Shown here: in pieces, positions 1 through 64,000 of the stretch | Layout of the letters: each line of letters starts with the position of its first letter | Position numbering within the stretch: position 1 is the first letter of the stretch | Virus record (IMG/VR): IMGVR_UViG_3300012928_002096 | Span: 1,549-65,548 of that record | Length of the DNA stretch: 64,000 bases | Strand: one strand, 5' to 3' | DNA from: a virus | The notes under the pieces: generated by a model | Databases searched by the model: none | What the model saw: the letters and a program-made list of their open reading frames with translations, nothing else | Told to the model about the DNA's origin: nothing | Translations under genes and position numbers: made by a program

Positions 1-248
1 CTAATTGGGAAAAAGGAATACCTTCTTGGTATAAGTATGGCAAAAAGAAAACTACATATCAGCAATGGCGTGATGCAGGGTATGGCATTAAACGTTTACA
101 AGGTATGGTAAATTTTATGGAAAGCGAAGACTGGAGTAGACGTCTACCTGAAATGAAAGAATTTTTACATAGGTGTGATGTGCAACGTGGCAACAGTTTT
201 GCCACAGTCTTTCCAGAGATGAAGGACATATTCGATGGCCTTGAATAG
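1..248 (+). CDS. C-terminal end of a radical-SAM-family protein (5' truncated by window edge)
   Basis: Open frame from nt 3 to TAG at 246-248; ends ...FLHRCDVQRGNSFATVFPEMKDIFDGLE, resembling the D-x-x-R-x-x-x-F tails of the downstream rSAM paralogs. Confidence 0.55.
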   Translation, partial: NWEKGIPSWYKYGKKKTTYQQWRDAGYGIKRLQGMVNFMESEDWSRRLPEMKEFLHRCDVQRGNSFATVFPEMKDIFDGLE

Positions 249-1509
249 TCTTCCTTGTTACTATGCACTAGGCGGTTTGAACTTGAAGCAACAGTTTGCT
301 ACAAGTTGTCCACAGCAATCTGATAGATTACAGTGGTTGGCAAAAGGACATTTACCTAGTCAATATTTTAACAATGAAGAATTTAAAAAACACAGATTAG
401 ATTTGCTAAGAGGCAATTGGCCTACTGGTTGTGATATGTGCCAAATAGTCGAAGAACAAAAGTCCGGTATCAGTATGCGACAGGAAACACCACCTGATAC
501 ACGTTGGACTGATTATGGCACAGGTGCCACAAAGTTTGAAGGTTTAAAAACTATTGAAATACGTTTTAGTAATGCTTGTAATATGGCTTGTTTACATTGT
601 AGTGCAGCGTTTAGCAGCGGCTGGATGACAAAATTAAAACGCTATCAACCAGATGAAATTGATCGTGAACACCACTTGGTACAACTTACACAAGATATGC
701 ATAGAAAACACATAGATGAAGCAATGCGTATTGAGCTAGATACAAAAATGGCTCTAGAAGTAGTTGATGACCTTATTGAAAACTTTCCTAATTTAGAAAG
801 AGTTGATTTTGCAGGTGGAGAGGTGTTGTATCAAAAACCATTTCTACCTACACTTGATAGACTTGCAGAACATCCAAATGCAAAAAATATGTTTATAATG
901 TTTCATACAAATTTTAATGCTCCATTTGATCCTGTAGCTCTTAGTCACCGCTTGGATAAATTTGGCAGCAGTGAAGTAAAAATAAGTATTGATTGTAGTC
1001 CAGGAATGTATCAATATTTTAGAGGCGGCGATTGGGACGTATTAGCAAAAAATATTGCAACTTTTAAATCTGTAAGAAGTAGGAAAACAAAAATTTCATT
1101 AATATGCACAACAGGTGTATATCAACTTATGCAGTTTAAAGATATTATACAAGGATTTGTAGAATTAGAATGTGATTATATTAACATTAGTATTATATAC
1201 ACACCTGAATATTTAAATCCTGCTCTTATGATGTTGTATTACAAAGACGAAACTGAAAAAGAAATAAACAGTGCTATTGCATACTTAACTAAATTTACAT
1301 CAAAAGACAGAAGTGACTGTTTTATTGCTTATCAAGGCATAAAAAACATATGGGAATATATACATAACCATCGAGTAGAAGAAAAACATTGGACAGCATT
1401 TAAAGAATATATTAAAAAAACTGATGTTATATGGAAACAAGAATTTAACGACCACTTTACAAATTATCAATTTGATAAAAATACAAATAGGATATTAAGA
1501 AATGTTTGA
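235..1509 (+). CDS. Radical SAM protein with N-terminal twitch/SPASM-like Cys cluster
   Basis: CNMACLHC (CxxxCxxC), FAGGE motif, N-terminal PCYY...SCP...GCDMC. Confidence 0.9.
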   Translation: MALNSLPCYYALGGLNLKQQFATSCPQQSDRLQWLAKGHLPSQYFNNEEFKKHRLDLLRGNWPTGCDMCQIVEEQKSGISMRQETPPDTRWTDYGTGATKFEGLKTIEIRFSNACNMACLHCSAAFSSGWMTKLKRYQPDEIDREHHLVQLTQDMHRKHIDEAMRIELDTKMALEVVDDLIENFPNLERVDFAGGEVLYQKPFLPTLDRLAEHPNAKNMFIMFHTNFNAPFDPVALSHRLDKFGSSEVKISIDCSPGMYQYFRGGDWDVLAKNIATFKSVRSRKTKISLICTTGVYQLMQFKDIIQGFVELECDYINISIIYTPEYLNPALMMLYYKDETEKEINSAIAYLTKFTSKDRSDCFIAYQGIKNIWEYIHNHRVEEKHWTAFKEYIKKTDVIWKQEFNDHFTNYQFDKNTNRILRNV

Positions 1510-2326
1510 AACAAGTAATAAATTTTATGAAAAACTAGGAGATGAATTTATTATCACTAAAATAAACCATTTAGATATTGCGTTTAGTAAAAAATGGAAA
1601 CGTATAGGTGTAAATTTAAGTGGAGGTGCTGATAGTGCATTACTTTGCTTTGTATTAGGTAAGATAATTGTTGATAATAATTTAGATTGTAAAATAGATG
1701 TAATCACATATCAGCGTTGTTGGGAAACTAGACCTTGGCAAGGATGGTGGAGTATACAAGTTTTCAATAAATTACAAAGTTTATATCCTAATATTATAGA
1801 AAATAGACATACAACATTCATACCACCTGCATTAGAACACGGTGTAAGTGGTCCTATTATAGATGGTAGGAGCGGTGACCAAATTATTGTAGGCGAATTT
1901 AATAAATTTGCAAGTTGGGAGTATAATTTAGATGCTGTATTCAATGCTACAAGTAAGAATCCAGACGACTCACGTGAAGATCGTATGAAAAATAGAGATG
2001 GTGACGCAGAAAATGCAAAAAGTTGGGATTTAATTTGGTTCAGTCCTAAATTAAAAACACATTTTTGTCATCCGTTTAGGTTTGTCAAGAAGGATTGGAT
2101 TGTAGCTCAATATCATCTTTACAATATACTTGATTTATATTATACTACACGTAGTTGTGAAGGAGATATCAACCATAATCCCGCAGTATCTGATGTTGTA
2201 AAAGATTTTACTAAGTACACATTAGGTATGGAAGTTCCTGTGTGTAATGAATGCTGGTGGTGTGATGAAAGACAGTGGGCTGAACAAAGAGTGCCTGAAA
2301 TGATAAAGGAAATTGATGAGTTTTGA
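1502..2326 (+). CDS. QueC-like PP-loop ATP pyrophosphatase
   Basis: GVNLSGGADSALL PP-loop; C-terminal TRSCE...CNECWWCDER Zn-binding motif. Confidence 0.75.
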   Translation: MFETSNKFYEKLGDEFIITKINHLDIAFSKKWKRIGVNLSGGADSALLCFVLGKIIVDNNLDCKIDVITYQRCWETRPWQGWWSIQVFNKLQSLYPNIIENRHTTFIPPALEHGVSGPIIDGRSGDQIIVGEFNKFASWEYNLDAVFNATSKNPDDSREDRMKNRDGDAENAKSWDLIWFSPKLKTHFCHPFRFVKKDWIVAQYHLYNILDLYYTTRSCEGDINHNPAVSDVVKDFTKYTLGMEVPVCNECWWCDERQWAEQRVPEMIKEIDEF

Positions 2327-3494
2327 TACTATAGATCTGCTTACTGGGCACGTTTTCCAAGTTACTTGGGATACCGGACGTAGGTGTAACTACGACTGTA
2401 GCTATTGTCCTGTGCATAGGCACGATAATTTTTCACGACACGCAACTATTGACGAACTCAAAGACAATGTTGACTTTTTGTATGAATATATTGATTTACA
2501 CCTAGGGTATAGAAAGAGTAAGATTGCAAATATTGGATTTACAGGCGGAGAACCAACAGTCAATCCAAACTTTATACCATTTGCAAAATATTTAAGATCT
2601 GAGTATGATACCAAATATAGGGATAAATGGGAATGTGGTTTTGCATTGACATCAAATGGTGCAATGGGTGAAAAAATGGGTCAAGCAGTAATGGAAAATT
2701 TTGATCACGCTACTGTAAGTTATCATAGTGAAAGCGATCAAAAACTAAAAGATCAAGTTAGGAACAGAATATTACAATTTCATTACAAAGGACAAGAACA
2801 TAATTTCACTGTAAGTGTAAATGTTATGTTTCACGCTGAATATTTTGACGAGTGCAAAGACTTGTGTGCTTTCTTAGAACAACATCAAGTTGACTATGTA
2901 CCAAGAGTTATAGGAGAAGAGCCTGATAGTCGTCCTAGTTTTGCACACAAATATAATGACGAACAACTTGCGTGGTTCAAAGATTATTGGCGTGTAAAAA
3001 ATGAAAAGAAAAACGATGAAAAAGAAATTAGTAAAGTATTAAGTGCAGCAGGCGAAAAGAAAAACGAAAAGAAAAAACTTGGAAACAGTATAGGACGTCC
3101 TTGTTGCGGAAGTAGAGATATGTTACTACACGCTGGTGCAAAAAGTAAAAAAAGTAATTTTGTAGATTTCAGACAATTCAAAGGTTGGAGTTGTAGTGTA
3201 AATTGGTTTTTCTTACATCTTGAACAGCAAACAGATAGTGTATTTCATCATCAAACTTGCCAAGCAAAATTCGAACACGGTAAACGTGGACGCATTGGCA
3301 AACTTAGTGAAGGTAAGCAAATTATTGCTGACCTAAGACAAAAAATGGAAACTAACACTATGCCTACTATTATATGTCCAAAAATGACTTGCGGTTGCGG
3401 ATTGTGTGCGCCAAAAAGTATGCATCAAGATAGGTATTTAGAAGTTTTAGGAAATCACTTAGATACAGGAGTATTAAATGTTAATCACGGGTAA
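2313..3494 (+). CDS. Radical SAM protein with C-terminal SPASM-like domain
   Basis: CNYDCSYC, FTGGEPT, C-terminal FKGWSC...QTC...CPKMTCGCGLC. Confidence 0.9.
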   Translation: MMSFDTIDLLTGHVFQVTWDTGRRCNYDCSYCPVHRHDNFSRHATIDELKDNVDFLYEYIDLHLGYRKSKIANIGFTGGEPTVNPNFIPFAKYLRSEYDTKYRDKWECGFALTSNGAMGEKMGQAVMENFDHATVSYHSESDQKLKDQVRNRILQFHYKGQEHNFTVSVNVMFHAEYFDECKDLCAFLEQHQVDYVPRVIGEEPDSRPSFAHKYNDEQLAWFKDYWRVKNEKKNDEKEISKVLSAAGEKKNEKKKLGNSIGRPCCGSRDMLLHAGAKSKKSNFVDFRQFKGWSCSVNWFFLHLEQQTDSVFHHQTCQAKFEHGKRGRIGKLSEGKQIIADLRQKMETNTMPTIICPKMTCGCGLCAPKSMHQDRYLEVLGNHLDTGVLNVNHG

Positions 3495-4032
3495 TAAAGA
3501 TTCTGGTATAGCACAGGCGTTACACAAACTTTATCCTGATGCAGAATTTTGTAGTCAAAGTACAGGATATGATTTAGCACGTAAATTAGATCAAGAAAGA
3601 CTTGCAGAACGTGTATGCGAACACGATGTGTTTATTAATTGTAGTGCATTGTTTAAATTTCATCAGACTACACTTTTAAATATTGTATATCATAAATGTA
3701 TGTTAGAAAAACATTGGTGTCATATTGTTAATGTTGGCAGCACTACCGATCGTGTTAAAAAAGGCGGTAGTTGGTTGTACAATGCAGAAAAGAAAGCATT
3801 GAGAGATTATTCTAATACACTAGGATTAAATGGTGTTTGGCATAGTGGACCAAAAATAAGTTACATTAGTTTTGGAACATTAAGTAATAATCAGCATAAA
3901 CATCCTAACAGAACTGTTATAGATATAGACACCGCTACAAGTTACATAAAATGGGTAATAGATCAACCTAAAGAACTTTGTATAAATGAAATTAGTATTG
4001 ATCCTATGCAGCCCGAACACTGGAGAGGCTAA
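3478..4032 (+). CDS. Short-chain dehydrogenase/reductase (compact SDR)
   Basis: LITGNKDSGIA Rossmann start, FINCS, VNVGS, YxxxK (YNAEK). Confidence 0.75.
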   Translation: MLITGNKDSGIAQALHKLYPDAEFCSQSTGYDLARKLDQERLAERVCEHDVFINCSALFKFHQTTLLNIVYHKCMLEKHWCHIVNVGSTTDRVKKGGSWLYNAEKKALRDYSNTLGLNGVWHSGPKISYISFGTLSNNQHKHPNRTVIDIDTATSYIKWVIDQPKELCINEISIDPMQPEHWRG

Positions 4033-5237
4033 TGTCTTCCTTGCCGAAGTATGGGTGTTTACTACCTATGCATCATATGGCTATTCGTCCAGATGGACAA
4101 GTTATACCGTGTTGTTATTTTAGACACGAATATGTTCCTAAAGGTTTAAATCTATCTTTGGACAATCCTTTCGAACATCCTTTTATGAAACAAAACAGAC
4201 AAAGTGTTTTACTTGATGAAATGATTCCAGGGTGTAGTAAATGTTACGAAGATGAAAAAACATCTGGACAAAGTATGCGTACAGAAATTTTTAATTCTCC
4301 GTATAATTTTCTAAACTTACCAACAGATGATAGTAGAGGAAAAATACCAAAACTTACAAACATAGATATTACATTTAGTAATGTTTGTAATAATAAATGT
4401 AGGATGTGTGGACCAGAATTAAGTACACAATGGTATAGTGACGCAAAGAAAATGAATTATCCGTTTGAAAAGCGTGGAATTATTGCTGAAAACAAATGGA
4501 TAGAAAATGCAGATGTAAGCGACTTGACTTTTATTAAGTTTTTAGGCGGCGAGCCTTTGATGGAACAAGAAAAAATGATTAAACTATTGCAAAAATGTAA
4601 TAGAGAAAAATTAGTTGTACATATTACTACAAACGGTACTTTGTTACCAAATGAAACATTACATCAACTGCTGCAAGATTGTGAAAAAGTATATATGACT
4701 GTAAGCATTGACCAGTTTGGCGAATTCAATGACTTACTGCGGAAAGGCAGTCATTGGGATACTACGTTGAACAATATGTTTGCTATGAAAGAAGATTACG
4801 GAAGACATCATACAACAGTGCATAGTGTTACATCTATATACAATGTAAACTTGTGTAATCAACTTATAGATTTTTGTATTGCAGAAAAATTTAATCAAAA
4901 AAATTGTATTGTTGATGGACCTAATTGGATGATGCCAAGAAATTTACCTGAAGCAGTAAAACAAAAATGTATTGATATAGTAAAAAAGCATTTAGTCAGT
5001 GCAACCAATACAAAAATTAGACAATTTGGTGATGCAAAATTTCATTACGATTTATTGATAAAAGAATTAGAACAAGAAGGCGACTTTGGAATGTTTTTAC
5101 GCAACGACACACGTATAAACATAATACGTAATGAACATTGGAAAGACTTTAATCCTTGGTTGTTCAATGAAATTCAGCCATACTTTGAAGATACACAACT
5201 AGAACCTGGACAACTAGATTACTTACGTAACCTCTGA
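4032..5237 (+). CDS. Radical SAM protein with N-terminal twitch/SPASM domain
   Basis: CLLP...RPDGQVIPCC...GCSKC; CNNKCRMC; FLGGEP; ITTNGT. Confidence 0.9.
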   Translation: MSSLPKYGCLLPMHHMAIRPDGQVIPCCYFRHEYVPKGLNLSLDNPFEHPFMKQNRQSVLLDEMIPGCSKCYEDEKTSGQSMRTEIFNSPYNFLNLPTDDSRGKIPKLTNIDITFSNVCNNKCRMCGPELSTQWYSDAKKMNYPFEKRGIIAENKWIENADVSDLTFIKFLGGEPLMEQEKMIKLLQKCNREKLVVHITTNGTLLPNETLHQLLQDCEKVYMTVSIDQFGEFNDLLRKGSHWDTTLNNMFAMKEDYGRHHTTVHSVTSIYNVNLCNQLIDFCIAEKFNQKNCIVDGPNWMMPRNLPEAVKQKCIDIVKKHLVSATNTKIRQFGDAKFHYDLLIKELEQEGDFGMFLRNDTRINIIRNEHWKDFNPWLFNEIQPYFEDTQLEPGQLDYLRNL

Positions 5238-5264
5238 TAAATATATAAAACTATTGAGGATAAA

Positions 5265-5759
5265 ATGTTCCACACAAAAAACATAAACTACAAAATGTTG
5301 AGTAAAGATTCTTTGGATGCTGTAAGAAAATTTGTCACAACAGAAAAACATCTTTTTGATATGGGAATCTCGTATTTGCCACACAAACCTAAGAATCAAA
5401 GTCATAGATGGAAACCTTATACAAATTTACTTAGACCTATTACAAATTATCTCAAAGAAAAAGATTTAAACATTACCATAATAGGGTCAAATAGAATTGA
5501 AGGAAATACAAAAAGAAATTCATTTAAAGTACCAAATAAAGTTAACGGCTCTAATACAACTATTTTCATACCGTTGTTTGATTATTCAAGAGAACAAAAA
5601 ATATTACATTTTGCCAACACTAATTGTGCATTAAATTCTACATTAGTGTTTGATAATTCTTTATATAGACGCTGGGTTAATGAATCTAACATAAAGTTTT
5701 GTTTTTTAGTCTATGGGGTGAGCGAGTCTATTAGTATAGTTACTGAAAGGTTGTCATAA
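5265..5759 (+). CDS. Hypothetical protein (possible degenerate double-stranded beta-helix fold)
   Basis: 164-aa ORF in the operon, GAGG RBS; TIFIPL and FCFLV strands only loosely resemble neighbouring oxygenases. Confidence 0.45.
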   Translation: MFHTKNINYKMLSKDSLDAVRKFVTTEKHLFDMGISYLPHKPKNQSHRWKPYTNLLRPITNYLKEKDLNITIIGSNRIEGNTKRNSFKVPNKVNGSNTTIFIPLFDYSREQKILHFANTNCALNSTLVFDNSLYRRWVNESNIKFCFLVYGVSESISIVTERLS

Positions 5760-5760
5760 T

Positions 5761-6357
5761 TTGCAAATCGTATATGGAGAACCGAGGACAGGTTCTCATT
5801 TTGTAGCAAGGCATATTGCTAATAAAAATAATATGTTATTTTTGGGAGAATATTTTAAAACTCCAATACCTAATGCACAAGTAAATATTGAAGATAAAAT
5901 AAAATCTATTCCGGAAAACTCTGTAATAATAATTCATCCAGATTTGTCATATGGCTATTACACAGATACTTTTTACGATTGGTTATTTTCTAATCCATTA
6001 ATAGTTACAGAAACAAATGATCGCTGGCGACAAGTTATAAGCTGGGGTATAGCAGCTAAAACAACAAATTATCATAGTTTTAATATTTCAAAGCAACTCG
6101 ATCAATATATAATTTATAAAAGAGAATTTTTTGATATGTTAAAATATTCTATACAAAAGTTTGAAAGTACTAAACATCTTATTAATTACAAAGAAAGATA
6201 CACTTTACAAGACCTTGATAAAATATCTTTTGTAAATGGAAAATATAATCCTACCAAAAAAACCTACAAGCAAAATACTCAACAATTAAGTTTAATGTAT
6301 GAAAATATTGAAGAAGTAAAAGAATGGTATCAGGAAATAAGAATTAATAAAAATTGA
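5761..6357 (+). CDS. Sulfotransferase-like P-loop protein
   Basis: N-terminal IVYGEPRTGSHF resembles the 5'-PSB PAPS-binding motif; downstream R-x-Q-x-x-S-W; TTG start. Confidence 0.55.
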   Translation: MQIVYGEPRTGSHFVARHIANKNNMLFLGEYFKTPIPNAQVNIEDKIKSIPENSVIIIHPDLSYGYYTDTFYDWLFSNPLIVTETNDRWRQVISWGIAAKTTNYHSFNISKQLDQYIIYKREFFDMLKYSIQKFESTKHLINYKERYTLQDLDKISFVNGKYNPTKKTYKQNTQQLSLMYENIEEVKEWYQEIRINKN

Positions 6358-6386
6358 ATAAATACATTTGTATACAGGAGACTACA

Positions 6387-7037
6387 ATGGATCATAAACA
6401 AATTGAAAAAGCAGTCATTAGAAGCCAGCACTGTCAGCGTAATTGGGATTTGTCAAAGCAAATACCTGAAGAAGATTTAGATCTAATTCAACACGCTATA
6501 ACGCAATGTCCTAGCAAACAAAATGTTGCATTTTACAAAGCACATATGATTACCGATAGAAACTTAATAGAAGCAATCCACAGTAAAACAGAAGGTTTCA
6601 CAACCAACTTTGTTACAATGGAAGGCGAAACAAACAGCCAAACTTTAGCTAATTTGTTAATTGTTTTTGAGGCATATAACGGACATCTAAATAGAGATAA
6701 AAAAGTATTTAGAAATGACGAAATATTGAAGATGGATTTAGGAAAAGAACTTTCCGAAGCAGAGCAAGAAACATTTAAAAGAGATCAGCAAATGGCTGTG
6801 GGTATCGCAGCAGGATATGCAAATGTTACTAGTGCTATGATGGGCTATGGTACTGGTTGTTGTGCTTGCTTCGATGGTGATGCTATTGCAGAACTTTTAA
6901 ATTTAGATGGTCCTGTTTTGCTAATGATGGGAATAGGTTACAAAGATGCTACTCGTAATAGAAGAGAACATCACGAAACTGGTTTTATGTTTCCAACAAA
7001 GCCAAAACAGAAGATCAAAGTTAAAAAGCATTACTAA
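6387..7037 (+). CDS. Nitroreductase-family flavoprotein
   Basis: IRSQHCQRNWD, CPSKQN, AAMMGYGTGCC, LMMGIGY; AGGAG RBS at 6376. Confidence 0.8.
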   Translation: MDHKQIEKAVIRSQHCQRNWDLSKQIPEEDLDLIQHAITQCPSKQNVAFYKAHMITDRNLIEAIHSKTEGFTTNFVTMEGETNSQTLANLLIVFEAYNGHLNRDKKVFRNDEILKMDLGKELSEAEQETFKRDQQMAVGIAAGYANVTSAMMGYGTGCCACFDGDAIAELLNLDGPVLLMMGIGYKDATRNRREHHETGFMFPTKPKQKIKVKKHY

Positions 7038-7056
7038 TATTTCTATTAAATAATAG

Positions 7057-8385
7057 ATGAAAGACACCTTCTGTCCAATTCCTTGGAACTTCCAGGCTGT
7101 TCGAAACAATGGAGATATACGAATTTGCTGTCAAGCAAACGTAACACAAAACCAAGGAGTTATTCGACACACTGACGGCACACCCTACAACGCACAACGT
7201 GATTCTTTAGAGGATGCACGTAATGCAGACCTTATGAAAGCTGTAAGGAAAAATATGCTTGAAGGTATTTGGAGTCAAGAGTGCGGCAGATGTCAACAAG
7301 AAGAAGAAGCAGGGCTTAACAGCAGACGCCAATACGAACAGCAAAATTGGCCTACATTTACTATTGACAAAGCAAGAGATGTAACAGACGAAGACGGCAA
7401 TGTAAATGATATTCCTGTAACATATTATGATTTGCGTTTTGGAAATTTATGTAATCTTGCGTGTAGAATGTGTGGTCCAACAGATAGTCACACTTGGTTT
7501 GAACAATGGGTAGATTATCATAAAACAAATGATTACATTGATACACACGGTACTGTAACATTACAACGTAATGCAAAAGGTAGGTTATTTACAAATGATT
7601 ATGATTGGCACGGCAGCAATGTTTTTTGGGATAGCATAGAACAAAATATTCCAAACATAAGACACGTTTATATGGCAGGCGGTGAGCCAATGATGATAGA
7701 AAGGCACTATGAATTTTTGCAAAAATGTATTGATAGTGGCTATGCTAAAAAAATTATTATAGAATACAATACAAATATGACAGCATTACCTCCTCGTGTA
7801 TTAGCAATGTGGAAACATTTTAGGCAAGTTAGAGTAGGTGCAAGTATTGACGGTTTTGGTGATATGGTTGAATACCAACGTTGGCCTTTGAAATGGAAGA
7901 GTGCTTACAAAAATTTACAAAAACTAGATGACATATGTGTTGAAAATAAAAATATATTTGCTTGGCTTGCTTGTACTGTTACTGCATACAACGTTTTTCA
8001 TATACCAGAATTTATGTGGTGGAAGTTAAAAGAAAGTGGTTTCAAAAAAATAAACAGTTCAAAAAAACGACCAATTATTACACACCACGTTGCACACGGA
8101 CCAAAAAGAACTAATATAAAATTGCTAAGTACAGAACTAAAGGAGGAACTGTTTCATCATTATAAATTATGGGAAGAAAAATTTATACAAGACAATGAAA
8201 TAGATCCACATACAAAGGATAACGCAGTAAATATTTTGGACAGTATACTAAAATTTGCCAACAAAGAAGATTATGCACAAGACTACTTACAAGAATTTGT
8301 AAATTTTACTAATTACCTTGATAAAACAAGAAATCAAAGCATACTAGATGTAGCACCACAATACTCAAAAATATTTGACAAATAA
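7057..8385 (+). CDS. Radical SAM protein with N-terminal twitch/SPASM domain
   Basis: FCPIPW...GDIRICC...ECGRC; CNLACRMC; MAGGEP; YNTN. Confidence 0.92.
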   Translation: MKDTFCPIPWNFQAVRNNGDIRICCQANVTQNQGVIRHTDGTPYNAQRDSLEDARNADLMKAVRKNMLEGIWSQECGRCQQEEEAGLNSRRQYEQQNWPTFTIDKARDVTDEDGNVNDIPVTYYDLRFGNLCNLACRMCGPTDSHTWFEQWVDYHKTNDYIDTHGTVTLQRNAKGRLFTNDYDWHGSNVFWDSIEQNIPNIRHVYMAGGEPMMIERHYEFLQKCIDSGYAKKIIIEYNTNMTALPPRVLAMWKHFRQVRVGASIDGFGDMVEYQRWPLKWKSAYKNLQKLDDICVENKNIFAWLACTVTAYNVFHIPEFMWWKLKESGFKKINSSKKRPIITHHVAHGPKRTNIKLLSTELKEELFHHYKLWEEKFIQDNEIDPHTKDNAVNILDSILKFANKEDYAQDYLQEFVNFTNYLDKTRNQSILDVAPQYSKIFDK

Positions 8386-8393
8386 ATTAAGGA

Positions 8394-9530
8394 GTGTTAT
8401 ACTATAATATGACTGAAGACTTGAAATGGAGCAACTATGACTTCACGAAAATACCCTTTGATGATATTGTTAGCGTTGGTCAGCGTACTTTATTGTACCG
8501 TGACATATTCACAGTATCTTGGCTCCTCGGAAGATTCTGCAACTACCGATGCAGTTATTGTTGGCCTTATGCCCGTAGTGACCGTAAAGACCATCGTCCT
8601 ACCGAGCTATGCTTACGAACAATCGATGAAATAAAAAGGCAAGCACGTGAGAACGGATTTAATAGTTATCATTTTAGTCTTAGCGGTGGGGAGCCTACTT
8701 TCCATCCTGGCTACTTGGATATTTTACAGCATTTGGCTAATGATGTAGAAAACACAAATTATACTAGTATTCATATGACAAGTAATTGCAGTAGACCTAT
8801 AAAGTGGTTTGAAACATATGTAGAATATGCAAAACCTTTTCATAGAGCAAGTATTACAGCCAGTTTACATACAGAACACTTAAATACAAAGGAGAAGATG
8901 CAGGACTTTGCAGATAAATTAATCCTGTGTCAAGAACACGATGTACAGATTACCATTAATATGGTCATGGTACCTGATTGGTTCGAAAGAGACTGGGAAA
9001 ACGCACTGTTCTTCCACGAACAAGGAATCAACGTCACACTCAAGCCGCAATCCGATCCAACGGCTAGTAAAGTGGTTGAAGGGTACAAAGAAGAAGACCT
9101 AAAACGTTTATGGAACGGAATGCCTCAAAGAGCGTACACTGAAAGTAAAAGGCAGTGGAAAGGTAGACCTAAACCTAAATTTGAAGTTCCTAAAGATATG
9201 ATGTATATGCCAGATGCAAGTGTGCCTTGGCATATGCAAGTGGAATTTAGAGATAAAGCAGGAACAGCTTGGTATATGGATCAAGCAGAAAGATTCAACG
9301 CTTTTAATTTTAACAAATTTAAAGGATGGAAATGCAATGCAGGATATCAAGGAATTATTATTAGAGAGCCTGATGGAAGTATCAAACGTAGTTATTCTTG
9401 TCACGATGTTCCACTTGGCAACATAGAAACAGGATTTAAGTTATTTGATCATCCTATGCCTTGTATCACTGAAAGTTGTGTTAGTAGTGCAGATAGTAAA
9501 ATACCAAAAAGGAAAGAAAATGCATTATAA
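8394..9530 (+). CDS. Radical SAM protein with C-terminal SPASM-like domain
   Basis: CNYRCSYC, LSGGEPT, FKGWKCNAG...SYSC...PCITESC; paralog of 2313-3494. Confidence 0.9.
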   Translation: MLYYNMTEDLKWSNYDFTKIPFDDIVSVGQRTLLYRDIFTVSWLLGRFCNYRCSYCWPYARSDRKDHRPTELCLRTIDEIKRQARENGFNSYHFSLSGGEPTFHPGYLDILQHLANDVENTNYTSIHMTSNCSRPIKWFETYVEYAKPFHRASITASLHTEHLNTKEKMQDFADKLILCQEHDVQITINMVMVPDWFERDWENALFFHEQGINVTLKPQSDPTASKVVEGYKEEDLKRLWNGMPQRAYTESKRQWKGRPKPKFEVPKDMMYMPDASVPWHMQVEFRDKAGTAWYMDQAERFNAFNFNKFKGWKCNAGYQGIIIREPDGSIKRSYSCHDVPLGNIETGFKLFDHPMPCITESCVSSADSKIPKRKENAL

Positions 9531-10194
9531 GATTGTAGAAAATGCTTTTGATCAAAATATTATAGATACTATAATTGAATATTATGATAATAGATTTGCT
9601 GAAACACATTTAACAAATGGTATGTACAAAATTGAAGATCCGTGGAACCTAGATATTGTACAAGAGAATATAAAACCTGTTTTATCAAATTACTTTGACA
9701 CTAATTTAGAAAATATAGGAGATAATATATACAAACACAACGATCCATATTTTCCACATTGTGATACAAGTGTTGGTTATCCTTGTTTTAATGTTCTTAT
9801 TCCGTTAAAAGTACACAATGATTTAGAACAAAAGTTTTGCATATTTGATCAGTATATAAATGATTTTAGCAGTGGTGCAACTTGGATGGGCAAATGGTAT
9901 GCTGCTGCACCAGAGTTTGAACATAATAAAAAACGTAGGTTTCCTTTCAAAGACAGCATAGTAGAAAATAAAACAAATCTTGAAATAGATGAAGAAATGT
10001 TTACAAGTTGTTTAGAAGCACGTGGCAGAGATAGATTATTGTTTAAAAATTTATCTGGTATTGCTGTTGATTTTACACCTGGTAGTTTAATTATTTTTGA
10101 TAGCAAACATATTCATTGCACTGGTAGAATGGATTGTGATTGGAAAATGGGATTGAGTTTACGATTTGCAGGTGTATTTGGAGAAGAAGTGTAA
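9520..10194 (+). CDS. 2OG-Fe(II) oxygenase-like protein
   Basis: PHCD (HxD), VLIPL, GSLIIFDSKHIHC (distal His), SLRF; start moved to ATG 9520. Confidence 0.7.
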   Translation: MHYKIVENAFDQNIIDTIIEYYDNRFAETHLTNGMYKIEDPWNLDIVQENIKPVLSNYFDTNLENIGDNIYKHNDPYFPHCDTSVGYPCFNVLIPLKVHNDLEQKFCIFDQYINDFSSGATWMGKWYAAAPEFEHNKKRRFPFKDSIVENKTNLEIDEEMFTSCLEARGRDRLLFKNLSGIAVDFTPGSLIIFDSKHIHCTGRMDCDWKMGLSLRFAGVFGEEV

Positions 10195-10883
10195 TGTATT
10201 TTATTTCTGCACCTTTTGGAAACTATTTACAGTATACTAACTTTTTAAGTGGTAAGCCAGTAATAAGTGTGACAGGAACATTTACAGTAAAGCCACGCCC
10301 TGGACTAGCAAAACAAATTATCAAAACTCTTAGATATACTAAAACAGGTTGGCGTAATCAACTAGGTTTGCGTAACCCAGGTATATTCCAAGGAATAGAA
10401 AATACATCACCTAAAAGCGTAATGAGTATTGCAAGTTTAGAACCAAATGATTGGAAAATACTTTATGAAATAGTTCCTAAAGATATGAGTGTAGAATTAA
10501 ATATTAGTTGTCCTAATGTTGACAAGCATCCTAATCTAAGTAAAATTTTTTCTAAAGATGATAGGAAATGGTGCATTGTAAAAGTGCCACCAATTATTAC
10601 AAATAAACAAATTGACAGAATTGTTAATTTAGGATATAAACAAATACACGCAAGTAACACAGTGCCTACTGCAAAAGGCGGGCTAAGTGGTTCTGTAATA
10701 GTTGAACATACACTTAGAATACTAGACTATATAAAAACTACACATCCTGATGTTGAAGTTATTGCTGGTGGTGGTGTATACAGTAAACAAGATGCAAAAA
10801 CATATATTGATGCAGGTGCAGATCATATTAGTTTAGGAACTGTATGTTTTACGCCTTGGAAAATAAAAAGGATAATAAATTGA
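10194..10883 (+). CDS. pyrD: Dihydroorotate dehydrogenase-like FMN enzyme (short, class 1-like)
   Basis: ISAPFG, ELNISCPN, VKVPP, ASNT, GGLSG, IAGGGV, GADHISLGT. Confidence 0.75.
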   Translation: MYFISAPFGNYLQYTNFLSGKPVISVTGTFTVKPRPGLAKQIIKTLRYTKTGWRNQLGLRNPGIFQGIENTSPKSVMSIASLEPNDWKILYEIVPKDMSVELNISCPNVDKHPNLSKIFSKDDRKWCIVKVPPIITNKQIDRIVNLGYKQIHASNTVPTAKGGLSGSVIVEHTLRILDYIKTTHPDVEVIAGGGVYSKQDAKTYIDAGADHISLGTVCFTPWKIKRIIN

Positions 10884-11419
10884 AATATGCAATTACTGGA
10901 CATACAAACGGAATAGGTAAAGCATTTAGTGAATTACCAGAAGTAAAAGATAATTTTATTGGCTTCAGCAAATCAAATGGATACAATATTAAAGATGTTG
11001 AAGATAGAAGAAAAATTATTAAAGAAAGTATAGACTGTGATGTTTTTATAAACAATGCATATACATTGTATTATCAAACAGACTTGTTATACGAATTGCA
11101 TAAAAAATGGAAAGATAGTGATAAAATTATTATCAATATGGGCAGTAATACAACTGATGGTATGAAAGACTTTCCGCATACTTACACTGCCCACAAAGCA
11201 AGTTTAGAAACAGCAAGTTTGCAACTTAGCAATACTAAGGATATTTGCAGAGTTGCATTGTTGAAATTTGGCTATGTTGGTACTGAAAGAATATTAAAAT
11301 ATATGAAACCAGAACATTATATTCCTGTTGAAGATGCTGCAAAAATAATTTACCAGACAGTAGAATGGGCAAATAAATATAACGTAAGAACAATGACAAT
11401 TTTACCGAGAGAGCAATGA
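10880..11419 (+). CDS. Short-chain dehydrogenase/reductase
   Basis: AITGHTNGIGKA, FINNA, INMGS, YTAHK; TTG start. Confidence 0.8.
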   Translation: MKYAITGHTNGIGKAFSELPEVKDNFIGFSKSNGYNIKDVEDRRKIIKESIDCDVFINNAYTLYYQTDLLYELHKKWKDSDKIIINMGSNTTDGMKDFPHTYTAHKASLETASLQLSNTKDICRVALLKFGYVGTERILKYMKPEHYIPVEDAAKIIYQTVEWANKYNVRTMTILPREQ

Positions 11420-12018
11420 GTTATTATACAGAATTAGATTTACCAGAATTAGAATTATACGATGAATTCAATAAGTTAATGGACAATGGTACTATACATT
11501 GGTTTAGAGATGATTGTCAAGATCAAATTTGTATCAATAGTACAAAAAAAGATCCTGATAATTTTTTATTAGGTAGAGCGAGTTTATATTATGACTGGGA
11601 TAAATCTTATGAAGAAGATGGTAAAATAGTAACTCCTTTACGTAAACCACCGTTACGGGAACAACAGTTTACTACACTTTGCACAGCATTTAAAGGTACA
11701 CTGTTTGAAGAAGTTTACAATGCTCTCACAAAAAAATACAATGTTGGCAGAGTTAGAATAATGAATAGTCAACCAAAGACTTGTTTAACTTGGCATAGTG
11801 ATAATACAACTAGAATACATTATCCAATGAAAACACAAGATGGCTGTTTTATGATTATTGAAGACGAAGTAAAACATTTAGAAAAAAATAAATGGTATCA
11901 TACGGATACACGATACGAGCATACTGCAATGAACGCAAGCAGAGAAACTAGAATGCATTTGGTTGCTTGTGTGTTAGAGGAAAGGTTTGATGGAGAATAC
12001 AACAAAGTTATTAATTAA
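11416..12018 (+). CDS. AspH/Asp-Asn beta-hydroxylase-like 2OG-Fe(II) oxygenase
   Basis: RVRIM...LTWHSD...RIHYP...HTAMN...RMHLV. Confidence 0.8.
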   Translation: MSYYTELDLPELELYDEFNKLMDNGTIHWFRDDCQDQICINSTKKDPDNFLLGRASLYYDWDKSYEEDGKIVTPLRKPPLREQQFTTLCTAFKGTLFEEVYNALTKKYNVGRVRIMNSQPKTCLTWHSDNTTRIHYPMKTQDGCFMIIEDEVKHLEKNKWYHTDTRYEHTAMNASRETRMHLVACVLEERFDGEYNKVIN

Positions 12019-12703
12019 TCACGCTTTTTGTCATCTTATGCTTATACCTGCATTTTTGTATGGTGATGCTTGGATGTTCATAGCAGGATTTGCTTGGTGG
12101 TATGTAATTGCTATTGTTGCAATAAGTGGTGGATATCACAGATATTACAGTCATTTTAGTTTTAAGACACGCAAGTGGTATCCATATGCTGTAAATATTT
12201 TAGGAATGTTTGCAGGAGCAGGGCCAGCAATGACTTGGGCTGCAACACATAGACAACATCACGCATATAGTGACACTGAAGACGATCCCCACAGTCATAG
12301 TATCAAAGGTATTTGGAGTGTATATGTAAACACCTGGGGTTATGGTTTTAAAATTAAACGTAGATTTATAAAACGTTTACTACAAGATCCGTTGTTAAGA
12401 TGGTTCCACAAATATTACTTTCATTTAAATGTTGCAATTATTGTTGTGTTTACTGCTATTGATCCTATGCTTATGATATTTGGTTATGCTATGCCTGTTG
12501 TACTAGCATTTCACGGATATGGTTTGTTAAATGTTTTAGGACACAAAGATGCACAACCAAACAATAGTTGGATAGCAAACATATTAACTGCTGGCGAAGG
12601 TTGGCATAAAAATCATCATAAACGTGCAGGAAGTTATGAAATAGGACAAAAATGGTGGGAACTAGATCCTACTGCTTGGTTTATAAAAATAATTAAGGTT
12701 TAG
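11987..12703 (+). CDS. Membrane fatty-acid desaturase (delta-9-like)
   Basis: Three His boxes HRYYSH, HRQHH and GEGWHKNHH; hydrophobic segments; WWELDP tail. Confidence 0.9.
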   Translation: MMENTTKLLINHAFCHLMLIPAFLYGDAWMFIAGFAWWYVIAIVAISGGYHRYYSHFSFKTRKWYPYAVNILGMFAGAGPAMTWAATHRQHHAYSDTEDDPHSHSIKGIWSVYVNTWGYGFKIKRRFIKRLLQDPLLRWFHKYYFHLNVAIIVVFTAIDPMLMIFGYAMPVVLAFHGYGLLNVLGHKDAQPNNSWIANILTAGEGWHKNHHKRAGSYEIGQKWWELDPTAWFIKIIKV

Positions 12704-12704
12704 T

Positions 12705-13364
12705 ATGGACATTACTTTTGCAGCAATTGACTTAGGTATTAGTGCTTTAGAAAAACAAAAAATATTAAATGAGATACTTAGTGTTCCTGATGATTATTGG
12801 CATTACAATGAATTTAGAGGATGTCATATGCTAGGCATATACAACGGTGGCGGTAAACTAGGTGGTAGAGATGTAGCAGGAAATACTGCTAAAGGTGAAT
12901 TTGATTATACTCCAGCTGGTAAACTATGCCATTACACACGATATACATTAGAAAATAAAATGTTTCCTTTTATGGATCCTGTTGGCAGAGTAACAATACT
13001 ACGTACAAAAGTTAATGCTGGATTGTCTGTGCATTTAGATAGCACCTATGAAGAAATAGGTACATTACAACACAAGTTTAGATATGTTCTAAATGGTAAC
13101 ATTGACAAACTATATTTTTTAGATAGAGATCATAAAAAAATATTTGTGCCTGATTGTTATGATACCTATGTAATGGATGGTAGTCACGCACATAGTTTAG
13201 ATCCTGGCACAGAAGAAAAAATTACACTTTGTATAGGTGCTCCTTGGAAAGGAAAGCCTAATGCTAAGTATGATGAAATATTAAATAATTCATTATTTAA
13301 TTTTAAAGTAAGTAGACCAAGTTATTACAAGCAGGAATGGCTAGATCCATTTTTTAAAAAATGA
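12705..13364 (+). CDS. 2OG-Fe(II)/AspH-like oxygenase
   Basis: GRVTIL...SVHLD...KFRYV...DGSHAHSL. Confidence 0.65.
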   Translation: MDITFAAIDLGISALEKQKILNEILSVPDDYWHYNEFRGCHMLGIYNGGGKLGGRDVAGNTAKGEFDYTPAGKLCHYTRYTLENKMFPFMDPVGRVTILRTKVNAGLSVHLDSTYEEIGTLQHKFRYVLNGNIDKLYFLDRDHKKIFVPDCYDTYVMDGSHAHSLDPGTEEKITLCIGAPWKGKPNAKYDEILNNSLFNFKVSRPSYYKQEWLDPFFKK

Positions 13365-13957
13365 GAATTGTTACACTAGAACAATATGAAGAAAAATTTT
13401 TATCATATTGTAATAAGTTTTATAATTTAGATGATAGGAATAAAGATTGGTTTGATCCTGATTATGCAGGAAGCATACCAAATTCATACAAAAAATATCC
13501 ACTGTGGACTTTTCTCATAGACGACAACGATAACCTAATTGCATTGAGTTGTGTGCAAACACATTATTTTCCAGATGATTGTGCTAGGCTTTTAACAAGA
13601 ACATTTTACAATCCTGAATATAGACGCAAGCATTTAAAATATGAACATAATGAAAAAACACCTGCAATGTATATGCTTGAAGCACAACTTGAATTAACAA
13701 ACTATAAACATAATTTTATGAGTGTAGAATTTATAAGAAGAAAAAATTCACTAGTGAAATTGGCAAAAAAGCTCAACGATAAATATTCTACTAACTGGAA
13801 AGTGCTTGATAATTTATATCACACTTATCCAAACAGTGATGATCCACATAGTTGGCAACCAGTGTGTGTATTACAAACAGATAGTAAATTTCCGTTGAGA
13901 CACATATCGCAAACAGAATGGGAAAGCATATATGGCAGAAAAGTGTTTAATTCATAA
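13361..13957 (+). CDS. GNAT-like acyltransferase
   Basis: LIALSCV...ARLLTRTFYNPEYRRK resembles GNAT motif A. Confidence 0.5.
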   Translation: MRIVTLEQYEEKFLSYCNKFYNLDDRNKDWFDPDYAGSIPNSYKKYPLWTFLIDDNDNLIALSCVQTHYFPDDCARLLTRTFYNPEYRRKHLKYEHNEKTPAMYMLEAQLELTNYKHNFMSVEFIRRKNSLVKLAKKLNDKYSTNWKVLDNLYHTYPNSDDPHSWQPVCVLQTDSKFPLRHISQTEWESIYGRKVFNS

Positions 13958-14591
13958 TACTCGTAGAAGCAGAGTTGCAGGAAACAACGGACCAAGAAGA
14001 CATCAAATGAAAACACACGGTACAGTTACACAAAACGTACCTAAAGATGTATTAGAACAAATTTACCAAATTGCTGCTACATATAACGGAAATGATTTAG
14101 GCGGAGATAATTATCAGATATCACAGCATTGTGATGTAAAAACTGCATTTACTGCCAGTGAATCGTATTCACAAATTTTGTTGCAACAATTAAATGATGG
14201 CGCAGAAAATGAAGTTGATGAAACTAACTACACAACGTGGCGTAAAGACTTACAAACTAATCTAATTGAACAATACTTAGAAAACACGTTTAAAACACCG
14301 TATAGAGCCCGTATAAGCGTTATGCACGGGGGTAATGAACTAAATTACCACATAGACACTGATACAAGTGTGTTATGTCGTGTACAAATACCTGTAATTA
14401 CAGAAGGTAGTTTATTTCAATGGAAAACAAAAACTGAAGAAATTAGTTTAGATATGTTAACCGGCAATAGTTATTTTGTTAACACTGGTTGGCTACATAG
14501 AGTTACAAATGATAGTAACAACATAAGAATTGTTTTAATTTTTGGTGTTGACTATGACAATTTACCAAACAAAGAAAGTTTGCTAATTTGA
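13932..14591 (+). CDS. AspH-like 2OG-Fe(II) oxygenase
   Basis: RARIS...NYHID...RVQIP...GWLHRVTN...RIVLIF; true start may be ATG 14007. Confidence 0.75.
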   Translation: MAEKCLIHNTRRSRVAGNNGPRRHQMKTHGTVTQNVPKDVLEQIYQIAATYNGNDLGGDNYQISQHCDVKTAFTASESYSQILLQQLNDGAENEVDETNYTTWRKDLQTNLIEQYLENTFKTPYRARISVMHGGNELNYHIDTDTSVLCRVQIPVITEGSLFQWKTKTEEISLDMLTGNSYFVNTGWLHRVTNDSNNIRIVLIFGVDYDNLPNKESLLI

Positions 14592-15316
14592 CATATGTTG
14601 ATAAAAATGATTGGGTGTTTGATACAAAACAACTACAAACAGAGTTGCAAAAATTATTAGAAGAAAATAAAGTCAACAATCAACGAGATGGCAGTTTACA
14701 CGGGTTATGCCTAACTTCGCAGGACGGCAGTTTATACAATGGATTTAATTTTAATGTTGCTATACAATATCCTCCGTATGAACAACAAGATAAACAAGAT
14801 CCTAATCCTAAAATTTATTTTGATTTAGAATACGCTAAACAAAACAACATATATCATATGCTTGACTATGAAGTAGAAACAAATGCTTGTACAGGTATAT
14901 GGAAAGAAATAATAGACTTTTTGTACAGTAAAGGAATGAATCCACGTAGAGTAAGACTTTCTTACTTACCACCAGAAGGTGTTATTAATACACATAGCGA
15001 TGGAGGCGGATATAAATTTCATATACCGATATACACAGATGGTACAGATTTTGTACACGGAGACGAATCTTACACATTAGAAGAAGGTGGTAGTTATCTA
15101 GCAAGTGTTAATCCTTATCATTATGTAAAAAATAATGGTGACACAGATAGATGGCATCTAGTTGCTGATGTTTGGGACACAGTAGGAAACTTTAGGATTG
15201 GAAAAGTAGGGCAAGACGAATTTAATAATGAAAAAGTAAATGCAAAACTATGGCGTGATTATGTTAACGGAAAAATAGACACACCAAATAAAATTTTATT
15301 AGGAGCTGAAAACTAA
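14588..15316 (+). CDS. AspH-like 2OG-Fe(II) oxygenase
   Basis: RVRLS...NTHSD...KFHIP...YHYVKNNGDTDRWHLV. Confidence 0.8.
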   Translation: MTYVDKNDWVFDTKQLQTELQKLLEENKVNNQRDGSLHGLCLTSQDGSLYNGFNFNVAIQYPPYEQQDKQDPNPKIYFDLEYAKQNNIYHMLDYEVETNACTGIWKEIIDFLYSKGMNPRRVRLSYLPPEGVINTHSDGGGYKFHIPIYTDGTDFVHGDESYTLEEGGSYLASVNPYHYVKNNGDTDRWHLVADVWDTVGNFRIGKVGQDEFNNEKVNAKLWRDYVNGKIDTPNKILLGAEN

Positions 15317-16152
15317 TGCAAATGGACGCAGTAAGATATGAAATAGATTTTAACACTATGAGTGACTCAGAAATTGTAAACTGGGGTAAAAATATAGTAA
15401 AAGATAATGTTGTACTTGTTAGAAACCAAAACCTAGACGAAGCAGGCATACTAAGAGTTTGTGAATTAGTTGGCAATGTGCTGAAACCAAATCAATTTTT
15501 TATGCATCCAGATTACCCTGGCTTATTTAGAGTAACAAACGAACGTAAGGATGGCGATAAGATTGGTATCTTTGCAGACAAAGAACTAGACTGGCACAGT
15601 AACGGTAATGGTAGGAAAAGCGGCAAAGAGTGTTGTGTAGCCTTATATTGTATTCGTCCTGGTGAAAACAGTGTAACTAGTTTTTGTGATACTAGACAAG
15701 CATATAGAGATCTAAGCGAAGAAGATAAAAACTTTTACAAGCAAATAGATTGTACATTTAAATTTGAGAACGGAACATTTTATGACTTAGACGAAGATGA
15801 CAAAGAATTAAAAATGTTTCAAGGTGGCGCAAGAGATTTCAAGTATGGTGTTACAAAACCTTTGGTATATACGCATCCATATGATGGTGATGAAGGATTG
15901 TACTTTACATTTCATTACATTAGAGAAATGTGGCTTAGAGATAATCCAGAAGAGAAGTTGGACAAGCAACCTATCTTTGATAAATTAATGGCACATATTT
16001 TCCAAGACAAATATATTTGGCATCACGATGATTGGCAACCAGGTGATTTTATTTTTATGGATCAGTTTCATAGTATTCATAAACGTAATGCAGTCGAAGG
16101 TGATAGATTCTTATATAGACTAAGTTTTGATTATGAAGGTTGTTATGGATAA
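15316..16152 (+). CDS. TauD/TfdA-family dioxygenase
   Basis: DWHSN, TSFCDT, HPYDG, WQPGDFIFMDQ...HKR. Confidence 0.8.
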   Translation: MQMDAVRYEIDFNTMSDSEIVNWGKNIVKDNVVLVRNQNLDEAGILRVCELVGNVLKPNQFFMHPDYPGLFRVTNERKDGDKIGIFADKELDWHSNGNGRKSGKECCVALYCIRPGENSVTSFCDTRQAYRDLSEEDKNFYKQIDCTFKFENGTFYDLDEDDKELKMFQGGARDFKYGVTKPLVYTHPYDGDEGLYFTFHYIREMWLRDNPEEKLDKQPIFDKLMAHIFQDKYIWHHDDWQPGDFIFMDQFHSIHKRNAVEGDRFLYRLSFDYEGCYG

Positions 16153-16847
16153 TGCATTACTACGAACTAGAATGGACAGATGATTTCAAACTTATGTTTG
16201 AAATACTAACAAAGTTTTACGTTAGTATGCCTAGTATTCTAGATGATGAAACTCCAAGATTGCCTATTATTTTTGATAAATTAAAAGATGCATACGAAAA
16301 TCCTTTTAACAAGCATAAACAAGCATTATGGTTTGATAGAATAAAAGAACCAGATCAGGAAGTAAAATTAATACTTGAATTATTTGACAAATACAAATTC
16401 AAGCACAATATAGACTATTTTACACAATCTGGACATAAAGATATTACAGGTGAATTTTTACCACATAGACATATGCCAGGAAAAGTTAGACGTGGTGTTA
16501 CAGATGATGGTGCTGCTGTAGATAAAGTACAAACCGATGCAGTAGGCGAAAAAGGTACAGAAATACAAACTACAAATGTACAATTTACATTTCCGTATAT
16601 TAATTCACATTTAGGCGAAACACAATGGTCAGCAACATACGATGTGCCTTTCTTAGAAAGACGTAGATTTACAGAAGAAGAAATTACTGGCAGATACACA
16701 CTTAACACAAAGCCTGTTTTGTTTGATGTTAAGTCTTGGCACCAAGGACGTAATACAACAAATAATGAAGATAGAGTATTATTTGGTATACCAACTTTAT
16801 TTAATAATGTTAAAGAAGCAGTTAAATACCTAAGGAGATTACAATGA
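16140..16847 (+). CDS. 2OG-Fe(II)-like oxygenase, atypical HxH site
   Basis: LPHRH...QFTFP...PVLFDVKSWHQG...RVLF. Confidence 0.55.
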   Translation: MLWIMHYYELEWTDDFKLMFEILTKFYVSMPSILDDETPRLPIIFDKLKDAYENPFNKHKQALWFDRIKEPDQEVKLILELFDKYKFKHNIDYFTQSGHKDITGEFLPHRHMPGKVRRGVTDDGAAVDKVQTDAVGEKGTEIQTTNVQFTFPYINSHLGETQWSATYDVPFLERRRFTEEEITGRYTLNTKPVLFDVKSWHQGRNTTNNEDRVLFGIPTLFNNVKEAVKYLRRLQ

Positions 16848-17518
16848 ATAGATTGAGATATAAATTCGGAGATAGATTTGCAGAAACTAAAGGATACGAT
16901 GGGTTTGCTGCTGATAAAGATGAATTAAATAACTTCTTTGAACAAAAGGTAAAAGGAAAATTAGGTGATCATAACACTGTTGGTATAGATAGTACAAAGC
17001 AACATATATACAATGTTTGTTATGATTGTAATATACCTTTATGGAACGAAATATATAATCGTGTTACAAATATAGGTACGATGTGTGATGTAAAACTAAA
17101 TTGGGATGAAATAAAACATTGTATGCGTTTTACTTTTATATGGATGCCGCCAGGAGGAGATCTTACTCCACACACAGCTCATTACTTCAGAGCATTAAGT
17201 GCATTCAATACACCATTACGTGGCAAAACAGAAATAAGTTTCTACGAACATTTACCACAAGAAGATGGAACACACAAAGTCGGCAAAAAATTAGAAACGC
17301 ACGAATATTTCAATCCTAATTTTTTAAATGTAAATCGTTATCACGGTGTTGCAAATGATACAGAAGAAGAACGTATGATATTAAAAACACATTTACTTAT
17401 TGTGCCTTGGCAAAAACTTGTTAAAGCATACGAAGGTGATGATATTATTAATATGTTTGAAGAAACAGTTCCTTGGCAAAAACAAAAGAAAGAAACACAA
17501 GTCAAACGTCATGGATAA
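16844..17518 (+). CDS. 2OG-Fe(II)-like oxygenase with HxA motif
   Basis: MPPGGDLTPHTAH...FNTPL...LNVNRYHGV...RMILK. Confidence 0.6.
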   Translation: MNRLRYKFGDRFAETKGYDGFAADKDELNNFFEQKVKGKLGDHNTVGIDSTKQHIYNVCYDCNIPLWNEIYNRVTNIGTMCDVKLNWDEIKHCMRFTFIWMPPGGDLTPHTAHYFRALSAFNTPLRGKTEISFYEHLPQEDGTHKVGKKLETHEYFNPNFLNVNRYHGVANDTEEERMILKTHLLIVPWQKLVKAYEGDDIINMFEETVPWQKQKKETQVKRHG

Positions 17519-18299
17519 TTTTAACAAAGAAGAAATAATTAATCACGCACGTGAACACGGATGGTGGTTACAAAGAGATGTGCAAATGGATAGGAAGCAA
17601 TTTATGGAGTTTTGTAACCATATTGCTACACCTTGGTCGTGGAAAATACACGATATGCACGGAGAAGGCGATCTTAACGAAGAAGAAGTTGTAGATTGGT
17701 CAAGTGAAACTAGATTTATGAAACGTAGTTTGCCTTGGCACGCTGATAATCCTTGGAGTAAAGATTTTCAGTTTCCTTTACGTGCATTTTATGCAGTAAA
17801 TATACCTGATCCAAAAGACGGACCTTTAGAGTTTCTTAATCAAACAAAATGGTTTGAATCACTTGGCGAAAATCAAAAAGCAGACTTTAGATATATGAAA
17901 GTACTTGTGCAATGCTACAAAGGAAATTGCCAACCTTATTACGATGACTTTGTAAAAGTAAATCCAATTACAGGTAAAGAAAGTTTAAACTGGGGAAGTA
18001 AAGTTGTATACAGCGATGTATATGGGTTAGAACCTGATGAAGGACACGCACATAATCATTTTTCATTTACAATGGCAATTATGCGTGATAGGAATATTGT
18101 TCCTGATGAAGAAATATCTACTTGGTTTCAAGATATGATAGATAAAGGGCATCACGATATTGTTGAATTTAAAGAAGGTGATCTGCTTGTTAATGATAAT
18201 TGGACAACATTTCATTATAGAAGAACATTAACAAACCCTAACGAACGTTTACTTTATAGGAAAACATTGTTGCAACCATGGCAAAAATATATTGGCTAA
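17511..18299 (+). CDS. TauD/TfdA-family dioxygenase
   Basis: WHADN, NPITG, EFKEGDLLVNDNWTTFHYR...RLLYR; start moved to ATG 17511. Confidence 0.8.
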   Translation: MDNFNKEEIINHAREHGWWLQRDVQMDRKQFMEFCNHIATPWSWKIHDMHGEGDLNEEEVVDWSSETRFMKRSLPWHADNPWSKDFQFPLRAFYAVNIPDPKDGPLEFLNQTKWFESLGENQKADFRYMKVLVQCYKGNCQPYYDDFVKVNPITGKESLNWGSKVVYSDVYGLEPDEGHAHNHFSFTMAIMRDRNIVPDEEISTWFQDMIDKGHHDIVEFKEGDLLVNDNWTTFHYRRTLTNPNERLLYRKTLLQPWQKYIG

Positions 18300-18742
18300 C
18301 GATAAATGTAATTGGAAAAGATAATTATTTTAATGATTATCTCACAAATCCAGCAAAAAGATTTCAAACTGGTACAGGTAAAGCCTTAGGCAAAGATTAC
18401 TGGAAAATGTATGAACAGGCATATTTGTATGCTAAACACCAAGGACATATTATACTACGAGCAAAAGTTATTAACAAACGTAACGTGTTAAAAATATATC
18501 AAATATGGGATAGTAAAGATGTTCGTGAACAATGGGAACAAAAAGTTGATCCTAAATACTTTACTGCAACAGTACCACTTATTACATATCAATATCCTGT
18601 AAATGAAAAACAAAAAAACAAAATATTTGACTTAGTATTAAAAAGTAATAAAGTAATTTTACAGGCAGTAAGAGAAGATCATAGAACGCCAGGAATGACT
18701 ATAGGCGATCCTTTAAAGTTAGATGTACTTTATAAAACTTAA
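18278..18742 (+). CDS. Hypothetical protein, last gene of the enzyme island
   Basis: 154-aa ORF overlapping the upstream stop. Confidence 0.6.
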   Translation: MAKIYWLTINVIGKDNYFNDYLTNPAKRFQTGTGKALGKDYWKMYEQAYLYAKHQGHIILRAKVINKRNVLKIYQIWDSKDVREQWEQKVDPKYFTATVPLITYQYPVNEKQKNKIFDLVLKSNKVILQAVREDHRTPGMTIGDPLKLDVLYKT

Positions 18743-20673
18743 AGACCAAATTTACCAGATATATTACTGCTAAAAGGTTTCTCACTTTTCCATAATGGAC
18801 TATGCAAATATTTGTTTGTACTATCCCAAACACTATCATCTTCATCAAAATTTATTTCTGGAGAAACAGTGATAGTTCCTTGCATAGAACTATGGTTGCC
18901 ACAAATGTAATAAAAAGTTCCTGGTAATGTTGGTGTCCATTGTACGCCATTACCGCCGTATGAACCTTGACCTGTTGCGGCCGGAGTTGATACTTGATCG
19001 CCAGTACCAGTAGTTGCAGCATCTTTTATGTATATTGGATGTGTAACCCCTGCATTGTTTGTAATAGTAAGCGTATCTCCTACTTGTACAGCAATACTAT
19101 CATTATTACCTGATACACTACCATTTCTATCTGTTCCACTCATTACATATGCACTTGCTCCACTGTTTGTAGCAGTGATTGCATAAGATTCTGGTGTTGT
19201 TTTATCTGTGTATAGCTGATCACTTTTTGCATTTGCTTCAATATATGTTTTCATTTGTGCTGGTGTCATACCTGGATTTGCTTCTAATATACACGCAACC
19301 ATACCAGCAACTTGTGGTGATGCCATACTAGTACCTGATATTTTCATTAACTTATAATTGCTGTCTAATGGTGAATCAGGTCCGCCATATGTGCTGTATA
19401 ATGCACTTGTACCACCGTTATCAGTTGAACCTACACTTATAATTTCTGTACCTGGAGCAAATATATTTACACCCGGTCCTGCACAACTTGATTCGGCTTT
19501 TTGCTCTTTACTACCTGTATATGTATAATCTACATTTCCTACCATAAATGCATTTTCACTAAAAGGTGAACTACCGCGGAAGATAAATTCTTGAGAGCCA
19601 CTTCCAAATGCACACGTATCATCATAATGTGGGCCACTTGCTTTATCTATGTAATAATAACTGTTTCCTGCTGCTATACAAAATATAATACCAGCATCTA
19701 AACATTCTTGTAAGTCTGTATCTACACTAGCAACACGAACATTTATTCTTCTGTTTAGACCTATTACAGGCACAACACCTACATTAGCCCAAAGATTATT
19801 ACTACTGCTGCCATAATCTGAATAACTCCAACTGTTACCTAAAAAGGAACCACTAGCTGGTGTGCTTCTATTACCACCATAACCCCAACTTGCATTTACA
19901 ACTGTTGGACGTTTGAATCCTGTCTTAGGATCTATAGGCTTGTTGTTATGCCATCCTTTGATAACATCAAAACAATTAGTTACACTAATACCAGTACCCG
20001 AATCTCCTGTGCCTTCTAAACCAGCTACTTTTACAGAATATATGTGTGCATCTTTAGCCCAACCTTGTGTGCGGCCTGCTACTGTACCTGCACAATGACT
20101 TCCGTGACTGTCATAGTCTCTATAATGGTTAGCACTTTGTGATCCTGCAAGTCCACTTTCTGCGTACCAATCGATTTGCTTTACTCTGCTTATACCTGCA
20201 CTATCTGTAAATTCAGGATGATCAACTTGTAGTCCGCTGTCTTGTATTACAACGTCTACACCTTTTCCTGTAAGTGTATAATTAAATTGCTCTGTAATTG
20301 TTGCTGTACCATCAAAAACATCAAAGCCTTTAGCACATCTTATCAAACCCCAATTTAAATCGTTTGAGTTTCCGCTTTGAGTATTCTTTTTCCAATTAGC
20401 ACCACCTTGAAATGCATTAAACCCAATATCTATATCTTCTCTATCTTGTGGTGGTATTTGTACATCTACTACCCTATTATCACCTCTAAGTGCAGTAGCT
20501 TCTGCATCTGTTAATGCATAGTGTGTATTTCTTTGACTTAACGGTCTTGCATTTGCAACGTCTACTGTTCTATTTGGTATATCTCCAGCACCAGTTGATG
20601 CTATCATTTCTGCATTAAATGCATCGTAGTCTACACCTGCTTTAAGTGTGACAATATACTCTTTCTCGCTCAT
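18739..20673 (-). CDS. Subtilisin-like S8 serine protease with C-terminal cupredoxin-like domain
   Basis: Triad IQDSG / HGSHCAG / GTSMASP; HP...YYICGNHSSM type-1 Cu ligands. Confidence 0.9.
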   Translation of the reverse strand: MSEKEYIVTLKAGVDYDAFNAEMIASTGAGDIPNRTVDVANARPLSQRNTHYALTDAEATALRGDNRVVDVQIPPQDREDIDIGFNAFQGGANWKKNTQSGNSNDLNWGLIRCAKGFDVFDGTATITEQFNYTLTGKGVDVVIQDSGLQVDHPEFTDSAGISRVKQIDWYAESGLAGSQSANHYRDYDSHGSHCAGTVAGRTQGWAKDAHIYSVKVAGLEGTGDSGTGISVTNCFDVIKGWHNNKPIDPKTGFKRPTVVNASWGYGGNRSTPASGSFLGNSWSYSDYGSSSNNLWANVGVVPVIGLNRRINVRVASVDTDLQECLDAGIIFCIAAGNSYYYIDKASGPHYDDTCAFGSGSQEFIFRGSSPFSENAFMVGNVDYTYTGSKEQKAESSCAGPGVNIFAPGTEIISVGSTDNGGTSALYSTYGGPDSPLDSNYKLMKISGTSMASPQVAGMVACILEANPGMTPAQMKTYIEANAKSDQLYTDKTTPESYAITATNSGASAYVMSGTDRNGSVSGNNDSIAVQVGDTLTITNNAGVTHPIYIKDAATTGTGDQVSTPAATGQGSYGGNGVQWTPTLPGTFYYICGNHSSMQGTITVSPEINFDEDDSVWDSTNKYLHSPLWKSEKPFSSNISGKFGL

Positions 20674-20682
20674 TTAGGCTCC

Positions 20683-22806
20683 TTAGTGTAAGTCTACCCA
20701 AGCACCGTTTGCATATCCTTGGAATTTATTTGTAGTGGTATTATAAACCATATCACCATTTGCAGATGCTAATGCATCACGTTCTGTTGTTGTGAATGAT
20801 GCAAATCTTACTGGCGATTGTGTAATTACTACTGCATTACCTGCTGTCAAGTTTAAATTACTTGCCGCAGTTATTTCTGGCGTACCTGTGCTTGTGCTTT
20901 CAAAACGGTCTGCAATAACAGCATTGGTAACTGTTAAATTGTTTTCAACTGTAAGATCACTTTGACAAGTTACTGCTGGAATAATTACCATACCACTTGA
21001 ATCGTTTGTATCAACAGTTGATCCTGTGAAATCGTAGTTTCCTAAGGCAGCTGGTTGCAGTGCTGAATCAGCTTTTGTACCTTGAGCACTTGTAGCAGCA
21101 TCTGTAATGCCGTAACCTGCTAGTGTAGTTGGTGTACTAGTTACACCTGACCAAGCAACTCCACCTGCTGTACCGCTTACATTACCTGTTACGTCACCTG
21201 TAAGTGTGCCAGTGATTGTTACACCATTAGTGGTTGTTTGTAATTTTGAACTACCGTTGTAATATAATCTAACACCACCATCTTCTGTAGCATCTATTTG
21301 TACTTCATCATTTGCAGCATTTTTTATTTCTAGTAAATTTGATAAAATTTGTAATCCGCCATCACCAGCATCTTTAATTACACTTGCTGTGCCTGTGTGA
21401 TAAATTTGTAAATCATCGCCTGCACCAAATATTAATGTATCGTCAGAACCTGGACTTGCAGCATCACCAAACTTAATGTTGTAAGTTCCTGTTGTCATAT
21501 TGCCGCCAAGCACTGGACTTGTATCGCCTGAAAGTTCAGTTACACCAGTAACTGTAATGTCACCTTCTGCATTACTTGAAGTGCTTATATTTCCTGCACC
21601 AAGTATTTTAAAACTTTCTCCGCTATTGATTAATCTAATAGCACTATCGTCTGCACCAACACCAATGTTGCCAATGCCTCCGCCCGAACCACCTGATCCT
21701 ACAACGTCTACATCATTTACCCACGCACTACCGTTATATTTTAAAACTTGTCCAGCTTGTGGAGTACCAATAGTTACATTTCCTAAATCAGAAAGTGTGT
21801 TAGGTGCTAAGTTTACTTTACCTGCTACACCATCAACTAATATTGTTGAATCATCAGCTACAACTGTACCTGTTATAGAGGCTGCTTCTAAGTTGCCTGA
21901 AAAAATACCATCGCCTCTTACATCTAATGCTTTTAGTGGTTGATCCGTTTTAATACCTAAATAACCAAAACGGTTGAAAACCATTGCATTGTCTGTGCCT
22001 GTACCACCTGATTCGTTGTATGTTAAAAATACAATTCTACCTGGCATAATACCATCAGCAATAGCAGTGGTATACTTGTCAGCACCCATTTTAATTATAG
22101 CTGAGTTAGTGTAAGAATCTCCGTCATAGCCTTTTGAAATAAAGTTATATACTGTATCACCTGCTGTCAATACTGTTTTATTTGCAATAGTACCATTATG
22201 TCCTCTTGCTTCTAATGCTACACCATTTGTACTTGTTATAGTTGAATCAACAATAATATTTGCACTATCGCTACTTAATGTAAGCGCACCACCTGAAAAT
22301 GTATTGCTTGTTACATCAACCATTACATTGTTTAAGGAGTTAAAAACTGATGCTAGTACTTTATTATTGTTTCCGTCTACTAATACTGTGGAATCGTCAC
22401 CATATACACTACCTGATAAATCACCATCAAAACTACCGTTAAATAAGTTTGCAGCCATTGAGGTTGCATTTACATAACCACCTGCATCAATATTTAAGTT
22501 AACATCTATACTTCCGGTTGCGTTAATATTGCCTGTAGTATCAATATCGCCAGTACCAGTTATATCAAAGCTATTTAAATCAAGGTTGCCACCTAACTGT
22601 GGAGTTGTGTCGTCTACTACATCGCCTCCGCCGCCACCGCCGCCGGATCCTGATGATACTTGATTACCACCAACAGTCGTTCCGTCACCTACCCAAAGCG
22701 GTCCTACACTAGCGCCTGAATAGTCTGTAACGTAAATTAATTCACCTAATTCTGGGGTATAAGACAAACGCTCAGCATTAGTACCTCTTTTAATTCTCAA
22801 AGCCAT
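20683..22806 (-). CDS. Tail-fibre-like virion structural protein
   Basis: N-terminal RIKRGT...GELIYVTD...VGDG (Mtd_N-like), Gly linkers, repeated DDSTxLVDG and DTxPxLGGN modules, C-terminal GDMVYNTTTNKFQGY. Confidence 0.75.
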   Translation of the reverse strand: MALRIKRGTNAERLSYTPELGELIYVTDYSGASVGPLWVGDGTTVGGNQVSSGSGGGGGGGDVVDDTTPQLGGNLDLNSFDITGTGDIDTTGNINATGSIDVNLNIDAGGYVNATSMAANLFNGSFDGDLSGSVYGDDSTVLVDGNNNKVLASVFNSLNNVMVDVTSNTFSGGALTLSSDSANIIVDSTITSTNGVALEARGHNGTIANKTVLTAGDTVYNFISKGYDGDSYTNSAIIKMGADKYTTAIADGIMPGRIVFLTYNESGGTGTDNAMVFNRFGYLGIKTDQPLKALDVRGDGIFSGNLEAASITGTVVADDSTILVDGVAGKVNLAPNTLSDLGNVTIGTPQAGQVLKYNGSAWVNDVDVVGSGGSGGGIGNIGVGADDSAIRLINSGESFKILGAGNISTSSNAEGDITVTGVTELSGDTSPVLGGNMTTGTYNIKFGDAASPGSDDTLIFGAGDDLQIYHTGTASVIKDAGDGGLQILSNLLEIKNAANDEVQIDATEDGGVRLYYNGSSKLQTTTNGVTITGTLTGDVTGNVSGTAGGVAWSGVTSTPTTLAGYGITDAATSAQGTKADSALQPAALGNYDFTGSTVDTNDSSGMVIIPAVTCQSDLTVENNLTVTNAVIADRFESTSTGTPEITAASNLNLTAGNAVVITQSPVRFASFTTTERDALASANGDMVYNTTTNKFQGYANGAWVDLH

Positions 22807-22855
22807 ATGAAACTTCTCCTACAGTATTACTTTAAAGTATTTATCTCATATTTAA

Positions 22856-23149
22856 TTATTTGTTAAGCTTTAAAAAACGCTTTGTGCGTTTAGAGACATC
22901 TTTTTGAAGGCGCTTGGTATCTAGTCTAAAATCAACAGTATCTATTTTGTCATTGTATTCATCTAAGAATGAAGCAATAGTATCTGATGGATCCTCTACA
23001 TTTTTATTGTTATGTACATCAATTTCCCAAACTTTTTGGTCAAGAAAGGTTACAATTACTGTAGAAACGTATTCAATAGGGAGGTAATCATAATTGACTT
23101 CATCTAAAATTTCCTCCCAATAGTCGGTATCACTTGGTTCTTTAGGCAC
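22856..23149 (-). CDS. Hypothetical acidic protein
   Basis: ORF track 22856-23236; probable GTG start at 23149 overlapping the upstream stop. Confidence 0.6.
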   Translation of the reverse strand: MPKEPSDTDYWEEILDEVNYDYLPIEYVSTVIVTFLDQKVWEIDVHNNKNVEDPSDTIASFLDEYNDKIDTVDFRLDTKRLQKDVSKRTKRFLKLNK

Positions 23150-23747
23150 TTTCGGTTTTCTTTGCGGCTTTACGTTTAGTAGGAACAAGTTCTTCTGCTT
23201 GCTCTCTAAGTGCCTTTGCTTCTTTAAAAAGTGCATCAGCTTGTGATCTATATTGTGCCGCTAAGTCTTCGTTACTCATTACTCCGTCAGTAGAAACTTC
23301 TTCAGTGTATACAGCTGATGGATCAACTGTTTCTTTTGTGTCAGGTACAGTTTCGCCATCTGGGCCTTTTAGAGCTAAATCGGCTACTGTTACACCTTTT
23401 TGTTCAGCAATAATTTTATTCAATTCGTCTAAAGATATTGCATCAGAATTTGTTGGTGTCATTTCAACAATACTAGTTTCAACTTTTCTAAGTTTGCCTG
23501 TAGTATGAAATCCTGCTAACATATTTCTACCATCTGGTAGCATAGCTCTCGCCATTGCTTCACCAAACTCATATGCTTCTTGTCCGGCAGCTGATTCAAC
23601 TGCGGTAATTAGTGCATCGTGTTCCTCTGCACTTAAATTTTCTGTTTGACAAACCAAACAATTTTCTGGTTCGCCTGGAACAACTCTATAAGCTACTATA
23701 ACTTTTCGCTTATTAGATTTAATTCTTCCTACGTGTTTAAGAGCCAT
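23142..23747 (-). CDS. Hypothetical phage protein
   Basis: MALKHVGRIK... start at 23747 after a GGAGG RBS; coiled C-terminus. Confidence 0.75.
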   Translation of the reverse strand: MALKHVGRIKSNKRKVIVAYRVVPGEPENCLVCQTENLSAEEHDALITAVESAAGQEAYEFGEAMARAMLPDGRNMLAGFHTTGKLRKVETSIVEMTPTNSDAISLDELNKIIAEQKGVTVADLALKGPDGETVPDTKETVDPSAVYTEEVSTDGVMSNEDLAAQYRSQADALFKEAKALREQAEELVPTKRKAAKKTESA

Positions 23748-24003
23748 CTTCCGCCTCCGTTGTTGGTGCTGTTGGTGCTGCCGCAGCCGCTTTCTCTGCA
23801 GATTCAGCCGCTTCTTTAGCTTGTTTTGCTTGTTCTTCAACAGCTTTTAAGAAACCATCAAGCTTATTATAAAGAGCTCCGACATTTGCGAGCTCATTTG
23901 CTTTGAATGTTCCTCGTTCAGTAGAGAGCTCAATTACAGCTCTTGCTAATGCTAGATCTTGAATGTTTAGTTCATTTGGATCTGGTTGTGTTTGTTCAGT
24001 CAT
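23737..24003 (-). CDS. Small coiled-coil hypothetical protein
   Basis: 88 aa, AGGAG RBS upstream. Confidence 0.7.
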   Translation of the reverse strand: MTEQTQPDPNELNIQDLALARAVIELSTERGTFKANELANVGALYNKLDGFLKAVEEQAKQAKEAAESAEKAAAAAPTAPTTEAEDGS

Positions 24004-24040
24004 TACTCTTTTACTCCTTGTATAATATATATTTTCTTGA

Positions 24041-24316
24041 CTATCTTGTATACTTCAAATGTGGACAAGCTAACATAAAAAAGCTCATCTCTTTGGATAA
24101 TTCAAATCCAACTGTTGTTACACTTGAAATTGTATCGTTTTGTATAGATACATTTTCTCCTAAAAAGTATCTTCCTGTTAAATTATCTTCAATCCAATCA
24201 GAAAGAACTGCTTCTATGTTATAGGTTTTTTCCAAGTCAACAGTCTCGAAAGTAGGAGGGCAAAAGTTTACCCTCCTTATACCTAAAACATCTAGTGGAT
24301 TGGTTTTAACCTTCAC
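24041..24316 (-). CDS. Hypothetical protein
   Basis: 91 aa, start overlaps the upstream stop (GTGA). Confidence 0.65.
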   Translation of the reverse strand: MKVKTNPLDVLGIRRVNFCPPTFETVDLEKTYNIEAVLSDWIEDNLTGRYFLGENVSIQNDTISSVTTVGFELSKEMSFFMLACPHLKYTR

Positions 24317-25635
24317 GCAGCCTCCTCATAATGTGCAGTCATACCAAAAGGACCTTCTAAGTTTTTATCGTGATGACTATGAATAACAAATAATGTATCA
24401 CAGTAATTAGGATCTCCCCAACTATCCCAAGCATAGCCATCTGTAAACATAATAAATTTCTTAGGCTCAATGCCTTGATCCTTCATATATGTCCAATTTA
24501 CTTCAAAGTCAGTGCCGCCACCACCTTTAACTTCATAGTCACTGATATCGTCTCCGTCATCTGAACTATAAAATGCTTCATTATATACCTTAGTATCAAA
24601 ACACCATATTGTAATTTTGTAATCTTTGTACTCGTCCATAATACCTTTAACTTCACTTAAGAAGTCTTTAGCTTGCTTATCACCTATACTACCTGACATA
24701 TCAATACTAATACAAAGATCAATAGTTTCTTCAAAGTTCATACCTGGAAGTATAGCACCACTTTGCCAACCTTTGCGATTTGGTCTTACAAAAGTGTAAT
24801 CACTTTTAATTGTGCTTTGAATCTGCTGACGTAGTAACTGACGCCAATTCATTTTAGGCTCAGTAAGTTCTTTTATCATACGTGTAATTTCAGCTGGAGT
24901 ATTACCAGCACCTGCTGCCTGTGCGGCCGCCATCACTGCTTCTTTTATTTCGTCTTTAATTTTTTGCTTTTCGCCTTCAGATAATGTTTGACCTTTTCCT
25001 TTGCCTTTACCATCATCGTTGCCTTCACCGTTGCTTGCTGGCCCTTCGCCCCACTCAAAATGCTCATCTAACATTTCACCTAATTGTTCAATGTCAATTT
25101 TTTCTGCATCTTGGTACAATTGGTCGTATACTTCTTCACTAGTCCAATCTAAGTATTTGAAGTCTTGGAAACATTCTACTAGCTTTGGCTTCATACCAAT
25201 TCTATCTCTAACTAGAATATTGTTAACAATATAATCACAAGCAACATTGTAAAGATAAGGATTACGATCTTCTCTTCTTGTAAGATGATCAAATACCATA
25301 TGTAAAATTTCGTGTGCGATAACAAATTCTATTTCTTTGTTATCCATTGCATTAAAAAACTGTGTATTGAAGTATAAGTTTTTACCATCTACTGCCGCAG
25401 TAGGAATAGTTTCGTCTGCCGCAACAATTCGTAAACGTGTTGCCATATTACCGAAAAAAGGATGCCTTAGAAGCAACCCAACTCTTGCAGTAATAATTCT
25501 ATCTAGTACAACCTTTTGCATTTCTTCTAATGCTTCTGGTGTAATATTAGGATCTGGTTCCCAATTCTTTAGTTTGCTTGCAGTTTTTTCTGTAGACATT
25601 TTCATTGCTACATAGTGCGGCATAAAATCTAACAT
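24313..25635 (-). CDS. DUF2201-type metallopeptidase + vWA domain protein (MoxR partner)
   Basis: TAAVDG, FVIAHEILH (HExxH), IDMSGSI MIDAS, GGGTDF, FTDG. Confidence 0.88.
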   Translation of the reverse strand: MLDFMPHYVAMKMSTEKTASKLKNWEPDPNITPEALEEMQKVVLDRIITARVGLLLRHPFFGNMATRLRIVAADETIPTAAVDGKNLYFNTQFFNAMDNKEIEFVIAHEILHMVFDHLTRREDRNPYLYNVACDYIVNNILVRDRIGMKPKLVECFQDFKYLDWTSEEVYDQLYQDAEKIDIEQLGEMLDEHFEWGEGPASNGEGNDDGKGKGKGQTLSEGEKQKIKDEIKEAVMAAAQAAGAGNTPAEITRMIKELTEPKMNWRQLLRQQIQSTIKSDYTFVRPNRKGWQSGAILPGMNFEETIDLCISIDMSGSIGDKQAKDFLSEVKGIMDEYKDYKITIWCFDTKVYNEAFYSSDDGDDISDYEVKGGGGTDFEVNWTYMKDQGIEPKKFIMFTDGYAWDSWGDPNYCDTLFVIHSHHDKNLEGPFGMTAHYEEAA

Positions 25636-25665
25636 AGTTGTCCTCTTTTTATCAGTGCTGTAATA

Positions 25666-25694
25666 GTTATAACATTATTTAATATGATTGTCAA
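25666..25694 (-). promoter_or_regulatory. sigma70-type (early) promoter with extended -10
   Basis: Minus strand TTGACA-N17-TATAAC, TG at -15/-14, upstream of the vWA gene. Confidence 0.75.
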
Positions 25695-25707
25695 CCTTTA
25701 AATAGAA

Positions 25708-25735
25708 TAGTGGACAGTACGAATACTGCCCACTA
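25708..25735 (-). terminator. Intrinsic terminator hairpin with UUCG loop
   Basis: Minus strand TAGTGGGCAGTA-TTCG-TACTGTCCACTA then TTCTATTT, just after the MoxR stop. Confidence 0.7.
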
Positions 25736-25744
25736 GTTATTGGC

Positions 25745-26833
25745 TCAAGCGTTTTGAGCAGCCTTGATATACTTGCCATATCGCGAGTGAAACTCATCAA
25801 AACAAGCAACTTCATCAGGATCAATTGGAAGATTGTATTGTGTAAGAGCAAGCTTTATACCCATTACAACTAATTCAGTCTCAAAATTATCCATTGCAAA
25901 CCTTAAAAAGTTATCAACTTTTTTGTCGAACTTCTTGTCATTTGCATCACTTGCTTCTTTAAGCTCATAACAAAGAGACACAGTTAAGGAATACATTGCA
26001 CTGATTTCCTGTGTTTTTATCTCTTTTACCTTGCCATCTAAAATATCGGATGGATTAGGCATACTTCCCGCAATCTTACGATGAGCCATAAATTTTACAG
26101 CCAAACCTTCACCTACAGCACCAGCAACAAGGTCTGTAGTTGTAGATTCATCTGAATCATCTTCGTCTAGTAGTTCAGAAACAAACGACCAACTACGTGG
26201 CGTTGCAAAAGAACGACTTGGCGATTTAGGATCAAAATCATAAAGATCCTGTTTTGCAAATTGCAAGTAGCCAACAACATCTTTGTGTTGCTTGTTGTCA
26301 ACTGCCCACTCAAACCAATCATCAAACAATACTGAAAGTTCTAAGTGTATAAAGCGATTTGCAAGCGGAGCAGGCATTCGATACGTAACACCTTTGTCTG
26401 CTTCGCGGTTACCAGCGGCAACGATAATAACGTTGTCTGGTAATTTGTATTGTCCTACTCGACGATTTAGAATCAACTGATATGCTGCCGCTTGTACAGC
26501 AGGAGGAGCTGAGTTCATCTCGTCAAAGAATACAACAATGTTATCATATGCTTTTGCGAATTCTTCGTCTGGCAATTCGCTAGGTGCGCCCCACACCATT
26601 TTGCCTTGGTTAGCATCAAAGTACGGAATACCTTTGATGTCTGTTGGTTCCCACAGCGATAATCTAATATCAATTAGATGGCTGTTTTTCATACTATCAG
26701 TAATCTGCCTAATAATATCAGACTTACCAATACCTGGAGGACCCCATAAAAACACAGGTCGCTTCTTTTTAAATGCCCGATAAATGCTTTTCTTAGCTCG
26801 ATTCGGACTAACTTGTCTTGTCATTGTATCCAT
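25745..26833 (-). CDS. MoxR-like AAA+ ATPase
   Basis: Walker A GPPGIGKS, Walker B FFDEMN, AAGNR, LANRF, TPRSW. Confidence 0.92.
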   Translation of the reverse strand: MDTMTRQVSPNRAKKSIYRAFKKKRPVFLWGPPGIGKSDIIRQITDSMKNSHLIDIRLSLWEPTDIKGIPYFDANQGKMVWGAPSELPDEEFAKAYDNIVVFFDEMNSAPPAVQAAAYQLILNRRVGQYKLPDNVIIVAAGNREADKGVTYRMPAPLANRFIHLELSVLFDDWFEWAVDNKQHKDVVGYLQFAKQDLYDFDPKSPSRSFATPRSWSFVSELLDEDDSDESTTTDLVAGAVGEGLAVKFMAHRKIAGSMPNPSDILDGKVKEIKTQEISAMYSLTVSLCYELKEASDANDKKFDKKVDNFLRFAMDNFETELVVMGIKLALTQYNLPIDPDEVACFDEFHSRYGKYIKAAQNA

Positions 26834-26873
26834 TTTGTATTTCCTTGTTTGTTTGTATCAGTGCTTATACGTT

Positions 26874-26902
26874 ACATTAACATTTATTTGTTGCAGTGTC
26901 AA
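26874..26902 (-). promoter_or_regulatory. sigma70-type promoter
   Basis: AAAGG-TTGACA-N17-TAATGT upstream of MoxR. Confidence 0.6.
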
Positions 26903-26907
26903 CCTTT

Positions 26908-27303
26908 TTATATATCTTTATATTCAACAACTGCTGAAAGCTCGTCTACAAGAGCTTTACCATAATCTGTAAACAAGATACCTTGCTCCCATACAAAATG
27001 CTCTACATCTTGTATATGATAAAAAGTTTCTTGTTGTGCAATCCAACGGAGTGCTGTTGTACGATCGCCTGCACCAAGATTTATCACATCTTGCACACGG
27101 TCTTCAAATCGTGCAACACAGGCTGCTTCACGAATTTTCTCTTCAGCCATATTTTGCTCAAGAGTTTTGCAGTACTCATCCCAAGTTTTCTGCTTTTCTG
27201 CAGGAGTACAGTTATTCCAGTCTGCGTAAAAAGCTTCACGTGGACGGACACCATACACTTCTTTGTGTAAGTCTGAAATAGTATCTTCACAGTATGTAAA
27301 CAT
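26908..27303 (-). CDS. Hypothetical early protein
   Basis: 131-aa ORF with its own promoter and AGAGGG RBS. Confidence 0.75.
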   Translation of the reverse strand: MFTYCEDTISDLHKEVYGVRPREAFYADWNNCTPAEKQKTWDEYCKTLEQNMAEEKIREAACVARFEDRVQDVINLGAGDRTTALRWIAQQETFYHIQDVEHFVWEQGILFTDYGKALVDELSAVVEYKDI

Positions 27304-27339
27304 TTGAAAGCCCTCTTTGCTTTATTGCCCTATATATAC

Positions 27340-27368
27340 AATATAAGACATCTTTACACAAAGGTCAA
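27340..27368 (-). promoter_or_regulatory. sigma70-type promoter
   Basis: AAAGG-TTGACC-N17-TATATT. Confidence 0.6.
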
Positions 27369-27595
27369 CCTTTTTTCTTTAATTTTATTAAAAAACTTCC
27401 TGGATTATATTTTTGTTGATTACATTCTCTAACAAATGGATGATTACTTGCCCAAGTAGGAAATTCTCTCATCATAGCACCTTGGCCTGTGATTACAATA
27501 CATTGTCTATGTCCAAGATAATATGCTTGATCAACGGATTTTTTAAATTTACGCCAACCTTCGTGTATGTGAGCACCGTGTAAATCAATCCTCAT
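27365..27595 (-). CDS. Stand-alone Smr/MutS2 domain protein
   Basis: IDLHG, IVITGQG, NPGS motifs. Confidence 0.85.
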   Translation of the reverse strand: MRIDLHGAHIHEGWRKFKKSVDQAYYLGHRQCIVITGQGAMMREFPTWASNHPFVRECNQQKYNPGSFLIKLKKKG

Positions 27596-27968
27596 TTTGT
27601 CTTTTCATTGCTTTTGTAAGGCCGTACTTACGCAAATCACCACTAAACAATGTTAATTCAACTGCTTTCTTCTCATTTGTAACCGTTATGCTTCTATTTG
27701 TCAAATAATAAGGGCAATCGATAAACTTATCTAAAAATATTATAATTTGTGTTGTTAAAGGCATTTCACGTGGATATGGAATATCATATGTTGTTAGTCC
27801 TAATTCTTGTATTGCTTCATACCCTTCATCTGTTAAACGAAGTCCGCCTACTTCTTTATTTCTAGTATTATACCACCAAATATGTAAGTGTTCTTGTACT
27901 GAAATATCATTATAAGTTTTGCCTAATTCTTTTAGGAAAATTTTTGTGTATGTAATTTTATTAGACAT
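27585..27968 (-). CDS. Hypothetical protein (winged-helix-like segment possible)
   Basis: 127-aa ORF, GGLRLTDEG motif. Confidence 0.7.
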   Translation of the reverse strand: MSNKITYTKIFLKELGKTYNDISVQEHLHIWWYNTRNKEVGGLRLTDEGYEAIQELGLTTYDIPYPREMPLTTQIIIFLDKFIDCPYYLTNRSITVTNEKKAVELTLFSGDLRKYGLTKAMKRQNED

Positions 27969-28252
27969 TAGTCAATTTGTTCACCTTCGACTAATTTTAC
28001 TACTGTAAATTCATCTGTTTTGAACATTTCATTTAATTTCTTTGATAGATTAAATGCGTGACCTGGATTTGAAAAACTAGTTTTTTTATACTTTGGACCA
28101 GGGTAATTAGTTAAAGAATTACTACTTTTTAAATTAAATGGTTTATTTTTGTAAAACACAGCCCATATTGCATCTGCTTCTAAAACCTGCTCACATTTGT
28201 ATGTAACACTATTTGTAAATTCTAATAATACATTTGGCTTGGGTCTGCTCAT
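27968..28252 (-). CDS. Hypothetical protein
   Basis: 94 aa, GAGGA RBS, GATAAATA upstream. Confidence 0.75.
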   Translation of the reverse strand: MSRPKPNVLLEFTNSVTYKCEQVLEADAIWAVFYKNKPFNLKSSNSLTNYPGPKYKKTSFSNPGHAFNLSKKLNEMFKTDEFTVVKLVEGEQID

Positions 28253-28309
28253 ATGCGTATCCTCTTAGTTATATACGCATATATTTATCCTTTTTAAACT
28301 ATAGTTTAA

Positions 28310-28552
28310 TTATTTCCAGTCGGAATCAGCACCTATTACTACTTCAATATCTCCAATATCACCGCCTGCATTTTCTTTTACAAACTTTTCTAAATCACCA
28401 TTCATTCTTGCCATAACAATTCCTAAAGTAAATGCAAGATTTTTTGCTTGATTCATATCTAAACGTAATTCTCTTGCTCTGCTTGATTCTGCAGATTTAA
28501 CTTGCTGAATAAATTGTTGTATGCTACTGGTATTTAGAGGCTCTATTGACAT
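28310..28552 (-). CDS. Hypothetical protein
   Basis: 80-aa ORF coupled to the upstream gene. Confidence 0.65.
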   Translation of the reverse strand: MSIEPLNTSSIQQFIQQVKSAESSRARELRLDMNQAKNLAFTLGIVMARMNGDLEKFVKENAGGDIGDIEVVIGADSDWK

Positions 28553-29003
28553 TACTTAAGGCTGCTTTCATTTCTATTTCTGTTTTAAATGGACCCATAT
28601 ATTCATTTCTTTGTAAAGTAATCAATTTAGGGCAAAAACTTTTAAGCCAATTTACGTTAAATCTCACTAGATAATATCCAGCACAGTATAAACTTTTACT
28701 CTTCCTACTTTTTGTAAACAAAGGTAATTTACTTTGCAAATCATACATACTGTTAAATGGCAATGATCTAGTAGGATAGCCGTGTACTTCTTTATCTGTA
28801 TTATTTTCCGTAGGAATTTTTGCAACAAAAAGATCTTTGCCTAGTTTTCTTTTCAATGCATTTTCACTTTTGTAAAAGTCTATTTTACCTTTTGCACTGA
28901 CAACAAATCCTTCTTCTTCTTTTGCTAGTGTACCAACACGTACACCTGCATCTTCAACAATCCAAAATTTTCCATCTAAAATAGGTTTTGCTTTCACTGT
29001 CAT
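28524..29003 (-). CDS. Hypothetical protein
   Basis: 159-aa ORF, SLYCAGYY motif. Confidence 0.7.
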   Translation of the reverse strand: MTVKAKPILDGKFWIVEDAGVRVGTLAKEEEGFVVSAKGKIDFYKSENALKRKLGKDLFVAKIPTENNTDKEVHGYPTRSLPFNSMYDLQSKLPLFTKSRKSKSLYCAGYYLVRFNVNWLKSFCPKLITLQRNEYMGPFKTEIEMKAALSNVNRASKYQ

Positions 29004-29980
29004 ATATAATACCTCGCTTGTAACGGTTCTGCATATTGTGCCGCATTATCTGCAATACGCTGTAAATCCCACTTAGCACAAAACTTCATAAGTCTCATAC
29101 CTACTTGGCTAACGTTCTTACTGCTTGCTGATTGGATAGTGTTATTTATTTCTTGCTTTATGTTATCTGGTTGTGCAGTCAAATCACATAATGTAACATT
29201 TCTTGTGTAATCATCTAACACACGATGTTCTACACCTTCGTGATCAACCCAACGTTGCAACATCATATTGTTCCAATTGTAGCCTTTACTTTCTTTATCA
29301 GCAAATGCTTCTAGTAAGCCTACTTTGTTCTTTGTACCTTTTTTACGTACACCTGGATATGCACTAAACACGTTATCACTAGTGTCACCACGCATACACT
29401 TTTCAAACAACATAAATTGTGGTTCTGGAGCAGCCTTAGGCTCCTTAGTTTTCTTGTCTATTACAGATTTACCTTTGTCATCAAAGTAACCTTCGTGTGT
29501 AATTGTAACATTTTGTACACCGTTATATTGACGCACATTGGGTGCAATAAGTTGTGCAAAGTCACCATCTGTGCTAACAATCACGTGTTCATCATTTGGA
29601 TGTGCTTGCACCCAACCTGCTATAAGATCATCTGCTTCTAACACAGGATTATGTAAAACTGTGCAGTTTGTTTTGTCTGTAACAAACTCTTTGAACTCAT
29701 CAAATATTTCCCAAAAGATTTTATCTTCTTCTGCCTCACGTGGGCTCATAGCTTCACGATGTTCTTTACGGTTACGCTTGTAAGGCTCATAATAATCTTT
29801 ACGCCAACTACGTCCTTCTAAACAAAAAACAACGTGTGAACCGCTGAAGTCTTGCCACGCTTTCTTAATACTGTTAAGTGTAATGTGCATTGCCATACCT
29901 ACTTTAGTATCAATATCGCCACGTACTACGTGTCTAGCTCTAAAGAAAGTATTTGCTGTATCAATTAGTATGTAAGTCAT
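29000..29980 (-). CDS. rnh: T4-type RNase H / 5'-3' flap exonuclease
   Basis: ILIDTAN, EADD, VSTDGDFAQL, GDTSDNV..AYPG. Confidence 0.9.
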   Translation of the reverse strand: MTYILIDTANTFFRARHVVRGDIDTKVGMAMHITLNSIKKAWQDFSGSHVVFCLEGRSWRKDYYEPYKRNRKEHREAMSPREAEEDKIFWEIFDEFKEFVTDKTNCTVLHNPVLEADDLIAGWVQAHPNDEHVIVSTDGDFAQLIAPNVRQYNGVQNVTITHEGYFDDKGKSVIDKKTKEPKAAPEPQFMLFEKCMRGDTSDNVFSAYPGVRKKGTKNKVGLLEAFADKESKGYNWNNMMLQRWVDHEGVEHRVLDDYTRNVTLCDLTAQPDNIKQEINNTIQSASSKNVSQVGMRLMKFCAKWDLQRIADNAAQYAEPLQARYYI

Positions 29981-30365
29981 AAAACTCTTCTTCTACATAT
30001 CGTTTCAATTCGTGGTCACCAACATTGTCAGGTACTTCGTTTTTGTAAAACAATCTGTAGCTGTCACTGCCGTATTTCCCAATTCCATATAACATTGTAG
30101 CATCATTTCCGTCCCAAGTCAAGAACTCTTTACTCATTCTTTTCAAACGCTTATATCTTACGTTTACCATACCGAGACTTTCGATTATAGTTTTAATTGT
30201 TTTTTCGGGTGTGTTTAAGAAATGTACAGGAGTTGGCGCAGTTGCAAACAACGGAGGTAATACACGTTTTACTTGTTTTCTATTTGTACAATTTAAACAG
30301 ATAACACCTACCATATGTTGCCATACGTTTTCAACTTGCTGTTGAACCATTAGATCGTCACGCAT
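29961..30365 (-). CDS. MBD4-like HhH-GPD DNA glycosylase
   Basis: ICLNCT..KQ, HhH LYGIGKYGSDSYRLF, catalytic-type DHEL. Confidence 0.8.
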   Translation of the reverse strand: MRDDLMVQQQVENVWQHMVGVICLNCTNRKQVKRVLPPLFATAPTPVHFLNTPEKTIKTIIESLGMVNVRYKRLKRMSKEFLTWDGNDATMLYGIGKYGSDSYRLFYKNEVPDNVGDHELKRYVEEEFYDLHTN

Positions 30366-30790
30366 TACGAAACTTCACTTTTTCCTTGATCGATAGGTAC
30401 AACATTAATATAACCTGCGCCTCTATCTGTGTCTATTCCTTCTTCTACAAACATATTGTAAACAATATCTTTGAACCATCTATCAACAATTTGTTCTTCA
30501 GCATCGCCTTTTTCGCCATAGCCTGCGCCAATAAGTTGTTCAATAAAATATTTGTTCCAATCTAATTCAAAAAAACCATTTCTTACGTTATCTTGGTTAA
30601 CTTTGACATCAAGTACATTTACCCACGGTTCTTTCTTTTTTGTAGCATATGCTTTAGGATCACGAACTTTTAACTGTTCCATTTCTTTGGCTTCTAAAGC
30701 AGCCTTCTCTTCTGAAATACGCTGTTCTTCTTCTGCAATGCGTTTTTCTTCTGCTTCAATGCCAGTTACTTTTTTAAGCCATTGTTTCAT
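30365..30790 (-). CDS. Hypothetical phage protein
   Basis: 140 aa, FFELDWN...VDRWF. Confidence 0.7.
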   Translation of the reverse strand: MKQWLKKVTGIEAEEKRIAEEEQRISEEKAALEAKEMEQLKVRDPKAYATKKKEPWVNVLDVKVNQDNVRNGFFELDWNKYFIEQLIGAGYGEKGDAEEQIVDRWFKDIVYNMFVEEGIDTDRGAGYINVVPIDQGKSEVS

Positions 30791-30985
30791 TTATTTTCCA
30801 TTCACTGCTGGTATTCTATCAGCCCAAGGAAAACCATTTACAAGTTTTCTTAGTTCTGCACCTTCAAAGTTTTCCATACCAAGATAATGTGCAAGGGTTT
30901 CATTCTCAGGATCTATTTTGCTTAGTTCCCTAGTTAGATTATTGATCATATCATAATCCATTTGTGTTTTAATGTGCTTTCCCAT
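30791..30985 (-). CDS. Small hypothetical protein
   Basis: 64 aa, TAATG coupling with the upstream ORF. Confidence 0.6.
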   Translation of the reverse strand: MGKHIKTQMDYDMINNLTRELSKIDPENETLAHYLGMENFEGAELRKLVNGFPWADRIPAVNGK

Positions 30986-31143
30986 TAGTACTCCACTGTT
31001 TGTTTAAGATAATTAACTTCGACTTGTTTTGCGCCTAACGTATCGTCATATGATTCTTCCATTCTGTACGATACGCCTTGCTTATACAATTTTACATTTA
31101 GTTTGTTTATTTCTTTAACCATTGTATTGAGGTCTTTTACCAT
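30985..31143 (-). CDS. Small hypothetical protein (below ORF-track cutoff)
   Basis: MVKDLNTMVKEINKLNVKLYKQG...QTVEY*, 52 aa, stop overlaps the next ATG. Confidence 0.5.
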   Translation of the reverse strand: MVKDLNTMVKEINKLNVKLYKQGVSYRMEESYDDTLGAKQVEVNYLKQTVEY

Positions 31144-31236
31144 TTCGGCTACTTTTGGATCTTTCTTATTAATTTCCTTATTTTTTCATATTCCTCATCG
31201 CTTCTAATACCGTTAGGAACACTGTCAATATTCTTT

Positions 31237-32133
31237 TTAAGTTCCCCAGGCATTTCCGAATAAGCTGATGTGGAGTCTAGGCGAGAACCTCCACCCTCGT
31301 TCCATACAGAGGTCCGCCACCTCTTGTACGTTGAGAGTGTATTCTTCCGACCTACCCCCAAGCGGCATAAGATATACAGGAACGTTGACACCTGCTTCAC
31401 GATAGGCACTAACAGCTCTAGCGACTTCGTCAACATCGTCTTGATCAGCGACAACAAACTTGAGATACATATCGCTGCCGTTAACACGCCTATAGTCAGC
31501 AGCCACAGCAGGCTTAATAGCAGTTTCCCAAGGTTCTCCGCTAACGCTAAGTTTTGGGGAACAAGACCAAGTGACTTCAAATCTGTCTTGAGTGTTGAGG
31601 TAGTCATAGAAATCATCTTTAAGATGTTGTGTAGTATTTGTTTCAAATGTGACATTTTTCAAATCCCTCATCCGTGGATGTTCAAATAATTCTACGTACA
31701 GTCGTTGCCACGCCAACAACGGTTCGCCACCAGTCATAATCAAATGTACATCTTGGCCATTATCCATTGTCCATTTGCCTTCTGGTAATAAACTTAGTAA
31801 ATGTTCTACAACTTCATCTACATCTTTAAGCATATTGAAATGTTTAAATTCTGGATAGATACTTGCATATGTATCACAACCTGTGTGTACAATAGGCAGA
31901 TCATTAAATTCTTTTGTAGTTTCGTGAATGCCATCAGCAAGTAATTGCTTTACTTCTGCATTGTAACGTTCACCACGCTTGTGTTGTTCCCAACGATCGC
32001 CAACGCTTTTATCAACACCAAAATTCATACAGCGAAAGTTACAACCGAAGGTACGTAGGAATACACTAGGTACTCCTACAAACTTGCCTTCGCCTTGTAC
32101 ACTATAAAATGCTTCACTATAGCGTAACTTCAT
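31237..32133 (-). CDS. queE: 7-carboxy-7-deazaguanine synthase QueE (radical SAM)
   Basis: EAFYSVQGEG..GVPSVFLRTFGCNFRC...GCDT, MTGGEP, FETN, SCSPKL, FSPRLHISLFG. Confidence 0.93.
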   Translation of the reverse strand: MKLRYSEAFYSVQGEGKFVGVPSVFLRTFGCNFRCMNFGVDKSVGDRWEQHKRGERYNAEVKQLLADGIHETTKEFNDLPIVHTGCDTYASIYPEFKHFNMLKDVDEVVEHLLSLLPEGKWTMDNGQDVHLIMTGGEPLLAWQRLYVELFEHPRMRDLKNVTFETNTTQHLKDDFYDYLNTQDRFEVTWSCSPKLSVSGEPWETAIKPAVAADYRRVNGSDMYLKFVVADQDDVDEVARAVSAYREAGVNVPVYLMPLGGRSEEYTLNVQEVADLCMERGWRFSPRLHISLFGNAWGT

Positions 32134-32297
32134 TATAGTTCCTCCGCAATACCGAGGACTTCAGCAACAAGTAAACCTAAGGCTAACCAACCCCAACTAC
32201 CTGTTGCTAAAGCAACTACGCATCCTGCGATACGTACACCACTTTTTACTAAACTAATATAAAAGTGTTTTTTACTTACATCTACTGGTTCTGCCAT
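32133..32297 (-). CDS. Small membrane protein
   Basis: MAEPVDVSKKHFYISLVKSGVRIAGC...AEVLGIAEEL*, 54 aa, TAATG-coupled on both sides. Confidence 0.7.
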   Translation of the reverse strand: MAEPVDVSKKHFYISLVKSGVRIAGCVVALATGSWGWLALGLLVAEVLGIAEEL

Positions 32298-33004
32298 TAT
32301 GACCCCTGTGCAAATTGCTGTTGTAGTTTAACGTTATCGATAAACTCTTTTTTAGTTGCTGGATCATTTTTAAATGCACCACGTAACACTGTAGTTTGTG
32401 TTAAACTACTGTGTGCTTTGATACCTCTATTTTCACAACAACCGTGCGTGGCTTGTACATAAACACCAACATTTTCACTTCCTGTATGTTTCTGAATTTC
32501 ATCAGCAATCATTACATTTAGTTCTTCTTGTAGTGTTCCACGCATAGCACACCACTGTGCAATACGTGTGTATTTACTCAAACCTAGTAACTTAGGACCA
32601 GCAATAATACCAATGTATGCTACACCTTTAACAGTTTGGTGATGATGTGAACACAAACTTGTAAGTTCACTACGCACAACCAACATACCTTCATAACCTT
32701 CACCTTCATTTACATAATTAGGAAAAGCATTAGGTGCTGGCATTGGATTATATCGACCAGACATAATTTCGTTGACATACATTTTTGCCATACGTCTACC
32801 AGTGTCAATACTGTTAGGATCGTTCTCAGTATCGATAATCAATGTTTGTAAAACATCTTCAAACTTATAAGCAAGTTCGTTCTTGATCTCTTCAAGTTCC
32901 CACTCGCTTATGTGTTCACTAATATTATCATTTGCAAAAAAACGCACGTTATTTTTTTTAAGTCTTTCACGTACAACTTGACTGACTTTTACTTCTTCTG
33001 TCAT
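32297..33004 (-). CDS. folE: GTP cyclohydrolase I
   Basis: SLCSHH, GLSKYTR, LQEEL, ATHGCCENRG. Confidence 0.95.
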   Translation of the reverse strand: MTEEVKVSQVVRERLKKNNVRFFANDNISEHISEWELEEIKNELAYKFEDVLQTLIIDTENDPNSIDTGRRMAKMYVNEIMSGRYNPMPAPNAFPNYVNEGEGYEGMLVVRSELTSLCSHHHQTVKGVAYIGIIAGPKLLGLSKYTRIAQWCAMRGTLQEELNVMIADEIQKHTGSENVGVYVQATHGCCENRGIKAHSSLTQTTVLRGAFKNDPATKKEFIDNVKLQQQFAQGS

Positions 33005-33042
33005 TTAATTCTCCGAGTTATAGACGAGGATGTCTATTGTTT

Positions 33043-33071
33043 ATAGTAACACTATTTAGATCTTTTGTCAA
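33043..33071 (-). promoter_or_regulatory. sigma70-type promoter upstream of folE-queE, with embedded TAAATA
   Basis: TTGACA-AAAGATCTAAATAGTGT-TACTAT (17-nt spacer, TG extension). Confidence 0.7.
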
Positions 33072-33074
33072 CAA

Positions 33075-33281
33075 TTAACTAAAATATTTTTCAATCATTT
33101 CAATTCTATCACTGGCTGCCGCCATAGTGTCTAATTCATTTTGTATTGCTTCTACAATATCTGCGTGTTCGCCTATGCCAACACTTTGATTCATATATAC
33201 CATAATATTCGTTTTAGCTCTTTCTAGCTCGCCTTCGGCGTGCATCCTGGCAGCTTTGGCTAATTGTTCACTCATACTCAT
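33075..33281 (-). CDS. Small helical hypothetical protein
   Basis: 68 aa, VGIGEHADI motif. Confidence 0.75.
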   Translation of the reverse strand: MSMSEQLAKAARMHAEGELERAKTNIMVYMNQSVGIGEHADIVEAIQNELDTMAAASDRIEMIEKYFS

Positions 33282-33409
33282 TGGCTTTTCTCCTTTTTTA
33301 GTCTCTGTCTCTCTTCATATTGAGCTTTCTTTTCGAGGTATTGTTCCTCAGTTAAGCTATGCCAACCAATACATCTACCAGTTGGACTTCTTCCGCACCC
33401 ACAACTCAT
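33278..33409 (-). CDS. CDGSH-like Fe-S/Zn microprotein
   Basis: MSCGCGRSPTGRCIGWHSL..., 43 aa, GGAGGG RBS, ATGA overlap. Confidence 0.65.
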   Translation of the reverse strand: MSCGCGRSPTGRCIGWHSLTEEQYLEKKAQYEERQRLKKEKSQ

Positions 33410-33439
33410 ATTTCCCTCCTTGTTGTTTATAATTATTTA

Positions 33440-33967
33440 TTAATCATATTCCCAAGGAAAAACAATCCAAGTATCTTTTTCGCTAGTATCTATTTCTTCC
33501 CATACATAGTCTACATTGCCAAAATTTGTGTGTGTTTTCTCGCACATTGTAGCAAAACGGACATTTTCGTGCCAAACATCTTCCCACCCTATGCTATCAG
33601 GTAAACAACCCGATTCCCAGTCTTGTTTGATCCAATCAAACGTAGCGCCTGTGTCGTTGATATCATCTACAACTAATATTTGTTTACGCATTTTTGGTTT
33701 ACATTTTCCATCGTGATAACCTAGTGCATCTTCAGCCATCCATAAATTACTTTCTGGCTGTTCTTTACTATCACGTAAACGCACATCTAGTGTGTAATGA
33801 TTACAGTCTAGTAGGTGGCTTAATATTACACTTAAAGGCAATCCGCCTCTATTAAGTCCTACAATGTAATTAGGACGAAAATTATTTTTGTACATTTCAA
33901 GTGCTAACTTATGAGCGCATTTTTGTACATCATCCCAAGAATAATATTTCCTGTCTATTTTTTCCAT
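33440..33967 (-). CDS. Purine phosphoribosyltransferase (Gpt/Hpt-like, type I PRTase)
   Basis: IVGLNRGG, ILVVDDINDTGAT, WIVFPWE. Confidence 0.88.
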   Translation of the reverse strand: MEKIDRKYYSWDDVQKCAHKLALEMYKNNFRPNYIVGLNRGGLPLSVILSHLLDCNHYTLDVRLRDSKEQPESNLWMAEDALGYHDGKCKPKMRKQILVVDDINDTGATFDWIKQDWESGCLPDSIGWEDVWHENVRFATMCEKTHTNFGNVDYVWEEIDTSEKDTWIVFPWEYD

Positions 33968-34176
33968 TCGTCCATCTCTGTTTTTATTTCAGTAATTTTT
34001 TCGTGTGCAATGCCACGTGCCATTTCTTGCACTTGTTCTAGCATATGTTTACAAGTTGCGGCATCATATTTTTTATTGCTTATTTCAGAAAATTCATTCC
34101 GTACTCTGTGTGCTTGTATGCACAAATCTTTCATTGCATTGATTCTATCAATCCATTGCTCGATACTATGTTGCAT
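33955..34176 (-). CDS. Small hypothetical protein
   Basis: 73-aa coupled ORF. Confidence 0.65.
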   Translation of the reverse strand: MQHSIEQWIDRINAMKDLCIQAHRVRNEFSEISNKKYDAATCKHMLEQVQEMARGIAHEKITEIKTEMDEWKK

Positions 34177-34544
34177 TAAAATGGAACCTCTTCTTCATTT
34201 TTTCTGTTACCAACATAATCCTGATGTACCATTGCATATATGCTTTTAAAATTTTCATATGCTTTTTGTAATGCAGGATATTCATTACACATATCTTCTA
34301 CTTTGGATACTTCTGGCATTATATCTTCAAAAACAACTGGCGTATTATATCCAGTTAGTGTATAAACTTGATCTTCACCTGTTAATAAAGTATCTACAGT
34401 ATTTGTATCAATTGTAATAGTATCGGTTGAACTTATTGATGTTAAATCTATATCATATAAAGGATCGTACGTTGTTGTAACTTGAACATCGCTATCAATA
34501 AGATCCTCAGTAGTTATATGTACAGTTTCAGCGTGATCTCGCAT
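34176..34544 (-). CDS. Acidic hypothetical protein
   Basis: 122-aa coupled ORF. Confidence 0.65.
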   Translation of the reverse strand: MRDHAETVHITTEDLIDSDVQVTTTYDPLYDIDLTSISSTDTITIDTNTVDTLLTGEDQVYTLTGYNTPVVFEDIMPEVSKVEDMCNEYPALQKAYENFKSIYAMVHQDYVGNRKNEEEVPF

Positions 34545-34819
34545 TATAGATACCCCATATTTTCCATATGTCCTCTAAGATTTTCAATTGCCTCTAATAC
34601 ACCTGGCCAATCTTCATTTTGAATCATTTCACGTGCATCTCTACAATCTTCAAGCAATTGGGGATTTTCAGGCCACTCTTGAATATTATCTAAAATATGT
34701 TTTGCTTCTTCTTCAAACCACATTATACCTTCCAAAAATTCACCATCGTCTAAATATTCGATGGCACGTAAAACCCAGTAATATAAATTATCAGTTCCTT
34801 TTAGTTCACTCGAGTGCAT
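34544..34819 (-). CDS. Hypothetical protein
   Basis: 91-aa coupled ORF. Confidence 0.65.
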   Translation of the reverse strand: MHSSELKGTDNLYYWVLRAIEYLDDGEFLEGIMWFEEEAKHILDNIQEWPENPQLLEDCRDAREMIQNEDWPGVLEAIENLRGHMENMGYL

Positions 34820-35681
34820 TTCTGCTCCTTTCTAATTTGTATTGATCAAGACACATATCCTCAATCGTTTTTTCTAGTGTTACAAGGTCACTTAAATTAT
34901 CAACAACACTTGTAACAGCATCACCTTCTCTTCTTGGTGCCTCTACAGTAATTATTGATTTACCTGTAACTTTCTCCATAGTATTGATAACTTCACGTAC
35001 ACTATATCCTACGTTAGAACCAAGACATTCATAGTCTGTATTAGCTGGTCCTCGTTCAACGGCATTAGCAATGGCACTAGCCAAATCAGCAATGTGAATA
35101 TAATCACGAATACAAGTACCATCCCTAGTATCATAGTCCACGCCAAAGATCTTAAGGTCGGGTAGTTTCTCAGCAGCCACCATAGCAGCAACACGAATAA
35201 GATGGGTAGGAACGCCCAATTGACGATTATGCCCGTCAGTACCAGATACGTTAAAAAATCTAAATATAGTGTATCCATCAGCTTTCTCCTTTATTACATC
35301 TTCTGCGGCTACTTTGCTACGTGCATATGGACTTGCCATTTCCCAAGCACTACTTGTACTAGCAAACAAAACGTGTGGGCAAGTTGTCTTATTTAGAAGA
35401 TTTAGTGTACCCATTACATTTACTCTATAGTATTCACTAGGCTCCTTCATACTATCTGGCACAACACTACGGCCTGCTAAATGCACAATAGCATCATAAA
35501 TGCCACCAACATATTGCCCAGTAATATCAACATTATGAAAATCATCACAGTATGCAGATACATCATTGTGTTCGCCGTGAATATTAATATCCCAACCAAC
35601 AACAAAATGTCCACGTTCTTTTAGTAGTTTACAAACGTGACTACCTATGTATCCTGTTGCACCTGTAACTAAAACTTTCAA
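34806..35681 (-). CDS. galE: UDP-glucose 4-epimerase-like NAD-dependent epimerase
   Basis: TGATGYIGSH, HLAG, ASTS, YARSK, FRFFNV, GTCIRDYIH. Confidence 0.88.
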   Translation of the reverse strand: MKVLVTGATGYIGSHVCKLLKERGHFVVGWDINIHGEHNDVSAYCDDFHNVDITGQYVGGIYDAIVHLAGRSVVPDSMKEPSEYYRVNVMGTLNLLNKTTCPHVLFASTSSAWEMASPYARSKVAAEDVIKEKADGYTIFRFFNVSGTDGHNRQLGVPTHLIRVAAMVAAEKLPDLKIFGVDYDTRDGTCIRDYIHIADLASAIANAVERGPANTDYECLGSNVGYSVREVINTMEKVTGKSIITVEAPRREGDAVTSVVDNLSDLVTLEKTIEDMCLDQYKLERSRNALE

Positions 35682-36841
35682 TACTTTGTCTCCGCTACGT
35701 GATCTCTATAACGATTGCTATCTCTACGCCACTGTTCACCGTTGCCTTGCATAATATCAATATAACGATCAATTGTTGCACTAGTCCAATCACTAATCTT
35801 ACCTAAGTCTTTGTGTGGAGAATCTAGCAATGGCTGTAGTTTGTTGACTGCATCTTCTGTACTCCAAGGAACATACATTCTTGTGTAATCGTTTGCAAAT
35901 ATTTCAGGAAAACTTCTATATGCAGGAAACAATACATTACAACCTAATGCATCTGCTTCACTTACTGTATTACTTGTCCAGTCTTGTAATGCACAGTTAA
36001 ATAAAACTTTACTATGATTTACAATATGATAGTAATCATTCTTTTTTAAGTTTTCATAAATTTTTAAGCAACCTGCTTTTTCAAGAGCTCTTGCTCTATC
36101 AATATACTTTATATTGTTACTTCTTAATGGACCACCTTGTAGAATAGCAAACTCAATATCTGCATCATTGAGTTGTTCAGCAATATCCATAAAAAAATCT
36201 GGCTGTTTTTCTTGATCAAAACGTGCCGCAAATACTACACGATTTTCACGTTCGTCCCAAGGCTTAATTTCGCCTACTCTAAGTTGCACTTCTGTTTTAT
36301 CAAACGCAAGTCCACTTATGTTGTAAATAGGTGCTTTCCAGTTTGCTATTTTCATATGTGCAACCATTTCTTCATTACTTGCTAATACGCCTGTAACAAA
36401 CTCATTGCACATTTCTTCATACAAACTCATCCACTTGCCCATACCCCAAACGTGTACAAAGTCATCTGGATCTACAGCCTGTGCTAAACAACGTATCCAA
36501 ACTTGCGGGCGTTGTTCTGCTGGAATCTGATCCATAATGTAAGGCAACGATTCCATACCAGGCTGAAACATATCTTCAAAGAATACAACATCTTCGCCTG
36601 TAACTTCACCGTTACGCATCATTTGCACTAAGTTCATCATTTGCGACATTGCAAAGTAAGAACGGCCGTGTGCATCTAACACCTGACCGACTTGAATTGC
36701 TTTTGTGTTATCAATAGTAGTACCAGGCACACTAACCCAGTCGATGTCACGTCTTAAAAACGCTCTTCGTGACCACTCTTCTAACTGTAATGTGTACCTG
36801 CCTTCATAAGGCTCTAAGCCCATATAAAACAGTTTTCTCAT
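35678..36841 (-). CDS. GT-B (GT4-like) glycosyltransferase
   Basis: VVFAARFDQEKQP, LFNCALQDWTSNTVSEADALGCNVLFP. Confidence 0.82.
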   Translation of the reverse strand: MRKLFYMGLEPYEGRYTLQLEEWSRRAFLRRDIDWVSVPGTTIDNTKAIQVGQVLDAHGRSYFAMSQMMNLVQMMRNGEVTGEDVVFFEDMFQPGMESLPYIMDQIPAEQRPQVWIRCLAQAVDPDDFVHVWGMGKWMSLYEEMCNEFVTGVLASNEEMVAHMKIANWKAPIYNISGLAFDKTEVQLRVGEIKPWDERENRVVFAARFDQEKQPDFFMDIAEQLNDADIEFAILQGGPLRSNNIKYIDRARALEKAGCLKIYENLKKNDYYHIVNHSKVLFNCALQDWTSNTVSEADALGCNVLFPAYRSFPEIFANDYTRMYVPWSTEDAVNKLQPLLDSPHKDLGKISDWTSATIDRYIDIMQGNGEQWRRDSNRYRDHVAETKY

Positions 36842-37029
36842 TAATTACGTCCTTTATTCCGATTCTTAGCTCGGATCCAGTTTTTATATTTGGTGAAGGC
36901 CTGCCAAACACGGGCATCTTTTTTGTAAAGATCTGCCTGGTTAAATGGATAACCTTCTGTACGACAAAAATCGTGCAGTTCGTCTAAGTCGTTAAAGATT
37001 TTATTAACGACAGGATTTTTGATAGTCAT
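36841..37029 (-). CDS. Small hypothetical protein
   Basis: 62 aa, AAGGA RBS. Confidence 0.7.
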   Translation of the reverse strand: MTIKNPVVNKIFNDLDELHDFCRTEGYPFNQADLYKKDARVWQAFTKYKNWIRAKNRNKGRN

Positions 37030-37033
37030 TTCC

Positions 37034-37507
37034 TTAATAATCCTTTTTTGCTTCTAAGTTAGGATAAATGATTGAACAGCCGTTTTCGCCATCTTCGGCG
37101 ACATCAATTACAACAAACCGGCCTGGATATTTGTTGTTAATCTGTGTATACAAGTCATCTGCTATCATTTCACAAGACTTGTGGTTGAGTTCGATAGTTT
37201 TATCATCATATAAACTTTCTAACCAACGCTTGAATTGAATAAATTCAATATCTCTATCATTGTGCGTAACTTCAATTTGCACTTTGAAATGAAAGATGTG
37301 TCTATGTGCTACACCTAAAAAACTTACATCGTCCCAGCCACCTGTTGCTAGTGCTGGATCGTCTTTTGCCGCAGGATATAAATGTATACCTTCTTTACGA
37401 AATGTAACCCATATACTACGTTTTGCAATTTCTAATGTTTTATTCAATTTTGCATTTTCCTCTCTAAAGCGCCTTAACATATATTCATAATAACGTTCTT
37501 GGCTCAT
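37034..37507 (-). CDS. QueD/PTPS-paralog T-fold protein, DpdL-like (putative CDG decarboxylase)
   Basis: EGIH, LGVAHRHIF (LxxxHRHxF in place of QueD CxxxHGH), SCEMIA, VAEDGENG. Confidence 0.7.
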   Translation of the reverse strand: MSQERYYEYMLRRFREENAKLNKTLEIAKRSIWVTFRKEGIHLYPAAKDDPALATGGWDDVSFLGVAHRHIFHFKVQIEVTHNDRDIEFIQFKRWLESLYDDKTIELNHKSCEMIADDLYTQINNKYPGRFVVIDVAEDGENGCSIIYPNLEAKKDY

Positions 37508-37511
37508 ATTG

Positions 37512-38015
37512 TCAACCTATGATTTCGTCTGTGGTGTATTTAGACCAATCAGTAAAAACAGCCTTCTCTTTTAAATCGTGCATCCTATGCACCCATACAC
37601 CCGGATTAGTTGCATCAAAGTCTTTGTCATCTATTTTAAGACACGCATTATATCCTAGTTGACTTATGTATGGCAGTTTTGCACTAATCATTGGAATAAA
37701 ACGATTGTATTCAGTGTAACCGGATTCTAATACCCATTCTACATCTTTAATATCAAAATCTAATGTTATCCAAAAACCTTCTTTCAACAATGGAAAGATC
37801 ATATTATCATATGCTTCATTTGGTTCAAAGCTCATATTGGCACCAATATAAATATGATCAACACCTGCTTTGTTTGCGTGTTCAACAATATCTTCAAAGT
37901 TTTGTACACCTACAACGAACAGCGTTTTCTTACCAAACTTTGGCGTGTGTTCTACTTCTGTGCCAATAAAAAAGTTTACACTTTCATTTACACCGCTATC
38001 ATAATCTCTTTTCAT
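37512..38015 (-). CDS. Unknown protein inside the deazaguanine locus
   Basis: Likely start ATG 38015 (ATGA overlap); GTEVEHTP, HIYIGANMSF, NPGVWVH. Confidence 0.75.
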   Translation of the reverse strand: MKRDYDSGVNESVNFFIGTEVEHTPKFGKKTLFVVGVQNFEDIVEHANKAGVDHIYIGANMSFEPNEAYDNMIFPLLKEGFWITLDFDIKDVEWVLESGYTEYNRFIPMISAKLPYISQLGYNACLKIDDKDFDATNPGVWVHRMHDLKEKAVFTDWSKYTTDEIIG

Positions 38016-38185
38016 TGCTGTTTCACCTGATATATTTCGTTCCACGTATTCCAACGTTTTTTAATGTATTCATTTAACTGTTCTGGCGGATAATTTTTTT
38101 CTTTCATATTTGCAATAATCTTATCCAAATCTTCTAAAGCCATTTCTAATGCAAGTAACCTAAGTTCTTTTTCATTGGTATCCAT
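38012..38185 (-). CDS. Small hypothetical protein (below ORF-track cutoff)
   Basis: MDTNEKELRLLALEMALEDL...YQVKQQ*, 57 aa, overlaps both neighbours. Confidence 0.55.
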   Translation of the reverse strand: MDTNEKELRLLALEMALEDLDKIIANMKEKNYPPEQLNEYIKKRWNTWNEIYQVKQQ

Positions 38186-38384
38186 TTACATATATGCCTT
38201 TGTCTATTAGTTGTCTTTCTATTCTATAAATTTCATCTTTTAACCAAAGTTTTTCTGTTTTTAACCGTCTTAACTCTTCGGTAATATGATGAGTATATAA
38301 CTTTTGTATTTCTGTGTCAAGTGCTCTGTGTTTTTTTCTTAATTCTTCAAGGTGAGATATTAATTTATCGTTGTCGTCGCCCAT
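38172..38384 (-). CDS. DUF465/YdcH-like coiled-coil protein
   Basis: LEELRKKHRALDTEI...LKTEKLWLKDEI. Confidence 0.7.
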   Translation of the reverse strand: MGDDNDKLISHLEELRKKHRALDTEIQKLYTHHITEELRRLKTEKLWLKDEIYRIERQLIDKGIYVNGYQ

Positions 38385-39842
38385 TTAGATCTCCTCAAAT
38401 AGTTCTCCGAACTTTGTGCTTGCGTTTACAGTCTTTTTTCCTACATTAAGTCTTGTGCCTATAACTTGCATCCAAAACTTAGAATATTTTGTTATTAAAT
38501 CTAAACTTTTTTGTCTATCTTTTAAACTAAAGATCTCATCAACAACTTGTTTAAACTCTATACGTTCAAAACGTTCGTCAATCAACATATAAGGATATTC
38601 TCCTGTGTCATAACGTTCGTTTGCTCGTTGTGTGCTTTCAATGTGCATCCATACATTATGACCCATTTGTAATGCATAACTAAATGAGTCCCAACTTGTT
38701 TTGCCTTCTTTACCAATTTTATTCAAATCGCCTGGTTTGTAAATACAAATGTCTTTTATTTGACATTCTTTACTAATAGGAGAGTCTTCAAATGCTTTCA
38801 AAAGACCATCTGTTTCAAGTGCATCTTTAAATGTTCTTGTGTCTGTTGCATACTTCTTATCATCAGCGCCTGGCGACATCATATAACTCCACTTGCCACG
38901 ATCTTCAATACGTATTGTGTGATAAACTTGTCCATTTGCTGTTGCTAAGAAAGGCGATGCACAGTCATATGTAATCATAAAGTTTTTATTATGATACTTA
39001 CGCACTGCACGTTGGATATCTGTAAGCAATACAGCCCATTCTAACTTACTTGTGCCTAAGAAGTGCATAACATCGTGAACACCTTCTTCTAGTAACCCAT
39101 CGTGTATTTGATGCACAAGTCTACGCAATATCAAATCAACATCGCACATATTTTGTCCACCCATTGCCCAGCCATTAAAGTGTGTATCTGGAAACTGTGC
39201 TGGATCGCAATAGTGCTTGAACTCTTCATACCAACTATCTGCATCTGCGTGGTTACTACCTTGTAATACGTTCAGCACTTTGAAGTTGCCACGTCTATTT
39301 GCCATATAGTATTTTGCGTTTATGTGTGTTGCATCTACAGCATCTTGATAACTGTGAATATTTGCTGCCTTTGCTGCCTTAGGATCTTGGAAAGTCCAAG
39401 TTGGAATATCCAACATCATTCCATAGTCCATATATTCTTCCATCCAGTTAACAACAAGTTCACGTTTCTTTTGTGCTTTTGGACATTTAGGATTAGTCCA
39501 GTCACCTTCCCAAAGTCCTTTTGCAATTTGGAAACCACCAGAGTCACCAAGCAACCAACTATTTTCTCTATCGCGGTTGCGTAACATATCTTCTTTTTCT
39601 ACGTGTTTGTTTATATCTAAGTCTGCGTGTCCTGCAGAATACAAAGCCCACTTATAATGAAATGCTCCTTTATCAGGATTCAAAAAGTTTAGACTTTCTA
39701 CTTCATTAAGTCCAGATGGCACACGATTGTAATCAACGTATTCACCGAAACGTTGTTTACCTACAAATGTAGCATAAAAGCCACTTATACTTGGCAGAAA
39801 CACAGCATAATCATTCTGTGTTTGTGTTAGATCCTTTTTCAC
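38385..39842 (-). CDS. dpdA: TGT-fold transglycosylase, DpdA-like (7-deazaguanine insertion into DNA)
   Basis: LGDSGGFQ, MMLDIP, NVLQG, GWAMGG, HFLGTS, YDCAS; folE/queE context. Confidence 0.7.
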   Translation of the reverse strand: MKKDLTQTQNDYAVFLPSISGFYATFVGKQRFGEYVDYNRVPSGLNEVESLNFLNPDKGAFHYKWALYSAGHADLDINKHVEKEDMLRNRDRENSWLLGDSGGFQIAKGLWEGDWTNPKCPKAQKKRELVVNWMEEYMDYGMMLDIPTWTFQDPKAAKAANIHSYQDAVDATHINAKYYMANRRGNFKVLNVLQGSNHADADSWYEEFKHYCDPAQFPDTHFNGWAMGGQNMCDVDLILRRLVHQIHDGLLEEGVHDVMHFLGTSKLEWAVLLTDIQRAVRKYHNKNFMITYDCASPFLATANGQVYHTIRIEDRGKWSYMMSPGADDKKYATDTRTFKDALETDGLLKAFEDSPISKECQIKDICIYKPGDLNKIGKEGKTSWDSFSYALQMGHNVWMHIESTQRANERYDTGEYPYMLIDERFERIEFKQVVDEIFSLKDRQKSLDLITKYSKFWMQVIGTRLNVGKKTVNASTKFGELFEEI

Positions 39843-40230
39843 GTATTGCTCTCTTTTCTAAACTTAACTTATCTTTTTGACTCATTACATATGCGGCGCC
39901 TGCAAGAATTAAAATTGCGCCAGCTTCGGCAACTAGCACCCAAGGATTTGCGTCTTTACTGTGTAGCACAATTAATCTACACAATGCTGTCATTGCAATT
40001 ATAATAGGCAATGTAACAGGTATTCTGTTGCTAATAAAGTATGCACCAACCATACCTACAATCTCAGTATATATAAAAAGCAGAAATAAATCTGCAAGTT
40101 CTATCTTAAGATCCATAATCATAGAATATACATCTAAACCTGCCGCAACAACAGTAAGTATGCCTATTATAGAAAGCATACCTTTTTCTGTCATTACTGT
40201 AGTCCAGTGTAATCTATTTTTTTCTTGCAT
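39811..40230 (-). CDS. psiE: PsiE-family membrane protein
   Basis: ADLFLLFIYTEIVGM...IPVTLPIIIAMTALCRLIVL. Confidence 0.8.
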   Translation of the reverse strand: MQEKNRLHWTTVMTEKGMLSIIGILTVVAAGLDVYSMIMDLKIELADLFLLFIYTEIVGMVGAYFISNRIPVTLPIIIAMTALCRLIVLHSKDANPWVLVAEAGAILILAGAAYVMSQKDKLSLEKRAIREKGSNTNTE

Positions 40231-40958
40231 TATTTCTGTTGCGCTGGTAGAATGTAATCATATTTTGCCATACCACTGTCTACGCTAATTTTCATAGCAC
40301 CTTGATCAGTGATACTCATTGTTTTGTCACCATCTAAGTTTAGTATAGCAAGTGTTTGTGCAACTGGCCACGCCCAAGTATGTGTAAGTTTGCCTTCAAT
40401 ACCGTGTTCAAATGTAAATGAACCTGCGTGTGTTGCTTCGTCACCAAAGTAAAAGTTCAAGTTGTTATCTTCAGTCTTTACTTGGAACACTGTTTCTTCA
40501 CTGTGTGCGCCTGACATCAATTTCATACGTGCAATTGCTGCCATATTAGGCTGAATCTCAACATCATATGTGCTGACTTTGAACTTTACACTTTTTAGTT
40601 TTTCTTCAATAATTGCTTTGTTCATAAAACGATAATCATTTTCAAAATCACCCGATGCATTTTCAAAGTGTATGTGTGTTGGCATAACTTCGCCGTTGCG
40701 TTCTGCTTGTACAACTTCAATCTTTGCATTGTCTTTGTACTCTGGATTTTTCAAGTGATAATCTAATTTGCCAAGATCTGGCATACCAAATGTTCCGTTA
40801 AATTCACCAACTGGCGAATGTGTTGTTGCTGTCATAATCACACTACGATCATCAGCCATACTATCAATTTGAGTATCTTCTTCTGCTGTAACTTTCAGTG
40901 TAGTAATAAAACCTAGTCTGTGTGTATGACTCACAATGTCTTGTAGAATATCTTGCAT
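40230..40958 (-). CDS. Probable DNA polymerase sliding clamp (gp45-like)
   Basis: 242 aa, two-repeat alpha/beta pattern, ends YDYILPA; near DNA polymerase. Confidence 0.55.
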   Translation of the reverse strand: MQDILQDIVSHTHRLGFITTLKVTAEEDTQIDSMADDRSVIMTATTHSPVGEFNGTFGMPDLGKLDYHLKNPEYKDNAKIEVVQAERNGEVMPTHIHFENASGDFENDYRFMNKAIIEEKLKSVKFKVSTYDVEIQPNMAAIARMKLMSGAHSEETVFQVKTEDNNLNFYFGDEATHAGSFTFEHGIEGKLTHTWAWPVAQTLAILNLDGDKTMSITDQGAMKISVDSGMAKYDYILPAQQK

Positions 40959-40979
40959 ATTGTTCTCCGTTGTTGATTA

Positions 40980-41008
40980 ATTATACTAACTTTTGCTTTA
41001 TTTGTCAA
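40980..41008 (-). promoter_or_regulatory. Perfect-consensus sigma70 promoter
   Basis: TTGACA-AATAAAGCAAAAGTTAG-TATAAT. Confidence 0.85.
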
Positions 41009-41759
41009 GTGTTTGTTTCAATTTTGTGTTATAATAAACTGCTGCCGACAATGTATTTAGATTAATATTTTTTTCTGATGCCATTTTTAATAGAGCCTTT
41101 GTGTCTTTTGGAAAACACATTCCACCCCATCCACGTATACCTTCTTCTGGCCATACATAACTATGACTTGAACCTATACGTTTATCATCTGTAATACCTG
41201 CTTGCACTTCTTCATAGTCTAAATTATATGCTTTACAAAAATCAAAAATTTCATTGAAGAAACTTACTTTAGTTGCTAAGAAAGCATTTCTAAAATATTT
41301 TATAGCAATAGCTTCTTCTGGTGTAACAATGTTTATACGGCATTGAGGCCAATTAAAACTATATTGGTCACGCCAGTAATCTGTATCACCACTTAAAATA
41401 ATACAGTCTAATTGTTTAATATCATTCATATAGTTTTTTGCTCTAAGAAACTCTGGAGAAAAACATAATCTATGATTAGGAAAATTATTTTTTATATCTT
41501 GCCAGCCTTGTAAACTTATTGTGCTTTTGATTAATATAGGTGTTGTTTCATTACAAAGTTCTATAGTGCTGTACACAGCACTTACATCACAACTACCATC
41601 TTCTGCTGATGGAGTAGGTACACATATTACCACAGCACTTGTATTTGAAAAATCAGCATATTTGTCTTTAGGTGGATCGTGTATTTCAATTTCTCTTCTA
41701 TGGTCTTTGAATAGTAATTCGTATGCCTGTCCAACAAATCCGTATCCTGCTATAATCAT
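40998..41759 (-). CDS. ugd: UDP-glucose/GDP-mannose 6-dehydrogenase-like (N-terminal and central domains only)
   Basis: IAGYGFVG, ICVPTP, IKSTI, FSPEFLR, KYFRNAFLATKV, GWGGMCFPKD. Confidence 0.85.
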   Translation of the reverse strand: MIIAGYGFVGQAYELLFKDHRREIEIHDPPKDKYADFSNTSAVVICVPTPSAEDGSCDVSAVYSTIELCNETTPILIKSTISLQGWQDIKNNFPNHRLCFSPEFLRAKNYMNDIKQLDCIILSGDTDYWRDQYSFNWPQCRINIVTPEEAIAIKYFRNAFLATKVSFFNEIFDFCKAYNLDYEEVQAGITDDKRIGSSHSYVWPEEGIRGWGGMCFPKDTKALLKMASEKNINLNTLSAAVYYNTKLKQTLDK

Positions 41760-42469
41760 TGTGCTAACTTCGCTTCCTGAAAGTATCCAAGTCTTTCCCA
41801 AGTATCACGATAATCTTTAACATTGAAACAACGTTTTGTATCTAGCTTGACTGCTAATGGCCAATCATTACCACCTTCAACAATTTTGTCACCAAAGAAA
41901 TAAATTTTATCATTCTTGTTAAAATCTTCTAAGATTTGACTTTTATCTCCACCTTTACGATATATGTCTATTCCTGTTTCGCCACCTATAGTTGCAGTTA
42001 TATCAGGAAATTCTAAATTAATTTGGAAAGCAATACTTTCACGTTCTTTGTTTTGCAAATCGTGTTGTATATAAAGTTTACGTTCACCTAGTGTGCAATT
42101 ACGTCCTACTATACTAAAATTAATTGTACCTGTTCTTTCTTCTATATGATTACCTGTACGTAATGGAAAATTACTTGCTTGTAACCAACCGTGCATTAAA
42201 TTATACAATTCTTTAGGAGCATCAAATGTTTTACTTGCTACATTTTGTCCTTTTTTGTAGACATCATTGCCACTGCAATTATAACAAGACTCAACATTTT
42301 CACAAATATCTTCACCAAGCTGTTCGACTGTCTTATTATAATCGCTACCAGTTACTAACCATACTTTATTATGTGTAATAAATGATTTAAAAAATGTTTT
42401 AAACTCTGGATGAATAGTTTGTCTACTTGGTGTAAGTGTGCCGTCAACATCGAATATAAATTTATTCAT
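41756..42469 (-). CDS. Phosphomannomutase (eukaryotic-type, HAD-IIB)
   Basis: FDVDGTLT, VTGSD, IEERTGTINFSIVGR, FFGDK..EGGND. Confidence 0.88.
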   Translation of the reverse strand: MNKFIFDVDGTLTPSRQTIHPEFKTFFKSFITHNKVWLVTGSDYNKTVEQLGEDICENVESCYNCSGNDVYKKGQNVASKTFDAPKELYNLMHGWLQASNFPLRTGNHIEERTGTINFSIVGRNCTLGERKLYIQHDLQNKERESIAFQINLEFPDITATIGGETGIDIYRKGGDKSQILEDFNKNDKIYFFGDKIVEGGNDWPLAVKLDTKRCFNVKDYRDTWERLGYFQEAKLAQ

Positions 42470-42876
42470 TATACTTCACATACTCTCTTTCTTAAATCAC
42501 TAGTGCTAAATCTATGATCACGTTTATTAAAATACAAATCTATTTCACGCTTACGACAAATGTCTTTACCTGTAAAATCTTTGTCTCTGTATTCTTCTCC
42601 AAGTATTCTAACATCTATATGATACATTGTCAATATATCTTCTAGGTCTTTTTCAGTGCCATAAGGAATAATTTCATCAACATACTTTACACCTTTTAAT
42701 TGTGTATAGCGTTCGACAATAGTTTGCACAGGAGCATTTTTTTCTGATCGATCTACACTAGGATCCATTTGTAATGCACATATTAAATAATCGCATTGTT
42801 CTTTTGCTTCACGTAACATTTGTACGTGTCCTGCGTGTAATAAATCAAATGTTGAACAAGTAAATCCTACTTTCAT
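42469..42876 (-). CDS. TagD-like cytidylyltransferase
   Basis: FDLLHAGH (HIGH-type), ERYTQL...VDEII, RFSTS. Confidence 0.88.
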   Translation of the reverse strand: MKVGFTCSTFDLLHAGHVQMLREAKEQCDYLICALQMDPSVDRSEKNAPVQTIVERYTQLKGVKYVDEIIPYGTEKDLEDILTMYHIDVRILGEEYRDKDFTGKDICRKREIDLYFNKRDHRFSTSDLRKRVCEV

Positions 42877-43217
42877 TAATGATTCCGCCTACCATCAAAT
42901 GCACAAACAAAGTAAAGTTCTTGGTCTTTACCTTGATACATATCAGATTCTACTCTATGATGTATACCATCTTTAATCAATACAACATCACCAGGACCAA
43001 CTGCCATAGGCTCATCATTTAGATACATTGTGCCTTTACCTCTAATAAAGAAATAAATTTCTTCTTGTCCTTTGTGTATATGTCCTGACGTAGATTTGCC
43101 AGGCTTCATTGTTGTACTACTTAATACTAAATTTTGTAACAGTGTGTTATCTTTAACAATGTATCGTTCGTCTTGTTTAGCGATAACTCCACCAATATCT
43201 TGTATATCTACTTTCAA
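42876..43217 (-). CDS. Cupin-domain protein (mannose-6-phosphate isomerase-like)
   Basis: GHIHKGQEEIYFFIRG...GDVVLI..GIHHRV. Confidence 0.85.
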   Translation of the reverse strand: MKVDIQDIGGVIAKQDERYIVKDNTLLQNLVLSSTTMKPGKSTSGHIHKGQEEIYFFIRGKGTMYLNDEPMAVGPGDVVLIKDGIHHRVESDMYQGKDQELYFVCAFDGRRNH

Positions 43218-43498
43218 AAGTCTATCTCCCTTCCTTTATATTCCCAAGTTCCATATCTAGTTGGTTCGGCTTCTTTTGGCCCGCCATATTCTTTAGCTTT
43301 TTCTTCTGTAACTTTTTGTTCAGGTATATCAGGGTCTTTACGTGCATATTTTATATCACAATATCCACAAACAACATAATGTCCATCGTGTGGTATTCTA
43401 AGATAAACTTTTGGGTGGTCATTGTTATCTCCACTACACGCAACACTGTCGCCATCTATGTAAATAATGCGTTCTTCAAATCCTTCGATTCTTTCCAT
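43214..43498 (-). CDS. zf-CHCC (NDUFS6-like) + DUF1674 (SdhAF4-like) fusion
   Basis: VACSGDNNDHPKVYL...VVCGYC followed by EYGGPKEAEPTRYGTWEYKGREIDF; GGAG RBS before ATG 43498. Confidence 0.8.
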   Translation of the reverse strand: MERIEGFEERIIYIDGDSVACSGDNNDHPKVYLRIPHDGHYVVCGYCDIKYARKDPDIPEQKVTEEKAKEYGGPKEAEPTRYGTWEYKGREIDF

Positions 43499-43499
43499 A

Positions 43500-46163
43500 T
43501 TAACTCCATTCAAATAAATTGTTAAATGTTGTTTTTTGCTTTGTGCTTTCTAAGTCATATTTCAACACACCAATTAAGTTGTCTAGTTTGTTGTCAATAA
43601 TAACTTCTTCCATTGCATCGCCATCAAAAGGAAGCTCTTTAAACCAATCAGGAAGTCTTAGTTGATCTGTTGGATAAGCAACAGAAGTATATCCTAATGG
43701 ATTTTGTTTCAGTTTACAAACAATAACTTTCATACCATCTACAATTTCTTGGGAATATTTATCACCATTCATACGTTTCAATGTATTCCAGTTGATGCTT
43801 GCTCTTACGTGTCCAGGCATATTTGCTTTGCCTTGCTTTTCTTCTAGTCGTTGATAATGTCCAATCTTGTTTGCACGTTTGGGTGAACCTTTCTCAAATC
43901 CTGGACGTTCTTTAAACTCACGCCTAAATTCACTTATACTTTCTAGTAATTCTTTTTCGGGCTGTACTGCTAATACCATATCAAGCAATGTTTTCAAATA
44001 GTTTTGCATAAACACTGGAGTATCACTACGCTTTAAGTCCAAGCCCATAGCTTTAACTTTACCTAATGCACCATCCTTATCTTTTCTATCACCTTCTAAG
44101 TCATACACTCGCACTGCATAACGTTTCTTTGTAATAAACAAGCCTGTGTCTGCAACAACTTCTCTTGCGGCAGCAATAACCTCACTACGTGGGCGAGGAC
44201 AATGAAATGCGTCACGCATAAAATCTGGAAATGTTGTGTTTGCTTGTTCGCATAACTGGTCATACAATGTAATTACATTATCTTTACCCCAAGGCACAGT
44301 ACCAGCAGTAATTTCTTCTTCAAGTACAGGATACGCACTAAAGTAAACAGAGTCTGTATCACCATATATAATTGCTTTACCTACGTGATCATATTCGCCT
44401 GTAATAATCTTATTCACTTCACTTGCCATATGCTTTGCAATTTGTCTGCCAGTTAGTGTTGTTGACTGTCCAATACGTTTATCAAAAAATCTACAGCCTG
44501 GATTCAAAATAGCACCATACAAACTGTTCAAGTTAATCTTTTTGACAAGTTGTCTTTTGTCCCAAAATGCTATTTCTGTTTCGTTGCCTGCATCAATTGC
44601 TTTACGCATTTTTGCTTGTAATTCTTTACGCTCTGCATACCAACGTTTCAGCAAACCTGGAATAACACCTTCGACTTCTGTTGTAAACACAGTACCGTTA
44701 GCACTAAGCATCCACGGTTGATGGCTATCAAAAATAAGTTTGTATATTTCTGCACCACTTAGCACGTGGCTTGTACCATCTTCTAAATCTAATGTAAGTG
44801 CAACGTCTTTGCGTTGTTCCATTACAGCATCATATTCTAATGTAGCAAACTTACCTTCCCAACTTGCCGCAAAACTTTTCTTTTCAAGTGTTTGTGCATT
44901 GTGTAAAAACTCTTCAGTCAAGTCTGGACGTATTTGTCCAATAATAGTTTCTGGAGCCATATTCATTGCACGAATAATACTTGGATATAGACTGTTCAAG
45001 TCCATACTACCAATCCACTTATGTACACCTTTTTTAGGATACGCAACATAAGCACCTGCCGCGGCAGTTTGCCCTTCGTGTTGTACTCTGTTAGGTGCTT
45101 GCATACCTCTTCTGTGTGCTTCATTAACAATTGCTTGCTCTGTAACTGCAACTGCTCCTGCTGTTGTTTGTAATAACACAGTATTATCGTGTGCAATTTC
45201 ATTTGCAAGATCAATAAAGCGTAACTTCTTATCAATTTTATCTAGTAGTGCAACGTCTTGTCTATTGTATTCAATAAACTTTTTAAAGTCGTTGTTGTAA
45301 AGTTGATCAAGTGTGCCTTCATACACAGTCTTGTTTTCACCAACTTCCATTTCACCAATAGCATCAAGTCTGTATGTGTGACGTTCTTCATATGTATATT
45401 TGCGATACAGTTCAAGATAGTCCATATGCACTCTACCTATTGTATCAAACGTTTCAGCAGTTTTGCCAAACTTTTCAAACTCTCTACGTCTTGGAAGTTG
45501 CTTCCACAAACAAAAGCGCCTAGTGTCATCTTTGCTCAACACCCGTGAAACACGATTTACAGTGTAAGGAATATCATAACCTTCACTGTTCCAGCCGCTC
45601 AATATATCTGCATCTTCTATAACATCAAGAAATGCTTGTAGCATATCTCCTTCATTTTCATACAAATATGTATTATCAAAATCTGCACATTCTGCTTGTG
45701 CTTCTTCCATAGTTAGTGTTTTGGGCGGCAATGCAAATGTTACCAATGCATCTAACCATTGTAAATGCACAGTAATAGCAGTAATTGGCATAAAAGGATC
45801 GCTTGGATCAGCAAAGCCTCTATCTGGATCAAAATCAGTCTCAATATCAAAAAAGCAAACATTTAGTTTAGGAGCATCTTGGTTGAGATAGTGTTCACTC
45901 AAACATTGAAATATTGGATTTACATCCGACTCAAACATTTTTTTGCCTTTGTTAATGGCAAGTTCTTTTCTAAAATCTTTTGTATTTTTACAAACTACAC
46001 GTTGTAGTGGATCTCCATAAATGCTTTTGTATTTGCCACGTGGATCTTCATAGTAAAATGTATACTTTGCTTGATATTCAGTAAAATGCCTTTTACCATC
46101 CTTGCGTTCTACTGCACGGATAATATCTGCATCTCTATCAAAAAAAGCGTCTACGTATGGCAT
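43500..46163 (-). CDS. polB: Family B DNA polymerase
   Basis: Exo FDIETD, NSEGYD; Pol DLNSLYPS, KINLNSLYG, YGDTDS. Confidence 0.97.
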   Translation of the reverse strand: MPYVDAFFDRDADIIRAVERKDGKRHFTEYQAKYTFYYEDPRGKYKSIYGDPLQRVVCKNTKDFRKELAINKGKKMFESDVNPIFQCLSEHYLNQDAPKLNVCFFDIETDFDPDRGFADPSDPFMPITAITVHLQWLDALVTFALPPKTLTMEEAQAECADFDNTYLYENEGDMLQAFLDVIEDADILSGWNSEGYDIPYTVNRVSRVLSKDDTRRFCLWKQLPRRREFEKFGKTAETFDTIGRVHMDYLELYRKYTYEERHTYRLDAIGEMEVGENKTVYEGTLDQLYNNDFKKFIEYNRQDVALLDKIDKKLRFIDLANEIAHDNTVLLQTTAGAVAVTEQAIVNEAHRRGMQAPNRVQHEGQTAAAGAYVAYPKKGVHKWIGSMDLNSLYPSIIRAMNMAPETIIGQIRPDLTEEFLHNAQTLEKKSFAASWEGKFATLEYDAVMEQRKDVALTLDLEDGTSHVLSGAEIYKLIFDSHQPWMLSANGTVFTTEVEGVIPGLLKRWYAERKELQAKMRKAIDAGNETEIAFWDKRQLVKKINLNSLYGAILNPGCRFFDKRIGQSTTLTGRQIAKHMASEVNKIITGEYDHVGKAIIYGDTDSVYFSAYPVLEEEITAGTVPWGKDNVITLYDQLCEQANTTFPDFMRDAFHCPRPRSEVIAAAREVVADTGLFITKKRYAVRVYDLEGDRKDKDGALGKVKAMGLDLKRSDTPVFMQNYLKTLLDMVLAVQPEKELLESISEFRREFKERPGFEKGSPKRANKIGHYQRLEEKQGKANMPGHVRASINWNTLKRMNGDKYSQEIVDGMKVIVCKLKQNPLGYTSVAYPTDQLRLPDWFKELPFDGDAMEEVIIDNKLDNLIGVLKYDLESTKQKTTFNNLFEWS

Positions 46164-46181
46164 TTATATTCCTTTGTATTA

Positions 46182-46460
46182 TTATAGCACAAAAAGCTGT
46201 ACAAGAGCAATCGAATTCATTAGTACAAACCAAGCACAAAGTACGATTGCAAAGGCTGCTTTTCTAATTACTGTACTTATAACACCAAGTATACTTCCTA
46301 ACAAATATAAGGGTATAAAAAGCTCAGTAGCAGGATCTAACACAGTAAAAGTTAAGATAACACTGGCTGCCATCAATACTGTAGTTTCAACCATCTCACA
46401 ATAAAAAGCCACGGGTGATAACCTATAGCTTTCTTTTATATATTCTAAAATCTTATTCAT
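46182..46460 (-). CDS. Small membrane protein
   Basis: Three hydrophobic segments. Confidence 0.7.
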   Translation of the reverse strand: MNKILEYIKESYRLSPVAFYCEMVETTVLMAASVILTFTVLDPATELFIPLYLLGSILGVISTVIRKAAFAIVLCAWFVLMNSIALVQLFVL

Positions 46461-46719
46461 CAGTATCGTAACCTGTGGTAGCTACGATTGTTTCTAAATC
46501 CTCAAATTCATCAGATACTCTACTCCAATCACGTTTTTGTGCAACTTTTATTGCTTTATTGATTAGACTAGGCTTTACGTTTAGTTCTTCGGCTACTGCT
46601 TTTACAGTTTCTTTCAGTCCACCTTGTAGATCTTCGATTTCCTGTAATACAGTTACACCTTCTTTCACTAGGCGTTCTAACTTGGCCTTTTCCTCTGGGC
46701 CATACACACGGTCACTCAT
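46453..46719 (-). CDS. T4 DsbA-like small dsDNA-binding protein
   Basis: LKETVKAVAEELNVKPSLINKAIK helical pattern; located upstream of DNA polymerase. Confidence 0.55.
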   Translation of the reverse strand: MSDRVYGPEEKAKLERLVKEGVTVLQEIEDLQGGLKETVKAVAEELNVKPSLINKAIKVAQKRDWSRVSDEFEDLETIVATTGYDTDE

Positions 46720-46744
46720 ATAGTACTCCTTAGTTATTTGTTTT

Positions 46745-46773
46745 ATAGTAATAGAATATTGTCAAAATGTCAA
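46745..46773 (-). promoter_or_regulatory. sigma70-type promoter upstream of the DNA polymerase operon
   Basis: TTGACA-N17-TACTAT. Confidence 0.75.
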
Positions 46774-47216
46774 GCTTTAAATGACCCATCTACGTGTTTA
46801 TCTATATGCGCCAATATTTCATATCCTATAATTTCTGCTTTGTAATCTTGGTGGTCACCTAAGTAAAGATACTTATATCCTTGTGACTTCATCCAAGCAG
46901 GAACGTGGTGACTGAAGCGCCAACCAATACGCTTCCAAGGTTGTTCGTAATTCCAAGCAAATTGTTGACTAAATCCTACTTTATCATTAGGATACATTAA
47001 GGTCTGCTCCCAAGCAATAAGTTTATTATTTTCGTATAAGCAGTTCCAGGCATAAAGGTCAATATCATCCTGATATAAAGGATGTACACTTTCAAAATTT
47101 TTATGTTTGCAATATGTTACAAATACTTCTGTTGCTTCTTTAAGTGTTGGTTTAACATTCACAATGTCTGGATCTAATTCATAGTCTATCTTAGATAAAT
47201 CTATTCTACCGTACAT
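46770..47216 (-). CDS. ATE/Bpt-like aminoacyl-tRNA-protein transferase (C-domain-like)
   Basis: SQQFAWNY...IG...GYKYLYLG...YKAEIIGYEIL resembles the ATE_C YxYLG...YK motif. Confidence 0.55.
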   Translation of the reverse strand: MYGRIDLSKIDYELDPDIVNVKPTLKEATEVFVTYCKHKNFESVHPLYQDDIDLYAWNCLYENNKLIAWEQTLMYPNDKVGFSQQFAWNYEQPWKRIGWRFSHHVPAWMKSQGYKYLYLGDHQDYKAEIIGYEILAHIDKHVDGSFKA

Positions 47217-47892
47217 AATAACCTAACCTTTGTTCTTTGAAATATGGTTCAATATCTTCATACCAATCTTCATAAGGATTATCTATCCATTGATAACCTT
47301 CTTTGACAAGAGATTCTTTATACTCTGTTGTTGTATCTTGCCATATTGGTATATATTCATTCCATTTATCTTCAGTGGTGCCATCTGGATTACCACTAGG
47401 ACGGAAATGTATTTCAATAGGATTGTTTTCTTTGTATTCTACATTAATGATAGGTATGTCTATGGCTGCTAAAGGTTTTGGCAATACAGGTATATCATCA
47501 CTTTTTTTCCATCTTGTGAATTTTATGACATTTGTTTTATCATTCCAGCCTTGCCAATTATGTAAACAGTTCCACTCGTTGTTTTCTTTATAATATGTTG
47601 TTGAAAAATGTCTGCCTTCAAAATACTCACACCAAAAATATCCTGGTGGTACACTTGAAATATCCCCTTTTTCTAAAACTTTTATTGTTGTACAAATACC
47701 CATTCCACCTAAATTATATATAGGTCTTATTACGTATTCTTTTGTTTCAGGAATTTCTGTAGCACCTGGACCGCAACTGTATCCCATTGTTTCAGCTAGG
47801 TATAATTTATTCCACCACTTGTGTAAGTGTGGTAGTTGATTGTAAAGTTCGCGTTCTTCTAGATCGTAATCATCTATCCACTTCAGGCTCAT
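47206..47892 (-). CDS. ATP-grasp-like protein
   Basis: YVIRPIYNLGGMG, WCEYFEGRHFS, INVEY...IEIHFR. Confidence 0.55.
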   Translation of the reverse strand: MSLKWIDDYDLEERELYNQLPHLHKWWNKLYLAETMGYSCGPGATEIPETKEYVIRPIYNLGGMGICTTIKVLEKGDISSVPPGYFWCEYFEGRHFSTTYYKENNEWNCLHNWQGWNDKTNVIKFTRWKKSDDIPVLPKPLAAIDIPIINVEYKENNPIEIHFRPSGNPDGTTEDKWNEYIPIWQDTTTEYKESLVKEGYQWIDNPYEDWYEDIEPYFKEQRLGYYVR

Positions 47893-50623
47893 ACTTTCTT
47901 CTTAATTCCATATATTTTTGTCTTGCCTTTTCGTAGTTAGGTATACCACCAAATAGTGTTTTCTTTCTTTGCTCTTCTTGCTGATAATTATAGCCAAAAT
48001 TGATGTTCGGGTTATCACGGGCAATATACAAAATAGGATTTAATGTTTGGAAAACTTCCATCATTATCTCGTCTTGTTTATTTCCGTCTAGAAGATCATA
48101 TTCCTTCATATACGCTTCAAGTTTGTCAACAATTTTCATTATATCAATTGAATCTATAAGTGCTTTTAATTCATCTGGTTTATCTTGTAAATCTTGTATT
48201 TGATCTAATTCAGCACGGATAGCATCAGCCTCTTTGATTATATTTTCACGTGCTATTTTTCTTGGATTTACACCAATTTTCTTCAACCTTGATGCAACAT
48301 CTTCTTCAGATGCCCACCAGTCTTTATCTTCTATGTCTGTTTGTAAATCACCATCATAATACTTGTCAACAATATCAAAGTCTTCTCTGCTAACCAAAGC
48401 CTTAAAAAGTTTTCTTAGCATTGGTTCGTCAACAGTGCTAAATATACCTGCAAATGATGGTCTGTCTAATGCTAATTTAAATTGATCAGCAGTGCCCTTA
48501 GGTGCTACAAATGCAATAACATTTAAAGGACTACCTTTTCCAATTGATTTTGCAAATCTATCTAACAATGCTGCCATATATGGATTAGACTCGGTTGTAT
48601 CTTCTTTGAAAAATTTATATGTCCAAGCATCATCACCTCTGCCACCTAATTCTTCTTCTAAAAACTGTCCTGTTTCTTGTTTGAAACCTGGATATATTGT
48701 TTCAAGATATACTTTTTTAGAATTGTTCATTTTAAACAATCTGTCTATAGCAGCTAAAATAAGGTCTTCTTTTCTACTTGCCAAATCACGGACTATGCTC
48801 ATTTCGTCATCGTCTAATTCTACTTTTTCTTCAGTGTCAGGAATTTCAAACTGTCTTGCGTCTAGTCCTTCTTGTTGATATCTTTCGTCAAAGTATATGT
48901 TTGCATTGCCGCCGTCTACTTCACCGTCGCCGTCATTGTCCTTACCATCGCCAACTAGCCATATTCTATCTTTTGCAATTGATTGTTCATAAAACAATGA
49001 AGGATCTGTACCTGCACTTTGATACACTGTGCCTTCTTCTATGATGCCTTTTAGTCTTAAAGGACCTAAAGGAGCATATTCTTGAAATGGAGGCAAATGT
49101 GCATAAAATCTAACCATTTCTGGATATGTTTTATTCATTACATCAATGAATGCCTGTATTGCTCCATTTGTTTCTTCTGCAGAAGGTTGCCTATACAAGT
49201 CTGGCAACTCACCGCCGCTTTGTGATATTGCTTCTTTTAATAATTTATCTTCTAAAAGCACATCAAAAACTTCAGGTTCTATATCTGGTCTATCTCTAGA
49301 CATAACACGCATAATTTCAAATTGCTTTCCGTCGCTGGACACAGTTATACTATCATCTGTAAACTGAATTGCACTATGATATAGTCTTGGATTGATTCTT
49401 TTTATTCTAATTAGATGTGCTATGAATATACGGTTATATAGATCTGGACTTAATTCGTCTACCATACGTTGACTTAGTATTTTATTTGTTAATGCATTGT
49501 ATTCTTTTGCAACTATGTCATAATCTTTAGCATTAGCAAGTTGCATTAATGCTTCTTCGATGCTCATTTCGTCACTTTGAACACGAGCAGAAGTAAAAAC
49601 AGCAAAATAATTATTTTTAAATGCTTTTTCTATTTTTTCTGCTAATTGTCTTGCAGTGATTTGGTCAATGTTTGCTGTATCATTTTGTTCCGACTTAGCA
49701 TCTTCAGCTGCTTGCTTTTCGATTCTATCTTGAATACCAGCAGTATTACGTTCAAATTGAAATTGTGCAATACCTGCAAAGTGTAGATACAATAATTTTG
49801 GTTTAGTTAATTCTTCTCTTGCTATTTTAGGACCTAAGTAGGTAACTTGTAAAAATCTAAGTCTTTCAAAATCTGGTATTAGGTTAACCATTCCACCAAT
49901 TTTATTTTGTGTTTTGAAATTAGGACTTAAAGGACGTAAAACAGCTCTCAAATTATCAAATAATATATCAGCATTACGAGATTTATTAAGTATTAAATCT
50001 ATTGTATCGTCAGCCCAGTCTTTTATATTTTTTTCAGTTTGCCCACCAAAATTTTGGCCTTTCCATTGTTCGTTTATAATAGGAGTTATTACAGCAGCCC
50101 AACCATCTCTACCTATTGATTGTAAAAAACTTGCATAATCTGTAACTTGAGATACATCGCTATTTGCAAACTTTTGTCCATCAAATGCTCTACGTACTTT
50201 TTTGAAGTTAGCCAACGCATTATCTAGTTCTCTATTCTTTAAGAAACCTAAGTTGTTCAAAGGAGCTAGTAAAAGTTTACCATCTTCTTGATTTATAACA
50301 CCATTAATTGTAAGAGGTCTTACTTTTGTGTTATCTGCCATATCTGCAATTTGTATATTAATACTTTTTTGCCATCTTCGTATAGCATTACCTAATGCTT
50401 GGTCAAAAACTCCTGTTTCTCCGCCAGTCCACGCTTTTGTATTATTGGGCCACCACGAACCTTCTTGTCTTTCTCCGAGTGCTAAACTGTGTTTTGCCAT
50501 TGCTCGTTGTATTGATTTGATTAGTTCTTTATCAACACTGTCAGGGCCTACATAAACGTTGATGTTTCTGTTGCCAGCAAAGGCCTGTAAAGCATCTTCT
50601 TTTAAGACGTCAAAAAGTTTCAT
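47870..50623 (-). CDS. Large virion-associated protein with a PG-binding-like N-terminus and two annexin-like repeats
   Basis: IKSIQRAM...GVFDQALGNAIRRWQ; two A..(I/F)..A...DE...(D)Y/F..V...Y...L repeats; DNDGDGEVDG. Confidence 0.55.
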   Translation of the reverse strand: MKLFDVLKEDALQAFAGNRNINVYVGPDSVDKELIKSIQRAMAKHSLALGERQEGSWWPNNTKAWTGGETGVFDQALGNAIRRWQKSINIQIADMADNTKVRPLTINGVINQEDGKLLLAPLNNLGFLKNRELDNALANFKKVRRAFDGQKFANSDVSQVTDYASFLQSIGRDGWAAVITPIINEQWKGQNFGGQTEKNIKDWADDTIDLILNKSRNADILFDNLRAVLRPLSPNFKTQNKIGGMVNLIPDFERLRFLQVTYLGPKIAREELTKPKLLYLHFAGIAQFQFERNTAGIQDRIEKQAAEDAKSEQNDTANIDQITARQLAEKIEKAFKNNYFAVFTSARVQSDEMSIEEALMQLANAKDYDIVAKEYNALTNKILSQRMVDELSPDLYNRIFIAHLIRIKRINPRLYHSAIQFTDDSITVSSDGKQFEIMRVMSRDRPDIEPEVFDVLLEDKLLKEAISQSGGELPDLYRQPSAEETNGAIQAFIDVMNKTYPEMVRFYAHLPPFQEYAPLGPLRLKGIIEEGTVYQSAGTDPSLFYEQSIAKDRIWLVGDGKDNDGDGEVDGGNANIYFDERYQQEGLDARQFEIPDTEEKVELDDDEMSIVRDLASRKEDLILAAIDRLFKMNNSKKVYLETIYPGFKQETGQFLEEELGGRGDDAWTYKFFKEDTTESNPYMAALLDRFAKSIGKGSPLNVIAFVAPKGTADQFKLALDRPSFAGIFSTVDEPMLRKLFKALVSREDFDIVDKYYDGDLQTDIEDKDWWASEEDVASRLKKIGVNPRKIARENIIKEADAIRAELDQIQDLQDKPDELKALIDSIDIMKIVDKLEAYMKEYDLLDGNKQDEIMMEVFQTLNPILYIARDNPNINFGYNYQQEEQRKKTLFGGIPNYEKARQKYMELRRKYEPEVDR

Positions 50624-51370
50624 TTACATTCCCATTTTTTTATTCAGTGCAGCATATAGTTGGTCTTTTATACTTTCAACACTAGATTCTTTGGCCATTT
50701 TTGTAGCAGTGGCGTACATAACAGCTTTAGCATCTTTGCCATAACGGTCTTTGAAATCACCTTTATTCTTTTTCATACCTTTGACGTACTTTTCTTTTTT
50801 CTTTTCCTCGCCTTTGGTAAGTTCACGTTCACTTATTGACTCTTCCATACTAGTAGCTGCCGCTTGTGCTGCTTTTTGTATTTCAGGTTCACTAGCATCT
50901 GGCATTATTGCCTTAATAGCACGATATATTGCTTTGTATAATTCTCCTGTAGGACTAAAACCAATTTTTTTAGCAATACTTCCTTGCCCAAAACTTTTAT
51001 CTATTGCTTTAGTAAATGCATCATCATCTGCTTCGCCTACAAGTTTGCCTCTAGCAGGGTGTGGAGTTTCATTACCACCTGGTTTACTTTTTTTCTTAAT
51101 AGCATCTTTTGCTTTAAGTTGTCCTTCTGAGCCTGTTTTATAGCCTTCAGTTAAAGTAATACCAGCAAGTGCAGCAAAGTCACTTACACTGTAATCTTTA
51201 TCCATTTGTAATGAACCTTCTGGCACTGTTGCACTTTCTGTAATGAAATCTACTTTTGCTTCAGGTGCTGGAGCATTGCCACCTGCTTGTGCTCTTAGTG
51301 CTTCAAGTTCTTGCTTTGGATCTACAGGATCCATAGCGAATAGTTTGTGCTGTAGTGCATTATAATCCAT
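50624..51370 (-). CDS. Probable internal head protein with Lys-rich module
   Basis: SE-RELTKGEEKKKEKYVKGMKK...YATATKMAKE. Confidence 0.65.
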   Translation of the reverse strand: MDYNALQHKLFAMDPVDPKQELEALRAQAGGNAPAPEAKVDFITESATVPEGSLQMDKDYSVSDFAALAGITLTEGYKTGSEGQLKAKDAIKKKSKPGGNETPHPARGKLVGEADDDAFTKAIDKSFGQGSIAKKIGFSPTGELYKAIYRAIKAIMPDASEPEIQKAAQAAATSMEESISERELTKGEEKKKEKYVKGMKKNKGDFKDRYGKDAKAVMYATATKMAKESSVESIKDQLYAALNKKMGM

Positions 51371-51495
51371 TAATTTTTCCTTTTCTTCTTACCAGCGCAA
51401 TGTGCCTTTTGTGAGAAGCCTTTGGGATTAGAGCAGTTAATACTTTTTTTGTATTTAGAACTCCACTTTTCCTTTATAACTTCTTTTATTTTCAT
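51370..51495 (-). CDS. Basic microprotein (below ORF-track cutoff)
   Basis: MKIKEVIKEKWSSKYKKSINCSNPKGFSQKAHCAGKKKRKN*, TAATG-coupled. Confidence 0.7.
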   Translation of the reverse strand: MKIKEVIKEKWSSKYKKSINCSNPKGFSQKAHCAGKKKRKN

Positions 51496-52158
51496 TTACA
51501 TTTTTACACAGTTATCTACTGTCTTGCCGCCTTTTTTCTTAGTACCCATACGCTTGTAGCCTTTCCAGCATACTTTGCCGTCTACGCCTTTTTGCTTTTC
51601 TTCTGGTAATGTAGTGTAACTAGGGTTACCACAATCTGGGCAACACCCTATGTTTTCGGTGATTTCTTTCATTTTCATAGCTAAACTTCCTTTATATGTG
51701 CTAAATTCCTCTTTTGTTAGAACTGGTTTGTGACGCTTTGGTTTTGCGGATTCTGGTAGTTTAGGTGAATCCATATTCATTTCATAATCTAAACTGTGGA
51801 ATACGCTGCTCAAATAGTCTGCTGCTTTTGTGATTTTGGCTTGCTGCCAACCTTCAATGCCCTCTGCTTCACTTACGTTTTTCATCATTTCGTGTAGCTT
51901 GATAGCATACTTTGCGATCTTATACAAATCACTACGAGCCATTTGTACTTCGTGATCACGCTCCGCGGCATCTGCTAGATCCGCAAGACCTTCTTTAACT
52001 TTCTTTTTTGGAAGATGTTTATCTTTGATTGCGCCTTTTTCTTCTTCGCTTGCGCCTTCGCGACCAGCCTTCTGTAGTTCCTCAAAACCTTTTTTACCGT
52101 ATTTTTTAATACCTATGTGTCTTTGAAGGCCGCTTTCTTTTGTGGCTTTTTCAGTCAT
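51496..52158 (-). CDS. Probable internal head protein, modular
   Basis: DHEVQMARSDL...WQQAKITKAADYL domain; C-terminal CWKGYKRMGTKKKGGKTVDNCV module. Confidence 0.7.
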   Translation of the reverse strand: MTEKATKESGLQRHIGIKKYGKKGFEELQKAGREGASEEEKGAIKDKHLPKKKVKEGLADLADAAERDHEVQMARSDLYKIAKYAIKLHEMMKNVSEAEGIEGWQQAKITKAADYLSSVFHSLDYEMNMDSPKLPESAKPKRHKPVLTKEEFSTYKGSLAMKMKEITENIGCCPDCGNPSYTTLPEEKQKGVDGKVCWKGYKRMGTKKKGGKTVDNCVKM

Positions 52159-52185
52159 TATAATGCTCCAATAGTAATTACTATA

Positions 52186-52374
52186 CTATTTATCTTTAGA
52201 GCGTTTACTGTTCTTCTTCTTAGGCTTGCCACCTAGGATGTTTGTGTCAATATCTAAGGCATTTTTTACTGTGCCATCTGGGTTTTTCATTTGTCTACTG
52301 ACCAATCCACCAACAGGCGCTGCTACTGTTGCTACTGCGGCTGCTGTTGTTTCACATAACTCTTTTATCTTCAT
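52186..52374 (-). CDS. Small basic protein with leader MKIKELCE
   Basis: 62 aa, Ala-rich then Lys-rich. Confidence 0.65.
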   Translation of the reverse strand: MKIKELCETTAAAVATVAAPVGGLVSRQMKNPDGTVKNALDIDTNILGGKPKKKNSKRSKDK

Positions 52375-53105
52375 TTTTTCTTTCTACCTGATTTCATATT
52401 CGCACACCAGTGATACATTTTTGCCTTTTCACCGCTTGCTTTTTTAGCACGTTTACGTAAATCTGTTACACTACCATTACAACTAGCACCTGAACGCTTT
52501 ACACGCCCTGGTCTGCTTTTGCCTTTTTTCTTACCATCTGCAAAGTTTTCACCAACTGCTTGTTTAATTGCTTTTGCTGTTCGTTCAAACTTGTGATCTT
52601 TATACTTAAAGCCAATTCCTCCAGCATCTTCCCAAGCATTTATATTAACACCGTAATCGTCAATTAATATGTTAGGACTACCATCTTCGTTTTTGGCAAA
52701 CTTTGGTTTGTTATGTGTAATAAACACATCTTTTGGCGGAAAAAATGCTAGATTATTTTTTATCCATTCACGCTTATGTGGTTCTGATCTTGGATCATCA
52801 GCTAATGGTGAACTACATATAAAATATTGCCCTTTTACTTTTTTAACAAGTCCTAGTAGATCTTTTGCTTGGGGCAGTAAAGGTAAATTCAACCAAAATT
52901 CATCAGTGTCTCTTATTTTTTGTAGTGCATCATCTATGTTATGTTGTTTGTTAATTTGTGTAAAATGGTCAACTTGCATTATTTTAGCCCATTCACCAAA
53001 AAAGTCAGCAAGAACACCATCCATATCAATATAGATTTCTGTATTAGGATTTAATCCTATTTCCTCTCTAAGGTTAATAAAATTTTCTAATTCACCAATC
53101 TTCAT
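52371..53105 (-). CDS. 5'(3')-deoxyribonucleotidase (HAD, NT5C-like) with basic C-terminal module
   Basis: YIDMDGVLADF, ICSSP, ILIDDY..NINAW..AGGIG. Confidence 0.85.
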   Translation of the reverse strand: MKIGELENFINLREEIGLNPNTEIYIDMDGVLADFFGEWAKIMQVDHFTQINKQHNIDDALQKIRDTDEFWLNLPLLPQAKDLLGLVKKVKGQYFICSSPLADDPRSEPHKREWIKNNLAFFPPKDVFITHNKPKFAKNEDGSPNILIDDYGVNINAWEDAGGIGFKYKDHKFERTAKAIKQAVGENFADGKKKGKSRPGRVKRSGASCNGSVTDLRKRAKKASGEKAKMYHWCANMKSGRKKK

Positions 53106-53430
53106 TATCGTTCTCTGTTAGTGCAGCAAATATTCTACCTGGTTTTTTAGGTTTTTGCACTACTTCTTCTAATGTATGTCCACCTTCCATAATTGCTAAT
53201 TCATATGCACTATAACACGGAACTTCATTTTCTGCAAGTCCTAAATTATATAATACATTTGTGCTATTACCCTTAACTTTTTTCTTATGTGTTGGTGGGC
53301 GTCCATCTTTATCGACCTTAAAGCCAAACTTTGCTGCTTCTATACTGGTTTGATTAGGTCCTACGTCCGGTGTTGTGTTAACACCTTTTACAATTCTACC
53401 TACGCCTTCATCTAAATCATAAATTCTCAT
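53092..53430 (-). CDS. Hypothetical protein with leader MRIYDLDE
   Basis: GVGRIVKGVNTTPDV...FGFKVDKDGRPP. Confidence 0.7.
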   Translation of the reverse strand: MRIYDLDEGVGRIVKGVNTTPDVGPNQTSIEAAKFGFKVDKDGRPPTHKKKVKGNSTNVLYNLGLAENEVPCYSAYELAIMEGGHTLEEVVQKPKKPGRIFAALTENDNEDW

Positions 53431-53657
53431 TTTGATTTTTTCCTGCTGCGTAAACCTGGAGGATACTCTTGTCCTTTCCAGTACGGACGGCTAAACCATA
53501 ATTTGAACCAATCTTCATCGCCGGGTTGTATATTATTCTTACGTTGTATTCTTGCTTTTTCAGTGCCTGTGTGACTTATATTTTCAGGCACATATGGTGT
53601 AAATCCTGTAAATTTATTCTTAATACCAGCAAGGTGTTGTAAGTCGGCGATATCCAT
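53427..53657 (-). CDS. Small hypothetical protein
   Basis: 76 aa, IQPGDEDWFKLWFSRP. Confidence 0.7.
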   Translation of the reverse strand: MDIADLQHLAGIKNKFTGFTPYVPENISHTGTEKARIQRKNNIQPGDEDWFKLWFSRPYWKGQEYPPGLRSRKKSK

Positions 53658-54181
53658 TATGTTGCCGCTTTTCTTGCCTGTACAATTGCCCTCGCTAAAT
53701 CTGCTGGTGCTGCTCTTGGGAACTCTCTTCTCATATCAGCGAGCAACTGTTTGTCTGTTTTGTAATTAAGGCGTTTTTTTGCATATCTCATATAATCCTT
53801 AAATGGATCTTTTTTACCGTGCATAATTCTATCGCCAATACCTTTAACAAAATCCACAACGCCTTCGGTGACTTCTTCCATTTCGTCATTAATAAGTTCA
53901 CCAACAATCATTTTGATATCTTGTTTATTAAGTAGTTCATTAGGAGCAAAAGGTAATTGATATTTTGCACAGTAATTTTTTAATCCGTTGTTGACCATAT
54001 CATACAAGCCTTTTGTTTGCTTGCTTTTTTTATAATCTTCAAACGCAGGAAAAAATGACTTCCTATAAAACATAGGATCGTTTCTAATATATATTTTTAA
54101 GTCTTCCGCAACGTCATAATCTGGACTTGGATAGATTTCTTTAGGAATATCTATGTCGTGGAATTCATTAATTTTTACCAT
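53657..54181 (-). CDS. Hypothetical protein
   Basis: 174 aa; NDPMFYRK domain plus VTE-GVVDFVKG module. Confidence 0.7.
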   Translation of the reverse strand: MVKINEFHDIDIPKEIYPSPDYDVAEDLKIYIRNDPMFYRKSFFPAFEDYKKSKQTKGLYDMVNNGLKNYCAKYQLPFAPNELLNKQDIKMIVGELINDEMEEVTEGVVDFVKGIGDRIMHGKKDPFKDYMRYAKKRLNYKTDKQLLADMRREFPRAAPADLARAIVQARKAAT

Positions 54182-54299
54182 TTTCTTCTAACCTTTTTTT
54201 GAGATTTTCTATCTCTTTTTTTAATGCTTCAATTGTTTCTTGTGCCTTTTTAAGCTCTTCTAGTCCTCTATATCCGTATTCAGTATAGCCATCTACCAT
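54168..54299 (-). CDS. Small coiled-coil peptide (below ORF-track cutoff)
   Basis: MVDGYTEYGYRGLEELKKAQETIEALKKEIENLKKRLEENGKN*. Confidence 0.45.
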   Translation of the reverse strand: MVDGYTEYGYRGLEELKKAQETIEALKKEIENLKKRLEENGKN

Positions 54300-54865
54300 T
54301 TTCTACAACTCCAGTAACGTGCCTTATGACGCGGTCCTGGATTGTCGCAGTTATGTCTAGCACGAAAACTTCTGCGTCTTGCAGCATTGTTCTTTTTAAT
54401 TTTCATACCTTTTTGTCCAAAGTTTACTTTTACAACATTACCTTTTGGATTTTTGACATATACTTTAAACTTCTTTACATCACCTGCCATAGGCTTGCCT
54501 AGTTTAACTTTACGTCCTTGATATTCTGCTTCCCATACACCGTCTTCATCAACGTATCCAGGGTAACCAAAATATTCGTGAAAGTCTTGATCGTCCTCAA
54601 GAGTAATTTCACTTACATTATCAAAGTCTTCCGTTGCGTTTATTTCGAAATCATTAAGTCCTAGTTCAAATAGTTTCATTGCTACTCCTTCTATTTCATT
54701 TTCATTCAATGCAAACGGAGTGTCAATAGTAACTGTAGAAGAATTATTGTTTTCTTCTAAGGTATATTCACTTACATTTTCTAATAGTTCATTACTTGCA
54801 GTAGATACAGTTTCTGCTACAAGTTGATGATCAAAGTCTGCAAAGGTTATACTTAAATAGTGCAT
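54293..54865 (-). CDS. Protein with acidic N-domain and basic C-terminal module
   Basis: EAEYQGRKVKLGKP...RRSFRARHNCDNPGPRHKARYWSCRKW. Confidence 0.75.
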   Translation of the reverse strand: MHYLSITFADFDHQLVAETVSTASNELLENVSEYTLEENNNSSTVTIDTPFALNENEIEGVAMKLFELGLNDFEINATEDFDNVSEITLEDDQDFHEYFGYPGYVDEDGVWEAEYQGRKVKLGKPMAGDVKKFKVYVKNPKGNVVKVNFGQKGMKIKKNNAARRRSFRARHNCDNPGPRHKARYWSCRKW

Positions 54866-54869
54866 AATA

Positions 54870-55559
54870 CTATTTATCTGTAAAAACTAATTGCTCTATC
54901 CTTTGTATATTATCCCCAACTAACATTTGAGCTATTAGTAATGTTTTAGCGTCACGTACATAAAAGTAGTAACCTTTAACATATCTACTATTTGTAATAC
55001 TTTCTTTGGCTTTGTCACCTATCTTTGCCAGGTGTGGATTTTCGTCTATCCATTTTACTAAGCTAGGTGTTCCTAACTTCTTTCCAAGTGTTACTTTATA
55101 CTGATATTGCGGTTCTTTGTCAACTAAAATAACATTTTTATTTTCTTGTAAAAATTGTATTTGTAAAGGATCGGGTTCATAAAACTCCACCCAATTTTCT
55201 TTGATATTATTTGATAAACTTGTTAAGAACTTCCTATCATTGCTGTATAAATTGAGTCTATGCATTTCAACTCGCACTAAGTAATCTACATCATTCCTTA
55301 TTAAATGTCTGTAAATTGTTATTGCATCATAATAATGTTTTGTATCAATAGATTCTTTAAATCTACTGCCAACAGGTAATGTTATTTGAGGTTTTCTAAA
55401 ATTATGATATCTGTTACATTCATCTAGCTTGCCTTTTGCATAACTTAATGTGCCTTCTTTTTGAAACTCAGTACGGAAAAAAGTAGCACATTGATTACGT
55501 ATACAAAGTTTGTAAAGATACTTGTTATAATGTAACTTTTTACTTTCATACAGTTTCAT
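54870..55559 (-). CDS. Hypothetical protein
   Basis: 229-aa ORF coupled to clpA. Confidence 0.7.
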   Translation of the reverse strand: MKLYESKKLHYNKYLYKLCIRNQCATFFRTEFQKEGTLSYAKGKLDECNRYHNFRKPQITLPVGSRFKESIDTKHYYDAITIYRHLIRNDVDYLVRVEMHRLNLYSNDRKFLTSLSNNIKENWVEFYEPDPLQIQFLQENKNVILVDKEPQYQYKVTLGKKLGTPSLVKWIDENPHLAKIGDKAKESITNSRYVKGYYFYVRDAKTLLIAQMLVGDNIQRIEQLVFTDK

Positions 55560-57792
55560 TTTCTTCTACCAAACAATCTAATTTGATTTCATCTTCTCTG
55601 AAATCGATTGTAACACTTCCGCCATTTTTAAGTTCACCAAAAAGTATTTTTTTACTTAGAGGACGTTTAATTTGTGCATCAATTACACGCTGTAACGGTC
55701 TTGCACCCATTTTAGGATTGAATCCTTTGTCAACTAAGAAGTCAAGAGCTTCGTCAGTAATGTCAATAGCAATATCTTTTTCTTGTACTTGTTGTTTTAG
55801 CTCTAGTAAAAACTTACCTACAATTTTCATCATTACTGGCTTGTCAAGTTTACCAAATGTAATAACACCATCTAGCCTGTTTCTAAACTCAGGTGGAAAA
55901 TATTTTTTAAAGTCAGTATCTTCATAGTCTTTATCGCTATCTTCACCAAAACCAATTGCATTTTTCTCAGCATCTTGTGACCCTAAGTTAGTAGTTAGTA
56001 TAAGTGTAGCATTACGTGCATCTGCTTCTTTACCGTTACTGCCTGTTACTCTACCATTGTCCATAATTTGTAACAAAATAGTGCTGATGTCTGGATGTGC
56101 TTTTTCTATTTCATCTAAAAGTAATACACAGTTTGGATTTTCTTGCAGTTTAGTAATAAGTTGGCCTGCGTCTTCTTCAAAACCTACATAACCTGGAGGC
56201 GAGCCAATCAGTTTACTAATACTATGCTTTTCTTGGAATTCACTCATATCAAAACGCACAAGTTTTACACCCAAATGATGTGCTAGTTGCTTGCTTAGTT
56301 CTGTTTTACCAACACCTGTTGGACCCATAAACACAAAACTACCAATTGGTTTGTTTTCACTTTTTAGTCCTGCTTGTGCTACTAAGATTTTATCAACAAT
56401 ATCTTCGATAGCATTGTCTTGACCATACACAACTGTTTTTAGATTATCTTCTAAGTTTGCTAAGTTTTCGCTTTCACGTTCTTTTACCTGTTCTTCAGGC
56501 AAGTTAATCATTTTTGCTAATTCAAACTGTATACTTTCTTCAGTTACAACTTTATTTTCAACTTGATCATTTACTTTGAATCTACTACAAGCAACATCAA
56601 TCAAATCTATTGCTTTATCAGGCAATTTTTTATCAGTTTGATATTTTACGCTAAGTTTTACGGCTGCGTTTATTGCTTCTTCTGTAATAGTAGTATTATG
56701 ATAACTTTCATAATATTGTTTAATACCTTTAAGTATTCTTACAGTGTTTTCTTGTGAAGGTTCGTCAACATTTACCCTTTGAAATCTTCTCATCAACGCA
56801 CGATCTTTTTCAAAGAACTTACGATACTCTTCCCAAGTTGTACTTGCAACAACTTTCAAGTTACCTTTAGTCAAAGCAGGCTTTAACATATTTGCCATAT
56901 CATTTGCACTGTTACTACCGCTTGCACCAGCACCACTTATCATATGTGCTTCGTCGATAAACATAATAGTTTTGCCTTTTTTCTGCAATGCAGAAATAAC
57001 CAACTTGAAACGCTCTTCAAAATCTCCTCTATACTTTGATCCTGCTAACATACTGCCAATATCCAATGTATAAACATTGTATTCTTTTAAAAACTCTGGT
57101 ACACTTCCGTGGACAATATTGTATGCAAGTCCTTCAGCAATAGCAGTCTTACCCACACCTGGTTCACCAACCATTAGCACATTACTTTTGCTTCTTCTAC
57201 CAAGTGCAAGTGCTACTTGCTCTAGTTCTTCACTGCGTCCAATAATAGGATCAATTTTATTATTTTTAACAAGACTGTTTAAGTCGCTTGTAAACTCTTT
57301 TAGTGCTTTATTAGCAATACCCATATTTTCTTGTGGGTTGTCATCGTCACTTCTATCAAATTCTGTGCTAATATAGTCTGCAAATTGCTGTTTATTTACA
57401 CCAGCCTGCTGTGTAATAAAATACGCATAACTTTTCTTTTCACTTAGTATACTTAGAAATACATCTGATATTTCTATCATATTACGCATACTAAACAATA
57501 CTTGTGTAAACGCTCTATTCAATACACGTTCTACTGTTTGTGTCTTAGCAGGTTTATATTCTTTACCTTTCTCAACTAAAATATTATCAAGTTTAGTTCT
57601 GAGATAATTTTCCAAATTCTTTTTAATATATTCAACGTCTGTGCCAAATCCTGTGACAAGTTCACTGAAATTATTTTCACACAACATTGCATATAGTAAA
57701 TGTTCTAATGTCACATACTCGTGACGTAGTTTTACTGCGTCTTTGACTACTTTATCAAATACAAGTTGTAATTCTTTAGACGGTTCTACCAT
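55546..57792 (-). CDS. clpA: ATP-dependent Clp protease ATP-binding subunit ClpA
   Basis: Clp_N (HEYVTLEHLL), two AAA modules (GEPGVGKT, GPTGVGKT), IGF ClpP-docking loop (NAIGFG), MGARPL. Confidence 0.95.
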   Translation of the reverse strand: MVEPSKELQLVFDKVVKDAVKLRHEYVTLEHLLYAMLCENNFSELVTGFGTDVEYIKKNLENYLRTKLDNILVEKGKEYKPAKTQTVERVLNRAFTQVLFSMRNMIEISDVFLSILSEKKSYAYFITQQAGVNKQQFADYISTEFDRSDDDNPQENMGIANKALKEFTSDLNSLVKNNKIDPIIGRSEELEQVALALGRRSKSNVLMVGEPGVGKTAIAEGLAYNIVHGSVPEFLKEYNVYTLDIGSMLAGSKYRGDFEERFKLVISALQKKGKTIMFIDEAHMISGAGASGSNSANDMANMLKPALTKGNLKVVASTTWEEYRKFFEKDRALMRRFQRVNVDEPSQENTVRILKGIKQYYESYHNTTITEEAINAAVKLSVKYQTDKKLPDKAIDLIDVACSRFKVNDQVENKVVTEESIQFELAKMINLPEEQVKERESENLANLEDNLKTVVYGQDNAIEDIVDKILVAQAGLKSENKPIGSFVFMGPTGVGKTELSKQLAHHLGVKLVRFDMSEFQEKHSISKLIGSPPGYVGFEEDAGQLITKLQENPNCVLLLDEIEKAHPDISTILLQIMDNGRVTGSNGKEADARNATLILTTNLGSQDAEKNAIGFGEDSDKDYEDTDFKKYFPPEFRNRLDGVITFGKLDKPVMMKIVGKFLLELKQQVQEKDIAIDITDEALDFLVDKGFNPKMGARPLQRVIDAQIKRPLSKKILFGELKNGGSVTIDFREDEIKLDCLVEENETV

Positions 57793-58312
57793 TTACTTTC
57801 CTTTTATATTTTTTATGTCTTTTCTTTTCTGCTAAGTTTAATTTTAATTTAGACACTCTATTAATGAATTGCACACCTTGTAAATGATCATACTCGTGTA
57901 AGAATATTCTTGCATCAATATCATCAAATTTTGTTTCTACGTGTATTACGCTTTTACCATCTGGTGTAATAGTATCAAATTCTACCATACAACTCATAGG
58001 ACGTCTTACTTTCAAAAACAAGTCAGGATGACTCAAACAACCTTCAACACCTAGTTCAAGTTCTTTACTCAAACCTTTAATCATTGGATTAATTACTGTA
58101 GTTATGTCGCCATATTGTTTATTAAGCATAGTTCTCATAACAAAAATTTGTCCGTCAAATCCTACTTGATTTGCACTGAGTCCTAAACCGTGATGCTTAC
58201 GCATTACGTCCATCATATCAAATGCAATTGGCGCCGGATGTATATTTGTAATATCAAACGGTCGTACAGAATTTTCTAACATAACATCAGGTGCGAGAAT
58301 TAAGTTCATCAT
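57776..58312 (-). CDS. def: Peptide deformylase
   Basis: GLGLSANQVG, EGCLS, HEYDHLQG. Confidence 0.95.
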   Translation of the reverse strand: MMNLILAPDVMLENSVRPFDITNIHPAPIAFDMMDVMRKHHGLGLSANQVGFDGQIFVMRTMLNKQYGDITTVINPMIKGLSKELELGVEGCLSHPDLFLKVRRPMSCMVEFDTITPDGKSVIHVETKFDDIDARIFLHEYDHLQGVQFINRVSKLKLNLAEKKRHKKYKRKVNGRTV

Positions 58313-59090
58313 TTAACTGTCTTATCCTATCTAAATCTTCATACCTATCTAATTTAGGCGTAGTTCCTTTTACTTCAACATACACGTTGCCTGTACGTTG
58401 TGTTTTATAATCTTTGATTCCGTAACCTGGAATACTTAATATTGTGCCTGGATGTGTGCCTGGAGGAATCTTAATAGCAATTGTGCCTCCTCCTAATTTG
58501 TCTATAGTTGTTTCTGTGCCTAAAATAAGTTCTAATACATTTATACTACAAAATGTTCTCAAATGCAACCTATCTCTTACATATTTTGGATGACTTTTAA
58601 CATTTATTTTAGCAAGTAAGTTTCCCCTTGGTAGTTGTTTAAAATAGTTGTCACCTAAGCCTGCAAGTTGTAATATTTGTCCGCTTTCAATGCCTGCTGG
58701 TACGTGAATATTTGCAACTACTTCTTCACCAGAACGTAACTGATATCTGCCAATAATATTTTTGCCTTGTATAACATCTTCTAAATTAACATTTACATTA
58801 ATAGTAACATCTTGATTTCGCCTTTGTACTCTTCTGCCTTGGTGAAAAAACGCTCCAAAAATATCATTCATATTTTGACTGTTGAAATTCATTTCTGGTC
58901 TAGGAGGAGCATCATAATGAGCCTTTTTATCAGGATCTTTTAGCGTGTCATATGCTTCATTTATTTCTTGAAACATTTTTTGGTCACCACCTTTGTCAGG
59001 GTGATGCTTCATTGCTAATTTTTTATATGCTCGTTTGAGTTCTTCAGGAGATGCTGATTTGTCAACACCTAACCGCTTGTAATAGTCCAT
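58287..59090 (-). CDS. dnaJ: DnaJ/CbpA-type co-chaperone (no Zn finger)
   Basis: J domain YKKLAMKHHPDKGG; DnaJ_C region. Confidence 0.9.
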   Translation of the reverse strand: MDYYKRLGVDKSASPEELKRAYKKLAMKHHPDKGGDQKMFQEINEAYDTLKDPDKKAHYDAPPRPEMNFNSQNMNDIFGAFFHQGRRVQRRNQDVTINVNVNLEDVIQGKNIIGRYQLRSGEEVVANIHVPAGIESGQILQLAGLGDNYFKQLPRGNLLAKINVKSHPKYVRDRLHLRTFCSINVLELILGTETTIDKLGGGTIAIKIPPGTHPGTILSIPGYGIKDYKTQRTGNVYVEVKGTTPKLDRYEDLDRIRQLNDELNSRT

Positions 59091-59109
59091 ACTATTACTT
59101 ATTTAGACC

Positions 59110-59583
59110 CTAGCGTTTTTTACTTGAACTTGATTGTTTACCTGCGTATGCTTGTCCACCAAAGAATGCTGCAACTATTGCTGCAACAGAAACAAAGTAA
59201 GTTGCTGCCATTGAGCCTAGTATATCTCCGGCTGTTTCTAAGTTTGCAAATACAGCCAATACTACTGCAAAAGGATATAGTAACATTCCAAACAAAGCAA
59301 ACCAAGCCATTTTACGTTGTGCGTCACGCATTGCATCAGCATCTTCAAGTGCTTTGCGTCTAAATTCTAACTCCATTGCCTTTTCTTCAGCATCAACCCA
59401 TCCATCTCCATTTATATCAGCAGGATGATAAGTTTGCTGAACAGGCGCAGGTGCTGCTACTGGTGCCGCTGCTGGCGCTGCTGCCGGTGTTGGTGTAGGA
59501 GCTGGTGCTGGTGCAGGAGTTGCTGCTTTTGGTGCAGGTGCTGCTCCACCGCTCTTAAGTTCCTCAGGTTTTTTTCTTGGCAT
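59110..59583 (-). CDS. Two-TM membrane protein with Pro/Ala-rich N-terminus (holin candidate)
   Basis: PA/PT repeats, DINGDGWVD, two TM helices, basic C-terminus; downstream of lysis genes. Confidence 0.6.
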   Translation of the reverse strand: MPRKKPEELKSGGAAPAPKAATPAPAPAPTPTPAAAPAAAPVAAPAPVQQTYHPADINGDGWVDAEEKAMELEFRRKALEDADAMRDAQRKMAWFALFGMLLYPFAVVLAVFANLETAGDILGSMAATYFVSVAAIVAAFFGGQAYAGKQSSSSKKR

Positions 59584-59860
59584 TTTTACCCTCCAATTTG
59601 TTTAGTCTTGCCTCGATTGAATCTATTTTAGCTGTAATTTTTGGATACTTTTTACGCCAAGCATCTTCAGGTTGTTCCAGCCAAGTTAAGCCCCAACGTT
59701 CAACTAAGTAGTCGACCATAAGATCAAATTTTGCATAACCCCAAAGTCCTACTCTTGTTGTGCTTAAATATGCCAAAACCATTGCACCTGCAATACTACC
59801 GGCAATACTAGTATAGATCCAAGTTCTATCGCTAGCCATATTTTGTATCATTTCCCACAT
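59564..59860 (-). CDS. Small membrane protein
   Basis: One TM helix and a coiled C-terminus. Confidence 0.65.
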   Translation of the reverse strand: MWEMIQNMASDRTWIYTSIAGSIAGAMVLAYLSTTRVGLWGYAKFDLMVDYLVERWGLTWLEQPEDAWRKKYPKITAKIDSIEARLNKLEGKNAKKKT

Positions 59861-59884
59861 AAACAGCCCTCCTATTATGTGTAT

Positions 59885-60307
59885 TTACCATAAATCAGTA
59901 TTACACCAGTATTGTTCTGCACCAGGCTGAAGTGAATCACAGCCACGTATTAGTAATTCGATCATTTCTGTAAGGTCTTGTGAAATACCTGTAATTATTG
60001 CAAGAAAAATAAACAAGAAAAATAGTATAAATGGACTTGAAAGAATTAACCACCAATAAGTTCTAAATATTCCGTATCCGTGTGCTTTACGATATTCTCT
60101 TTTGCGTTGGAACCAATGCACAATTCCTTTTATAATGTTTTTGATTCCTTCAACAAACCATTCGCCTATAAAGTGTCTAATAACTCTAACAACAATAAGG
60201 ATTGGACTTGCAATAACTTCCCAAATTAAAAGCAATGCATCTACAATAAGATCAACTACGTGATCTACTGTCCACCATTCCTTAAAACGTTGCCAACGAC
60301 TTTTCAT
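59885..60307 (-). CDS. Membrane protein
   Basis: Two hydrophobic segments. Confidence 0.65.
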   Translation of the reverse strand: MKSRWQRFKEWWTVDHVVDLIVDALLLIWEVIASPILIVVRVIRHFIGEWFVEGIKNIIKGIVHWFQRKREYRKAHGYGIFRTYWWLILSSPFILFFLFIFLAIITGISQDLTEMIELLIRGCDSLQPGAEQYWCNTDLW

Positions 60308-60801
60308 TTTTCAGCCCTATACCTTCTTATACTTATACTTCTATGCGGATTATATCTTTCATACCTAACTTTATTGTCTTGATTGCCGCCTAAAATTACC
60401 CAGTATTCTTTGCCGTTGTAAATTTGTGTTTCTACATAAAATCCAACGTGTCCTTTCCACCCTTCATCACCTCTTGGAAAAATAACAATATCACCACGGC
60501 GTATATCGTGGCGTTGTACAGTATCTCCCCAATTCAAAAAACTTCTTGCTAATAATGGATTATCACTTACAGATTCACTGCCTGGAATATTGTCCTGTGC
60601 TAATACTGCATTTACAAACGCTGCACACCATTCTGTATACAGCGGGTCAACACCTACTAATTCTTTTATTTGCTTTCTATGTTGACGTTCTTCTAGTCCA
60701 ACGTACGGTTGAGCTGTGCCTATACTATCATCTGTAGTGACTTGACAACCTAATAATATAAAACTTAAAAGTAGAATTATATTATTCTTGAACCACAGCA
60801 T
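60304..60801 (-). CDS. TIGR02594-like NlpC/P60-CHAP peptidase, predicted lipoprotein
   Basis: Lipobox FILLGC; WCAAFVN, ARSFLNWG, GHVGFY, LGGNQ. Confidence 0.8.
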   Translation of the reverse strand: MLWFKNNIILLLSFILLGCQVTTDDSIGTAQPYVGLEERQHRKQIKELVGVDPLYTEWCAAFVNAVLAQDNIPGSESVSDNPLLARSFLNWGDTVQRHDIRRGDIVIFPRGDEGWKGHVGFYVETQIYNGKEYWVILGGNQDNKVRYERYNPHRSISIRRYRAEK

Positions 60802-61171
60802 TATCCATTGCTTCTTCTGCTTGTTCGTAGTAACCTTCATACGCTGCTATTATTGCTTGTTGCTGTTGCACTAATGCACGTATATCTGAAAAGTTCAAAC
60901 CTAAATTTCCGTATCCATCTCCTGTAAGTGCATATAATGCAAAGGCTTGTCCTTCTGTTTCAAGTTTATTAATTACTGCGTCTACATTACCTTCGTTGAT
61001 TACTATCCATTCTACTTTACGCATATTAAGTTCGTCAACTGGAGGCAACTGTAGTGTTGGTTTTTCAATTGGTTTAGAGCTTACTTCAATCTGCTGTGGC
61101 TTCGTCGAGCAGGCCGCGAGACTTATAAGTATCGTAAAGCCAAGGACACTCTTTGTTAAAAGCGATGTCAT
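60782..61171 (-). CDS. o-spanin-like lipoprotein
   Basis: Signal peptide with lipobox LAAC; Pro-rich then helical; start lies inside the i-spanin 3' end. Confidence 0.7.
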   Translation of the reverse strand: MTSLLTKSVLGFTILISLAACSTKPQQIEVSSKPIEKPTLQLPPVDELNMRKVEWIVINEGNVDAVINKLETEGQAFALYALTGDGYGNLGLNFSDIRALVQQQQAIIAAYEGYYEQAEEAMDNAVVQE

Positions 61172-61574
61172 TTTTTGCTGTCCTTTCTTTTTCATTGAGT
61201 TCTGCCCCCGACAATAATTCAAAGCATCTACCAGCATTTTCTGTGCCTCTATTTACTGCACGTTCTATACCATCTGCATTTGCTATGGCTGCTGCTGTCA
61301 AATCGATTTCTTGTAATTTATCTGCTAATTTTTGATTTTGTCTACGTATAGCAGTATAAGCATTATTTAAACTAGATATTTCGTTTTGAGCACTTGCATA
61401 GTCTGCTTGTAAACTTTCAAGTGCTTGCTCGTTTGTTTCAACTGCTATTTCTAATTTTGCGTTGTTTTCATTTAGTATTGCAATACGGGCTTGTGTGTCA
61501 TTATAATACCAATAACCTATGCCGCCCATAGCACACATAACTAAAAACATTACTGCTGCTAGTTTCAAGCCCAT
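61086..61574 (-). CDS. i-spanin-like protein
   Basis: N-terminal TM, long coiled coil, C-terminal Cys pair. Confidence 0.7.
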   Translation of the reverse strand: MGLKLAAVMFLVMCAMGGIGYWYYNDTQARIAILNENNAKLEIAVETNEQALESLQADYASAQNEISSLNNAYTAIRRQNQKLADKLQEIDLTAAAIANADGIERAVNRGTENAGRCFELLSGAELNEKERTAKNDIAFNKECPWLYDTYKSRGLLDEATAD

Positions 61575-61585
61575 ACCTTTACCAC

Positions 61586-62449
61586 CTACCCTAATAACTT
61601 TCCCAGTGTATTTGGTCCTACAATACCGTCTGCAACAAGACCATTTGCACTTTGCCACTCTTTAACAATACGTGCAGTACCAGGTCCAAAAATACCATCA
61701 GCAGGTGAAATATCAAGTCTTTCTTGTACTTCTGCTACTAATGGACCACGTGAACCTTGACGTATTGTTTGGTTAGTGTTAAGTTCTTTTTCTTCTTCTG
61801 GTTCTATTTCCATATCACCGCCTAAAACATCTAATGCGTGTGCCCAATGTTTTTTACGATCTTCTAGTCCAATAGTACCTCCGTTGATACGTTTGGTCAT
61901 TTTTAAAATGTCCATATTATCACAGTGTTTGTTAATATTGTTTTCGTCCCAGAACCAGCAAGCACTATCTAATGCACCTTTTTTGGTACGCACATAATCT
62001 ACTGCTTCTTCTGGTGTCATTTCTACATCTTCTGCGAATTCTGTGTAATTGTATCTTCCTGTAAGTTGTAGTATTCCGCCACCACGGAATCTCCAGCCGT
62101 CGCCGCTGTCAACATCACCATTGTCCATTCTGTTGGCATATATGACGTTAGCAATCCTTTCAGGTTGTCTATGATATTCGTTTGCATCTCTACCAGCCCT
62201 TTTAAAATATTTTGGAAATATAACATTTAGTGCTTTTGCACTGTAATTCAAGTTTTCACTTAGCACTCTAAAACCACCTGATTCGTGTCCACATTGTGCA
62301 ATAAATCCTGCAACTCTTGGTATTGTATTGACATCCCACAACGGCAGTATTTCAAGCATTGCTTCATACCAATCTTCCCAATCACTTCTATGGATTAGTT
62401 CTTCTGCCATCCACGGTTCAAAATCAAAATCAAAATCTTCTTTAGCCAT
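61586..62449 (-). CDS. GH19 chitinase-class endolysin with C-terminal peptidoglycan-binding domain
   Basis: FIAQCGHESGGF, FRGGGILQLTGRYNY, TKRINGGTIGLEDR; ADGIFGPGT and ADGIVGPNT. Confidence 0.92.
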   Translation of the reverse strand: MAKEDFDFDFEPWMAEELIHRSDWEDWYEAMLEILPLWDVNTIPRVAGFIAQCGHESGGFRVLSENLNYSAKALNVIFPKYFKRAGRDANEYHRQPERIANVIYANRMDNGDVDSGDGWRFRGGGILQLTGRYNYTEFAEDVEMTPEEAVDYVRTKKGALDSACWFWDENNINKHCDNMDILKMTKRINGGTIGLEDRKKHWAHALDVLGGDMEIEPEEEKELNTNQTIRQGSRGPLVAEVQERLDISPADGIFGPGTARIVKEWQSANGLVADGIVGPNTLGKLLG

Positions 62450-62615
62450 TTTTAGTTTCCTTTACTTCCGGGGTGCAGGCTTCACAACTGCAAGATTCAC
62501 ATAATTTTATTATTGTATTTGGTGAAGCATAGTTAGGTACACCACAATGTCCAGGGTGTCCGCAGTTTTTACAATATGTTCCGTTATAGTCTTTCGACCA
62601 CGAGTGTATGTCCAT
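62442..62615 (-). CDS. Cys/His-rich microprotein (below ORF-track cutoff)
   Basis: MDIHSWSKDYNGTYCKNCGHPGHC...LCESCSCEAC...NG*, 57 aa. Confidence 0.55.
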   Translation of the reverse strand: MDIHSWSKDYNGTYCKNCGHPGHCGVPNYASPNTIIKLCESCSCEACTPEVKETKNG

Positions 62616-63279
62616 TGTTTTCCAGTGTTAACGTTTTGTCACCGTATTTGGTAACATTGTAGTCTCCAAGGTATTTAGTTAAAAACAATATTTCAGGATA
62701 TGCTTCTATGTTTATTTTTTCATTGATTTGCACATCTTCTGTTTTATTAAAATCTTTGATAGTAAATGCTATTGGATCAGCATATACCTTTTTAATAATA
62801 ATATTTTCGCCTATAAAGTCTACTTGCCCTGCTAAACTTGAAAAGAATGTTTCTGCATTTTCCATTACAGTTAAACTATATGTTCTTGCATCAATTGGTA
62901 CTATTTCTTGCAAATTATCGATAGTTGCATCATAACTGCTGAAGTTTTTGTAGTATCTAAATTTAAAAGATTCTGTAGCTGAAAGTTCTCCAATACCATA
63001 TAGCATTGATACAATGTTTTCATTTACACTTGTGTTTCTTTCCATTTCTACAAAAACTTTGTAAGTGCCATTATCTAGTTCACTTACAGTAGAGTCTGCG
63101 TCTAAAACAAAGTCATATGATTTTTCAATAAATTCTACTAAATCTTTTGCTGCGGCAGCTTCGCTTACACTAAAACTTACTACAACAACATCTTCGTCAT
63201 CACCCATTTTACTTTTAAAATTATCTATTTCAAAAACCGGATTTAATAGATCACGCAAGTCTCCATTTCTCAAACCCAT
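62584..63279 (-). CDS. Hypothetical phage protein
   Basis: 231 aa, KSKMGDDEDVVVVSF...DLVEFIE...VLDAD. Confidence 0.75.
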   Translation of the reverse strand: MGLRNGDLRDLLNPVFEIDNFKSKMGDDEDVVVVSFSVSEAAAAKDLVEFIEKSYDFVLDADSTVSELDNGTYKVFVEMERNTSVNENIVSMLYGIGELSATESFKFRYYKNFSSYDATIDNLQEIVPIDARTYSLTVMENAETFFSSLAGQVDFIGENIIIKKVYADPIAFTIKDFNKTEDVQINEKINIEAYPEILFLTKYLGDYNVTKYGDKTLTLENNGHTLVVERL

Positions 63280-63782
63280 TATACTGCTCCTGGTACTTCT
63301 TCTTGTGTAGGAGCAGGTTGCACTGTTTCTGCACTCGGTTGCTCTTCTTTATCATACAAATCTTTATCGCCACTGTAGATATCTAATATCAAACTTTTTG
63401 GCATTTTGATTTCTACTACCCAAACTGGCACTTTGTCTAGTTTACCTTTTTTTGTACCTGGACGAATGTCTCCTGGCTTGCGTATTTGTCGTGCTTTTAT
63501 AATATGTGTTTTTTCAAAATTAATTTTACAACCATAATCAAGCAAAATTTTACCACCTGCTGGATCTGGCATATCTTTGCGTGGCCACATAAATGAACAA
63601 GTTACCCAATGTCTTTCAATTTTTGGACCTGCTGCTAGTTCGCCTTCGCTCCAATTTTCAAAAACATATAAACCTAAACTATCTATTACTCTTTCGAAAT
63701 CTTTTAAAATTGTAAAAGCTTTATCGTTTTCGTGAATAGTTTGTAAATTTTGTATTACGTCTAAAGTATCTAAAACAGCCAT
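63279..63782 (-). CDS. Hypothetical phage protein
   Basis: 167 aa, GAGGA RBS, late-promoter motif upstream. Confidence 0.75.
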   Translation of the reverse strand: MAVLDTLDVIQNLQTIHENDKAFTILKDFERVIDSLGLYVFENWSEGELAAGPKIERHWVTCSFMWPRKDMPDPAGGKILLDYGCKINFEKTHIIKARQIRKPGDIRPGTKKGKLDKVPVWVVEIKMPKSLILDIYSGDKDLYDKEEQPSAETVQPAPTQEEVPGAV

Positions 63783-63801
63783 AGTAGTCCTCGCTTTAGT
63801 A

Positions 63802-63809
63802 TATTTATC
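63802..63809 (-). promoter_or_regulatory. T4-type late promoter motif GATAAATA (representative copy)
   Basis: Same octamer on - strand before gene starts at 22838-22845, 28282-28289, 52187-52194 and 54871-54878, and on + strand at 5236-5243; compare T4 TATAAATA. Confidence 0.6.
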
Positions 63810-63929
63810 ATAATACTAATCTAACCTGTTTAGAATTCAACACGCACTTAATGATTTGGTGATCAATGTAAATACAATTGCAGGGGGACCTGCGTGGTCT
63901 CATCTGCTTCCATAAAAAGGAGACATTAT

Positions 63930-64000
63930 ATGGGTGCAAAAGCTAAAGCCAAAAGGCAAGCAAGCAACAATGTTGTAAAATTTAACAACTATCTTCCAAA
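63930..64000 (+). CDS. 5' end of a divergent gene (possibly PhoH-like), truncated by window edge
   Basis: AAGGAG RBS, MGAKAKAKRQASNNVVKFNNYLP...; product is a guess. Confidence 0.5.
   Translation, partial: MGAKAKAKRQASNNVVKFNNYLP

What the first reader, a model, noticed from the sequence alone, without database searches (positions are those of the whole stretch)
43214..43498. Fusion of a complex I accessory Zn finger (zf-CHCC/NDUFS6-like) with a complex II assembly factor (DUF1674/SdhAF4-like)
Seen in one 94-aa ORF: C-x7-HPKVYL-x10-CGYC (CHCC ligands), then GGPKEAEPTRYGTWEYKGREIDF ending exactly at the C-terminus, matching the DUF1674 consensus GGPxGxEPTRYGDWExKGRxxDF with Asp replaced by Thr. 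Known: both families are typical of Alphaproteobacteria and mitochondria, normally as separate genes; NDUFS6 acts in late complex I assembly and SDHAF4/Sdh8 chaperones flavinated SdhA. Inference: a single phage protein that tunes or hijacks both respiratory entry points (boosting energy or limiting ROS), placed directly downstream of DNA polymerase. It also points to an alphaproteobacterial host.
Basis: partly seen in the sequence, partly recalled or inferred. Interest (0 to 1): 0.85.

Follow-up and report, generated by a model that had tools for sequence, protein, structure and literature searches.

The report
Phage-borne succinate dehydrogenase plug peptide
Large marine phages carry a 26-residue copy of the working end of a respiratory complex II assembly helper, attached to the tails of about twenty different proteins (here a complex I zinc-finger subunit), which suggests that they manage their host's respiration during infection.

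Summary
The ORF is real (minus strand, 94 aa, 1 nt after the DNA polymerase gene of a roughly 350-kb marine phage). Both halves pass Pfam cut-offs: zf-CHCC/NDUFS6 (all four Zn ligands, Asp48, NDUFS6 fold) and DUF1674/SDHAF4. Both are under purifying selection. No fusion was found in 401 sampled cell genomes, and neither half in 50,697 phage records. The pairing itself is loose. The same 26-residue tail, with a phage signature (Thr for Asp98, acid for Cys105), ends about 20 unrelated proteins; the zinc finger carries 10 of 59 viral copies. Near-identical zinc fingers lack the tail, and a complete relative encodes the two 37 kb apart. The tail keeps the residues by which human SDHAF4 plugs the SDHA active site, always as a free C-terminal Asp-Phe. 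Best reading: two independently selected phage respiratory modules, an SdhA cap and a complex I stabiliser, joined by insertion or deletion. Binding, direction of effect and host are inferred, not shown. I found no paper reporting phage SDHAF4 or NDUFS6.

The parts
43214..43498 (-). 94-aa fusion ORF (P0002): NDUFS6-like zinc finger, linker, SDHAF4-like tail
   Evidence: identical protein on 78 contigs
43504..43507 (-). GGAG ribosome-binding-like site 6 nt before the ATG, inside the end of the PolB gene
   Evidence: sequence; function inferred
43346..43450 (-). zf-CHCC domain, residues 17-51; Zn ligands C21 (43436-43438), H28 (43415-43417), C44 (43367-43369), C47 (43358-43360); D48 (43355-43357) aligns with Paracoccus NDUFS6 Asp48
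43295..43339 (-). Charged linker, residues 54-68; 13 of these residues are absent in the 81-aa fusion forms
   Evidence: alignment A1
43217..43294 (-). 26-residue SDHAF4/DUF1674 tail, residues 69-94, equal to human SDHAF4 83-108; E70=E84, E78=E92, R81=R95, Y82=Y96, T84 for D98, Y87 for R101, K88=K102, R90=R104, E91 for C105
43217..43222 (-). Terminal Asp93-Phe94, the active-site plug residues (human D107, F108), followed directly by the stop
   Evidence: 59 of 59 genuine viral copies end this way
43500..46163 (-). Family B DNA polymerase, upstream neighbour; best cultured matches are Sinorhizobium phage Phosso (50%) and Agrobacterium phage Atu_ph07 (48%)
42876..43217 (-). Cupin gene whose TTG start overlaps the fusion's last codon and stop; its possible ribosome site lies in the tail's G89-R90-E91 codons
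40998..42876 (-). Context: cytidylyltransferase, phosphomannomutase-like and UDP-glucose dehydrogenase-like genes that travel with this slot

Best explanation
The gene joins two host-derived respiratory modules that the phage keeps for separate reasons. (1) The tail is a minimal SdhAF4. In the infected cell it would bind free, flavin-loaded SdhA through E70/E78 and push its terminal Asp-Phe into the dicarboxylate site. That covers the flavin, limits reactive oxygen and holds SdhA ready for assembly while host supply of subunits and Fe-S clusters is disturbed. (2) The zinc finger is an NDUFS6-like subunit that would bind and stabilise the NADH-oxidising module of host complex I. The tail needs only a start codon and a free C-terminus, so it is inherited by whichever gene lies upstream after an in-frame insertion or deletion. 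The zinc finger is one of its commonest carriers, probably because the two genes are often neighbours. Shown: domains, fold of the zinc finger, conserved contact residues, purifying selection, carrier swapping, near absence of this tail type from cells. Inferred: expression, binding to SdhA and complex I, a protective rather than inhibitory effect, and the host.
For: Both halves over Pfam cut-offs. Zinc finger model pLDDT 84.8; best structural matches are alphaproteobacterial complex I chain R; Asp48 kept in 14 of 14 fused zinc fingers. Eight of the ten SDHAF4 residues that contact SDHA by side chain or terminal carboxylate are kept, including E84, E92, D107 and F108, which mutagenesis showed to matter (PMC10784507). 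In a scan that did not require the ending, 59 of 62 viral hits ended exactly 8 residues later in Asp-Phe-stop; the other 3 lack the rest of the motif. Across 67 tails pS 0.66 and pN 0.13; in 8 fusion genes zinc finger 0.51/0.087 and tail 0.54/0.054. Twenty unrelated carriers, 13 with tail-less homologs. Carrier swap between the same flanking genes: L209/L210 against L134/L207. Cellular DUF1674 genes lie beside sdhC or sdhA in 6 of 79 loci. A supportive role fits the IscU, IscA, SufE and ferredoxin genes of relative G003 and unaltered Asp-type copies in T4-like phages.
Against: No experimental evidence of any kind. Two contacts are changed: D98 (to SDHA T308/E309) is Thr, and R101 (to D194) is Tyr here and mostly Asn, Ser or His in other phages; this could weaken or redirect binding. 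Human SDHAF4 needs its disordered N-terminus for full release of SDHAF2, and here a folded domain replaces it. Bacterial SdhA-SdhE complexes dissociate readily (PMC10238741), so the need for a release factor in bacteria is unclear. The function of bacterial DUF1674 proteins is itself inferred from the human structure. A plug that caps SdhA also blocks it, so sequence cannot fix the direction of the effect.
Confidence: 0.5

Rival explanations
1. The tail is an inhibitor. It is a dominant-negative plug that traps SdhA, lowers succinate oxidation and reroutes carbon or redox state toward phage production. The Thr98/acid105 changes and a bulky carrier would prevent normal hand-over to SdhB.
For: In the human structure the bound C-terminus blocks substrate and the ordered upstream segment clashes with the SDHB site. 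Truncated SDHAF4 still binds but releases SDHAF2 poorly. The two changes are fixed together in 59 of 59 viral copies, and among cells were seen only in G001, which suggests a selected change of behaviour. Carriers up to 292 aa are tolerated.
Against: The changes remove two polar contacts, which is not what a tighter inhibitor would suggest. Other phages carry unaltered, stand-alone Asp-type copies. Related phages carry Fe-S assembly genes and an intact NDUFS6-like subunit, a maintenance kit. One cell uses the Thr/Glu type as its only detected copy.
Confidence: 0.2
2. One reading: the fusion is a bifunctional adaptor. The zinc finger docks on complex I and the tail holds SdhA next to it, so that one protein coordinates both entry points.
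For: Fused zinc fingers do not form one clade (AU p 0.00025; at least 3 changes forced by well-supported branches), so the pairing may have recurred. Zinc fingers are 10 of 59 viral carriers. Unfused zinc fingers lie within about 0.6 kb of a tail gene in L165, L182, L188 and L189, and about 2 kb in four Asp-type loci. Both halves are under purifying selection in the fusion.
Against: Nineteen other carriers, including a lipase-like and a hydroxylase-like protein. Tail-less alleles in the same 90% cluster. The linker differs by 13 residues between forms. G003 keeps the modules 37 kb apart. The scattered tree can also come from recombination or loss; one clade of zinc-finger-borne tails was not rejected (p 0.26).
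Confidence: 0.12
3. The phage-type tail has been retargeted to another flavoprotein of the SdhA/FrdA family (such as NadB or AprA), or to the SdhA of a host that has no SdhAF4 of its own.
For: Two contact positions changed together and are fixed; G97 is also free to be Lys or Asn in phages but was invariant in the 58 Asp-type sequences compared. G003 carries an Fe(II)-trafficking gene that I recall as mainly gamma/betaproteobacterial, so the host is uncertain.
Against: E84, E92, R95, D107 and F108 are kept, and the SdhA motifs holding their partners (R171, H407, R451 equivalents) are conserved in the 22 bacterial SdhA aligned. The Thr/Glu type also exists as an ordinary chromosomal gene beside rsmB.
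Confidence: 0.12
4. The tail is kept for DNA- or RNA-level reasons (a mobile repeat, a hairpin, or the ribosome site of the next gene) and the peptide is incidental.
For: A start codon overlaps or abuts the tail's stop in 40 of 62 viral hits, and the G-R-E codons resemble a Shine-Dalgarno site.
Against: Synonymous sites are near saturation while residues are fixed. No stable fold: z-scores -0.84 to +0.77. One copy in the complete genome G003. Copies followed by an intergenic gap keep the same residues. Frame and the terminal Asp-Phe are always kept.
Confidence: 0.04

Closest known systems
SDHAF4 / Sdh8 / DUF1674 (PF07896); human SDHA-SDHAF4 structures 8DYD and 8DYE
   Same: The 26 C-terminal residues, including E84, E92, R95, Y96, K102, R104 and a free terminal D107-F108.
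   Different: Phage-encoded; D98 is Thr, R101 is Tyr, C105 is Glu, G90 is Glu in this 94-aa form; the disordered N-terminus is replaced by a folded zinc finger, or by about 19 other proteins in relatives.
NDUFS6 / zf-CHCC (PF10276); Paracoccus denitrificans complex I chain R (8QBY, 9G83), Rhodobacterales NMR structures 2JRR and 2JVM
   Same: Cys-His-Cys-Cys ligands, beta fold (Foldseek probability 1.00, TM 0.69-0.72), Asp48, and no mitochondrial N-terminal domain.
   Different: Belongs to a virus-only group in the tree (38 rows, support 88/84) with a shorter loop before His28; carries a C-terminal SDHAF4 tail; binding to complex I untested.
Auxiliary metabolic genes that maintain host energy metabolism, such as cyanophage psbA/hli and phage iscU/iscA (own knowledge)
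   Same: Host-derived, small, under purifying selection, inside phage operons, probably serving energy metabolism.
   Different: These are assembly or accessory factors of respiratory complexes, and one is reduced to a peptide tag with no gene of its own.
Rickettsia palindromic elements inserted in-frame in proteins (own knowledge)
   Same: A short coding module found in many unrelated proteins.
   Different: No hairpin, conservation at protein rather than DNA level, one copy in the complete genome examined, always C-terminal.

Membership tests
zf-CHCC / NDUFS6 | PF10276 score above the curated cut-off | tested here: met
   38.3 bits against 27
zf-CHCC / NDUFS6 | Four Zn ligands Cys, His, Cys, Cys | tested here: met
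   C21, H28, C44, C47; invariant in 48 aligned sequences
zf-CHCC / NDUFS6 | NDUFS6 beta fold | tested here: met
   Model pLDDT 84.8; top Foldseek matches 9g83_R and 8qby_R
zf-CHCC / NDUFS6 | Asp48 that bridges a Ca ion to NDUFS8 in Paracoccus complex I | tested here: met
   D48 aligns with it; kept in 14 of 14 fused copies
zf-CHCC / NDUFS6 | Incorporation into complex I | not testable with these tools
   Needs a pull-down or a structure
DUF1674 / SDHAF4 | PF07896 score above the curated cut-off | tested here: met
   46.4 bits against 23.5
DUF1674 / SDHAF4 | Free C-terminal Asp-Phe that plugs the SdhA active site | tested here: met
   D93-F94-stop; 59 of 59 genuine viral copies
DUF1674 / SDHAF4 | E84 and E92 anchors to SDHA R171 | tested here: met
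   E70 and E78; E84 kept in 53 of 59 viral copies. E92 was part of the search pattern, so its count is not independent
DUF1674 / SDHAF4 | Asp98 contact to SDHA T308/E309 and Arg101 contact to D194 | tested here: not met
   T84 and Y87; this makes it a variant, and one cellular gene shares the Thr
DUF1674 / SDHAF4 | Long disordered N-terminal region, needed for full SDHAF2 release | tested here: not met
   Replaced by a folded zinc finger and a 15-residue linker
DUF1674 / SDHAF4 | Binds flavinylated SdhA and promotes complex II assembly | not testable with these tools
   Needs biochemistry or genetics
Phage auxiliary metabolic gene | Host-type gene inside phage genes, intact and under purifying selection | tested here: met
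   Virus record; between PolB and cupin; pN far below pS
Phage auxiliary metabolic gene | Expressed in infection and changes host metabolism | not testable with these tools
   No cultured phage carries it
Mobile palindromic DNA element (RPE-like) | Stable hairpin, DNA-level conservation, many copies per genome | tested here: not met

The most novel reading that the evidence does not exclude
Marine jumbo and T4-like phages have turned the active-site plug of SdhAF4 into a portable 26-residue effector tag with its own signature. It passes between unrelated carrier proteins and, together with a viral NDUFS6 lineage, lets the phage set the assembly or activity of host complexes II and I. Giant viruses appear to have captured the same factor separately.
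Probability: 0.55. Interest if true: 0.82.

Novelty: new variant of a known kind. Interest (0 to 1): 0.7.

Why it matters
Viral support of photosynthesis is well known; viral control of respiratory complex assembly is not, and I found no paper on phage SDHAF4 or NDUFS6 in the library searched. A review calls the role of SDHAF4 cryptic and notes that its bacterial homologs lie outside the usual models (PMC10238741). The phage set is a natural truncation and mutagenesis series: it suggests that 26 residues and a free Asp-Phe end are what selection keeps, and it names two positions (98, 105) that change together. That makes the function of bacterial SdhAF4, and whether a cap helps or blocks complex II, directly testable. 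It is also a clear case of a peptide module surviving while its carrier gene is repeatedly replaced.

Tried and rejected
Complex prediction of the tail (alignment A2) with a bacterial SdhA (A3) and FAD returned 'no answer' (score 0.02 against a mark of 0.32); it is not used for or against binding. Folding the whole fusion with 8 sequences gave a poor model (pLDDT 45) and was not searched. No cultured phage with either half: searches gave nothing and only noise at E about 3; one search used a clipped query and was repeated. PHROGs and NCBIfam do not know the protein. The search for longer carriers found none, although longer carriers exist, so it is insensitive. The ESM Atlas gave only zinc-finger clusters at 0.82, a lead at best. 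SdhE and NDUFA12 were not found in five phage records, and NDUFS4 gave one match below the cut-off; four of these records are fragments. My impressions that two carriers are NqrM-like and CDGSH-like were not confirmed by Pfam. The tail DNA tree (78 columns) is too weak to count transfers. G001 as donor of the phage tail was considered; the 29 other genomes of its order that were read are all Asp-type, so convergence or transfer either way remains open. A chimeric assembly and a DNA repeat element were rejected. The Van Vranken 2014 paper was not held. Genome G045 is marked unpublished: it is one of the sampled genomes in the tallies, no sequence from it was used and no claim depends on it.

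Full report
1. Observation. Positions 43214-43498 on the minus strand encode a 94-aa protein, P0002. It begins 1 nt after the stop of a family B DNA polymerase, and its last codon and stop overlap the TTG start of a cupin gene. Pfam gives zf-CHCC at residues 17-51 (38.3 bits, cut-off 27) and DUF1674 at 54-94 (46.4 bits, cut-off 23.5). Solved relatives are Rhodobacterales and Paracoccus NDUFS6 for the first half and human SDHAF4 (8DYD) for the last 29 residues. The first spacing is C-x6-H, not x7; otherwise the description is right. The exact protein is on 78 contigs, and those read are marine and share the same neighbours.

2. The genome. The window lies in a 67-kb virus record estimated to be 19% complete, so about 350 kb. 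Its polymerase is closest, among cultured phages, to Sinorhizobium phage Phosso (50%) and Agrobacterium phage Atu_ph07 (48%), against about 42% for the next group. A complete relative of 342,607 bp, G003, has a polymerase 59% identical.

3. Is the fusion cellular? In 401 genomes of the class of G001 (unnamed by the tool; inferred to be Alphaproteobacteria from gene content and family distribution), 268 match one half or the other, and none of the 150 best matches spans both; a fusion would have ranked first. Among 1.84 billion cluster representatives no listed hit covers both halves, though clustering can hide fusions, as it hides this one. A scan of 185,579 genomes for the Thr-type motif confirmed one locus. 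It lies on a 335-kb contig in a Marinimicrobia bin whose polymerase is 77% identical to the window's, so it is most likely a co-binned phage. That scan did not report the one real chromosomal Thr-type gene I found, P0071 beside rsmB in G001, so it is not fully sensitive. Neither half was found in 50,697 phage records.

4. The zinc finger. All four ligands are present and invariant in 48 aligned sequences. A model of residues 1-56 has pLDDT 84.8, and its best structural matches are chain R of alphaproteobacterial complex I. In Paracoccus this subunit stabilises the NADH-oxidising module, and its Asp48 bridges a calcium ion to NDUFS8 (PMC11522691); D48 of P0002 aligns with it and is kept in all 14 fused copies. 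Stand-alone versions are common in viral contigs, and 59-60 aa tail-less alleles fall in the same 90% cluster as P0002. The slot after the polymerase holds a tail-less zinc finger in L030 and different zinc finger subtypes with tails in L158 and L183. Fused copies are not one clade (AU p 0.00025), which can mean repeated fusion, loss or recombination.

5. The tail. Residues 69-94 correspond to human SDHAF4 83-108. In the human structures D107 mimics the dicarboxylate, F108 fills its site, and E84 and E92 anchor to R171; mutating these impairs binding or release of SDHAF2 (PMC10784507). Of ten residues that contact SDHA by side chain or terminal carboxylate, P0002 keeps eight. D98 is Thr and R101 is Tyr; C105, a backbone contact only, is Glu. 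Cellular homologs are typically a short low-complexity N-terminus plus this same tail, and 6 of 79 cellular loci have sdhC or sdhA within 1.5 kb, which supports a link to complex II in bacteria.

6. The main result: the tail is a portable module. The Thr-type tail ends 105 distinct ORFs in 20 unrelated classes, 53 to 292 aa long apart from fragments. Carriers include a coiled-coil protein of T4-like phages, DUF1289, a phrog_661 protein, a zinc ribbon, a hydroxylase-like and a lipase-like protein. Those with enough context are phage-like; a few sit on contigs too short to judge. Thirteen classes have tail-less homologs. A DNA pattern scan of IMG/VR that fixed only the central motif gave 62 hits; 59 end eight residues later in Asp-Phe-stop, all with Glu or Asp at position 105, in 12 classes, of which the zinc finger supplies 10 hits. 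Selection acts on the peptide: pS 0.66 against pN 0.13 over 67 tails, no RNA structure, one copy in the complete genome G003. The swapping route is visible. In L209 and L210 a 51-aa coiled-coil gene is followed by a second gene bearing the tail; in L134 and L207, between the same flanking genes, the coiled-coil gene bears the tail itself, together with the few residues that precede it in the second gene. In L165 a zinc finger lies directly before another carrier, and in L194 a tail-less homolog of another carrier lies directly before a zinc finger fusion. In-frame insertions or deletions therefore change the carrier while the tail stays. G003 has the tail on a 229-aa protein and a separate 51-aa zinc finger 37 kb away.

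7. Wider viral spread. Asp-type copies occur in 53 viral contigs: stand-alone genes of 49-63 aa in T4-like phages, fusions to IscA-like and NUDIX proteins, and 85-98 aa genes in giant virus bins whose N-termini look like mitochondrial presequences by eye. Viruses thus seem to have captured this factor more than once.

8. Mechanism. I commit at 0.5 to two independently useful modules: a cap that binds free flavinylated SdhA, shields its flavin and keeps it ready for assembly, and a subunit that stabilises complex I. The fusion is a tolerated by-product of neighbourhood. The Fe-S assembly genes of G003 and the unaltered Asp-type copies fit a maintenance role. An inhibitory plug (0.2), a true two-complex adaptor (0.12), a retargeted peptide (0.12) and a DNA-level element (0.04) are the rivals. 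All binding steps and the direction of effect are inferred from the human and Paracoccus structures; none is shown here.

9. Host. Both families were found only in Caulobacter among 14 control genomes, and the polymerase points to phages of Rhizobiales. Against certainty: SDHAF4 homologs also occur in some gammaproteobacteria, and G003 carries an Fe(II)-trafficking gene. Alphaproteobacterial host: likely, unproven.

10. Novelty and verdict. Both families are known, and so are phage genes that support host energy metabolism, so this is a new variant of a known kind. The literature searches found no report of phage DUF1674/SDHAF4 or NDUFS6, nor of the tail as a mobile module; the library lacks most subscription papers. 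Interest 0.7.

Noticed in passing
L296:10377-10634, L307:6784-7050, L312:179-442, L314:4344-4640, L329:33-308: Giant virus bins (GVMAG) encode Asp-type SDHAF4 proteins of 85-98 aa ending in Asp-Tyr, with N-termini that look like mitochondrial presequences; L296 also has an RNA polymerase Rpb5 gene.
   Followed up: partly
L266:1498-2838 (G271) and P0094: A cellular fusion of phosphoglycerate kinase with an Asp-type DUF1674 tail, 443-446 aa; the tail is portable in cells too.
   Followed up: partly
L125:6001-6165 (G001, P0071): The only chromosomal DUF1674 found with both phage-type changes (Thr98, Glu105), at the usual site beside rsmB; the 29 other genomes of its order that were read are Asp-type.
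   Followed up: partly
L297, L304, L309, L323: T4-like marine phage contigs carry a stand-alone Asp-type SDHAF4 gene and, about 2 kb away, a zinc finger of a separate zf-CHCC subfamily.
   Followed up: partly
L295:2337-2852; L298:2425-2979; L340:8156-8710: Asp-type tails fused to an IscA-like Fe-S protein and to NUDIX hydrolases in viral contigs.
   Followed up: partly
G003 (L383:13765-14094, L384:7198-7575, L395:12736-13020, L396:1516-1851, L398:346-777): A complete 342.6-kb phage carries IscA, IscU, an Fe(II)-trafficking protein, a ferredoxin and SufE, an Fe-S maintenance kit.
   Followed up: partly
L177 (contig PBPT01000016.1, 335 kb): A probable jumbo phage binned into a Marinimicrobia genome; its polymerase is 77% identical to the window's.
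   Followed up: partly
L432, L433, L440, L454: Cellular DUF1674 genes lie within about 1.5 kb of sdhC and sdhA, genomic support for a bacterial SdhAF4 role.
   Followed up: partly
window 31237-33004 and 37034-39842: GTP cyclohydrolase I (32297-33004) with neighbours that look by eye like 7-deazaguanine pathway genes; 31237-32133, 37034-37507 and 38385-39842 had no Pfam match at the thresholds used.
   Followed up: no
window 235-18742: A long run of plus-strand genes that look by eye like radical SAM, short-chain dehydrogenase, desaturase and dioxygenase types, similar to blocks in G003; purpose unexplained.
   Followed up: no
window 39811-40230: PsiE-like membrane protein, below NCBIfam cut-offs but with a PsiE Pfam hit on record; a PsiE gene also lies near the DUF1289 carrier in L127.
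   Followed up: no
L460 (G005:C1:81507-81674): A weak NDUFS4-family match below the cut-off (17.6 bits) about 4 kb from a tail gene; may be noise.
   Followed up: no

What the first reader, a model, noticed from the sequence alone, without database searches (positions are those of the whole stretch)
46770..47892. Coupled ATP-grasp ligase + ATE/Bpt-like aminoacyl-tRNA transferase pair
Seen: two overlapping genes (11-nt overlap) at the end of the head-protein run, just before the sigma70 promoter of the polymerase operon. Known: ATP-grasp enzymes such as RimK add Glu to protein termini, and ATE1/Bpt transfer Arg or Leu from tRNA to N-terminal Asp/Glu. Inference: a two-step peptide-tagging system that marks host or phage proteins, or a tRNA-dependent dipeptide-building module.
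Basis: inference. Interest (0 to 1): 0.65.

Follow-up and report, generated by a model that had tools for sequence, protein, structure and literature searches.

The report
Phage ATP-grasp ligase plus tRNA-dependent transferase
An uncultured marine jumbo phage carries two overlapping, well-conserved genes, a stripped-down ATP-powered ligase and a half-size relative of the enzymes that move amino acids from tRNA onto other molecules, which probably form amide bonds one after the other on a target that is still unknown.

Summary
Two minus-strand genes, A (47206-47892, 228 aa) and B (46770-47216, 148 aa), overlap by 11 nt. Both are under strong purifying selection (dN/dS 0.07 and 0.04).

The fold guesses also hold.
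- A has no Pfam or PDB sequence match. Its confident model (pLDDT 93) is an ATP-grasp closest to L-amino-acid ligases and PurK/PurT (Z about 11.6), and it lacks the N-terminal domain.
- B (pLDDT 94) is a single GNAT domain. It matches the aminoacyl-tRNA-binding lobe of MprF, FemX and ATE1 (Z up to 15.2).
- B's family reaches Pfam ATE_C and keeps klAte1's Trp260, Tyr303 and Lys304 equivalents. It lacks ATE_N, the half that reads acidic N-termini.

The pairing is real but not general.
- In 80 loci with B, B abuts A in 26 and a different 165-aa protein, c3, in 53. Only one locus has neither.
- c3 may be related to haem-thiolate enzymes, on weak evidence.
- A-B adjacency arose at least twice on the B tree.
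- Half of the 80 A loci sampled (42), and all A homologs in cultured phages, lack B.

My best reading (about 0.4) is two successive amide-bond steps on a shared small acceptor. N-degron tagging that feeds the phage's own ClpA is a live rival (about 0.2). I rate this a new variant of a known theme. No substrate was tested.

The parts
47206..47892 (-). Gene A: a minimal ATP-grasp carboxylate-amine ligase (228 aa). It has four short N-terminal helices in place of the pre-ATP-grasp domain.
   Evidence: ORF. No Pfam match for any of 43 family members at E<=1 and no PDB sequence match at E<=10; PHROG phrog_3577, function unknown. AF2 model has pLDDT 93.1. All top-50 hits of an unbiased PDB scan are ATP-grasp enzymes, led by L-amino-acid ligase 3vot (Z 11.6, 206 residues aligned) and BacD (11.4); PurK reaches 11.7 in the second-look scan. 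Invariant residues R56, G63, E89, E152, E160, H162 and R164 lie on the strands where the ATP-grasp motifs sit.
46770..47216 (-). Gene B: a stand-alone single-domain GNAT of the ATE_C / aminoacyl-tRNA transferase type (148 aa), without an ATE_N domain.
   Evidence: ORF. 27 of 38 family members hit Pfam ATE_C (best 4e-7), though the window's own copy does not. The family profile hits klAte1 7wfx at E 1e-3. AF2 model has pLDDT 94.1. It matches the C-terminal GNAT lobe of MprF (Z 15.2) and FemX (14.1), plus Sba18/Sbb17 and ATE1. W88, Y125 and K126 align with klAte1 Trp260, Tyr303 and Lys304 (PMC9351520).
47206..47216 (-). The 11-nt overlap: B's ATG lies inside A's last codons.
   Evidence: Read directly from the sequence. 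A and B frames also overlap or abut in every A->B locus of other phages.
47870..47892 (-). The 23-nt overlap between the end of the upstream 917-aa gene and A's start, which suggests one transcription unit.
   Evidence: ORF coordinates. The same 917-aa / A / B / 88-aa / DNA polymerase order recurs in L002-L004 and L013-L022.
46745..46773 (-). Promoter-like TTGACA-17-TACTAT immediately after B's stop codon. It marks the downstream boundary of the pair and is not shown to function.
   Evidence: matches 10 of 12 positions, but the region holds no more such sites than shuffled sequence does.

Best explanation
A and B are a co-transcribed, translationally coupled pair of amide-bond-forming enzymes that use two different energy sources.

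A is a minimal ATP-grasp ligase of the L-amino-acid-ligase / PurK / PurT / PylC structural type. It would activate a carboxylate as an acyl-phosphate with ATP and join it to an amine.

B is the catalytic, aminoacyl-tRNA-binding GNAT lobe of the ATE/Bpt-MprF-FemX superfamily. It would take an aminoacyl group from a host aminoacyl-tRNA and put it on a free amine, or a hydroxylamine/hydroxyl, of an acceptor. In the window's clade the donor pocket is hydrophobic (S83, F101, V105, L117), more like Bpt than ATE1, so the donor is probably a hydrophobic residue.

I think the two enzymes act in succession on one shared acceptor, and that this acceptor is a small amino-acid-like metabolite or short peptide rather than a folded protein's N-terminus.

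Shown here: the genes, their conservation, both folds, the ATE_C-type residues in B, and the recurrent adjacency.
Inferred: that the enzymes are active, that they share an acceptor, the order of the steps, the donor amino acid, and every substrate.
For: Folds:
- A is ATP-grasp.
- B is a GNAT of the aa-tRNA transferase type.

Family placement of B:
- ATE_C matches in 27 of 38 relatives.
- The profile hits klAte1 with an ungapped core.
- Relatives of 225-270 aa carry ATE_C above Pfam's cut-off.

Functional residues:
- B's W88, Y125 and K126 align with klAte1 Trp260 (tRNA), Tyr303 and Lys304 (catalysis), and are invariant or nearly so (PMC9351520).
- A's invariant R56, G63/G65, E89, E152 and E160-x-H162-x-R164 lie on the strands that carry the ATP and Mg motifs.

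Coupling:
- 11-nt overlap.
- The pair is intact in 21 of 21 close relatives. It also appears in a second A->B clade in another gene context (L034, L055, L057, L117-L121) and in a B->A arrangement (L038, L064).
- On the B tree the A-linked label needs at least two changes.
- B is almost never alone: of 80 loci, 26 have A beside it, 53 have c3, and 1 has neither. A and c3 nearly exclude each other.

Why a small acceptor:
- A's whole length aligns best with small-molecule ligases (Z 11.6-11.0). RimK (7.4), TTLL (6.9) and graspetide ligases (6.0-6.5) align only over residues 1-180.
- c3 weakly matches DUF6875 and YqcI/YcgG, families of haem enzymes that hydroxylate free Trp or Arg (bioRxiv 10.64898/2025.12.11.692455; PMC12866846).
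- The argolaphos gene cluster combines an ATP-grasp ligase, a YqcI/YcgG protein and two FemAB-type GNAT ligases (PMC8976061).
- Linked ATP-grasp and GNAT ligases are a described theme for successive peptide ligations (PMC4431377).

Selection: dN/dS 0.07 for A and 0.04 for B.
Against: - No substrate, product or interaction was tested.
- Both families mostly live apart. 42 of 80 A loci lack B within about 4 kb, including two at 70% identity to the window's A. Cultured Synechococcus phages have A but no B. 54 of 80 B loci lack A. A was not found elsewhere in ten c3-B fragments.
- Many A, B and c3 genes sit at one spot, just upstream of the 88-aa gene and DNA polymerase. Some adjacency may therefore reflect a shared insertion hotspot.
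- Gene overlaps are common in this phage, so the 11-nt overlap is weak evidence of partnership.
- H162 replaces the usual Asn, and R56 the usual Lys, of ATP-grasp motifs. I mapped these from memory of the motifs, not from a residue-level structural alignment.
- B's only characterised sequence relatives (ATE1, Bpt) act on proteins, not small molecules.
- Why a phage would make such a metabolite is unexplained.
Confidence: 0.4

Rival explanations
1. N-degron writer. B adds a destabilising hydrophobic residue from aa-tRNA to N-termini of host or phage proteins, as Bpt/Aat do. The tagged proteins then go through host ClpS to the phage-encoded ClpA and host ClpP. A prepares or extends the N-terminus, or tags a C-terminus.
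For: - B's only sequence-level family is ATE_C, whose known members write N-degrons.
- The donor pocket is hydrophobic, Bpt-like (PMC9351520).
- The window encodes a full ClpA with a Clp_N domain, peptide deformylase and DnaJ at 55546-59090.
- ClpA occurs in 5 of 10 large B-carrying fragments.
- Jumbo phages are known to carry ClpS, ClpP and ClpA (PMC7824862).
- ATP-grasp ligases that acylate peptide N-termini are among A's structural matches (8ynq/8ynd, Z 10.2-10.3).
Against: - B lacks ATE_N. In klAte1 that half supplies Arg80, Tyr25 and Tyr87 for the acidic N-terminus and the basic tRNA helix Lys112-Lys123 (PMC9351520).
- No ClpS was found in the 67-kb record, which is only about 19% of the genome.
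- The ClpA co-occurrence is within one related phage group and has no control.
- A resembles small-molecule ligases more than RimK or TTL.
- B's commoner partner, c3, resembles enzymes that act on free amino acids.
Confidence: 0.2
2. Two unrelated accessory enzymes. A and B work on different targets and lie side by side only because both landed in the same variable spot upstream of the DNA polymerase module and were then inherited together.
For: - 42 of the 80 A loci sampled lack B. Forty of these (about 40% identical to the window's A) include 33 that sit between a UvsW-type helicase and a gp47-like gene. A few have A alone at the polymerase hotspot: L151-L154, L097 and L098.
- Complete cultured cyanophage genomes have A but no B.
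- c3-B fragments lack A.
- No A-B fusion appears among the top 150 of 191 profile hits; the longest is 274 aa.
Against: - A-B adjacency occurs in at least three gene contexts and both gene orders, and needs at least two origins on the B tree.
- c3 is missing in 25 of 26 loci where A is beside B, though c3 is otherwise present in 53 of 54. A random hotspot would not predict that.
- A and B identities to the window track each other across loci.
Confidence: 0.25
3. Envelope remodelling. B aminoacylates a lipid or a cell-wall precursor, as MprF or FemX do, and A acts like a Ddl/MurE-type ligase on the same precursor. The result changes the host surface, for example to exclude other phages.
For: - B's best structural matches are the MprF/aaPGS synthase lobe (Z 15.2-14.2) and FemX (14.1).
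- D-Ala-D-Ala ligases are among A's matches (Z 9.5-9.9).
- A 92-aa hydrophobic, probably membrane protein lies two genes downstream at 46182-46460.
Against: - Z differences among GNAT aa-tRNA transferases are small.
- B's sequence affinity is to ATE_C, not to the MprF or FemAB families.
- B has no membrane segment and only one GNAT lobe.
- Ddl enzymes match A only over residues 1-178, and less well than L-amino-acid ligases.
Confidence: 0.1
4. B is an ordinary acyl-CoA-dependent N-acetyltransferase and has nothing to do with tRNA.
For: The GNAT fold is shared with many acetyltransferases. VipF, serotonin N-acetyltransferase and N-myristoyltransferase lobes score Z 12-13. One Atlas cluster is auto-named 'putative N-acetyltransferase'.
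Against: - The loop before helix 3 reads (K/L)-R-(I/L)-G-(W/I)-x. That does not fit the Q/R-x-x-G-x-G/A pyrophosphate-binding signature of CoA-using GNATs. I read this; the signature itself is from established knowledge.
- The invariant W88, Y125 and K126 match ATE1's tRNA and catalytic residues.
- The only Pfam family reached is ATE_C.
Confidence: 0.05

Closest known systems
ATE1 / bacterial Bpt aminoacyl-tRNA-protein transferases (Pfam ATE_N + ATE_C; klAte1 structures 7WFX-7WG4)
   Same: B's family reaches ATE_C by sequence. It shares the GNAT core motif, in which klAte1 has W...LG...YYYLG...YK. Equivalents of Trp260, Tyr303 and Lys304 are conserved. The donor pocket of the window's clade is hydrophobic, as in Bpt.
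   Different: B has 148 aa against about 240 (Bpt) or 500 (ATE1). It has no ATE_N, so it lacks the acidic-N-terminus pocket and the basic tRNA helix. It gives no NCBIfam arginyltransferase match, and its own sequence is below Pfam's threshold. Its acceptor is unknown.
MprF/aaPGS synthase domain, FemX, and Sbb17/Sba18 tRNA-dependent amide synthases (tandem-GNAT aa-tRNA transferases)
   Same: These are B's best structural matches. All of B (residues 1-144) superposes on their C-terminal, aa-tRNA-binding GNAT lobe (Z 15.2, 14.1 and 12.6).
   Different: Those enzymes have two GNAT lobes in one chain, and B has one. There is no detectable sequence match to those families.
L-amino-acid ligases (BL00235 3VOT, BacD/YwfE, RizA), PurK/PurT and PylC: small-molecule ATP-grasp ligases
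   Same: A's whole chain superposes on their central and C-terminal domains (Z 10.1-11.7, about 175-210 residues). Conserved acidic and basic residues lie on the equivalent strands.
   Different: A lacks the N-terminal pre-ATP-grasp domain. It is 228 aa against 350-470. It has no sequence match to any Pfam ATP-grasp model. His and Arg stand where Asn and Lys are usual.
Biosynthetic clusters that link ATP-grasp and GNAT (aa-tRNA) ligases, e.g. argolaphos AlpC / AlpD / AlpF / AlpO (PMC8976061); the general theme is described in PMC4431377
   Same: The same combination of enzyme classes: an ATP-grasp ligase plus a tRNA-dependent GNAT ligase. In sister phages a YqcI/DUF6875-like protein joins or replaces the ATP-grasp.
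   Different: Here the genes are phage-encoded and miniaturised, with no other biosynthetic genes, transporter or precursor gene recognised nearby. No homology to the Alp proteins was shown.

Membership tests
ATP-grasp superfamily (gene A) | ATP-grasp fold: a central domain plus a C-terminal domain that clasp ATP. | tested here: met
   AF2 pLDDT 93.1. Foldseek gives 72 PDB hits at E<=1e-3, and all those listed are ATP-grasp. In the unbiased VIA scan all top-50 hits are ATP-grasp; the best is Z 11.6, rmsd 4.4, 206 residues aligned.
ATP-grasp superfamily (gene A) | Sequence match to a curated ATP-grasp model. | tested here: not met
   No ATP-grasp Pfam family for any of 43 members at E<=1. No PDB sequence hit at E<=10.
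ATP-grasp superfamily (gene A) | Catalytic set: a basic residue before a Gly-rich loop, a hinge Glu, and two acidic residues plus Asn for Mg-ATP. | tested here: inconclusive
   Invariant R56, G63/G65, E89, E152 and E160-x-H162-x-R164 fall on strands 51-57, 85-89, 148-154 and 157-162. The residue-by-residue equivalence rests on my memory of the motifs. No model coordinates were available to check it.
ATP-grasp superfamily (gene A) | N-terminal pre-ATP-grasp (substrate) domain. | tested here: not met
   In most top hits the aligned chain range begins at residue 62-106, while A residues 1-35 are four short helices.
RimK-type protein C-terminal glutamate ligases | Closest structural similarity to RimK. 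| tested here: not met
   RimK 4iwx scores Z 7.4 over residues 1-179 only. L-amino-acid ligases and PurK/PurT score 11.0-11.7 over 8-228.
ATE/Bpt aminoacyl-tRNA-protein transferases (gene B) | ATE_C domain. | tested here: inconclusive
   The window's own B has no Pfam hit. 27 of 38 family members do (best 4e-7). The family profile hits klAte1 at E 1e-3. Longer relatives exceed the Pfam cut-off. Membership therefore holds for the family by transitivity, not for this sequence alone.
ATE/Bpt aminoacyl-tRNA-protein transferases (gene B) | ATE_N domain with the acceptor (Asp/Glu N-terminus) pocket. | tested here: not met
   B is 148 aa and all of it maps onto one GNAT lobe. There is no ATE_N hit in B or in its 225-270 aa relatives. 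B begins where those relatives' N-terminal 55-100 residues end. The klAte1 pocket residues lie in the missing half (PMC9351520).
ATE/Bpt aminoacyl-tRNA-protein transferases (gene B) | Conserved tRNA-end and catalytic residues (klAte1 Trp260, Tyr303, Lys304). | tested here: met
   W88 and Y125 are invariant. K126 is present in 37 of 38 sequences. They align without gaps to the klAte1 residues.
ATE/Bpt aminoacyl-tRNA-protein transferases (gene B) | Match to NCBIfam arginyltransferase equivalog models. | tested here: not met
   No hit for the window's B. Longer relatives score 19-61 bits against cut-offs of 170-358.
Tandem-GNAT aa-tRNA transferases (MprF, FemX, Sbb17) | Two GNAT lobes in one polypeptide. 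| tested here: not met
   B has a single lobe and aligns only to chain ranges 643-841 (MprF), 146-389 (FemX 6snr) or 146-315 (Weissella FemX), and 121-293 (Sba18/Sbb17).
Acyl-CoA-dependent GNAT acetyltransferases | Q/R-x-x-G-x-G/A pyrophosphate-binding loop. | tested here: not met
   The loop reads K95-R96-I97-G98-W99-R100 in the window and L-R-L-G-I-x in the family consensus. There is no Gly/Ala at +2 and no Gln/Arg at -3.
Any aminoacyl-tRNA transferase | Transfer of an aminoacyl group from tRNA to an acceptor. | not testable with these tools
   This needs a biochemical assay.

The most novel reading that the evidence does not exclude
The phage writes its own degradation tags. B, a half-size Bpt-like enzyme, adds a hydrophobic residue from host aminoacyl-tRNA to the N-termini of chosen host proteins. 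A (or c3 in sister phages) supplies the missing acceptor-recognition half as a bound partner, or prepares the N-terminus. The tagged proteins are then destroyed through ClpS and the phage-encoded ClpA. This would be a virus-encoded N-degron pathway.
Probability: 0.15. Interest if true: 0.85.

Novelty: new variant of a known kind. Interest (0 to 1): 0.55.

Why it matters
- Aminoacyl-tRNA transferases of the ATE/Bpt type are known as cellular N-degron writers. I found no description of a phage-encoded one: not in a jumbo-phage comparative review that lists Clp components, GNATs and ATP-grasp ligases (PMC7824862), and not in full-text searches.
- B would be the smallest member of the superfamily, a single GNAT lobe of about 140 aa. 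It could show what the minimal tRNA-dependent transferase needs.
- The rule that B is always flanked by one of two unrelated small enzymes, A or c3, points to a modular phage pathway that draws on charged host tRNA for something other than translation. That pathway could make a metabolite or a protein tag.
- A is an ATP-grasp family invisible to sequence models. It is widespread in marine T4-like phages, including cultured cyanophages where it could be studied.

Tried and rejected
- Direct Pfam, NCBIfam and PDB sequence searches of A and B gave nothing. Only family profiles and structure worked.
- I asked whether c3 is a diverged A or B. hhalign probability was below 1% for both. The ~142-aa neighbour of A in A-only loci is not a hidden B either.
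- I asked whether c3 is an ATE_N-like half because of its 'PCP(F/Y)' motif. There is no ATE_N hit. It weakly matches DUF6875 (14 of 22 members, best 3e-5), DUF1415 (5 of 22) and YqcI_YcgG (1 of 22) instead. The PDB profile search was uninformative.
- A as an R2K/DUF4343 phage ATP-grasp (PMC4431377): no Pfam hit.
- Looked for A elsewhere in c3-B phages: none in ten fragments, each only 12-38% complete, so this is not decisive.
- Looked for ClpS in the record: none, but the record is about 19% of the genome.
- No tRNA genes in the window.
- The T4 late-promoter motif TATAAATA occurs once in 64 kb, far from the pair.
- No A-B or c3-B fusion among the top 150 of 191 B-profile hits.
- Both structure-prediction jobs went on A and B, so neither c3 nor an A+B complex could be modelled.
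- Iyer et al. 2009 (PMC3268129) is not held.
Full report
**1. What is there**

Two ATG-initiated ORFs lie on the minus strand. A runs 47206..47892 (228 aa) and B runs 46770..47216 (148 aa). B's start codon sits inside A's last codons, giving an 11-nt overlap. The upstream 917-aa gene overlaps A's start by 23 nt. Downstream lie a 50-nt gap, an 88-aa helix-turn-helix-like gene, a 92-aa hydrophobic, probably membrane protein and a T4-type DNA polymerase.

The record is a 67-kb fragment that CheckV puts at about 19% of a genome. Its polymerase is closest to those of 350-490-kb jumbo myoviruses: Sinorhizobium phage Phosso at 50% and Agrobacterium phage Atu_ph07 at 48%.

A TTGACA-17-TACTAT match follows B's stop, but such matches occur here at chance frequency. 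I could not verify that the upstream genes are head proteins.

**2. Are they real genes**

Yes.
- A has 143 relatives and B has 83 in the large protein set. IMG/VR holds 457 and 389 confirmed stretches.
- Against the nearest relative, L002, dN/dS is 0.069 for A and 0.041 for B.
- Twenty-six columns of the A alignment and 21 of the B alignment are invariant, at mean column identity of 46-49%.

**3. Gene A**

No sequence method names A.
- There is no Pfam hit for any of 43 members, even at E<=1.
- A profile search of PDB sequences finds nothing at E<=10.
- PHROGs gives only an unnamed family.

The AlphaFold model built on 43 sequences is confident (pLDDT 93.1, pTM 0.89).
- Foldseek returns only ATP-grasp enzymes among its listed hits, led by PylC, L-amino-acid ligases, PurK and an ATP-grasp peptide ligase.
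- An unbiased scan of 48,161 representative chains gives ATP-grasp enzymes in all top 50 places. The leaders are L-amino-acid ligase 3vot (Z 11.6, 206 residues aligned), BacD (11.4), PurK (11.2), PurT (11.0) and PylC (10.1).
- RimK (7.4), LysX/ArgX (9.0-9.3), TTLL (6.4-6.9) and graspetide ligases (6.0-6.5) match only residues 1 to about 180.
- In most top hits the target range starts at residue 62-106. A therefore lacks the N-terminal pre-ATP-grasp domain and has four short helices in its place.

The invariant residues R56, G63/G65, E89, E152, E160, H162 and R164 sit on the strands that carry the phosphate-loop, hinge and Mg-binding motifs in this fold. I made that assignment from established knowledge of ATP-grasp motifs. 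I did not check it with a residue-level superposition.

**4. Gene B**

The window's own B has no Pfam or NCBIfam hit. Its family does connect to known enzymes.
- 27 of 38 aligned relatives hit ATE_C, the C-terminal domain of arginyl-tRNA-protein transferase (best 4e-7).
- The family profile hits K. lactis Ate1 structures at E 1e-3, with an ungapped core.
- A profile search of 1.84 billion representatives finds only 191 proteins. Among them are 225-270-aa forms that carry ATE_C above Pfam's cut-off, have no ATE_N, and match bacterial arginyltransferase models only weakly. B begins exactly where the N-terminal 55-100 residues of those forms end.

The model (pLDDT 94.1) is one complete GNAT domain.
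- Its best matches are the second, aminoacyl-tRNA-binding lobe of tandem-GNAT transferases: MprF (Z 15.2, 139 residues aligned), FemX (14.1) and Sba18/Sbb17 (12.5-12.6). ATE1 appears in Foldseek at E 5.6e-5.
- I mapped the alignment onto the klAte1 mutagenesis paper (PMC9351520; chain index = native + 4). This gives W88 = Trp260 (tRNA binding), Y125/K126 = Tyr303/Lys304 (tRNA end and catalysis), and donor-pocket positions S83, F101, V105 and L117 = Ser255, Ser273, Glu277 and Tyr289.
- Bpt has Ala, Ala, Gln and Leu at those pocket positions. The window's B therefore has a hydrophobic pocket, closer to Bpt than to ATE1.
- The residues klAte1 uses to read an acidic N-terminus (Arg80, Tyr25, Tyr87) and its basic tRNA helix lie in the half that B does not have.
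- The CoA pyrophosphate signature of acetyltransferases is absent.

**5. Do the genes belong together**

Starting from B (80 IMG/VR loci):
- A abuts B in 26. That covers all 21 close relatives, three A->B loci in another gene context (L034, L055, L057), and two loci in the order B->A (L038, L064).
- In 53 of the other 54 loci, B abuts a different protein of about 165 aa, which I call c3. It lies either upstream on the same strand or convergent against B's end. L040 has neither partner, and L064 has c3-B-A.

Starting from A (80 loci):
- 38 loci have B.
- 42 do not. Forty of these are the part of the family about 40% identical to the window's A, and 33 of them sit between a UvsW-type helicase and a gp47-like gene. 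The other two are 70% identical to the window's A.
- Cultured Synechococcus phages have A but no B.
- Ten c3-B fragments have no A elsewhere.

On a maximum-likelihood tree of B, the A-linked copies form three supported groups, and the label needs at least two changes.

So A-B is a recurrent but lineage-limited pairing. B itself is almost never without one of two alternative neighbours, and A and c3 nearly exclude each other next to B. Part of this may reflect a shared insertion spot upstream of the polymerase module. However, both the c3-B and the A-B pairs also travel together in other contexts.

**6. What c3 suggests**

- c3 is unrelated to A or B.
- It has an invariant N-terminal Cys in a 'PPCPF' motif and an 'ALEDHP' motif.
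- It weakly matches DUF6875 (14 of 22 members, best 3e-5), DUF1415 and YqcI/YcgG.
- DUF6875 has been renamed cytochrome P422, a family of thiolate-haem enzymes that hydroxylate free tryptophan (bioRxiv 10.64898/2025.12.11.692455).
- YqcI/YcgG proteins are haem arginine N-hydroxylases (PMC12866846).
- The argolaphos cluster combines an ATP-grasp ligase, a YqcI/YcgG protein and two FemAB-type GNAT ligases (PMC8976061).
- All c3-linked B copies in the 38-sequence family alignment keep Ser at position 101 and Glu at position 105, which align with klAte1's Ser273 and its arginine-binding Glu277. Across all loci the Glu is constant. The window's clade has Phe and Val there.

These are leads, not proofs. 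They make a small-molecule acceptor plausible for the family.

**7. Most likely mechanism**

I commit, at about 0.4, to a two-step amide-forming module. A uses ATP to join a carboxylate to an amine. B adds a hydrophobic aminoacyl group from host aminoacyl-tRNA to a free amine of the same small acceptor, or the steps run in the reverse order.

The rivals are:
- an N-degron writer feeding the phage's own ClpA (0.2). The window encodes ClpA, Def and DnaJ at 55546-59090, and ClpA is in 5 of 10 B-carrying fragments;
- independent enzymes that merely share a hotspot (0.25);
- envelope remodelling (0.1);
- a plain acetyltransferase (0.05).

**8. Comparison and novelty**

Linked ATP-grasp and GNAT ligases are a described bacterial theme (PMC4431377). 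This is therefore a new variant of a known kind, not a new kind of system.

What appears undescribed:
- a phage-borne, single-lobe ATE_C-type transferase;
- its either/or partnership with a sequence-orphan mini ATP-grasp or a c3 protein.

A jumbo-phage comparative review lists Clp components, GNATs and R2K ATP-grasp ligases but, by term search, no ATE/Bpt-like enzyme (PMC7824862). My full-text searches found nothing on it.

**9. Limits**

- No biochemistry was done.
- All neighbourhood data come from fragmentary IMG/VR contigs.

Noticed in passing
L023-L081 (e.g. L029:3499-3999, L037:3471-4001, L024:4412-4945 minus strand): In sister phages, B's constant neighbour is c3, a protein of about 165 aa (alignment A3). 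c3 has an invariant Cys in 'PPCPF' and an 'ALEDHP' motif, and weakly matches the haem-thiolate families DUF6875/P422, DUF1415 and YqcI/YcgG. All c3-linked B copies keep the Glu that aligns with the arginine-binding Glu277 of klAte1. A haem-enzyme-like protein paired with a tRNA-dependent transferase may be a pathway of its own.
   Followed up: partly
window 55546-59090 (minus strand): The phage encodes a full ClpA-type unfoldase (Clp_N plus two AAA modules), peptide deformylase and a DnaJ. ClpA homologs are present in 5 of 10 other large fragments that carry B.
   Followed up: partly
window 46453-46719 (minus strand): An 88-aa helix-turn-helix-like protein (phrog_12534 / phrog_639, 'transcriptional regulator') is conserved upstream of the DNA polymerase in 44 of the 80 B loci. 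It marks the spot where A, B and c3 are inserted.
   Followed up: partly
proteins P0230, P0241, P0266, P0271, P0288 and others: There is a family of 225-270-aa Bpt-like proteins with ATE_C but no ATE_N match. They carry a conserved, cysteine-free N-terminal region that includes an 'EE-x-AL-x-x-GW' motif. B looks like a truncation of this form.
   Followed up: partly
L122-L161 (e.g. L122:3986-4654): In 33 of the A-only loci, A sits between a UvsW-type helicase and a gp47-like phosphoesterase in T4-like phages. It is flanked by an unnamed ~142-aa protein and an unnamed ~198-aa protein, with an NAD-dependent epimerase/dehydratase gene close by in about half of these loci.
   Followed up: partly
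L005:2687-3334 and relatives L006-L010: In one sub-clade a phage ferredoxin-like auxiliary gene (phrog_3704, E 3e-104) lies immediately upstream of the A-B pair.
   Followed up: no
window 52371-53105 (minus strand): An NT5C-type 5'-deoxynucleotidase homolog (Pfam NT5C, E 8e-8) lies among otherwise unnamed genes upstream of the pair.
   Followed up: no

What the first reader, a model, noticed from the sequence alone, without database searches (positions are those of the whole stretch)
55546..59090. dnaJ-def-clpA operon plus a distant ATE/Bpt-like transferase: a phage-encoded N-degron proteolysis route
Seen: overlapping dnaJ, def and clpA genes; ClpA keeps both AAA modules and the IGF loop; no clpS or clpP is in the window. 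Known: deformylation precedes N-terminal processing, Bpt/Aat add Leu N-degrons, ClpS-ClpAP degrades them, and J-proteins deliver substrates. Inference: the phage rewires host protein quality control by supplying its own tagger, deformylase and unfoldase and borrowing host ClpP/ClpS, possibly to destroy defence proteins.
Basis: partly seen in the sequence, partly recalled or inferred. Interest (0 to 1): 0.7.

Follow-up and report, generated by a model that had tools for sequence, protein, structure and literature searches.

The report
Jumbo-phage DnaJ–deformylase–ClpA proteostasis operon
An uncultured aquatic giant phage carries a tightly packed operon for a folding helper, a protein-maturation enzyme and a ClpA unfolding motor. 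Its closest relatives also encode their own ClpS adaptor and ClpP protease, the same gene order is already annotated in cultured giant phages, and the proposed "tagging" enzyme is not linked to it.

Summary
dnaJ-like (58287-59090), def (57776-58312) and clpA (55546-57792) overlap on the minus strand, all catalytic motifs are intact, and the ClpP-docking IGF loop is invariant in 80 of 80 relatives.

- **Fragment:** the window covers about 19% of a roughly 350-kb phage genome.
- **ClpS and ClpP:** a 98%-identical strain and a complete 357-kb relative encode their own ClpS and a genuine ClpP, so this strain and that complete relative need borrow neither.
- **ATE-like gene:** the 148-residue gene at 46770-47216 has a single GNAT fold and no Pfam ATE_C match. 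It is absent from both near-complete relatives and from all GenBank phages, and occurs in only 7 of 25 related loci that span its region.
- **def:** it is missing in 12 of 80 loci, and deformylation cannot create the Leu/Phe/Tyr/Trp N-termini that ClpS reads.

The conserved core is DnaJ-ClpA plus an overlooked, phage-only 229-residue gene (54870-55559) that overlaps the clpA stop. DnaJ-ClpA is already annotated in PA5oct and Atu_ph07, and DnaJ-PDF-ClpA in Sinorhizobium phage Phosso. Phage ClpS and ClpP were discussed by Iyer et al. 2021.

Verdict: a new member of a known jumbo-phage proteostasis module. An N-degron function is plausible but untested.

The parts
58287..59090 (-). J-domain co-chaperone, class-B/CbpA-like (J domain with HPD plus DnaJ_C; no zinc finger, no Cys)
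   Evidence: Pfam DnaJ 1e-21 and DnaJ_C 2e-29. Sequence. Single-stretch match to the CbpA model PRK10266. HPD is kept in 71 of 71 relatives. The gene sits directly upstream of clpA or def in 75 of 80 loci.
57776..58312 (-). Peptide deformylase, type 1B-like, with a basic C-terminal tail
   Evidence: Pfam Pep_deformylase 2e-32. Motifs GLGLSANQ, EGCLS and HEYDH are present and kept in 65-66 of 66 relatives. Closest solved structure is plant PDF1B, E 3e-21. 38% identical to the Phosso PDF in the same position. Present in 68 of 80 loci.
55546..57792 (-). ClpA-type double-ring AAA+ unfoldase with N-domain and IGF ClpP-docking loop
   Evidence: best NCBIfam model TIGR02639 ClpA, 889 bits. phrog_4871 at 1.6e-250. 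Motif conservation across 80 relatives.
54870..55559 (-). o229: phage-only 229-aa protein of two ferredoxin-like domains. It overlaps the clpA stop by 14 nt. Function unknown (candidate ClpA partner).
   Evidence: Present in 78 of 80 loci right after clpA. AlphaFold pLDDT 93.9. No PDB match above noise. Virus-only clusters in the ESM Atlas. 1110 cluster representatives at E<=1e-3. A locus (L097) fetched with a divergent family member holds an o229 homologue only 29% identical to the window's, again directly after DnaJ-ClpA.
53657..54865 (-). Two conserved downstream genes of unknown function (o190 at 54293-54865, o174 at 53657-54181)
   Evidence: Each present in 71 of 80 loci in the same order. 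Only phrog_7595, of unknown function, matches o190.
46770..47216 (-). The 'ATE/Bpt-like' gene: a single GNAT-fold domain of 148 aa. It is an accessory gene in a variable region and not part of the conserved Clp module.
   Evidence: No family hit. Model pLDDT 83. Foldseek best matches are the tandem GNAT MAB_4324 and MprF/aa-PG synthases, with KlAte1 at rank 30. Profile versus KlAte1 gives E 0.11. Distribution.
47206..47892 (-). 228-aa neighbour of the GNAT gene (phrog_3577, function unknown). Its motifs look ATP-grasp-like.
   Evidence: Present in 10 of 25 spanning loci, mostly without the GNAT gene.

Best explanation
The window holds part of a proteostasis toolkit conserved in a large clade of uncultured aquatic jumbo phages. 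A translationally coupled operon encodes four proteins:
- A CbpA-like J-protein. The phages have no Hsp70, so it must act through host DnaK.
- An active-looking peptide deformylase that matures the flood of phage nascent chains.
- A ClpA hexameric unfoldase.
- A phage-only 229-residue protein of unknown role.

ClpA docks through its invariant IGF loops onto ClpP. This is the phage's own ClpP where one is encoded (the near-identical strain G003, the complete relative G001, and G013), and presumably host ClpP otherwise. A phage ClpS, encoded next to a small heat-shock protein elsewhere in the genome, binds the ClpA N-domain. It can hand over proteins that start with Leu, Phe, Tyr or Trp.

The module therefore most likely remodels and degrades misfolded, aggregated or specifically marked proteins while the phage mass-produces its several hundred proteins.

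Shown here: gene content, motif integrity, synteny and conservation. Inferred: complex formation, N-degron use, and timing. The ATE-like gene is not part of the system.
For: - **Domains and motifs:**
- **IGF loop:** invariant in 80 of 80 ClpA homologues although its flanks vary. Walker and pore motifs are also conserved.
- **Synteny:** DnaJ-(Def)-ClpA-o229 holds across 80 loci, and the overlaps are conserved.
- **Phage ClpP:** Pfam 6e-64 to 6e-81, Ser-His-Asp triad aligned, N-terminal loop kept. It scores 243 bits on the ClpP model against 86 bits on the head-maturation protease model.
- **Phage ClpS:** found in both genomes that are at least 90% complete and in the 98%-identical strain. NDDxTPM, the His66 equivalent and the Glu79/Glu82/Lys84 equivalents are kept.
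- **ClpS neighbourhood:** HSP20-ClpS adjacency in 5 of 5 records.
- **Sole ATPase partner:** ClpA is the only Hsp100/Clp ATPase in G001, G002 and G003.
- **No phage Hsp70:**
- **Cultured phages:** the same module is annotated in Phosso, Atu_ph07 and PA5oct, and ClpS in 34 phage records.
- **Literature:** PMC7824862, PMC6102473.
Against: - There is no experimental data for any phage ClpA, ClpS or ClpP.
- The 93%-complete relative G002 shows no ClpP.
- ClpS and ClpP are not in the window's own 67-kb record. Their presence is inferred from a 98.2%-identical strain.
- No source of N-degrons is encoded: no Aat, Bpt or MetAP.
- In cultured relatives clpA sits among virion structural genes. That also fits a pure assembly-chaperone role.
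- All five proteins score below NCBIfam equivalog cut-offs.
Confidence: 0.6

Rival explanations
1. The phage supplies a tagger (an ATE/Bpt-like transferase), a deformylase and ClpA, borrows host ClpS and ClpP, and so builds an N-degron route that destroys host (defence) proteins.
For: - The GNAT-fold gene resembles aminoacyl-tRNA-dependent transferases (MprF, KlAte1) among its Foldseek hits, and it has a marginal profile hit to KlAte1.
- ClpA keeps the N-domain residues aligned with the E. coli ClpS-contact positions.
- G002 may rely on host ClpP.
Against: - ClpS and ClpP are phage-encoded.
- The GNAT gene is absent from both near-complete relatives and from all GenBank phages, although 197 of those records match the ClpA query (113 over at least 80% of its length; some records look bacterial).
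- It occurs in only 7 of 25 spanning loci.
- It has no ATE_C or Leu_Phe_trans match and no ATE_N domain.
- It lies 8 kb away in a variable region next to polB.
- Deformylation does not generate ClpS-type N-degrons (established knowledge).
Confidence: 0.05
2. ClpA, working with the J-protein, acts mainly as a ClpP-independent remodelling chaperone or translocase for virion assembly, or for loading internal and ejection proteins. ClpS and ClpP are unrelated extras.
For: - clpA lies among virion structural genes in PA5oct, Muenster, XaC1 and Vibrio phage 2.275.O.
- In the window it follows structural and lysis genes.
- Iyer et al. propose this role (PMC7824862).
- No ClpP was found in the 93%-complete G002.
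- Established knowledge: ClpA alone remodels P1 RepA, as DnaK/DnaJ do.
Against: - The IGF docking tripeptide is invariant in 80 of 80 homologues while its flanks vary. That argues for selection on ClpP binding.
- ClpA is the only phage ATPase that could serve the phage ClpP.
- ClpA and DnaJ are not flagged as MS-detected virion proteins in PA5oct, unlike their neighbours.
Confidence: 0.2
3. A host-takeover device. Phage ClpS, ClpA and ClpP redirect bulk proteolysis toward host proteins to recycle amino acids or remove specific host factors. PDF and DnaJ only support phage translation.
For: - Iyer et al. suggest phage ClpS brings targets to ClpAP, and note a patchy peptidase distribution typical of anti-host functions.
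- ClpS pocket residues are conserved.
- ClpP is patchy among relatives.
Against: - No substrates are known.
- The tight, ancient linkage of clpA with dnaJ and def, and of clpS with an sHSP, looks like quality control rather than a weapon.
- The slow evolution of ClpA (70-94% identity) is unlike arms-race genes.
Confidence: 0.15

Closest known systems
Sinorhizobium phage Phosso (PV764938), genes 193-195: DnaJ-like protein, peptide deformylase, Clp-family ATPase, plus a separate ClpS
   Same: Same three genes in the same order and orientation. ClpA is 44.5% identical, PDF 38% (with the same basic tail) and DnaJ 30%. ClpS is encoded elsewhere in the genome.
   Different: Phosso is a cultured soil phage of 469 kb. 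Its genes do not overlap. The gene after clpA is an unrelated 117-aa ORF, and it has no o229.
Agrobacterium phage Atu_ph07 (DnaJ gp293, ClpA gp292, with ClpS, ClpP, ClpX, ClpB) and Pseudomonas phage PA5oct (DnaJ EST35_0297, ClpA EST35_0298, with ClpS)
   Same: DnaJ lies directly upstream of ClpA. ClpS is phage-encoded (PMC6102473). ClpA is conserved across RaK2-like jumbo phages.
   Different: There is no def between dnaJ and clpA and no o229. Atu_ph07 adds ClpX and ClpB, which are absent here.
E. coli ClpS-ClpA-ClpP Leu/N-degron pathway
   Same: ClpA aligns end to end with all mechanistic motifs. ClpS aligns with residues 11-104 and keeps the pocket and ClpA-docking residues. ClpP keeps its triad.
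   Different: - The three genes are dispersed over about 80 kb instead of forming a clpS-clpA operon.
- No Aat or Bpt is encoded.
- The docking tripeptide is IGF, not IGL.
- The ClpS N-terminal extension is about 6 residues shorter, with one Pro instead of Pro-Pro at the junction.
- ClpP has a 10-residue insertion.
Viral peptide deformylases (cyanophage S-SSM7 PDF, PMC3660681; Vibrio phage Vp16 PDF, PMC5591237)
   Same: A phage-encoded active-site-complete PDF. PDF is reported as a very abundant viral gene family and as part of huge-phage translation toolkits (PMC7162821).
   Different: Here it is embedded between a J-protein gene and clpA, and it keeps a long basic C-terminal tail. The Vp16 type lacks the C-terminal helix.

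Membership tests
ClpA (class I Hsp100, ClpP-binding) | Two AAA+ modules with Walker A/B motifs and KYR / GYVG pore-1 loops | tested here: met
   GEPGVGKT/FIDEAH and GPTGVGKT/LLLDEIEKAH, plus AGSKYRGDFE and PPGYVGF.
ClpA (class I Hsp100, ClpP-binding) | Clp_N domain present and no ClpB/ClpC-type middle domain | tested here: met
   Clp_N hit. One uninterrupted alignment to E. coli ClpA residues 4-739, whereas ClpB and ClpC align in two stretches.
ClpA (class I Hsp100, ClpP-binding) | IG(L/F) ClpP-docking loop | tested here: met
   IGF is aligned to E. coli IGL and is invariant in 80 of 80 relatives. Its role is described in PMC9663308.
ClpA (class I Hsp100, ClpP-binding) | Curated equivalog score (NCBIfam TIGR02639) | tested here: inconclusive
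   It is the best-scoring model at 889 bits, but below the 993-bit cut-off. ClpB scores 683 bits. This is a divergent phage branch, phrog_4871.
Peptide deformylase | Three metal/catalytic motifs: GxGxAAxQ, EGCxS, HExxH | tested here: met
   GLGLSANQ, EGCLS and HEYDH, conserved in relatives. The Pfam score is above its cut-off.
DnaJ proper (class A J-protein) | Cys-rich zinc-finger domain between the G/F region and the C-terminal domains | tested here: not met
   The protein has no Cys. TIGR02349 aligns in two pieces that skip the finger. It is filed instead as a class-B/CbpA-like J-protein: J domain with HPD plus DnaJ_C.
ClpS N-recognin (off-window, L084:1450-1752 in the 98%-identical strain) | ClpS fold, N-degron pocket residues (E. 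coli N34, D35, T38, M40, H66) and ClpA-docking residues (E79, E82, K84) | tested here: met
   Pfam 94 bits against a cut-off of 23. Alignment to E. coli ClpS shows all of these positions kept. The residue list comes from my own knowledge of the ClpS literature. Binding was not tested.
ClpP peptidase (off-window, L082:1465-2082) | Ser-His-Asp triad and genuine ClpP rather than a ClpP-like prohead protease | tested here: met
   The triad aligns with solved ClpPs. It scores 243.5 bits on the ClpP subfamily model against 85.7 bits on the head-maturation model.
ATE1 / Bpt aminoacyl-tRNA-protein transferases | ATE_N plus ATE_C domain pair (tandem GNAT-like architecture) | tested here: not met
   The gene at 46770-47216 is one 148-aa GNAT domain. 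There is no Pfam hit at E<=0.1 and no six-frame ATE_C hit at E<=10. The only sequence link is E 0.11 to KlAte1. Foldseek ranks generic GNATs and MprF above Ate1.
ATE1 / Bpt aminoacyl-tRNA-protein transferases | Aminoacyl-tRNA-dependent transfer to protein N-termini | not testable with these tools
   This needs a biochemical assay.
Complete bacterial Leu/N-degron pathway | A degron-generating transferase (Aat or Bpt) alongside ClpS-ClpAP | tested here: not met
   No Leu_Phe_trans or ATE_C in G001 (100% complete), G002 (93%), G003, G011 or G013. A host enzyme or an endoprotease would have to supply the degrons.

The most novel reading that the evidence does not exclude
This abundant aquatic jumbo-phage clade runs a self-sufficient ClpS-ClpA-ClpP N-degron protease that is independent of the host's. 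The phage-only, fast-evolving protein translationally coupled to clpA (o229) is a new kind of ClpA adaptor or anti-adaptor that chooses its targets, for example host defence or takeover-relevant proteins.
Probability: 0.12. Interest if true: 0.7.

Novelty: new member of a known kind. Interest (0 to 1): 0.33.

Why it matters
Phage-encoded Clp components are listed in jumbo-phage genome papers, but none has been studied biochemically. This clade is very common in aquatic metagenomes, with at least 598 viral contigs. It shows the full ClpS-ClpA-ClpP set, an ancient DnaJ-(PDF)-ClpA linkage, and an unknown gene welded to clpA.

That gives three clear and cheap experimental entry points, ideally in the cultured relatives PA5oct or Phosso:
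- Do giant phages bring their own regulated protease?
- What does it degrade?
- Does the N-degron reader matter for infection?

The specific claim of a phage 'tagger' feeding the route can be dropped.

Tried and rejected
- **Megablast of the operon against GenBank phages:** no match.
- **Pfam ATE_C and Leu_Phe_trans:** nothing in the own record even at E<=10, and nothing in five relatives.
- **Hsp70 and MetAP in relatives:** none.
- **Sigma-70 promoter, terminator and T4 late-promoter (TATAAATA) scans:** no signal above shuffles, so no promoter assignment is made.
- **tRNA/tmRNA in the window:** none.
- **o229:**
  - Foldseek and VIA-align gave only generic ferredoxin-like matches with Z<=5.7, below the noise level.
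  - It is unrelated to the ORFs after clpA in Phosso and Atu_ph07.
  - It has no tblastn hit in GenBank phages.
  - I considered a divergent ClpP for o229 and rejected it: no Ser-His-Asp pattern among the invariant columns and a different fold.
- **Context of distant o229 relatives:**
  - Two single-protein locus searches found nothing.
  - The alignment query was too divergent.
  - One search succeeded.
- **Literature:** I found no paper in the searched library with an experiment on phage ClpA, ClpS or ClpP.
- **Suspect records:** 'Acinetobacter phage MD-2021a' and 'Ralstonia phage YO084_1', which have adjacent clpS-clpA, look like bacterial DNA. I did not use them as phage evidence.


Full report
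**What is there.** The window is 64 kb of a 67-kb IMG/VR viral record that CheckV rates about 19% complete, so the parent genome is a jumbo phage of roughly 350 kb. On the minus strand, ORFs at 58287-59090, 57776-58312 and 55546-57792 overlap by 26 and 17 nt. A fourth ORF at 54870-55559 overlaps the clpA stop by 14 nt.

Pfam assigns the following:
- DnaJ and DnaJ_C to the first ORF.
- Pep_deformylase to the second.
- Clp_N, AAA, AAA_lid_9, AAA_2 and ClpB_D2-small to the third.
- Nothing to the fourth.

**ClpA.** The 748-residue protein aligns in one piece with E. coli ClpA residues 4-739 (E 3e-201). ClpB and ClpC align in two pieces, so there is no middle domain. [quoted passage not shown] An IGF tripeptide sits where E. 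coli has the IGL ClpP-docking loop. The roles of these loops are described in PMC9663308.

Across 80 related viral loci the IGF tripeptide is invariant while the residues around it vary freely. The other motifs are also conserved. The best NCBIfam model is ClpA (889 bits), below the curated equivalog cut-off of 993 and well above ClpB at 683. The protein belongs to phrog_4871.

**PDF and the J-protein.** The deformylase has all three signature motifs (GLGLSANQ, EGCLS, HEYDH) and a basic C-terminal tail. The motifs hold in 65-66 of 66 relatives. Its closest solved relative is a type 1B PDF.

The J-protein has the HPD motif and the C-terminal substrate-binding domains. It has no cysteine and therefore no zinc finger, and it matches the CbpA model in a single stretch. 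It is a class-B/CbpA-like co-chaperone, not DnaJ proper. No Hsp70 is encoded in five relatives, including one complete genome, so it would have to use host DnaK.

**Conservation.** A search with ClpA in IMG/VR found at least 598 viral stretches. The best 80 (70-100% identity) were kept. Counts for each gene:

| Gene | Loci with it (of 80) | Note |
|---|---|---|
| DnaJ | 75 | directly upstream of clpA or def |
| o229 | 78 | directly after clpA; 28-59% identity outside the window's closest kin |
| def | 68 | cleanly absent in 12 loci, where dnaJ abuts clpA |
| o190 | 71 | downstream, same order |
| o174 | 71 | downstream, same order |

The order DnaJ-(Def)-ClpA-o229-o190-o174 is kept throughout. 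ClpA itself is 70-94% identical across these loci. The gene overlaps are conserved too: DnaJ/Def overlap by 26 nt in 47 of 59 loci, and Def/ClpA by 8-17 nt in 62 of 66. A locus (L097) fetched with a divergent member of the o229 family holds an o229 homologue only 29% identical to the window's. It again sits right after DnaJ-ClpA, with no def.

**The missing partners are phage-encoded.** Record G003 (134 kb) is 98.2% identical to the window over the 11.3 kb they share. It extends the genome beyond the window's end.

- **ClpP.** G003 carries a 205-residue ClpP (Pfam 213 bits) with the Ser-His-Asp triad and the N-terminal axial loop aligned to solved ClpPs. It scores far better on the ClpP model than on the ClpP-like head-maturation model.
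- **ClpS.** G003 also carries a 100-residue ClpS (Pfam 94 bits against a cut-off of 23). In it the NDDxTPM stretch, the His66 equivalent and the Glu79/Glu82/Lys84 equivalents align with E. coli ClpS. These positions are also kept in four further clade members.
- **Distribution.** ClpS is present in both genomes that are at least 90% complete (G001 at 357.6 kb and G002 at 330 kb), and in 5 of 21 long records overall. ClpP is in G001, G003 and G013 but not in G002.
- **Only one ATPase.** ClpA is the only Hsp100/Clp ATPase in G001, G002 and G003, so phage ClpP has no other phage-encoded partner.
- **ClpS neighbourhood.** ClpS always sits after an HSP20 small heat-shock gene and before a heme-oxygenase-like gene, in 5 of 5 records.

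'Borrowing host ClpS/ClpP' is therefore wrong for this strain. It may hold for ClpP in some relatives.

**The 'ATE/Bpt-like transferase'.** The GNAT-like member is the 148-residue ORF at 46770-47216. Its 228-residue neighbour (47206-47892) looks ATP-grasp-like from its motifs.

- **Sequence:** neither ORF has a Pfam or NCBIfam hit, and the 148-residue gene has no PHROG hit either. Its 228-residue neighbour matches only phrog_3577, of unknown function. Six-frame searches for ATE_C and Leu_Phe_trans are empty even at E<=10. A profile of eight homologues reaches KlAte1 only at E 0.11.
- **Fold:** the AlphaFold model (pLDDT 83) is a single GNAT domain. Foldseek ranks a tandem GNAT, the aminoacyl-phosphatidylglycerol synthases (MprF), acetyltransferases and N-myristoyltransferases alongside Ate1, which is at rank 30. 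Kinship with aminoacyl-tRNA transferases is possible but not established, and the ATE_N/ATE_C architecture is absent.
- **Distribution:** the gene is absent from both near-complete relatives and from all 50,697 GenBank phage records. By contrast, 197 of those records match the ClpA query (113 of them over at least 80% of its length, and a few look like bacterial DNA) and 34 match ClpS. It occurs in 7 of the 25 related loci that span the variable region between the small-protein cluster and polB.

**Does def feed ClpS?** From established knowledge, deformylation followed by Met excision exposes only small second residues. ClpS binds N-terminal Leu, Phe, Tyr or Trp, which arise by endoproteolysis or by Aat/Bpt. 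None of Aat, Bpt or MetAP is encoded in the relatives.

A different link is conceivable. Retained formyl-Met is itself a bacterial degradation signal whose recognin is unknown (PMC13234167). An extra PDF could then protect mass-produced phage proteins rather than mark them. The usual reading of viral PDFs is support of translation and maturation (PMC3660681, PMC5591237, PMC7162821).

**What is already known.**
- Sinorhizobium phage Phosso has DnaJ-like, PDF and Clp ATPase genes annotated in the same order, plus ClpS. Its PDF shares 38% identity and the basic tail with the window's. The trio therefore predates the split of these lineages, and def has been lost in some.
- Atu_ph07 and PA5oct have DnaJ directly upstream of ClpA without def.
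- Attai et al. list ClpA, DnaJ, ClpS, ClpP, ClpX and ClpB in Atu_ph07, and note that ClpA is conserved in RaK2-like phages (PMC6102473).
- Iyer et al. discuss jumbo-phage ClpP, ClpS (citing the N-end rule), ClpA/ClpX and DnaJ (PMC7824862).
- I found no experimental study of any of these proteins in the searched library.

**Context.** Upstream of the operon lie two virion structural genes, an endolysin, an Rz-like spanin and a CHAP-domain gene. In RaK2-like phages and in PA5oct, clpA also sits among structural genes. This keeps alive the rival that ClpA is mainly an assembly chaperone. The invariant IGF loop and the phage ClpP argue that proteolysis matters.

**Verdict.** The tagger link is refuted as far as comparative data can go. 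The module is a new member of a known, annotated but unstudied jumbo-phage proteostasis set. The most interesting loose end is o229, a large virus-only family (1110 cluster representatives) welded to clpA.

Noticed in passing
window 54870-55559 (-): o229 is a confidently folded (pLDDT 94) two-domain ferredoxin-like protein. It overlaps the clpA stop, is present after clpA in 78 of 80 loci, belongs to a virus-only family with over 1000 cluster representatives, and has no known relative or function.
   Followed up: partly
L084:958-2596 (record G003), also L083, L085, L091, L092: An HSP20 small heat-shock gene, clpS and a heme-oxygenase-like gene are adjacent in all five related records that hold clpS. 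A GMP-reductase/IMPDH-like gene lies upstream.
   Followed up: partly
window 46182-47892 and the matching stretch of 25 related loci: The interval between the small-protein cluster and polB is a variable region. The GNAT gene (148 aa) and the ATP-grasp-like gene (228 aa) occur together only in the window's closest kin (2 of 25 loci). Otherwise one of them (5 and 8 loci) or neither (10 loci) is present.
   Followed up: partly
L059-L062, L064, L065, L067, L070, L074, L078-L080: def is cleanly absent in these 12 loci and dnaJ abuts clpA, as in Atu_ph07 and PA5oct. In L043 and L044 about 1.3 kb is inserted between dnaJ and def.
   Followed up: no
window 60304-62449 (-): A lysis-type cluster lies just upstream of the operon: an endolysin with a PG_binding_1 domain (61586-62449), an Rz-like spanin (60782-61237) and a CHAP-domain protein (60304-60840). 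It is preceded by two virion structural genes (62584-63782).
   Followed up: no
L082:1465-2082 (record G003): The phage ClpP starts at the mature N-terminus (no propeptide) and has a 10-residue insertion in the handle region compared with solved ClpPs. Its neighbours are a radical-SAM-like gene and a WYL_2 gene.
   Followed up: no
GenBank CAKLQF020000008.1, CAKLQH020000043.1, ON170137.1: Records labelled 'Acinetobacter phage MD-2021a' and 'Ralstonia phage YO084_1' carry adjacent clpS-clpA, as bacteria do. They may be bacterial DNA filed as phage.
   Followed up: no
window 52371-53105 (-): An NT5C-type 5'-deoxynucleotidase (Pfam 8e-08) sits within the cluster of small conserved genes downstream of clpA.
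   Followed up: no
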